Shown: positions 1 through 30,054 of the stretch, piece after piece
Position numbering within the stretch: position 1 is the first letter of the stretch
Layout: each line of letters starts with the position of its first letter
From: a virus
Lineage: Duplodnaviria; Caudoviricetes
Reading direction: 5' to 3' (one strand)
Virus record (IMG/VR): IMGVR_UViG_3300026187_000062
Span: 1-30,054 of that record
Length of the DNA stretch: 30,054 nucleotides
The notes under the pieces: generated by a model
What the model was told of the DNA's origin: nothing
The model's input: the letters and a program-made list of their open reading frames with translations, nothing else
Database searches by the model: none
Translations under genes and position numbers: made by a program

Positions 1-1
1 A

Positions 2-3000
2 TCTGGTTCATCTGGATCAAGTGGAAGCTCTGGAACAAGCGGTACTTCAGGCTCATCAGGTACTTCAGGTAGTTCAGGTACATCTGGATCATCAGGTTCA
101 AGTGGGACAAGTGGTTCTTCTGGTACATCTGGTACAAGTGGAAGTTCAGGTACAAGTGGAAGCTCAGGAACAAGTGGTTCAAGTGGTTCATCAGGAACAT
201 CTGGAAGCTCAGGCTCATCAGGAACATCAGGCTCATCAGGCACATCAGGTTCTTCAGGAACTAGTGGTTCATCAGGATCAAGTGGTTCAAGTGGAACGTC
301 AGGTATATCAGGTGTAGATGGTACTTCAGGTACCTCAGGCACCTCAGGTTCATCAGGAACTAGTGGTTCATCAGGCTCATCAGGCTCAAGTGGAACAAGT
401 GGTACTTCAGGTTCATCAGGAACAAGTGGTAGTTCAGGAACAAGTGGTACTAGTGGTTCTAGTGGAACTTCAGGAAGTTCAGGTTCATCTGGAACAAGCG
501 GTTCTAGTGGTTCATCAGGAACATCAGGTTCATCAGGAACTAGTGGTTCTAGTGGTTCATCAGGAACTAGTGGTTCATCAGGATCAAGTGGAACAAGTGG
601 TACTTCTGGTTCATCAGGAACATCAGGAACTTCAGGATCAAGTGGAACATCTGGTTCAAGTGGAAGTAGCGGTACATCTGGATCATCAGGTTCAAGTGGA
701 ACAAGCGGTACTTCAGGAACTTCAGGTTCAAGTGGAACAAGTGGCTCTTCAGGATCATCTGGAACTTCTGGATCAAGTGGTTCAAGTGGAACTTCTGGAA
801 CTAGTGGCTCATCAGGAACATCTGGTTCAAGTGGAACTTCAGGATCTTCAGGAACATCTGGATCATCAGGAACTTCAGGTTCTTCAGGATCAAGCGGAAG
901 TTCAGGAACTAGTGGTAGTTCAGGCTCATCAGGAACTAGTGGTTCTTCAGGAACATCAGGTTCATCAGGAACCAGTGGTTCTTCAGGAACATCAGGTAGT
1001 TCAGGCTCTTCAGGCACATCAGGCTCAAGTGGAAGTTCAGGAACATCAGGAACTTCAGGTACATCAGGCTCATCAGGTACATCCGGTTCAAGTGGTTCAT
1101 CAGGTACTTCAGGAAGCTCAGGTTCATCTGGAACTAGTGGCTCATCAGGTACTTCAGGTTCATCAGGAACATCAGGCTCATCAGGAACATCAGGTTCAAG
1201 TGGAAGCTCAGGAACTAGTGGTTCTTCAGGTTCTTCAGGAACAAGTGGTATAAGTGGAGTTGATGGTACAAGTGGAACATCTGGTACATCTGGTTCATCA
1301 GGCACATCAGGTTCAAGTGGCTCATCAGGCACTTCAGGTACATCGGGTACATCAGGTTCAAGTGGAACTTCAGGAAGCTCAGGTTCATCAGGAACTAGTG
1401 GCTCTTCAGGTTCAAGCGGAACATCAGGTAGTTCAGGAACATCAGGTTCTTCAGGTACATCAGGAAGCTCAGGCTCAAGCGGAACCAGTGGTTCTTCAGG
1501 TAGTTCTGGAACCTCTGGTTCAAGTGGAACTTCAGGAAGTTCAGGTTCATCTGGAACAAGTGGTAGTTCAGGTTCATCTGGAACAAGTGGCAGTTCAGGA
1601 ACTTCAGGTTCAAGTGGTACCTCAGGTTCATCAGGCTCAAGTGGAACATCAGGTTCATCAGGCTCAAGCGGAACATCAGGTTCATCAGGAACTAGTGGTT
1701 CTAGTGGAACCTCAGGTTCAAGTGGAACTTCAGGTTCTAGTGGATCAAGTGGTACATCAGGATCAAGTGGTTCTAGTGGTACATCAGGTTCATCAGGAAC
1801 ATCAGGTAGTTCAGGAACAAGTGGTACTAGTGGTTCAAGTGGTACTTCAGGAAGCTCAGGTTCATCTGGAACAAGTGGTTCCAGCGGTTCATCAGGCACA
1901 TCAGGTTCAAGTGGTACTTCAGGCTCAAGTGGAACATCAGGTTCATCAGGTTCTTCAGGAACTTCAGGTTCTAGTGGTTCATCTGGAACTAGTGGCTCTT
2001 CAGGTACATCAGGCTCTTCTGGAACATCAGGTTCAAGTGGAACAAGTGGTTCATCTGGCTCATCAGGTACTTCAGGCTCATCAGGTTCATCAGGAACTAG
2101 CGGTTCATCTGGAACTAGTGGTTCATCAGGAACATCAGGAAGCTCAGGAAGCTCAGGAACATCAGGTTCATCAGGTTCAAGTGGAACTAGTGGTATAAGT
2201 GGTGTTGATGGTACTTCAGGAACAAGTGGAAGTTCAGGTACTTCAGGAAGCTCAGGAAGCTCAGGAACTAGTGGTACTAGTGGAAGTTCAGGTACATCTG
2301 GCTCATCTGGTACATCAGGATCAAGTGGTTCATCTGGAACTAGTGGTACTAGTGGAAGTTCAGGAACTAGTGGTTCTAGTGGAACTTCAGGTTCTAGCGG
2401 TTCATCTGGAACTAGCGGCTCAAGTGGAAGCTCAGGAACTAGCGGTACTTCAGGAACATCAGGCTCAAGCGGAACATCAGGTAGTTCAGGAACATCAGGA
2501 AGTTCAGGCTCAAGTGGAACAAGTGGTTCTTCAGGTAGTTCAGGAACAAGCGGTTCTTCAGGAACATCAGGTTCTTCAGGAACATCTGGTTCATCAGGAA
2601 CATCAGGAAGCTCAGGTTCATCAGGAACCAGTGGTTCTTCAGGTAGTTCTGGAACTTCAGGGTCAAGCGGAACATCAGGTAGTTCAGGAACATCAGGTAG
2701 TTCAGGAACATCAGGAAGCTCAGGTTCATCTGGAACTAGTGGTTCATCAGGAGCATCAGGCGCTTCAGGAACTTCAGGAACTTCAGGAACATCAGGAAGT
2801 TCAGGCTCAAGTGGAACAAGTGGCTCTTCAGGTTCATCAGGAACATCAGGCTCAAGCGGAACATCAGGTAGTTCAGGTACCTCAGGTTCATCAGGAACTA
2901 GTGGTTCTTCAGGCTCAAGTGGAACTAGTGGCTCATCAGGTTCATCAGGAACATCAGGATCAAGTGGAACAAGTGGATCCTCAGGAACTTCAGGCTCATC

Positions 3001-4783
3001 TGGAACTAGTGGTTCTTCAGGCTCAAGTGGTACTTCAGGAGCAACAGGTTCTCCAGGAGTTCCAGGTACTTCAGGAACAAGTGGCTCATCAGGAACAAGT
3101 GGCTCATCAGGAACAAGTGGCTCATCAGGTTCATCAGGAACAAGTGGTTCATCAGGTTCATCAGGAACTAGCGGTTCATCAGGAACTAGTGGTTCATCAG
3201 GAACATCAGGAAGCTCAGGCACCTCAGGTTCATCAGGCTCAAGTGGTACTTCAGGAGCAACAGGAAACCCAGGAGTTCCAGGTACTTCAGGAACTAGTGG
3301 CTCATCAGGTTCAAGTGGAACAAGTGGTAGTTCAGGTTCATCAGGAACATCAGGAACATCTGGTTCATCAGGTTCATCAGGAACTAGTGGCTCATCAGGC
3401 TCAAGTGGGACAAGTGGTTCATCAGGTTCATCAGGAACATCAGGATCAAGTGGAAGTTCAGGAACAAGTGGCTCATCTGGCTCAAGTGGAACAAGTGGCT
3501 CATCTGGCTCAAGTGGAACAAGTGGTAGTTCAGGTTCATCAGGAACATCAGGAACATCTGGTTCATCAGGTTCTTCAGGTACATCAGGTTCATCTGGTTC
3601 ATCAGGAACATCAGGTTCAAGTGGTTCTTCAGGAACTAGCGGAACATCAGGTTCAAGTGGTTCTTCAGGAACTAGCGGAACATCAGGTTCATCTGGTTCA
3701 TCAGGAACATCAGGAGCAACGGGTTCTCCAGGAGTTCCAGGTACTTCAGGAACAAGTGGTAGTTCAGGTTCATCAGGAACATCAGGATCAAGTGGAAGTT
3801 CAGGAACAAGTGGTTCTTCAGGTTCAAGTGGAACAAGTGGTACAACTACTATAACTAACAACACAAATGATCGCGTATTAACAGCTACAGGTACAGCTAC
3901 TATTAATGGTGAAGCAAATTTAACATTTGATGGATCTTCTCTTAAGGTAGGAAGCGGTGCTTCAGCAACAGCTACTTTATCTGTAAAAGGAGGAGGTACA
4001 ACATCATCAACTAAAAACTTTGTAACAGAAACAGGAAACGGTACCACTATAATGGACTTCAGAGACGGAACTTATGCCTTCTTTGGATGTGGTCAAACAG
4101 GTGGATCTGCTTCTGGATTTATATTTCAATGGGAGGGTTCAACAACCTATACACAGTTTGCCGGGTATAACTACGGTAATGGTTCTAGTCCAAGTTACAA
4201 TCCTTTGTTATTAGATACTGATACAGCAGGACGTGATCAAGGTGTATTTGTAGGATATGATGTTACAGGTAACACTCCTCCGGCATCAACAGAATTTGCT
4301 GTTAGAGGTACAGGAACAACGTCTGCTACCTACTGTGCTCAGTTCGTTACTGATAATAGAAGTATTATTATGGCTATCAGGAATGATAAAAGAGTAGGTT
4401 TAGGGACCACAACTCCGAGTTATCCATTACATGTAGCCTTTGTTGAATCAGGTAATTCAATATATGCCTCAGGTGATATTATAGCATCTTCAGATATTAG
4501 AAAGAAAAAAGAAATTCAAATAATTAAAAATGCTATAGATAAAATTAAACAAGTTAGAGGTGTTACTTTTATAAAAACTGATACTGATGAAACTGTAAGA
4601 AAAATGGGAGTTATTGCTCAAGAAATACAAAAAGTAGCTCCAGAAGCAGTAGCTACAGATGCTGAAGGGTATTTATCAGTAGCATATGGAAACTTAGCAG
4701 GGCTATTAATTGAAGGTATCAAAGAACAACAAAACCAAATTGACGAATTAAAACAAGAAATAAATAAACTAAAGAATAAATAA
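2..4783 (+). CDS. Giant Ser/Thr-rich collagen-like tail/virion fibre with C-terminal peptidase S74 intramolecular chaperone (5'-truncated, >1590 aa)
   Basis: Frame +2 reads SGSSGSSGSSGTSGTSG... from nt 2. It continues through TTTITNNTNDRVLTATGTATINGEANLTFDGS into the 4052..4783 ORF of the track, which is in the same frame. The C-terminus SDIRKKKEI...RGVTF...MGVIAQEIQKVAPEAV...LSVAYGNLAGLLIEGIKEQQ plus coiled coil is the S74 autocleaving chaperone (from ~4490). Confidence 0.92.
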   Translation, partial: SGSSGSSGSSGTSGTSGSSGTSGSSGTSGSSGSSGTSGSSGTSGTSGSSGTSGSSGTSGSSGSSGTSGSSGSSGTSGSSGTSGSSGTSGSSGSSGSSGTSGISGVDGTSGTSGTSGSSGTSGSSGSSGSSGTSGTSGSSGTSGSSGTSGTSGSSGTSGSSGSSGTSGSSGSSGTSGSSGTSGSSGSSGTSGSSGSSGTSGTSGSSGTSGTSGSSGTSGSSGSSGTSGSSGSSGTSGTSGTSGSSGTSGSSGSSGTSGSSGSSGTSGTSGSSGTSGSSGTSGSSGTSGSSGTSGSSGSSGSSGTSGSSGSSGTSGSSGTSGSSGTSGSSGTSGSSGSSGTSGSSGSSGTSGTSGTSGSSGTSGSSGSSGTSGSSGSSGTSGSSGTSGSSGTSGSSGTSGSSGSSGTSGSSGSSGTSGISGVDGTSGTSGTSGSSGTSGSSGSSGTSGTSGTSGSSGTSGSSGSSGTSGSSGSSGTSGSSGTSGSSGTSGSSGSSGTSGSSGSSGTSGSSGTSGSSGSSGTSGSSGSSGTSGSSGTSGSSGTSGSSGSSGTSGSSGSSGTSGSSGTSGSSGTSGSSGTSGSSGSSGTSGSSGSSGTSGSSGTSGSSGTSGTSGSSGTSGSSGSSGTSGSSGSSGTSGSSGTSGSSGTSGSSGSSGTSGSSGSSGTSGSSGTSGSSGTSGSSGTSGSSGSSGTSGSSGSSGTSGSSGTSGSSGTSGSSGSSGTSGSSGSSGTSGISGVDGTSGTSGSSGTSGSSGSSGTSGTSGSSGTSGSSGTSGSSGSSGTSGTSGSSGTSGSSGTSGSSGSSGTSGSSGSSGTSGTSGTSGSSGTSGSSGTSGSSGSSGTSGSSGSSGTSGSSGTSGSSGTSGSSGTSGSSGSSGTSGSSGSSGTSGSSGTSGSSGTSGSSGTSGSSGSSGTSGSSGASGASGTSGTSGTSGSSGSSGTSGSSGSSGTSGSSGTSGSSGTSGSSGTSGSSGSSGTSGSSGSSGTSGSSGTSGSSGTSGSSGTSGSSGSSGTSGATGSPGVPGTSGTSGSSGTSGSSGTSGSSGSSGTSGSSGSSGTSGSSGTSGSSGTSGSSGTSGSSGSSGTSGATGNPGVPGTSGTSGSSGSSGTSGSSGSSGTSGTSGSSGSSGTSGSSGSSGTSGSSGSSGTSGSSGSSGTSGSSGSSGTSGSSGSSGTSGSSGSSGTSGTSGSSGSSGTSGSSGSSGTSGSSGSSGTSGTSGSSGSSGTSGTSGSSGSSGTSGATGSPGVPGTSGTSGSSGSSGTSGSSGSSGTSGSSGSSGTSGTTTITNNTNDRVLTATGTATINGEANLTFDGSSLKVGSGASATATLSVKGGGTTSSTKNFVTETGNGTTIMDFRDGTYAFFGCGQTGGSASGFIFQWEGSTTYTQFAGYNYGNGSSPSYNPLLLDTDTAGRDQGVFVGYDVTGNTPPASTEFAVRGTGTTSATYCAQFVTDNRSIIMAIRNDKRVGLGTTTPSYPLHVAFVESGNSIYASGDIIASSDIRKKKEIQIIKNAIDKIKQVRGVTFIKTDTDETVRKMGVIAQEIQKVAPEAVATDAEGYLSVAYGNLAGLLIEGIKEQQNQIDELKQEINKLKNK
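5..3841 (+). repeat. Degenerate 9-bp coding tandem repeat GGN-(TCN/AGY/ACN)-(TCN/AGY), at least 426 units
   Basis: Gly codons at 5, 302, 1247, 2192, 2750, 3038, 3254, 3713 and 3839 all fall in the same 9-nt register. Variation is almost entirely synonymous or Ser/Thr at position X. Confidence 0.95.
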
Positions 4784-4785
4784 TT

Positions 4786-5133
4786 ATGGGAATTCAAGCA
4801 ACAGGTTCATTTACGTATAATAACGCCAGTTATGATGCTCCTTATTTTAGAATTACACCTTACCTAGCTGCTACTGGTGATAATATCCCAGTAGAGACTA
4901 GAATGTATAGAGACTACTCTACTTTTGTAACAAGTTCAATACCTGCATTAGGTAGCGGAGACACACATATAACCTCTATAGGGTTTAATATAACCGGTTC
5001 AGCTCCAACTAATGCCTCAGGTTCAAACGTTACAGATAAGTATCTATATTGGGTTAGTTCAGAAATAATTAATCAATTAGAATCTATGTCTCCAAGTACT
5101 ACATTTAATATTACTAATATAACAGTAGATTAA
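4786..5133 (+). CDS. Small putative virion/fibre-associated protein
   Basis: 115-aa ORF 2 nt after the fibre stop; S/T/N-rich with TGS/SGS motifs. Confidence 0.65.
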
Positions 5134-5135
5134 GT

Positions 5136-5804
5136 ATGGCTGTACCATCTTCAAATATTAAAATAAATGGAGACATTTATAATGAAGCTAACGGTGGTAC
5201 AAGTACAGTTGTTAGTTTTGAAGATTTAGCTTCTTATGATTGGAGTCAAGGACCTAGTGGGGATAGTACAATTTCTTATAATGGATGGGGTCAAAGCGGA
5301 AACGCAGGAGCAAATAGAATATACGGACTATCAGTAAATACCTCAGGACCTTTTCAAGTAGCAGACTTTGCAGGATTAACTTACTTTTATGAAAATTCCT
5401 CTTATAAAATAGGAGCAAATGTTAATAATAACTACCCCCCTTCAACACCTCCTGATCCCCCTAACGATATTGATGTTACTATAACATTCTACGATAGTAA
5501 CGGAAGTTACTCATACGCCCAAGGAAATTCAGGCGGTGTTTCTGAAGGAGGAGGTAATACAAATTTTGATGTTACTAGCGGCGGTGGTAGTGAGCCAATC
5601 CTAGCAGTAGGATATTGGGAAATTGAAGTTTTTGCGAACGGCTTTGGCAGCTGTGATATAAACATTAATGGAACCGCAGTTGTAACAGGAGGAGCCCTCG
5701 GTCCAGGATCTACTACATTTAACTGGGGAAGCTACCAATCTGTAAATGCAGCTTCTACTGGTCAAGGTTATGACGGTTTTTATGTAGAAGTAAATGCTTC
5801 TTAA
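5136..5804 (+). CDS. Putative fibre-tip/adhesin-like virion protein
   Basis: 222 aa, G/S/N-rich, predicted beta-rich. The N-terminus [21 protein letters not shown]...QVADFAG resembles the short module often found in genes just downstream of S74-bearing fibres. Contains a Pro-rich linker PPSTPPDPP. Confidence 0.55.
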
Positions 5805-5810
5805 AACATA

Positions 5811-5842
5811 TTTGGTTATTTAAAATAATTTTATTATATTTA
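5811..5842 (+). promoter_or_regulatory. Putative host-type (Bacteroidota -33/-7-like) promoter TTGG-N19-TATATT for the glycan operon
   Basis: TTGG at 5812-5815 and TATATT at 5835-5840. The same 19-nt spacing occurs at 17120, 27124 and 28888. Confidence 0.6.
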
Positions 5843-6943
5843 ATGGTAATGTATGGTGATTTACTTCTTGTTGTTGATGCTTATTTATCTAATAAAGAAA
5901 GAGCAGAAGCTTGTTTAAATCTTATAAACCAACTTAAAGAAATTCTCCCTGAGTATGAGATTCTTTTAATTAATAAATCAAAAGAAAGTTATGGTTTAGA
6001 AAAACAAGTAGACCATTATTTTAATTATGGTAAGAGTTTTTTAGTAGGATATCCTCCTGAAGACATAATATCAAATGAAAATTATGAACTTCCTTATGTA
6101 TATGCTGGTAATGATCAAGGAGTATGTGAAAATTGGTTACCACTTAAAGGAATATCAGATCATGTAGCTAGTGTATATAATAGTTTTATTATGGCTTCTA
6201 ATTTAACCAAAATGTTAGGTTATAATAAACTATTTAGGGTAGAATATGATACTATATTTGATAAAGATGAACTTTTAGATATAAAAAAAGATTTACAAAA
6301 AGATTGGGAGTATTTATTTTATGGTAAAAGACAAGAAGGAAAATGGGCTAAACCATGGCATTACCTAATAGATGTTCATATATGTGGTTACTCACCAGAT
6401 TTATTTAATGGTTTCACACTTGTTAAAAATGATGATGAATATTGGAAATTATGTAATAAAATAGATTATTTTGGTAAGTGGATTGAATATGTTATCTCTC
6501 ATGTTTTAGAATATCAACTAAAGGAAAAAGAAATTAAAGGTATTTGTTATGAGGGATTTTGGTATGATTTATTTCCTAAAACCCAATTTGATATCATTAG
6601 TGGTTCTGGTGGATGGATTGATAAATGGAAATCAATGCCTAAAATTTGTAAAGTTAGTTATGATCAAGGAATAACAGAGGTAACAAATGAATTTACTTTG
6701 TTTTACTGGAATGATCAAGAATCAGATTTAACTATTAAAACTAAAATATATGATAATGATACTTTAATTTATGATTTTGATATAACTTTAAAAAATAATT
6801 ATACTTATATAGAAAAATTTCCTTTAGAAAAAGAACTTAGGATAGAAAAAACTAATATTATTAAGGGAAATATAGAAGAATACACTGAATATATTTCACC
6901 CCAAACCATTGCCCAGCATAATACAAGATTCATGTATAAATGA
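5843..6943 (+). CDS. Putative glycosyltransferase (GT-A-like) with C-terminal beta domain
   Basis: N-terminal LLVVDAY...EILLI Rossmann-like strands and YNKLFRVEYDT (DxD-like ExD). Paralogous to the next gene and lies in a glycan-modification context. Start may be 5849. Confidence 0.55.
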   Translation: MVMYGDLLLVVDAYLSNKERAEACLNLINQLKEILPEYEILLINKSKESYGLEKQVDHYFNYGKSFLVGYPPEDIISNENYELPYVYAGNDQGVCENWLPLKGISDHVASVYNSFIMASNLTKMLGYNKLFRVEYDTIFDKDELLDIKKDLQKDWEYLFYGKRQEGKWAKPWHYLIDVHICGYSPDLFNGFTLVKNDDEYWKLCNKIDYFGKWIEYVISHVLEYQLKEKEIKGICYEGFWYDLFPKTQFDIISGSGGWIDKWKSMPKICKVSYDQGITEVTNEFTLFYWNDQESDLTIKTKIYDNDTLIYDFDITLKNNYTYIEKFPLEKELRIEKTNIIKGNIEEYTEYISPQTIAQHNTRFMYK

Positions 6944-7941
6944 AACCAATAATTATAATATCTGCTTATTGTCCTGATGATGAAAGAAAACAAATGTTAA
7001 CTAATTGTGTTAACTCATTACAATCATTAAGAAAGGATTTTGATATTTTAATATCAACTCATGCTTATGTTCCTGAACATATAGCTAAAAAAGTAGATTT
7101 TGTTTTTTATGATGCTAATAATGATTTAATATATGATTGGGATTTAATTAATACTCCTTGGTTTTCACCACATGAAGGATTAACTATAGTTTCTTCATTA
7201 GTATCTAATTTTAGTACATATTCAGCTTGCAATAGAATAATTATGGGTGGTTTAGGTATAGCTAAAAATTTTGGATATAAAAAAGCCCATTATATTGATT
7301 ATGATACTATTATTAATGATCCTTCTGAATTTTATGACAATAATATTTTGTTAGATAATTATGTAACTGTTCAATATAAAAAAGAGTATAAAAACTTTGA
7401 AATGAATGTTGATGGAGGTGTAGGAGTATTTCAAGCTATAAATTTAGATAAAGTAAATGATGTATTTACAACATATAATGAGAAAGAATTATTAAAAATA
7501 TTAAAAGAAGCTCCTTATAAAACTAATGAAATAATATATCAAGATCTTTATAAGTTAGATAATGAAAAAATATTATACAAAGATTGGAATATTCTCTTAA
7601 ACCAAGGAAATATATTTAATCAATCTATTAACACTCAAAAAGATGATTTAAATGATTGGACTGTTCCTTATTATGATACTAAAACAAATAAAATAAATGT
7701 TATAGCTTGGAATTCTAAAAAAGATTACCCTATTAATGTTAGTTTTATTGTTAACCAAGAAAAAATTATAACATTAAATAATGTTAATAAATTTGAATGG
7801 AAAATAGATGAAGTAGATGATATTAATAATATTAATGAAATTCTAATTATAGTTGATAATAAAATAAAAAACCATATAACCATAGATACACCAGAACTCA
7901 AAGAAAAGTTTATTAGAAACAATCAAGCCCAATATAGTTAA
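6940..7941 (+). CDS. Putative glycosyltransferase (GT-A-like), paralogue of upstream gene
   Basis: IIIISAY...DILISTH...VDFVFYD...GYKKAHYIDYDT (DxD motif). ATGA overlap with the upstream stop. Confidence 0.6.
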   Translation: MKPIIIISAYCPDDERKQMLTNCVNSLQSLRKDFDILISTHAYVPEHIAKKVDFVFYDANNDLIYDWDLINTPWFSPHEGLTIVSSLVSNFSTYSACNRIIMGGLGIAKNFGYKKAHYIDYDTIINDPSEFYDNNILLDNYVTVQYKKEYKNFEMNVDGGVGVFQAINLDKVNDVFTTYNEKELLKILKEAPYKTNEIIYQDLYKLDNEKILYKDWNILLNQGNIFNQSINTQKDDLNDWTVPYYDTKTNKINVIAWNSKKDYPINVSFIVNQEKIITLNNVNKFEWKIDEVDDINNINEILIIVDNKIKNHITIDTPELKEKFIRNNQAQYS

Positions 7942-7942
7942 A

Positions 7943-8782
7943 ATGATAAATGTAAGTTATGATAGAGATACTAATTCAACATTAGTAAAATTAAACAATT
8001 TAACCTTAATAAAAGAACATCTTCCTTTAAAAATTAAATTTAAAAATATTATTTCAGGAGAAATACATTATGAAGCTGAATTAATAGATAATAGCTGGGT
8101 TGAATGGAAAGGAGCTGAACAGATTACTGATGTTTTAGTATATTCTTCTACAGGTAAAATTCTTCATAAACATAAATGGGATGTAACTATTAATGGAGAT
8201 ATTCATGAAAAAATGTTATGGTATTATTTAAAAGGTAGACAATTACAAGGACTAAATTCTAATGGTTTAGTTATTGGTGCCCATGATGGAAGAAATGGAC
8301 ATTGGATATATCCTGTTAAAGAAAATTTAACAGATGCTACTTTAGTTGATGGAAGCGAAAAACAATTTCAAAATTTAAAAGAAAACTATTTTGATTCTCT
8401 TAATACAGAATTTAAAAATACTATTGTTACAACAGATGGATCTGATGTAGAATGGTATCAAGGTGGAGAAGGTTATACAGATACAGTAATACCTTCTGTT
8501 ATTAATGGATGGTTAGACTCCTCCCAAATAACTAAAACATATAGAAAAAGCATATCAATTAATGATTTAATAAAAAATAAAAATTATGATTGGTTACATC
8601 TAGATGTAGAAGGTTTAGATGGGGATTTAATTTTAGCTTTGGAATCTAAACCTAATTTAATAATTTATGAGGATGAAAATCTAAATGATTCAATAAAATC
8701 AAGACTTAAAAATTGGTTTTCAAAGAATAATTATACAATAGTTAAACATTCATGTAATATATTAGCAATAAAAAATGGGTAA
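7943..8782 (+). CDS. FkbM-like SAM-dependent methyltransferase with extra N-terminal beta domain
   Basis: LVIGAHDG (motif I), WLHLDVEGLD and PNLIIYE motifs typical of the FkbM family. Confidence 0.8.
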   Translation: MINVSYDRDTNSTLVKLNNLTLIKEHLPLKIKFKNIISGEIHYEAELIDNSWVEWKGAEQITDVLVYSSTGKILHKHKWDVTINGDIHEKMLWYYLKGRQLQGLNSNGLVIGAHDGRNGHWIYPVKENLTDATLVDGSEKQFQNLKENYFDSLNTEFKNTIVTTDGSDVEWYQGGEGYTDTVIPSVINGWLDSSQITKTYRKSISINDLIKNKNYDWLHLDVEGLDGDLILALESKPNLIIYEDENLNDSIKSRLKNWFSKNNYTIVKHSCNILAIKNG

Positions 8783-11074
8783 ATATAAAGTATATGGTCA
8801 TGGTTCTTACATTGGTAATACAGGTTATAATCACCATACTAGAGAATTTTTTAGGCAACTATATAAACACTATAATATAAAATTTAGAAATTTTACAATT
8901 GGATCATCATATAAAGGATCTATAGATAATCCTCATGATAATGAACTTTATTTAAATAAACAAGATAAAGAAATATTACACCAGCAAACACTTTGGACTA
9001 CTCCTCCTAATAGAAAAGATGAATTAATTTATACCTCTTATAATAATGACTTTGAACAAGATGTCAATATAGTTTTAGCAGAAACTAATCATCATTATTT
9101 TTATGATGAATATAAGGGACCTAAAATAGCTTATAATGTTTGGGAATCTACTTTACAACCTGATTACTTTTTTAACAAATTAAAAGAATTTGATGAATTA
9201 TGGGTACCATCAGAATGGCAAAAAGAATGCATGGTTAAACAAGGATATGATAGAGATAGAATCCAAATTGTACCTGAAGGAGTAGATGATAGTACTTTTT
9301 TTCCTGAAAAAGTTGATATATTAGATGAATATAAAGATGGTAGATTTAAATTTTTATTATTTGGAAGGTGGGATTATAGAAAAGGAGTAAAAGAAGTTAT
9401 AGAAACTTTTTTAAAAACATTTGATAAAAACGAACCCATTGATTTAGTAGTTTCTATTGAAATCCTTATGGCAAAGAAATTGATGGTTTTGAAACTACAG
9501 AAGAAAGACTTAAACATTTTGGATTAGATGATCCTAGAGTAAAAATATTACATTTTCCTTCTAGAGAAGATTATGTAAAATATCTTAAAACAGGACATGT
9601 ATTTGTATCTTGTGCTCGATCAGAAGGTTGGAATTTACCATTAATTGAAGCTATGGCTTGTGGTACCCCATCAATATATTCTGATTGTTCTGCTCAATTA
9701 GAATTTGCTAAAGGAAAAGGCCATCCTGTAAAAATATTAGGTGAAAGAAGAGCTAATCAAAATTCATATGCTAGATTTACAATGAGTGATTTAACAGGTA
9801 ATTATTATGAACCTGATTTTGAAGATTTATCTAGAGTAATGAAAGATGTTTATAACAATTATGAAAAATATAAACAAAAAGCAATTTTAGATTCTGAAGA
9901 AATTAGAAAAAAATTTAATTGGGAAAACATAGGTAAAATAGGAGATAAAGTTTTAAATAACTTTATGGAAAAATATAATTCTCCTAATTATCAATCCCCA
10001 AAAATAAAAAATAGAGTTGTTGTATCTTATGATGGTGGACCAAAAGTTGAAATTTTAGGTCCTGAAGAGAAAGAATATAAAGTTGAATTTTGTAACAATG
10101 ATGAAGTAATTTATAATGATGTTATAAAAAATAACATGTGGACTACTTGTGGTAGAAAATATTATACTGAGTGGACTATAAAAATTAATGGTAAAATAGT
10201 AGATAAATTCAATTTAAAAGGTAAAAGAGTAGTAATAAATTTAGATTCAAAATCAATAGGTGATACTATAGCTTGGGCTCCTTATGCTGTAGAGTTCGCT
10301 AAAAAACATGATTGTAAAGTATTATTAAGTACTTTTCATAATGATTGGTTTAGGGGTTTAGAAGAATATAAAGATATTGACTTTATTGAACCTGACACAC
10401 CTATGGGGTGTTATGCTTCTTATAAAATAGGTTGGTTTAGAGATGATAATGGTAAATGGGATAAATTTGACATGTACCCAAATCAAGTAAATTTAATTCC
10501 CTTACAACAAACAGCTACTGATATTTTAGGTCTTGATTATAAAGAAGTTAATCATGGTTTAAATTTTCAAGGAAAAGAAAAACCAATAGATAAAGATTAT
10601 ATTATTATAGCCCCTAATGCTACTTCAGGATGCAAAGAATGGAACTATGACTATTGGGTGTCTTTATCTAAACTTATTAAAGATTCAGGTTATGAAGTAA
10701 TTGTTTTAACCCAAAAACCATATTATATTAAAGGAGTTACTAATATATGGGGTGAATCTTTTTCTATAGTGGCTAATTATCTTTTACACGCTAAAGCATT
10801 TATAGGACTAGGCTCAGGATTATCATGGTTTAATTGGGGTTTAAATAAACATACTTATATGATTAATGGTTTCGCTCGTCCTGGACATGAATTTACATCT
10901 AACATAACAAGAATTTATAATGATAATATTTGTATATTTTGTTGGAATGATGAAGTGTTTACTTTTGATGCTGGAGATTGGGACTGGTGTCCTGTTTATA
11001 AAGGAACATCAAAACAACATATATGTCAAAAATCAATTACTCCTTTACAAGTATTTAATTCTTTAAAAATATGA
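8775..11074 (+). CDS. GT4 glycosyltransferase fused to Aah/TibC-like (BAHT) O-glycosyltransferase; interrupted by a 1-nt frameshift at ~9460 (restored length ~766 aa)
   Basis: The 8775 frame gives GT4 N-terminal motifs (YNVWES, DELWVPSEWQK, VPEGVD, FGRWDYRKG). The -1 frame opens at 9461 (NPYGKEIDGF...FVSCARSEGWNLPLIEAMACGTP, the GT4 E-x7-E motif) and continues into the 9653..11074 ORF. That ORF carries SIGDTIAWAPYAVEF, FIGLGSGLSW and CxxCWN...WCP...C. Confidence 0.85.
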
Positions 11075-11949
11075 GTATAGTTTATGTTGAATTGTTATCT
11101 AACTCAATAGGTGATACTATTGGTGTTATGCCTGTTCTTGAAGAATTTAGACAAACTAATTCGAATTTAATTGTTCGTATTAATCCTTTTTTTGAAAAGT
11201 TATTCATTAATTCTTTTCCTAACATAAAATATTATAGAGAGGGAATGGAATATGATAAACATTTAAAAATTGATTATGATTTTACTAAACCTTTACAAAC
11301 TGGTTTTGCTAATCAACTAGGATTTATAGATTGGGAATATAAAAGACCAAAAATTGATTCTTTTAAAAAAGAAAGACCTATAAAAAACAAATATGTAACT
11401 ATTAATATTCATTCTACATCTCAATTAAAATATTGGAATCATTTTAAAGGTAAAAAAATACAACCTGAATCACCCTATTGGAATGAATTATGTGGGATGA
11501 TTAGAAAATCAGGATATACACCTGTAATTACTGAAAAAGATGAAACTTTTGGTATTCCTCCTTTTAGAAATGGTTTACCTACAAAAGCAAATAAAAAAAC
11601 AGGAATATCATTAGAAGAAACTATAAATTATATAGAACACTCAGAATTTTTTATTGGCTTATCTTCAGGTCTATCTTGGTTAGCTCATGCCTTAGGCAAA
11701 CCTGTAGTTATGATTTCTAACTTTAGTGAAGATTGGCATGAAATGGATTTATCTATTCCTGACTATAAAAGAATAATAAATAAAAATGTATGTCATGGAT
11801 GTTGGAATTTAATTGGTAAAGAATTTGACTTTGAATATGAAGATTGGTATTGGTGTCCCAAACATAAAAATACAGATAGACAATTTGAATGCCATACCTC
11901 AATAACCCCAGAAATGGTTTATAATGAAATTAAAGATTGGTTAATATGA
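11071..11949 (+). CDS. Aah/TibC-like (BAHT, GT9-related) protein O-glycosyltransferase
   Basis: SIGDTIG (catalytic Asp position), YVTINIHSTSQLKYWN, FFIGLSSGLSWLAHALGKPVVMISNFS and iron-finger CHGCWN...WCPKHKNTDRQFECHTSIT. Confidence 0.88.
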   Translation: MSIVYVELLSNSIGDTIGVMPVLEEFRQTNSNLIVRINPFFEKLFINSFPNIKYYREGMEYDKHLKIDYDFTKPLQTGFANQLGFIDWEYKRPKIDSFKKERPIKNKYVTINIHSTSQLKYWNHFKGKKIQPESPYWNELCGMIRKSGYTPVITEKDETFGIPPFRNGLPTKANKKTGISLEETINYIEHSEFFIGLSSGLSWLAHALGKPVVMISNFSEDWHEMDLSIPDYKRIINKNVCHGCWNLIGKEFDFEYEDWYWCPKHKNTDRQFECHTSITPEMVYNEIKDWLI

Positions 11950-12641
11950 ATACAGATAAAGAACTTGAAAATTATTTTAAATTTTTAAAAAAATATAATG
12001 ATTTAGACAGACGTCGCAATCAAGCTAAATCAGTGAATGATTGTTTAAATAAATATTTTGATTTTAACTATATTGAATGTATAGAAACAGGAGCTAGTCA
12101 AAATAAACAAGATGGTTGTTTTGGATTGTTTCTAGCTGAAGTCATTAAAAATAATAATGGAATATATTCCTCAGTAGACAACAATTTAGAAACAGTTAAT
12201 AAAAGTAAAGAATTTTACAATGAATTTATTCCTGATTTTAATATTAATCATTATCATGAAGACTCAGTCCAATTTTTAACTAATTATAAAGGCAAACCTA
12301 ATTTAGTTCATTTAGATTCTTGGGATTTAGATTTACCAAACCCAATACCTTCTATGCTGCATGGATGGTTAGAATTTGTAGCTATTAAAGATAAAATGCC
12401 TACTGGTTCTATATGTGTTATAGATGATAATTTTTTAAAAAATAGTTATGTTTATTGGGATATAGTAAAAGATGAAAATAATGAAATTATTGATAGTGAA
12501 AAAATTGATATAACATATGATATAATAGGAAAAGGTTCATTAATATATCATTGGTGTAAACAATATAACACAGACTGGGAATTAATAGGAGATCATTATC
12601 TCCCAGGAGAAAATATAAAAGTTATTATAAGAAAAAAATAA
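11946..12641 (+). CDS. Class I SAM-dependent methyltransferase (Methyltransf_24-like)
   Basis: IETGAS, YSSVDNN, DSVQFL, LVHLDSWD and GSICVIDD motifs. The ATG at 11946 overlaps the upstream TGA, so it is preferred over the TTG start at 11937. Confidence 0.78.
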   Translation: MNTDKELENYFKFLKKYNDLDRRRNQAKSVNDCLNKYFDFNYIECIETGASQNKQDGCFGLFLAEVIKNNNGIYSSVDNNLETVNKSKEFYNEFIPDFNINHYHEDSVQFLTNYKGKPNLVHLDSWDLDLPNPIPSMLHGWLEFVAIKDKMPTGSICVIDDNFLKNSYVYWDIVKDENNEIIDSEKIDITYDIIGKGSLIYHWCKQYNTDWELIGDHYLPGENIKVIIRKK

Positions 12642-13012
12642 TGGAAATAAAAGTATCAATAGGAGAAATTGTAGATAAATTATCTATTTTATTAATTAAA
12701 AAAATAAATATAAAAGATAAAGAGAAATTAGAAAATATTACAAATGAATATAATTATCTTAATAATATTGTTTTTAATATATTAAAAGTATCTGAAGATG
12801 ATTTTTTAAATTTAGTTTCAATAAATGAAAAATTATGGGATATTGAAGATAAAATTAGAGACAAAGAAAGAAATAAAGAATTTGACAATACATTTGTTGA
12901 ATTAGCCCGAGCTGTTTATATTACAAATGATAAAAGAGCTGAAATAAAGAAAAATATTAACTTAAAATATAAATCTAATTTTGTAGAAGAAAAATCTTAT
13001 AATAAATACTAA
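12641..13012 (+). CDS. Small helical protein, DUF6165-like
   Basis: MEIKVSIGEIVDKLSILLIK...INEKLWDIEDKIR...LARAVYITNDKRAEIKKNIN...EEKSY pattern, recalled from glycosyltransferase neighbourhoods. Confidence 0.7.
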   Translation: MEIKVSIGEIVDKLSILLIKKINIKDKEKLENITNEYNYLNNIVFNILKVSEDDFLNLVSINEKLWDIEDKIRDKERNKEFDNTFVELARAVYITNDKRAEIKKNINLKYKSNFVEEKSYNKY

Positions 13013-13013
13013 T

Positions 13014-13688
13014 ATGAAACATTGGGAAAATTTTGATTGGGGAAGTTCTAATGATTGGTATAAAGAATGTATAGGTAAAGAAATCTTTGAACAAAAAATA
13101 TATGAAAGATTTTTTTCTGTTGAAGAAAATGATGTTGTAGTTGATATAGGAGCCAGTATTGGTATTTTTACTTATTCTATTTTAGATAAAAATCCATCAC
13201 ATGTTTTTTGTTTTGAACCAAGTTTAGAACAATTTCCTACTTTAATTAAAAATACATTAAATGGGTTTGTAACATGTATTAGTAAAGGTATTTCTGATAT
13301 AGATGATGTAAAAGTTTTAAATGATGTTTATGGTTATAATAATCAACCGTTAGAAGTTCATACTTTAAGATTTGATACATTTATTAAAAAATATAATATA
13401 GAAAAAATTGATTTTCTTAAAACAGATTGTGAAGGAGGAGAATATAATATTTTTAATATTGATAATTTAGTTTGGATTAAACAGAATGTTAAAAAAATTG
13501 TAGGTGAATTCCATCTAGAAACTCCAGAACAAAAACAACAATTTAAAGAATTTAGAGATGTATTTTTAAGATTGTTTAAAAAATATAAAGTTTATTCTGT
13601 AGATGGAGCTAATATTAAATGGGATTTATGGAATGACCATTTTATAGAATATTATAAACAAATAATTATTTATATAGATAATAGGTAA
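13014..13688 (+). CDS. FkbM family SAM-dependent methyltransferase
   Basis: DVVVDIGASIGIFT, VFCFEP, IDFLKTDCEGGEY and IVGEFH. Confidence 0.9.
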   Translation: MKHWENFDWGSSNDWYKECIGKEIFEQKIYERFFSVEENDVVVDIGASIGIFTYSILDKNPSHVFCFEPSLEQFPTLIKNTLNGFVTCISKGISDIDDVKVLNDVYGYNNQPLEVHTLRFDTFIKKYNIEKIDFLKTDCEGGEYNIFNIDNLVWIKQNVKKIVGEFHLETPEQKQQFKEFRDVFLRLFKKYKVYSVDGANIKWDLWNDHFIEYYKQIIIYIDNR

Positions 13689-13703
13689 TTTCCCAAATCT
13701 TTT

Positions 13704-13712
13704 AATATTTAT
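13704..13712 (+). promoter_or_regulatory. AATATTTAT putative late promoter
   Basis: One of seven intergenic copies, each upstream of a structural gene. Confidence 0.6.
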
Positions 13713-13718
13713 TAATAA

Positions 13719-14522
13719 ATGGCATTAGAAAATTTATCAAAAACAGGTATAGTTGATGGTCAAACTATTCAAGATTATCATGTTACTCAATCTATAGATG
13801 CTTTAACAGGTACTGTAGGATATGCTTTAACCGTTTCTGGTTCTTTTACATTAGATGGAACCACAGGAAGTGGTTACTTTGCTAGCTCACTAACTTCAGA
13901 ACAAATTAAACCTCAAAATGTAGTTAGTAATAAAGGATACACTGTTCCTTACCTTAATGGTACTGGATCAAGTTCCCCATTAAATTATAACTCATATTTA
14001 ACTTATAATCCTGTAACTGATTTATTAAACACTACTTCATCATATGCTATTTCAGCTTCTCGAGCAATATCTGCTTCTTATGCTCCTTTAGGAACACCTA
14101 CAGATTACAACCCAACTTATTTAAAAATAGATGATGTTAATTATACTTCATCTACTCCTTATGCTGTTGATAATACAGTACCATCAGTTCTTTATATATC
14201 TCAATCAAATCCAAATGGACAAGGTAATCCAAATAATATAGGTTTAGTTTTTTCACCATTAACAGCTAAAGATGGAAAAATAATTTCTTTTAATGTTTTC
14301 TATGAAGCAGCTAGCCTTGAATCAACTAATATTTTTATCACATCCTCAGGAGTAGCAGTTTTTGGTTTAAATGGAACATCAATAGCAGCGGGTAATGATA
14401 ATACATTAAGTAGCTTAACAGGATTAAATAATATATCAAGTTTTGACTTTCAATATTTAGAAGGTGGAGGAGCTACAGGTATGGCTCAAGGTTGGTATTT
14501 TATAAGTAAAGAAGGATCATAA
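13719..14522 (+). CDS. Putative short fibre/baseplate-associated virion protein
   Basis: S/T/G/N-rich with TSSYAISASRAISASYA repeat. Preceded by the late-type motif and located at the start of the tail module. Confidence 0.6.
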   Translation: MALENLSKTGIVDGQTIQDYHVTQSIDALTGTVGYALTVSGSFTLDGTTGSGYFASSLTSEQIKPQNVVSNKGYTVPYLNGTGSSSPLNYNSYLTYNPVTDLLNTTSSYAISASRAISASYAPLGTPTDYNPTYLKIDDVNYTSSTPYAVDNTVPSVLYISQSNPNGQGNPNNIGLVFSPLTAKDGKIISFNVFYEAASLESTNIFITSSGVAVFGLNGTSIAAGNDNTLSSLTGLNNISSFDFQYLEGGGATGMAQGWYFISKEGS

Positions 14523-14529
14523 TATTTAT
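14521..14529 (+). promoter_or_regulatory. AATATTTAT putative late promoter
   Basis: Exact copy 5 nt before ATG 14535. Confidence 0.55.
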
Positions 14530-14534
14530 ATTAA

Positions 14535-14786
14535 ATGGAAAAAATAGTTTTAACACAAGAAGAATTAAATGAATTAAACCAGTTACAAGAACAAAGACAA
14601 ACCATAACTGGAGATTTTGGAATTGTAGAATTACGAATCCAAGAGTTAGAGTTACAAAAAGAAAAAATAATTGAAACCTTGAATCAACAACAAGATCAAG
14701 AAACTCAATTTGGACAAAAGATACAAGATAAATACGGCGAAGGAACAATTAATATTAATACTGGAGAATTTACAAAAACAAATTAA
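14535..14786 (+). CDS. Small coiled-coil hypothetical protein
   Basis: 83 aa, E/Q/L heptads, ending KYGEGTININTGEF; directly upstream of the sheath gene. Confidence 0.7.
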   Translation: MEKIVLTQEELNELNQLQEQRQTITGDFGIVELRIQELELQKEKIIETLNQQQDQETQFGQKIQDKYGEGTININTGEFTKTN

Positions 14787-14803
14787 TTTTTGACTCCTTT
14801 GCC

Positions 14804-14812
14804 AATATTTAT
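14804..14812 (+). promoter_or_regulatory. AATATTTAT putative late promoter
   Basis: Exact copy upstream of the sheath gene. Confidence 0.6.
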
Positions 14813-14837
14813 TACCAAATAAAACGTTAATAAAAAG

Positions 14838-16556
14838 ATGGCATCAACATTAATATCCCCTGGCGTACTCGCTATTGAAAATGATCAGTCGTTTATTACT
14901 CAACAGCCAGTTACTGTAGGAGCCGCAATTATCGGTCCAACTGTAAAAGGTCCTGTTGAAATTCCGACAGTAGTTACTTCTTATTCTGAATATCAAAACG
15001 CATTTGGTACTACATTTACTAGTGGTAGTAATGTTTACACTTACTTAACCTCTATTTCAGCTTATAATTACTTCGCAAATGGTGGAGAAAGTTTATTAAT
15101 AGCTAGAGTAGTATCTGAATCAGCAGATTGGACATCAGCAACAAATGCTCCTGATATCTCAGGTTCAACATCAGCTTCAGCTGCTTTTGTTCTTGAAACA
15201 CTTTCAGAAGGTGAAATTATGAACAGTGATTCAACAGAATCTTCTGATGGAACTTTACCTAGTGGTTCAAGTGATAATATTAGATGGGAAATTGCAAACA
15301 GTGATACTGACGCTGGTACTTTCTCTCTATTAGTTAGAAGAGGAGATGATGAACAAAATAATAAAGTTGTTTTAGAAACATGGACTGGATTATCATTAGA
15401 TCCATTCTCTGATAATTTTGTTTCTAGAGTAATTGGAGACCAAACATTAAATTATAACTCATCTAATAATCAAATTCAAATTTCAGGATCTTATCCAAAT
15501 AATTCAAGATATATTAGAGTTAAGGAAATTAATTTATTAACACCAAACTATTTAGATAATGCAGGTACAGCTAAATCAGAATTTACAGGTTCAATTCCAT
15601 TGAATGCTAGTGGTTCATTTAGTGGAGGTATTGGTTCATTAATTAGTACAACTCAAGGTAAATACTATGATAAAATAGATGGTAATACTCAAGGTTTATC
15701 AGGAAGTGATTATACTAACATGATTAGTTTACTTTCAAACCAAGATGATTATCAATTTAATGTATTAACTACACCTGGTTTATTTGATGATGTAAATACC
15801 CATACAGGACAAATTACAAATATTATCAATAATACTCAAAATAGAGGAGATAATATTTTTGTAATGGATTTAGCTTCATATGATTCAACAGTATCAGAAG
15901 TAACAACTCAAGCTGCTACTAGAAATACTTCATATGCTGCTTCATATTGGCCTTGGTTACAAACAGTAGATCCTGATACAGGAGCTAGAGTTTGGGTTCC
16001 AGCATCAACAATGGTTCCTGGAGTTTATGCTTATAATGATAGTGTAAGTGAGCCTTGGTTTGCGCCAGCAGGTATTAACAGAGGTGGTTTAACTACAGTA
16101 ATAAGAGCTGAACAAAAATTAACTCAAACAAATAGAGATGATTTGTATACTGGTAAAGTAAACCCAATTGCTACTTTCCCAGGAACAGGAGTTGTAGTGT
16201 ATGGTCAGAAAACATTACAAACTAGAGCAAGTGCTTTAGATAGAGTAAATGTTAGAAGATTGTTAATTGAACTTAAGTCTTATATTTCTCAAGTAGCTAA
16301 CAACTTAGTATTTGAACAAAATACAATTGCTACTAGAAATAACTTCTTAGCTCAAGTTAACCCATATTTAACATCAGTTCAACAAAGACAAGGATTATAT
16401 GCTTTCAGAGTAATAATGGATGATAGTAATAATACAGCAGATGTAATTGACAGAAACCAAATGGTAGGTCAAATTTATATCCAACCAACCAAAACAGCTG
16501 AATTTATTTACTTGAACTTCAACGTGTTACCAACTGGAGTAGAATTCCCACAATAA
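14838..16556 (+). CDS. Contractile tail sheath protein
   Basis: SPGV..E.D start, YWPW, PWFAPAGINRG, VNPIATFPG, GQKTLQ, ALDRVNVRRL, VFEQN and IQPTKTAEFI. Confidence 0.96.
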   Translation: MASTLISPGVLAIENDQSFITQQPVTVGAAIIGPTVKGPVEIPTVVTSYSEYQNAFGTTFTSGSNVYTYLTSISAYNYFANGGESLLIARVVSESADWTSATNAPDISGSTSASAAFVLETLSEGEIMNSDSTESSDGTLPSGSSDNIRWEIANSDTDAGTFSLLVRRGDDEQNNKVVLETWTGLSLDPFSDNFVSRVIGDQTLNYNSSNNQIQISGSYPNNSRYIRVKEINLLTPNYLDNAGTAKSEFTGSIPLNASGSFSGGIGSLISTTQGKYYDKIDGNTQGLSGSDYTNMISLLSNQDDYQFNVLTTPGLFDDVNTHTGQITNIINNTQNRGDNIFVMDLASYDSTVSEVTTQAATRNTSYAASYWPWLQTVDPDTGARVWVPASTMVPGVYAYNDSVSEPWFAPAGINRGGLTTVIRAEQKLTQTNRDDLYTGKVNPIATFPGTGVVVYGQKTLQTRASALDRVNVRRLLIELKSYISQVANNLVFEQNTIATRNNFLAQVNPYLTSVQQRQGLYAFRVIMDDSNNTADVIDRNQMVGQIYIQPTKTAEFIYLNFNVLPTGVEFPQ

Positions 16557-16570
16557 AAGTTTAAAGACAG

Positions 16571-16579
16571 AATATTTAT
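16571..16579 (+). promoter_or_regulatory. AATATTTAT putative late promoter
   Basis: Exact copy upstream of the tube gene. Confidence 0.6.
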
Positions 16580-16601
16580 AACAAGATAATAAATAAATAA
16601 A

Positions 16602-17090
16602 ATGGCAGTATTAGATCCAAACGAAATATTTTTCACCCAGTTTGAACCCAAAACCCCCAATCGATTCGTCATGCGTATCGATGGTATTCCAGCGTTTATG
16701 ATTAAGGGTGTTAACGCAGTAACATTATCACAACCAGAAATTGTACTTAATCATATAAACGTTTATAGAAAAGTTAAAGGTAGAACTACTTGGGGTGATA
16801 TTCAGATGACAATGTACGACCCAATTACTCCATCAGGAGCACAAGCTGTAATGGAATGGGTACGCTTGCATCACGAATCAGTAACGGGTAGAGATGGTTA
16901 TTCTGATTTCTATAAGAAACAATTAACTATTCAAGTTTTAGGACCTGTAGGTGATATCGTTTCAGAATGGTTACTTGAAGGTGCTTTCATTAAAGAAGCC
17001 AATTTCGGTGATTATAATTACGACACTGCTGATGCTGCTGTTAATTTAACAATGACAGTAGGTATGGATTACTGTGTACTAAACTTCTAA
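16602..17090 (+). CDS. Tail tube protein (T4 gp19-like)
   Basis: 162 aa directly after the sheath; FEPK..NRF, KGRTTWGDI, VMEW, DFYKK and WLLEGAF. Confidence 0.9.
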   Translation: MAVLDPNEIFFTQFEPKTPNRFVMRIDGIPAFMIKGVNAVTLSQPEIVLNHINVYRKVKGRTTWGDIQMTMYDPITPSGAQAVMEWVRLHHESVTGRDGYSDFYKKQLTIQVLGPVGDIVSEWLLEGAFIKEANFGDYNYDTADAAVNLTMTVGMDYCVLNF

Positions 17091-17114
17091 AAGAAGATAT
17101 ACTTTCCCACAAAG

Positions 17115-17143
17115 AGAGCTTGGTTTTTCCAAGCTCTTTTTTT
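17115..17143 (+). terminator. Intrinsic terminator after sheath-tube
   Basis: AGAGCTTGG-TTTTT-CCAAGCTCT 9-bp stem followed by a T run. Confidence 0.85.
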
Positions 17144-17157
17144 ATCTTAATATTTAT
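17120..17157 (+). promoter_or_regulatory. Overlapping TTGG-N19-TATCTT and AATATTTAT motifs upstream of the chaperone gene
   Basis: TTGG 17120-23, TATCTT 17143-48 and AATATTTAT 17149-57. Confidence 0.5.
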
Positions 17158-17184
17158 TACTATAAAAGTTATTAAAAACAGATT

Positions 17185-17925
17185 ATGAGCGAATTTAAAT
17201 TCCCAACCGAAGTTGTAGACTTACCTTCAAAAGGTCTTGTTTACCCTGAATCAAGTCCACTTTCTTCTGGTCAAGTAGAAATGAAATATATGACCGCAAA
17301 AGAAGAAGATATCTTAACTAACCAATCCTATATTACAAAAGGAGTAGTTTTTGATAAATTACTACAATCATTAATTACTGATAAAACAATTAAAGTAGAT
17401 GAGTTAATTGTAGGTGATAAAAATGCTCTTTTAATTGCCGCTCGTATTTTAGGATATGGTGCTGAATATAAATTTACTTATCTAGGTGAAGAACATTCAG
17501 TTAACCTAACTGATTTTGATGATAAAGAAATTGATACATCTTTATTTACTAAAGGTCAAAATAAATTTACTTACCAACTACCATCATCTAAAATTACATT
17601 AACTTTTAAATTATTAACTGGTAAAGATGAAAGAGTAATTGATGCTGAATTAGAAGGTTATAAAAAAATAAGTAAAAATGATGTACCTGAATTAACAACT
17701 AGATTAAAACAAATGATTATAGCTGTTGATGGAAAAGAAGATAAAGGTACTGTTCGTGATTTTGTAGATAATGCTTTTTTAGCTAGAGATTCTAGAGAAT
17801 TTAGAAAATATATTCAAGGTTTCCAACCAGATGTTAATACTAAAACAACTGTTACTTCAATAGATGGTCTAGAGGAGGAGATCGATGTACCTATCGGGCT
17901 TAACTTTTTTTGGCCTGAGTCTTGA
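17185..17925 (+). CDS. Tail assembly/baseplate hub chaperone (T4 gp26-like)
   Basis: PTEVVDLPSKG, MTAKEEDIL, GDKNALLIAARILGYG and terminal FFWP; lies between tube and tape measure. Confidence 0.8.
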   Translation: MSEFKFPTEVVDLPSKGLVYPESSPLSSGQVEMKYMTAKEEDILTNQSYITKGVVFDKLLQSLITDKTIKVDELIVGDKNALLIAARILGYGAEYKFTYLGEEHSVNLTDFDDKEIDTSLFTKGQNKFTYQLPSSKITLTFKLLTGKDERVIDAELEGYKKISKNDVPELTTRLKQMIIAVDGKEDKGTVRDFVDNAFLARDSREFRKYIQGFQPDVNTKTTVTSIDGLEEEIDVPIGLNFFWPES

Positions 17926-18208
17926 TAATGTTGCTCAAGTAAGAGCAGATATATTTTTACAAATACATGATATATGTTTTTGGGGTCAAGGTGGATATGA
18001 TTTTGATACTGTTTACAACTTACCTCTTTGGTTAAGAAAATTTATTTTAGCCCAACTTAGGAAACATTATGAAAAGGAAAGTAATAGTGATGAAAAAAAC
18101 ATGGAAACCACTTTACAAAACTTAAGACAACATAAAAACCAAAAATCAGAAATACAACAACGACCAAACCAAAAATTATTATATAAATCAGGGACATCTA
18201 AAAAATGA
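17885..18208 (+). CDS. Second tail chaperone ORF (T4 gp51-like), possibly expressed by frameshift from the upstream gene
   Basis: Overlaps the upstream gene by 41 nt across a T7 run; GGYDFDTVYNLPLWLRKF motif. Confidence 0.7.
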   Translation: MYLSGLTFFGLSLDNVAQVRADIFLQIHDICFWGQGGYDFDTVYNLPLWLRKFILAQLRKHYEKESNSDEKNMETTLQNLRQHKNQKSEIQQRPNQKLLYKSGTSKK

Positions 18209-18215
18209 TGTCCCT
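18190..18215 (+). terminator. Stem-loop at end of chaperone pair (terminator or processing hairpin)
   Basis: AGGGACATC-TAAAAAAT-GATGTCCCT perfect 9-bp stem; weak U tail. Confidence 0.55.
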
Positions 18216-18216
18216 T

Positions 18217-18225
18217 AATATTTAT
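18217..18225 (+). promoter_or_regulatory. AATATTTAT putative late promoter
   Basis: Exact copy upstream of the tape measure gene. Confidence 0.6.
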
Positions 18226-18242
18226 AATAAACTCATCTCCTA

Positions 18243-20759
18243 ATGACAAAAGACAATCCAGGAAAAAAGGCAGCTCAAGAGGTAAATGAAGAATTAGGCT
18301 ATCTAGAAGATCAACTTATTAGTATAGCAGATCAATTATCTACCAAAATTAAAGATTCTATTAGTGAAATTAGAGATGAATCTAAAGGAGTAGCTGAAAT
18401 TTTTGGTAAAAACCTAAATAAAAGTATTAAGGATATAGCTCGGGGATCAGATAAAATTTTATCCAATACTGCTAAATTAGCTACAGGTGCCGCCAGTATA
18501 AAAGATATTCAAAAATCACAACTTGAAACTCAAGTAAAACAACTTGCAGCTGAACGTAATCTAACAGTTCTATTAAATCAAGAATTAATAAGTAAAGAAG
18601 ATTACAAAAAATATCAAGCAGAGATAAATGAAGCTACAGAAACTCAAAATAAATTAATAGAGGCTCAATTAAAACAAGCTGTTAAAATTAAGAGTAATAT
18701 GGGGATTACTGGAAACCTAATTAAAGGTATTTCCAAAATCCCAGTATTAGGTAATTTCCTTGATGCTGAAGAAGCATTAACTAAAGCCCAAATGGCGGCT
18801 GCTAAAGAAGGAGGTAATAGAACTAATGTAATGGGTGCTGCCTTTAAACAATTAGGTAAAAGTTTAAAGGAAAACCTAACAGACCCATTAACTATAATGG
18901 CTGTTTCAGGAAAAGCTTTAACTTCTATATTTGGTTTTATTAAAAAATCATTTCTTGATTTTGATAAAGCATCTGTAAATATAGCTAGAAACTTTGGTTC
19001 CACACCCCAATCTGCTAGAGAGTTAACTCATGAATTTAGACAAATATCAGCTAACTCTGATAACATACTATCAACAGTAGGTAATTTATCAGATGCATTT
19101 ACCGGATTAAATTCAGTTGCTGGTACATTTGCTAATTTTGGACAAGAATCAGTTGAAACATATAATAATTTAACTAAAGGGTTAGGGTTAAGTGAACAAG
19201 CTGCTCAAGGAATATATAAGTTTTCTGTTTTACAAGGTAAAGAATTTGGAAATTTCTCAAAAGAATTAGCAGGTCAACTATCTTTAAGAAAAGAACAATC
19301 TGGAGTAGCTTTAAGTGATAAAGCAATATATGAATCATTAACCCAATTATCTGCTCAACAAAGATTAAACATTAAAGGTGGTACACAAGGATTAGTAGAT
19401 TCAGTAATTGAAGCTAAAAAATTAGGTGCTGAGTTTAGTGATTTAAATACAGCCGCTAATAGCTTACTTCAATTTGAGTCATCAATTGGTGCTGAATTAG
19501 AGGCTGAATTATTAACTGGTAGAAGTTTAAATCTTGAAAGAGCAAGAGCAGCAGCTTTATCAGGTGATCAAGTCTCATTAGCAAGAGAATTAAAAGAACA
19601 ATTAGGTACATCTGAAGAATTCAGAAAAATGAATGTTATCCAACAAGAATCATTAGCGAAAGCTTTTGGTATGTCTGCTGACCAAGTAGCAGGTATGTTG
19701 GAAAAACAGGAAATGTTAAATGCCGCTAATAAATTACATTATGACGATGTAGAAAGCATAGCTAAAGCATATGGTGATGCAGCAGATAAAGAAGCATTCT
19801 TAGCTACAATAGGTGATAAAAAATTAAAATCCCAAGTACAAAATTTAACATTCCAGCAAAAAATAAATGCTTTACTAGAAAAATTTAAAGATATTTTTGT
19901 TCAAAAACTTGAACCTAAGTTTAATGATGTTTTAAGTAAATTTGATCAATTTATTAAAGGTGACGGTATTACTAAAATAGCTAATGTAGCTAAAACTGTT
20001 GGTAGTGTTTTTGTTTCTATAGGTAAAGTATTAACAGGACCAATAGGAAAAATAATAGGAGGTTTAGCTGCCTTTGGGGCTCTTAAAATGTTAGTAGGTG
20101 GTATTCCTGTTAGAGTAGTAGGAGGAGGTCCTGGAGGAGCAGGTGGTGGAGGAGGATTAATGGGTTCTTTATTTAATCAAGGAACTGTAACTTCAAAATC
20201 AGGACAAACATATGCTGCTAACTCTCCTCAAGGAAGAATGATTAGAAACATGTCTGGTCAAAAACCTGTAGGTAGAGGTCTTACAGGAATGGGAAGGGGT
20301 TTATTAGGTGCTGGTATAGCAATGGGTGGCAGTATGGCAGGTGGTGCTTTAGAAGAAGCAGGTTATAAAAAATCTGGAGGTTTCTTATCAGGAGCAGCAT
20401 CAGGAGCAGGAATGGGAATGATGTTTGGCCCTTGGGGAGCAGCAATTGGTGGTCTTGTAGGTGGATTAGCTGGTTTAGCAAGTGCTGCCTCTGAAGAACG
20501 TGAACAAGCAAGAGTAGAAGGATTAAAAAACACAGATGCTGCTAAAACATTAAGACAAACTCAAAAAAGTCTGTCAACAACAAACCTTCAAGACTCTAGG
20601 TATGAATCTTTAACTGGTCATTCTGAGACAACAGGAGTAGATAAAACAAACATGCTTTTAGAAAAACAAATATCACTTTTAGAAAAAGGTGGTAACATTA
20701 ATATTGATGGTAATAAAGCAGGTACATACCAAGCTAGAGCTAATTACGCACAAGCTTAA
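18243..20759 (+). CDS. Tape measure protein
   Basis: 838 aa, helical A/L/K/Q-rich, FESSIGAELEAELLTGRSLNLERARAAAL, Gly-rich hydrophobic C-terminal segments; positioned after the chaperones. Confidence 0.88.
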   Translation: MTKDNPGKKAAQEVNEELGYLEDQLISIADQLSTKIKDSISEIRDESKGVAEIFGKNLNKSIKDIARGSDKILSNTAKLATGAASIKDIQKSQLETQVKQLAAERNLTVLLNQELISKEDYKKYQAEINEATETQNKLIEAQLKQAVKIKSNMGITGNLIKGISKIPVLGNFLDAEEALTKAQMAAAKEGGNRTNVMGAAFKQLGKSLKENLTDPLTIMAVSGKALTSIFGFIKKSFLDFDKASVNIARNFGSTPQSARELTHEFRQISANSDNILSTVGNLSDAFTGLNSVAGTFANFGQESVETYNNLTKGLGLSEQAAQGIYKFSVLQGKEFGNFSKELAGQLSLRKEQSGVALSDKAIYESLTQLSAQQRLNIKGGTQGLVDSVIEAKKLGAEFSDLNTAANSLLQFESSIGAELEAELLTGRSLNLERARAAALSGDQVSLARELKEQLGTSEEFRKMNVIQQESLAKAFGMSADQVAGMLEKQEMLNAANKLHYDDVESIAKAYGDAADKEAFLATIGDKKLKSQVQNLTFQQKINALLEKFKDIFVQKLEPKFNDVLSKFDQFIKGDGITKIANVAKTVGSVFVSIGKVLTGPIGKIIGGLAAFGALKMLVGGIPVRVVGGGPGGAGGGGGLMGSLFNQGTVTSKSGQTYAANSPQGRMIRNMSGQKPVGRGLTGMGRGLLGAGIAMGGSMAGGALEEAGYKKSGGFLSGAASGAGMGMMFGPWGAAIGGLVGGLAGLASAASEEREQARVEGLKNTDAAKTLRQTQKSLSTTNLQDSRYESLTGHSETTGVDKTNMLLEKQISLLEKGGNINIDGNKAGTYQARANYAQA

Positions 20760-20766
20760 CTTTTTA

Positions 20767-20775
20767 AATATTTAT
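20767..20775 (+). promoter_or_regulatory. AATATTTAT putative late promoter
   Basis: Exact copy upstream of the baseplate genes. Confidence 0.6.
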
Positions 20776-20789
20776 AATAAAATAAAATT

Positions 20790-21065
20790 ATGGCACTTAA
20801 AGATAAATTAAAGGATTCAAATCTAGGATTAAAAGGACTCACACCAACTACTAATCCAGGGGCTACAAAACAATCAAAACTTCATGCTAGTAATGATGAG
20901 CCTGGGTATTCATTAGGTGGTGCTTTTAAAGGTGACGTTGATAAAGCTTATCAAGCATATAATGATGGAGATAGTAGCAATACATTACCGTCTCCTTCCC
21001 AACTAGATAGGAAAGATGGCTTAGTACCTGACTCAGACAAATACATGAACAACTTGCCTGAATAA
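20790..21065 (+). CDS. Hypothetical virion protein
   Basis: 91-aa ORF with late-type motif; N-terminus MALK..L shared with the next gene. Confidence 0.65.
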   Translation: MALKDKLKDSNLGLKGLTPTTNPGATKQSKLHASNDEPGYSLGGAFKGDVDKAYQAYNDGDSSNTLPSPSQLDRKDGLVPDSDKYMNNLPE

Positions 21066-21068
21066 TAA

Positions 21069-22667
21069 ATGGCGTTAAAACAATTACTAAATAATGTAGA
21101 TAATTTTAAATATTATCCTGGCCCATCATCAGGTAATGGGAAATCTTATTCTAGAACAGGACAATTTGGTCAAAAGAGTATCCCATATGGAGATAATGGG
21201 CCCTACATTCAAGTTAGTAAAAAAGATAGTTTTGATTTAACTAGAGAAGAATTACAAACAAACGCTAGTTTATATAATAGTCAATTATCTAGAGGAGGAA
21301 CTCAAGTAGCTAAACGTATAGCAGAAGATGAAGTTAGGATAGGTAAATTTTTATCTTCAACAGAAGGTTTAATCTTTATTGCTAAACAAAATTTACTAGA
21401 AAAAACATTTAAACCTAATTTACCAAATGATATTTACCCAAGAGAAGTATATAGTCCTTTAAGTACTTTAACTCAATTAGCAGGTAACCCTGTTGGTTTA
21501 CATGTTAATAAATCTGGTTTAAACCCTTTATATTTTAATACTGAAGAAAATTCATATTTCTTCAAAACTAGAGATAAATACAATGAAGATAGTACTAATA
21601 GATTAGCCATCTTATACCAATCTAAAATAGTAAATAATGGTACAGGTAGTGTAGATTTAAAAATAGCTGAAGATTTTGGTGTTAAGTTTAATGATTCAAA
21701 TTTTATTATTAATACACCTCTTAACAACTATAAGAGAATAAGTGAAACAAATATAAATTCCACTAATTCAGATCTATCCAACTCTCCTTATTCTACTCTA
21801 AGTAGTGATCAATTAGCTGAGAAAGAAAGAAATTCTGAACTTACTGATTTTAGAAAAGATGTATATGATGGGGGACCTGATGGAACAGGTGGATATAAAT
21901 TTAAAAGTTTTTTAGCTAAAGGAAATTATGAAGTTAATAATAGACAAACAACTTATGGTACTCCTAATCACGCTATAACTAAAAATATTTCTGATATAAC
22001 AGCAAAATCTGCTTCACCAAATTCAATAGATAAGATTAATTCAACACGAATCTATTCATCAACAGAAGTAAATTCAGATATAGCTGATTCAGATCTAGTA
22101 CCTTTTTACTTCCAGGTAGTTAATAATGATGATCCTTCTAATTATCAATTTATTCATTTACGTGCTTATTTAGATAATTTTGGAGATAATTTCTCAAGTA
22201 ATTGGCAAGCATTTAAATATTCAGGAAGAGGTGAAAATTTCTACATATATGATAGTTTCACTAGAGGACTTAATATTGGGTTTACAGTAGCTATTGAATC
22301 AAGAGCAGAACAAGAACCTCAATATACTAAAATAAATCAATTAGTATCTTTAACCGCTCCAGATTATTCTAGAGAAAGCGGGTTTATGCGAGGTAATTTT
22401 GTTAAATTAACAGTAGGTGATTATCTTATACAAGTGCCTGGATTTATACAAAATTTACAATACACAGTAGCTAATAATGTTCCTTGGGATATAGCTAGAG
22501 ATAATGATGGTAAGTTATTAGAAAAAACTCAAGCAAAAATATTACCTATGGTAATAACAGCTACTATGACATTTACTCCTGTACATAATTTTGTACCGAA
22601 AAAAGGAGCTCCATTTATTGGGGATTATACTTATAATGACCCTGTTGAAAACCCATTAAATAATTAA
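21069..22667 (+). CDS. Baseplate/tail-tube initiator-like protein
   Basis: C-terminal tube-like domain (HLRAYLDNFGDNFSSNW...YSGRGENFYIYDSFTR...VKLTVGDY); located between tape measure and LysM gene. Confidence 0.65.
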   Translation: MALKQLLNNVDNFKYYPGPSSGNGKSYSRTGQFGQKSIPYGDNGPYIQVSKKDSFDLTREELQTNASLYNSQLSRGGTQVAKRIAEDEVRIGKFLSSTEGLIFIAKQNLLEKTFKPNLPNDIYPREVYSPLSTLTQLAGNPVGLHVNKSGLNPLYFNTEENSYFFKTRDKYNEDSTNRLAILYQSKIVNNGTGSVDLKIAEDFGVKFNDSNFIINTPLNNYKRISETNINSTNSDLSNSPYSTLSSDQLAEKERNSELTDFRKDVYDGGPDGTGGYKFKSFLAKGNYEVNNRQTTYGTPNHAITKNISDITAKSASPNSIDKINSTRIYSSTEVNSDIADSDLVPFYFQVVNNDDPSNYQFIHLRAYLDNFGDNFSSNWQAFKYSGRGENFYIYDSFTRGLNIGFTVAIESRAEQEPQYTKINQLVSLTAPDYSRESGFMRGNFVKLTVGDYLIQVPGFIQNLQYTVANNVPWDIARDNDGKLLEKTQAKILPMVITATMTFTPVHNFVPKKGAPFIGDYTYNDPVENPLNN

Positions 22668-22673
22668 AAAGTA

Positions 22674-22985
22674 ATGAATAGATATCAGAATTATATATTA
22701 CAAAATACAGCTAATTCTTCAGGTACTATTACCTCTTTTACTAGAGCTAAGTATCCTGATATTCCTTTTACAGAAAATGATATCTATGTTTATACAACAA
22801 TAGGAGATCGTTTAGATAATTTATCACAACAATATTATGGCTCCCCAGAATATTATTGGATAATATCTACAGCAAATCCAGAATTAGGTTTTGACTCATT
22901 ATATTTACCAGAAGGAGAACAAATCAGAATACCAGGAAATCTAAGTAATATACTTTTAAGTTTTAAAAATTTAAATAATCAATAA
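22674..22985 (+). CDS. LysM-like baseplate wedge protein (gp53/P2 gpX-like)
   Basis: GDRLDNLSQQYYGSPEYYWIISTANP...GEQIRIP. Confidence 0.85.
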   Translation: MNRYQNYILQNTANSSGTITSFTRAKYPDIPFTENDIYVYTTIGDRLDNLSQQYYGSPEYYWIISTANPELGFDSLYLPEGEQIRIPGNLSNILLSFKNLNNQ

Positions 22986-22986
22986 T

Positions 22987-25900
22987 ATGGGAAATATTAT
23001 AGGTGAAGTTTTTGATGAATATGTTAACCAACAAATAAGAAAAAGACAGATTGTTTTAGGTTTAGATATCTCTAATAATGACTCTATTAGCCAATGGAAA
23101 TTCAACAATTCAGCTTGGATTAGAATGGTTTCTTCTGTTGATATTAGTTCTGAAAAAGCTGCAGAAATAGGATTAAGTAATAATTATACTGGTCCAAAAT
23201 TAGCAGAAAATTTTATATTGTATAATGGTGTGTCTTCTGTAATAGGAGAAGGTGAAAATATTTCATTTAATCCTTCAACAAATAATCAAGAATATTTTAT
23301 AGATAATAAAGCTTTTTCAATAAAAAATACTTATGGCTTTGCAGGATTAAACCCAGATATTAGACCTATGCCGGGTATTGAATCTGTAAAAGTAGGTTAT
23401 ATAAATAGAGGATTTTTAGCTACAGTTGATATAGAATTAACAGCATATAGTAAAGAACAATTATATATAATAGATGCTCTATTTTTACACCCAGGATATA
23501 CCTTTTTATTAGAATGGGGTCATACACGTTATATTGACAATAATACAGGAAATATAATACATATTGATCCTGATAATCTTATAACAACTCCTTTTAAAAA
23601 AATATTAAGACCATCATCTACAGATACTCAATATACTATTCTAAATTCAATCCAAAATGAAAAATCAAAACGATCAGGTAACTATGATGCTTTTTATGGT
23701 GTTATTAAAAATTTCCAATATTCTTACCAATCAAATGGAAGTTATAAAATAACAATTAAAGCTGTTAGTCAAGGTGATATTATAGAAAATTTAAAAATTA
23801 ATACAGTTGACCCTGAAAAAGCATTAAGTCCTAAACAACAGTTAAAAGATGCCCAAAGAAGAAAAAAAGAATTAGAACAACTTGAAAAAGACTTCCAGAA
23901 TGCTAAAAGTTATATTTCCCCAAATATAGGAGCTGTTGATCCTGAATCAGATGCAATAAAAGGATTAGCTTCAATACGAGCATCCAGCTGGACTCGAATT
24001 GATGATTTGTCAGGTGAAGTAGTACCTCCAGGTGAACAAACAAACCAAGAAAAATTCCCCAATATAAATTTACCCCAAAATTTAAGAGAGGCAGAGGCTC
24101 AACGATTCCTTGCTAGTCAATTAAAACAAGTTTTAGCAGATGAATTTAATAAAATAATTAATGAGTATCCTAATAAAGTAAGAGAGTTAACTGGTGAAGA
24201 TATATTAGCAAATAATCTAACTGATAGGTATGCTGGTAAATCTAAATTAAATAAACAACTTAAAATTTGGAAACAAACAATAAATAATAACCTCTCAACA
24301 AACACCCCAGGTTTAATAGGTATAAAATATATTGAAACGGACCAATCAACAGATAATGTAGATGGTAAATTAGGTGGAGGTATTGAAAATACATTATATT
24401 ATGTTCAATTCCGTACTTTGTTAAGGTGGATTCAAAATAATATTTTAATTTATAATAAATCTACAAGTAATCCCTATTTTAAAATTGATACAGGAGCAAA
24501 AAATTATATGCTCCATTTCCCTAAACAAATATCAGCTAACCCAAAAATTTGTTTAGTTGCCGTAAAAGATGGTAAATTAGATAGAAAAAAAGTCGAAGAA
24601 TATCGTAAAATTAAAAATGATTCAATAGATTTAGGAAGAGTAGATTCAAATGGTAATACAGAGTATATAGATACCAAAAGTGCTTTGGGAAGATATAAAA
24701 ATGCATTATTTGATGAATCAAAAGTTGTAACTACTTCTGTTCCAACAGAAGGAGTAAAAGAATCTGATATCAAATATGGACGCCTTCCAGCAAAATTTAT
24801 TCAACCTTATCAAAAAATATTAAAAGATGGAAAAAAAGAATACTATCCTACTACCGTTTCTGAGAAATTTTTAGTTAATGATAATAGTTACATAGCTGAT
24901 ATGATGTATATTCAGGTTAATTTAGATTTTATAGCATCTGTTGCTAATGATAATATAAATTTAGATGGAAATTTAAGTTTTATTACATTTCTAAAAGAAT
25001 TATTAAATGGACTTAAAGCATCATTAGGGTATATAAATAATTTTGAGGTAACTTATGATAGAGAAACTAATTATATTAAAATATATGATAATAATATTTT
25101 AAAATATGGTAATAAAAAAGAAAAAAATAATGTACCTGAACGTTTTGTTGTAAATGGTTTTGATCCAGTAAATATTCAAAACTCAACACAACAATATTTA
25201 CTTGGTAGTTTTGTAGAAAATGTTAATTTTACTTCAAACCTAAGTAATAATTTTGCCAATATGGTTACTATTGCTTCTCAAGCCCAATCTGATGTTTTAG
25301 GTATGAGTACAACAGGACTATCTAGATTTAATGATGGATTAACTGATAGAATTATACCAAGAAAACAATCAAAAGATGAAATTGATAACAATGAAAAAGC
25401 TTTATCTGATGAAGATATAGTAAAAATGAAACAAAATGCTAAAGACATAGCAGGAGAAATTTGGGGAGAATTTAAATTTAGTAATGACACTATAGATATT
25501 TTTATGTCATTAAATAGAGACATAGCTAATTATGAAATAAACAAAGTAGTTAAAAAAGGAGATATTCCCTCTCCTTTAGTTATACCTTTTAATCTATCAT
25601 TACAAATGATGGGACTTTCAGGAATGAAAATTAATGAGGTATTTAATGTTAGTGAAAAGATTTTACCTCCTATGTTTGATAATAAAGCCTATAGTTTTAT
25701 AACTAAAGCAGTTTCCCATGAAATTAAAGGTAACAAATGGACTACAACTTTAGAAAGCCAAGTTATAAATAAAGAAGATCCAAAGGTACCAGATATTCCT
25801 GTATCAGATGTTGATTATTTAAAATTTACCTCTACACAAAATACTTCCTCATCCCCAATTAAAGATTGTCCTGCTTGGACTCCAAATAGAACAGGTGGTG

Positions 25901-26523
25901 GTGGTTTGTTAACTCCAAATCAAGTAATTTTAGACTCATTAAAAGAAGCAAAATTTATTACAGAAGCTACTTTTGCCTCATTTAAATCTACAGCTTCTCC
26001 TTCAGTAAAATTTGCTGCTATTATAGCAACACAAGAAGGATATGGAAGAACCACCACAACAGGATATAAAAATAACAATCCAGGAAATATAATAGGTAAA
26101 GGTACAGCAGGATCAGTAACTAAAACAGTAACTAGAGGAAATAAACCTGAAACTTACACCTATGCTAAATACACTACTAAAAAAGATGGATGGGATGCTT
26201 TAATAAATAAATTTGTAACAGGTTGGGTTAAAGAAGGAAAATTACTCCCATATGATGGAAGTACTCTATACCCTGATTGTTTTGCTACTGCTGATAATAC
26301 TAGATTTAAACAATTAAAAACTCCAATTCAAGAAAATATATCATATAACTATAAAGCAAAAGAAACCCCTACATTAAGACAATATTTATACCAGTTCTGC
26401 CCTCCATCATCAGCAGGAACAGATTCAACAGTAGGGTATATTTCTAATGTTGCTAAAAGTTTAAAAGAGTATGGGTTAAATATAAGTTCAATTGATGAAC
26501 CAATGACAAATTATATAACATAA
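22987..26523 (+). CDS. Large baseplate hub-like protein with putative C-terminal lysozyme-like domain
   Basis: 1178 aa following the LysM gene; RPMPGIESV, PGYTFLLEWGH, GNYDAFYG, VSHEIKGNKWTTTLES, then QEGY...NNNPGNI. Confidence 0.65.
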   Translation: MGNIIGEVFDEYVNQQIRKRQIVLGLDISNNDSISQWKFNNSAWIRMVSSVDISSEKAAEIGLSNNYTGPKLAENFILYNGVSSVIGEGENISFNPSTNNQEYFIDNKAFSIKNTYGFAGLNPDIRPMPGIESVKVGYINRGFLATVDIELTAYSKEQLYIIDALFLHPGYTFLLEWGHTRYIDNNTGNIIHIDPDNLITTPFKKILRPSSTDTQYTILNSIQNEKSKRSGNYDAFYGVIKNFQYSYQSNGSYKITIKAVSQGDIIENLKINTVDPEKALSPKQQLKDAQRRKKELEQLEKDFQNAKSYISPNIGAVDPESDAIKGLASIRASSWTRIDDLSGEVVPPGEQTNQEKFPNINLPQNLREAEAQRFLASQLKQVLADEFNKIINEYPNKVRELTGEDILANNLTDRYAGKSKLNKQLKIWKQTINNNLSTNTPGLIGIKYIETDQSTDNVDGKLGGGIENTLYYVQFRTLLRWIQNNILIYNKSTSNPYFKIDTGAKNYMLHFPKQISANPKICLVAVKDGKLDRKKVEEYRKIKNDSIDLGRVDSNGNTEYIDTKSALGRYKNALFDESKVVTTSVPTEGVKESDIKYGRLPAKFIQPYQKILKDGKKEYYPTTVSEKFLVNDNSYIADMMYIQVNLDFIASVANDNINLDGNLSFITFLKELLNGLKASLGYINNFEVTYDRETNYIKIYDNNILKYGNKKEKNNVPERFVVNGFDPVNIQNSTQQYLLGSFVENVNFTSNLSNNFANMVTIASQAQSDVLGMSTTGLSRFNDGLTDRIIPRKQSKDEIDNNEKALSDEDIVKMKQNAKDIAGEIWGEFKFSNDTIDIFMSLNRDIANYEINKVVKKGDIPSPLVIPFNLSLQMMGLSGMKINEVFNVSEKILPPMFDNKAYSFITKAVSHEIKGNKWTTTLESQVINKEDPKVPDIPVSDVDYLKFTSTQNTSSSPIKDCPAWTPNRTGGGGLLTPNQVILDSLKEAKFITEATFASFKSTASPSVKFAAIIATQEGYGRTTTTGYKNNNPGNIIGKGTAGSVTKTVTRGNKPETYTYAKYTTKKDGWDALINKFVTGWVKEGKLLPYDGSTLYPDCFATADNTRFKQLKTPIQENISYNYKAKETPTLRQYLYQFCPPSSAGTDSTVGYISNVAKSLKEYGLNISSIDEPMTNYIT

Positions 26524-27122
26524 TGTATTTTCCAAAAAATAAAATAAAAACTAATTTATATGCTGGTAAAGGAGAATTTTATTATGCTGATAATTTATCT
26601 CCATTTACAGGATATTACTACTCTCTATACAATGGAAAATATTTTGAAGGTAAATCCCCAATAAAAGGAAATAGAGAAATAGTCCCTGCATCATTAACTG
26701 AAACTGAAACTCAAATATCAACCCTTGGCACCCTAGAAAACCCTCCAGGATATTCAAATGATAAAACATCCTTAATTATAACTAATTCTCAAGTAAGAAA
26801 ATTACCTTCTTTTTATTACCCCCAACCAACAGAAAAAGATTATACAACAGGCCAATTTAGAAGATATTTTTGTAAAAAAGTAAATGAAAACATATTTTTA
26901 GAAATTAATAAAACAGATTACAATGCTTTATTTAATAAAGATCCTAATTATGTTTTTTCATTATATACACCTCTTTACTTATATTGGTACTTAACAGGTG
27001 ATAAAGACCAAGTAGCAACAATCAATAAACGAGTAACCTTACAAGCACAAAACCTATTACAATTACCTAGTTTAGGTAAATTTGTAGAAAATATAGGAGG
27101 TTATTTAAAATTCTATAAGTAA
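26523..27122 (+). CDS. Hypothetical protein (end of tail module)
   Basis: 199-aa ORF with TAATG coupling; Tyr-rich, PQPTEKDY..G.F.RYFCKKVN. Confidence 0.7.
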   Translation: MYFPKNKIKTNLYAGKGEFYYADNLSPFTGYYYSLYNGKYFEGKSPIKGNREIVPASLTETETQISTLGTLENPPGYSNDKTSLIITNSQVRKLPSFYYPQPTEKDYTTGQFRRYFCKKVNENIFLEINKTDYNALFNKDPNYVFSLYTPLYLYWYLTGDKDQVATINKRVTLQAQNLLQLPSLGKFVENIGGYLKFYK

Positions 27123-27154
27123 CTTGGTAATACAAAACCTTGATAGTATATTAA
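27123..27154 (+). promoter_or_regulatory. TTGG-N19-TATATT putative host-type promoter
   Basis: TTGG 27124-27 and TATATT 27147-52, upstream of the polymerase gene. Confidence 0.6.
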
Positions 27155-27169
27155 CGACAAATCAAGGTT

Positions 27170-28453
27170 ATGTTTTGGTTAATAGAGAAAGAAGAACATT
27201 TAGATTATCTTAAAGAAAAACCCATTCATGAGGCGTTTGTTGAGATAATTCCATATCATAATAATGTTCATCCTGCTTTAAACGACATTTCATTAGTTTA
27301 TATTAGACCGTTTAATGACACTAAAGGGTATATGTTATGTGTTGACCATAGTGAGACTTCCTCATTAAATAAAACGTTAATAAGTGGTATACTACAAAAT
27401 ATAAAGCGAGTATGGGTACGGGATAAAAAGACAGCATTATATTATTTTCCAATTAAAAGCCTGTTCGACCTAACACCACTTAACCCTACGTATATACAAA
27501 AAGAAACACCAATCAATAACTTTATTTACTCTAAAAAATACAATAAACCTAATAGACTAATTCCAGTAAGTAAACATTATGAGGAATGTGAGAATATTTA
27601 TAATCAAGTTCATAGTGTTATACCTAAAGAGTTACCTTCATACTTTGATTTTTACAACAACAAGGTAGTTTTAGCATTTTTTGGAATAGAAAAGAATGGA
27701 CTACAAATAGATAAAGATAAATTTTATAAACATTATGAACCTAATGAAGAATACTATTCAATACAAGACAGTAGAATTTACACCAGTTACAATTTGGCTA
27801 CAACAACTCGTAGACCAAGTAACTCTTTTAACGGCATTAACTTTGCCGCTTTAAATAAAGAAAATGGCGCAAGGAGGAGCTTCATATCGAGTCATGGGTT
27901 TGTGGAACTTGATATTAGTGCATACCATCCCAATCTTGCTGCTCGTTTGGTTGCCATGGATTTTGATGGACAGGATGTTCACCAAACGTTTGCCGACCTC
28001 TATGGGGTCTCATATAAAGAGGCAAAAGAGCTTACATTCAAACAACTTTATGGTGGTGTATTTAAAGAATATGCGCATTTGGAATTTTTTCAAAAAGTTA
28101 GCAAGTTTATTGAGGAAAAGTGGAGAGAGTTTCAAGAGCAAGGAAAAGTAGAAGTTCCCATATCTGGATACTTTTTTTATAAAGACAAATTGGAAAATAT
28201 GAATCCACAAAAGCTGTTTAACTATATGTTACAGAATGTGGAAAGTGCTGTAAACACGTATATATTGATGGATATACATAAATTGTTAAGAGGGCGTAAA
28301 ACTAAGATAGTTTTATATACTTATGACAGTTTTTTATTTGAGGTTGGAGAAGGGGAAAATGATATTGAGATTGAGATAAATAAAATTTTTAAAAAATATA
28401 AATTACAAACAAAAACAAGTTATGGAGACACATACGATTTTACAGGAAAATGA
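27170..28453 (+). CDS. Short, divergent family A DNA polymerase-like protein
   Basis: IEKNGL, TTRRPSN, NFAAL, motif A ELDISAYHP, DVH, motif B AKELTFKQLYGG, NYMLQ and motif C LYTYDSFLF. Confidence 0.82.
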   Translation: MFWLIEKEEHLDYLKEKPIHEAFVEIIPYHNNVHPALNDISLVYIRPFNDTKGYMLCVDHSETSSLNKTLISGILQNIKRVWVRDKKTALYYFPIKSLFDLTPLNPTYIQKETPINNFIYSKKYNKPNRLIPVSKHYEECENIYNQVHSVIPKELPSYFDFYNNKVVLAFFGIEKNGLQIDKDKFYKHYEPNEEYYSIQDSRIYTSYNLATTTRRPSNSFNGINFAALNKENGARRSFISSHGFVELDISAYHPNLAARLVAMDFDGQDVHQTFADLYGVSYKEAKELTFKQLYGGVFKEYAHLEFFQKVSKFIEEKWREFQEQGKVEVPISGYFFYKDKLENMNPQKLFNYMLQNVESAVNTYILMDIHKLLRGRKTKIVLYTYDSFLFEVGEGENDIEIEINKIFKKYKLQTKTSYGDTYDFTGK

Positions 28454-28886
28454 CCATATGTATTGGGGATACGATTTTGAACCAATACGATTGACGGACG
28501 TGAATAATAAGTTATTTTGTACCTTTACCAGCTTAGAAGACTTAGAGACACTCATAAGCGGGATTACAAGCTCTTATTCTATAATGTATAATAAAATGTT
28601 TGTTTTGTATGTTAAAAGTACAGACGAATATGTAGTTACTTATAATGTAGAGCAAGGTAATGTTAATTCAATACCTGACAATACAATCTTAGTACATAGA
28701 AAAAAAGATACCAATACACTATATACAATTAATGCTTTAAATGAGTTGATTAAAAAGTTAAATGGTGGTGTGGTTGATCCTAAGTATAGAGTAGAATGGC
28801 AACATTATAGAAATTGTATTTTGTTAACCAACCATAATGAGTTAAAGCAACTTAATACAAAGATCTATAAGATCATTGAGCTTTAA
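28422..28886 (+). CDS. Hypothetical phage protein (start uncertain: 28422, 28458 or 28500)
   Basis: Open ORF between pol and SSB; NKLFCTFT, ILVHRKKDTNTLYTINALN. Confidence 0.7.
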   Translation: METHTILQENDHMYWGYDFEPIRLTDVNNKLFCTFTSLEDLETLISGITSSYSIMYNKMFVLYVKSTDEYVVTYNVEQGNVNSIPDNTILVHRKKDTNTLYTINALNELIKKLNGGVVDPKYRVEWQHYRNCILLTNHNELKQLNTKIYKIIEL

Positions 28887-28918
28887 CTTGGCCATTAAAA
28901 TTAGTTTTATTAAATTAC
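28887..28918 (+). promoter_or_regulatory. TTGG-N19-TAAATT putative host-type promoter
   Basis: TTGG 28888-91 and TAAATT 28911-16, upstream of the SSB gene. Confidence 0.55.
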
Positions 28919-28922
28919 AGTT

Positions 28923-29768
28923 ATGGATATTAATGCTATTAAACAACGACTAAACAGTTTACAGTCATCAAACAATTCTAGCAAGAAAGAAAAAATTGAC
29001 TATTCCAAAATTTATTGGAAACCGAGAGAAGAAGGTAAATTCCAAATTCGTATTGTACCTTCAAAATTTGATTCTTCTAACCCTTTTAAAGAAGTATTTG
29101 TACATTATGGTATTAGTAAATACCCTATGTATGCTTTAACTAATTGGGGTGAAAAAGATCCTATTGTTGAATTTTGTTCTCAATTAAGAAAAACAAATGA
29201 CAAAGAAAATTGGGTTCTAGCTAAAAAATTAGATCCTAAAATGAGGATTTTTGCACCTGTAGTAGTTAGAGGTGAGGAAGAAAAAGGTACCCGTTTATGG
29301 GAATTTGGTAAGGAAATTTATATGCAATTGTTAGGTATTGCTGATGATGAGGATTATGGTGATTTTACAGACATCAATGAAGGACGTGATTTTACAGTTG
29401 AGGCCGTTAGAGGTGAAATCGCTGGACGTCAAGGTCTAAAAACATCAATTCGTGTTAAACCTAAAACTACTCCTTTGAGTACAGATGCTAAACAAGTTGA
29501 ATTGTTCTTAACAGAACAACCAGACATTCTAGAAGTTCAACGTAAAAGAACTTATGATGACATGAAAGAGGCTTTACAAAGTTGGTTATCACCAGATGAG
29601 CCTGAAGAAGGAGATATAATTGATGATGAAAAAGATCCAGAACCAATTTCAACTCCTAAGAATGAGAAAGTATACACTATGAATACTCCAGCTCCTTCTA
29701 AAACATCTAAAGCAGATCAATTTGATTCATTATTTGATGATGAAAGTGATGATGATTTGCCATTTTAA
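28923..29768 (+). CDS. Single-stranded DNA-binding protein (T4 gp32-like)
   Basis: YWKP, IRIVP, PFKEVFVHY, DPI.EF, LWEFGK.IY, DFTD...GRDF and acidic tail DDESDDDLPF. Confidence 0.85.
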   Translation: MDINAIKQRLNSLQSSNNSSKKEKIDYSKIYWKPREEGKFQIRIVPSKFDSSNPFKEVFVHYGISKYPMYALTNWGEKDPIVEFCSQLRKTNDKENWVLAKKLDPKMRIFAPVVVRGEEEKGTRLWEFGKEIYMQLLGIADDEDYGDFTDINEGRDFTVEAVRGEIAGRQGLKTSIRVKPKTTPLSTDAKQVELFLTEQPDILEVQRKRTYDDMKEALQSWLSPDEPEEGDIIDDEKDPEPISTPKNEKVYTMNTPAPSKTSKADQFDSLFDDESDDDLPF

Positions 29769-29781
29769 TTAAAAAAATTAT

Positions 29782-30054
29782 ATGCCAAGAAAAAAGAAAA
29801 ATGAATCACTGACGGCGGCAGTCTCAGCAGAGATTAAAGCTAATTTTGACCTTAGTAAATTTAAGGAAAAAAAGATGCTTAACGGTAATGTTAAGTTTAA
29901 AGAACAACAGTGGATTCCACTTTCCAAGGCATTTCAAGATGTAACAAGCGTGCCCGGTATTCCAACCGGGCATATTGTTCTTCTTCGTGGACATAGTGAT
30001 ACAGGTAAAACTACTGCTTTAATTGAGGCAGCAGTTAATGCTCAAAAAATGGGT
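29782..30054 (+). CDS. RecA/UvsX-like recombinase (3'-truncated; absent from ORF track)
   Basis: ATG at 29782, open to the window end: ...PGIPTGHIVLLRGHSDTGKTTALIEAAVNAQKMG, with Walker A GxxxxGKT in RecA context. Confidence 0.85.
   Translation, partial: MPRKKKNESLTAAVSAEIKANFDLSKFKEKKMLNGNVKFKEQQWIPLSKAFQDVTSVPGIPTGHIVLLRGHSDTGKTTALIEAAVNAQKMG

Follow-up and report, generated by a model that had tools for sequence, protein, structure and literature searches.

The window, by which we mean the whole stretch of 30,054 nt analysed here, is a fragment of a viral genome (Duplodnaviria; Caudoviricetes) held as IMG/VR virus record IMGVR_UViG_3300026187_000062. Profile matches to Pfam and PHROG families revealed genes for sheath, tube and baseplate proteins, together with gp32-like and UvsX-like genes. 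The 5' end of the window is occupied by a fibre gene with the following features.

2..4783, + strand: fibre gene, cut off on its 5' side where the contig ends, 1,593 aa or more, frame +2 free of stops
5..3847, + strand: 427 unbroken Gly-X-Y triplets, with Ser (53%) or Thr (43%) at X and Ser (97%) at Y
302..2209, + strand: three GIS-GVD marker cassettes at nt 302, 1247 and 2192, spaced by exactly 105 triplets
nt 3038, 3254 and 3713, + strand: GAT-GxP-GVP cassettes, 3' of the GIS-GVD cassettes
3848..4489, + strand: non-repeat tip region, like the distal tail-fibre families phrog_1980, phrog_1699 and phrog_11011
4490..4783, + strand: Peptidase_S74 intramolecular chaperone, with a Ser-Asp-x-x-x-Lys start and then a predicted coiled coil

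The sequence-only reading had described a hidden frame +2 gene, open at the 5' contig end, with at least 426 in-register triplets containing six Pro and three Asp, and had held that the ORF track reports the wrong frame. Translation bore this out. Frame +2 has no stop from nt 2 to 4783, a stop being one of the findings that would have counted against the gene; 426 triplets run to nt 3838 and a final GTT makes 427; and the Pro and Asp counts are the same. The listed VQEHL-rich ORFs were rejected as the real gene, as they are frame +3 shadows of frame +2. GSS (225) and GTS (184) account for most triplets and other types for 18, so that Gly-(Ser/Thr)-Ser makes up 409 of the 427. The Y position is Ser in 414 triplets, and neither X nor Y is ever Gly. 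The six Pro amount to 0.7% of the X/Y positions, and the three Asp are the only charged residues among the 1,281 residues of the stalk. At the DNA level, 427/427 units have the same bases at positions 1 and 2 of the Gly codon, and position 3 varies (1.47 bits). Ser is encoded by both the TCN and the AGY codon families, and neither a stop nor the loss of a Gly is seen in any unit, though about 29% of single-base changes would produce one or the other. Therefore, the codon pattern fits selection on the protein, and the repeat is not a product of chance. The 105-triplet spacing of the GIS-GVD cassettes is a trace of large duplications.

A contractile-tail module is located further downstream.

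14838..20759, + strand: contractile-tail module comprising sheath, tube, baseplate hub and an 838-aa protein in the tape-measure position

Judged by its tail sheath, Flavobacterium phage immuto (Immutovirus) is the nearest cultured phage, at 51%, and its tail genes stand in the same order. The 838-aa protein, which gave no family match of its own, is placed at the tape-measure position by this gene order. The next sheath match is Mel-JY01, recorded from Microcystis; no paper naming it was found in the literature searched. As immuto is the closest cultured phage by sheath, our guess is that the host of the window phage might belong to Bacteroidota.

Complete copies of the fibre gene are present in relatives. 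In G001, whose C-terminus is 81% identical to that of the window fibre, the gene encodes 4,182 aa, in which an N-terminal domain of 126 aa is followed by 1,249 triplets without a break and then by a tip of 309 aa. It follows the major capsid, PhoH-like and head-tail adaptor genes, the PhoH-like one being named from its own sequence and from the immuto gene order, and it precedes the enzyme cluster and the sheath gene. The G028 fibre, of 4,507 aa, contains an unbroken run of 1,406 triplets, and Gly at X or Y is again never found in either relative. As a triple helix of 0.286-0.29 nm per residue, the window piece would measure 366-371 nm and the complete relatives 1.07-1.22 µm. The earlier estimate of about 365 nm or longer agrees with the first value and under-estimated the fibre, the complete relatives being about 3 times longer than the window piece. 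As a rule of thumb, a phage tail measures about 0.15 nm per tape-measure residue, which gives about 126 nm for the 838-aa protein, to which this role is assigned by position; on these estimates the fibres of the complete relatives would be about 8-10 times the implied tail length. The stalk does exceed the type I collagen helix, as was pointed out from the sequence. However, that comparison was over-weighted, and fibre length by itself is no record, because collagen-like chains of up to about 2,000 triplets, albeit interrupted ones, are reported from prokaryotes (PMC11923368). In relatives, the N-terminal domain described above precedes anything from 0 to more than 1,100 triplets, and the C-termini differ, which gives the stalk the look of a modular spacer that varies in length. 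At the Y position, Ser is the most frequent residue in 22 of the 22 tabulated phage loci (0.53-0.98), and the X position changes among them, even to Leu/Ile in G006.

The sequence-only reading had made its length claim depend on the assembly. The contig ends within the repeat, and k-mer contigs of four runs fragment across it, none spanning it. Twelve loci were compared base by base with G001, one of which (L132) is G001 itself. Seven of the 11 other contigs are colinear with G001 over 1.6-10.7 kb, with 0-36 mismatches, but L128, L129 and L133 depart from its order. L126 shows 7 mismatches to G001, among them three register breaks, and L001 shows 68 mismatches in 1,171 bases. No 70-mer was common to the 5' end of the window and the compared loci. 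Frame -1 is also free of stops; it was rejected as a gene, being a by-product of the codons used. An artefact, either a length inflated by misassembly or a true gene on the antisense strand, would draw on the open contig end, the fragmented k-mer contigs, the three departing relatives and the open frame -1. Against it, the longest exact in-register DNA repeat in the window is 65 bp and no 80-mer is repeated, separate contigs agree over as much as 10.7 kb, the + frame enters the conserved S74 domain, and variation falls at the wobble positions of that frame. We consider such an artefact extremely improbable.

The S74 domain scores above the Pfam cut-off, and its motif and coiled coil are arranged as in S74 fibres; the Ser/Lys pair of the motif presumably has the role that it has in this family. 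The only PDB match of the C-terminus is S16 gp37 (6F45, 3 chains), which shares the C-terminal self-cleaving chaperone and the coiled coil. The S16 gp37 stalk is beta-structured, whereas the stalk of the phage fibre is made of G-X-Y triplets and is many times longer. These matches speak for the trimer that had been suggested from the S74 chaperone, and by analogy with the family the fibre would be trimeric. Two properties of a triple helix are thus found, a long Gly register (in all 427 triplets of the window and throughout the two long relatives) and a terminal domain that probably trimerises. The folding of a collagen helix begins at the C-terminus, from where it zips up in the N-terminal direction (PMC11923368). 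In prokaryotes and viruses, collagens are known to be stabilised by Pro and by Lys-Asp/Glu pairs (PMC11923368, PMC3368898). With so little Pro and three charged residues, both of the usual stabilisers, Pro/Hyp and Lys-Asp/Glu pairs, are missing here.

Natural polyproline II (PPII) bundles also show Gly-X-X periodicity, in helices of mostly less than three turns that are connected by turns (PMC12227593). A single chain could thus form a PPII (polyglycine-II) bundle like the snow-flea antifreeze protein or S16 gp38, compact or ribbon-like and possibly ice-binding, and the richness of the repeat in Ser/Thr would suit it. Instead of short helices, turns and extra Gly, we found no register break in 427-1,406 triplets, no second Gly and a C-terminal domain of the trimer-forming kind, which makes this bundle very unlikely. 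The unbroken register without a second Gly would fit a triple helix and not a PPII bundle. AlphaFold2 gave a pLDDT of 28 for 240 repeat residues as a single chain and of 44 for the N-terminal domain of G001 (18 sequences), both too low for the models to be informative. A PDB match to a 'spindlefibril/axialfibril' (8ZXL) was rejected, as its model sequence (GAP/GSQ/GLQ) differs from the G-S/T-S repeat.

Downstream of the fibre gene lies an enzyme cluster in which three transferase domains were identified and two more are possible.

4786..5804, + strand: two small genes, for 115 and 222 aa, also found 3' of the fibre gene in G001
5843..7941, + strand: two paralogous proteins of 366 and 333 aa with DxD-like motifs (hhalign 95%, E 4.6e-8)
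8775..11074, + strand: fusion of GT4 and a TibC-like domain (~760 aa in relatives), split in this assembly near nt 9460
11071..11949, + strand: second TibC-like glycosyltransferase, without the N-terminal barrel (TIGR04414 191 bits, under the cut-off of 200)
13014..13688, + strand: FkbM-family methyltransferase, closing the enzyme cluster

The 115- and 222-aa proteins could possibly be a tip adhesin or assembly factors. A gp38-like adhesin was considered for the 222-aa protein following a weak lead in the Atlas (score 0.76, with 12% of the members carrying Gp38_N) and was dropped as otherwise unsupported; its 32-sequence profile gave no match in the PDB and Pfam. The assignment of the 333- and 366-aa proteins as GT-A enzymes was also dropped, with no support from Pfam or the PDB. 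The split of the fusion near nt 9460 corresponds to one missing base. Contig L155, which is 99.9% identical, and run X5 have an uninterrupted reading frame; these two alone were informative, as three of the four runs had no cover at this base. Because both contain the base, the split probably reflects a fault of the assembly or a local variant.

The ORF at 9653-11074 matches TibC (4RAP, E 1.7e-39) and passes TIGR04414 with 215 bits against a cut-off of 200. Both TibC-like copies keep Asp110, Thr226, Lys230 and Trp305 as well as the four iron-finger Cys. Nearly all of 58 homologs conserve these residues, and 16 of the 58 have Ser in place of Thr226. The equivalent of Arg286 is Val and Thr in the two window copies, and is Arg in 4 of the 58 homologs. 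In TibC, Arg286 recognises the donor adenine and so selects ADP-sugars, and the enzyme glycosylates Ser, not Thr (PMC4358343). As Arg286 is changed, the two proteins would be TibC-like O-glycosyltransferases rather than strict heptosyltransferases. No autotransporter family was matched among the 29 proteins scanned in this 30-kb fragment.

The co-occurrence of TibC-like genes and repeats was examined in phages and in bacteria. In phages, records with a TibC-like gene were matched by the repeat query in 12 of 14 cases and records lacking one in 5 of 16 (Fisher p 0.004), in a biased sample of 30 records (of 33 loci, with L046, L136 and L144 left out), many of them found via one trait, mostly fragments and related to one another, and with a query that may also match other G-X-Y types. 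In four phages with a TibC-like gene (L062, L064, L164 and L167), the nearby repeats are mostly Pro-rich G-P-Q. G006 has fibres of G-(L/I)-S triplets, with Ser at Y, and a GT2-GT4 fusion among its fibre genes, with no TibC-like gene in its 68-kb fragment. Mel-JY01 combines a TibC-like domain with G-T/S-S repeats, its tracts totalling 202 triplets in the stretch examined, and immuto has neither the repeat nor a TibC-like gene. GT2 and GT4 genes are also present in immuto and G005, both free of the repeat, so that the mere presence of glycosyltransferases is not specific.

Bacterial genome bins provide a more independent test than the phage records. The best 80 of 623 genome-collection matches were placed in a FastTree tree of 135 proteins, and repeats were sought within 10 kb, a locus being counted with at least 10 G-(S/T)-(S/T) triplets. 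In this tree, none of the 64 bacterial proteins in one clade (support 1.0) is near such repeats, versus 12 of 17 among the others, some of which look like phage contigs inside bacterial bins. Within the 17, a gammaproteobacterial clade has repeats nearby in 8 of 8 cases, and the tracts that were read lie in small lipoprotein-like ORFs. Thus, the TibC-like branch appears to track G-S/T-S repeats across phages and unrelated bacteria. The bacterial tracts are short (18-50 triplets), with no trimerising domain seen, and would fit glycosylated flexible linkers equally well.

These bacterial ORFs, which pair the same enzyme branch with short tracts and no visible trimer domain, bear on a glycosylated but non-helical fibre, in which three loose mucin-like chains are joined at their trimeric ends and act as a flexible tether or a glycan shield. 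Ser has a low triple-helix propensity, and the phage relatives G024 and G025 show many short register breaks, both of which would suit loose chains. Disorder, however, needs no Gly register, and here the register is kept over 1,249-1,406 triplets with no X/Y Gly or indel; we judge loose chains unlikely. The GT2 and GT4 genes of repeat-free relatives would agree with another proposal, a triple helix free of sugar that is held by its length, the C-terminal clamp, cool water and hydroxyl-water networks, with the enzymes modifying other virion proteins, the host surface or DNA. Prokaryotic collagens can indeed be stable when unmodified, as EPclA melts at 42 °C without glycosylation (PMC3368898). 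But the stability of such collagens comes from Pro and charged pairs, both of which are lacking here, and the TibC-like branch tracks the repeat in both phages and bacteria, so that we regard a sugar-free helix as quite unlikely.

Starting from the established gene, register and S74 tip, we think that the fibre is probably a phage-glycosylated, Pro-free collagen-type triple helix, nucleated by S74 and serving as a long host-capture tether. In the proposed pathway, the S74 chaperone would join three chains at the C-terminus and then cleave itself off, as in its family. The TibC-like enzyme would add a sugar to the Y Ser, and the GT4 domain, the 366- and 333-aa proteins and the FkbM enzyme would perhaps extend or methylate it. 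The resulting glycan shell might replace hydroxyproline and salt bridges as the stabiliser, in the way described for the glycofibril TLP-3 (see below), and the chains would zip into a Pro-free triple helix about 1 µm long. The 126-aa N-terminal domain would anchor the fibre to the virion, with the neck region suggested by the gene order, and the long tether would hold the tip far from the particle to catch host cells. This last step is the least supported, function and attachment site being the weakest parts of the mechanism. The sequence-only reading had already proposed that a glycan on the Y Ser replaces hydroxyproline. That idea now has a candidate TibC-like enzyme, the co-occurrence and the TLP-3 precedent, though the published peptide precedent is galactosylated Thr in Gly-Pro-Thr (PMC11923368).

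Several known systems share parts of this arrangement. The TibC/AAH autotransporter heptosyltransferases (TIGR04414; PDB 4RAP and 4RB4; PMC4358343) belong to the same family and have the same catalytic residues and four Cys, and, as we propose for the phage, they densely O-glycosylate a repetitive substrate whose gene is close by, with selectivity for Ser; the bacterial enzymes transfer heptose and are dodecamers. They differ from the phage copies in keeping Arg286, and the phage copies are unlike them in that one is fused to GT4 and the other lacks the barrel. The known TibC substrates are beta-helical autotransporter loops, whereas the proposed phage substrate would be a cytoplasmically assembled G-X-Y fibre. 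In vent-worm cuticle collagen and Bacillus BclA, O-glycosylation at Y has been proposed to replace hydroxyproline, as here (PMC11923368, PMC8968730); these have Thr at Y and typically Pro at X, in contrast to Ser at Y and almost no Pro in the phage, and the Bcl regions reach up to 1,158 residues versus 3,747-4,218 in the complete phage relatives. EPclA-D of E. coli prophages (PMC3368898) are trimeric phage fibres that combine a G-X-Y stalk with a trimerising domain at the C-terminus, similar to the fibre proposed here, but they are stabilised by Pro and charge, the recombinant protein carries no glycans, and their collagen domains do not exceed 322 aa. Phage collagen fibres, glycan-stabilised collagen and TibC-type protein glycosylation are thus already known kinds; new here are the unbroken µm-scale stalks and a testable candidate source for TLP-3.

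Collagen helices occur in 7/2 and 10/3 forms, and in canonical collagen the acceptor of the inter-chain bond is the X carbonyl. TLP-3 is a 4-nm fibril from a freshwater pond, described in a CryoSeek preprint as an orphan whose source was not found and for which the authors' sequence searches gave no useful match (10.1101/2025.09.30.679562). It consists of three strands of tripeptide repeats, each with two small residues and an O-glycosylated Ser/Thr that carries a branched glycan of eight modelled sugars, and the interlocking glycans stabilise the assembly. The rise is 2.9 Å and the twist 105.6°; the map, at 3.5 Å with the hand undetermined, gave no sequence and was modelled as Gly-Gly-Ser (10.1101/2025.09.30.679562). 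The word collagen is absent from the main text of this preprint, the companion CryoSeek paper (PMC12956863) does not name TLP-3, and in the literature searched the preprint was the only paper with both TLP-3 and glycofibril.

The small-small-Ser/Thr tripeptide of TLP-3 describes the Gly-(Ser/Thr)-Ser triplets of the window, that is, all but 18. The glycosylated residue of TLP-3 stands just before the Gly that donates the inter-chain N-H, which corresponds to the collagen Y position, and both TLP-3 and the window phage are of aquatic origin. The twist of TLP-3 lies between the values of the two collagen forms, and its rise and twist fall within the collagen range. The modelled acceptor in TLP-3, however, is the Ser3 carbonyl instead of the X carbonyl, and its roughly eight sugars per repeat compare with the three identified and two possible transferase domains of the phage cluster, which is known from genes alone. 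It is possible, though doubtful, that fibres of this phage type are the source of TLP-3 or belong to the same structural class. They would then be µm-long, Pro-free collagen helices with a TibC-initiated branched glycan on every third Ser, shed plentifully into waters. G-x-S/T repeat proteins of other organisms could also be the source of TLP-3.

If the proposed glycosylated helix is correct, dense Ser glycosylation with almost no Pro would join hydroxyproline and salt bridges as a third means of stabilising a collagen helix, and the fibre and its enzymes would be encoded in one phage cassette, which could be reconstructed in laboratory bacteria. TLP-3, whose discoverers found no source, would also gain a gene, a set of enzymes and a way of testing its origin. 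Virion glycosylation has been reported for mycobacteriophage capsids and tail tubes (cited in PMC10877033), and would here extend to fibres far longer than the implied tail. No paper describing such a phage fibre, or linking TLP-3 to phages or collagen, was found in the literature searched.

The window was also traced in sequencing runs. At least half of its sampled words were recovered in 9 of the 22 runs listed, labelled soil (3), estuary (3), marine (2) and seawater (1), which differ from the freshwater pond of TLP-3. Two RNA runs contained only 7% of the sampled words.

Over the Gly-X-Y repeat of the window fibre gene (nt 1-3847), the summed depth of k-mer contigs, which is a sum across organisms and not a copy number, was mostly at least ten- to hundredfold that of the flanking genes in four sequencing runs (X1, X4, X6 and X9), and 1,633-7,381 short contigs per run were placed there. 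Such an excess of depth, together with the many short contigs, suggests that similar repeats occur in many other genomes of the sampled waters. Downstream, the GT4-TibC-like fusion, a putative O-glycosyltransferase, is interrupted in the assembly by one absent base at window 9455-9465; the uninterrupted fusion was seen in locus L155, 99.9% identical to the window, and in run X5.

Other phages also carry repeat stalks. In the 735-kb megaphage record LR756501.1, five or more very long ORFs, of 1,665-3,488 aa, have G-T-S-rich stalks, and its TibC-like gene retains Arg286, the TibC residue selecting ADP-sugar. Its regions of note (loci L180, L181) are:

About 103-123 kb, LR756501.1
About 400-417 kb, LR756501.1

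In the cultured Microcystis phage Mel-JY01 (PP395634.1, L173; region 2-8430), G-T/S-S repeat frames are present, including a 1,016-aa frame on the + strand that lies beneath genes called on the - strand. A TibC-like domain sits within a gene that bears the name FkbM methyltransferase. The annotation here is probably incorrect. Being cultured and having both repeat frames and the TibC-like domain, Mel-JY01 offers a ready test system.

In phage G006 (18.5-36 kb; L177, L123), an 887-aa GT2-GT4 fusion is surrounded by three fibre genes whose repeats carry a hydrophobic X (G-L-S and G-I-S), and a TibC-like gene is absent from the fragment. This is possibly a second, independent enzyme-repeat pairing. 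In gammaproteobacterial bins (L190-L196, L199), several of them Arenicellales or Acidiferrobacterales, a TibC-like gene adjoins G-S/T-S tracts; the six tracts read lie in small lipoprotein-like ORFs, most with an acidic tail at the end. These loci represent a candidate bacterial lipoprotein O-glycosylation system.

The relative G001 has a complete fibre gene with an N-terminal domain:

L042:12813-13190, - strand, fibre N-terminal domain of G001

The initial dozen residues of this domain, along with a motif further inside it, reappear at the head of many unrelated structural proteins of these phages, some with repeats and some without, and the domain may be a shared anchoring module. In the same genomic region, other related phages (L062, L064, L164, L178) have Pro-containing G-P-Q/G-A-I stalks, and a single protein of the related phage G027 combines Pro-containing and G-S/T-S-type stalk repeats.
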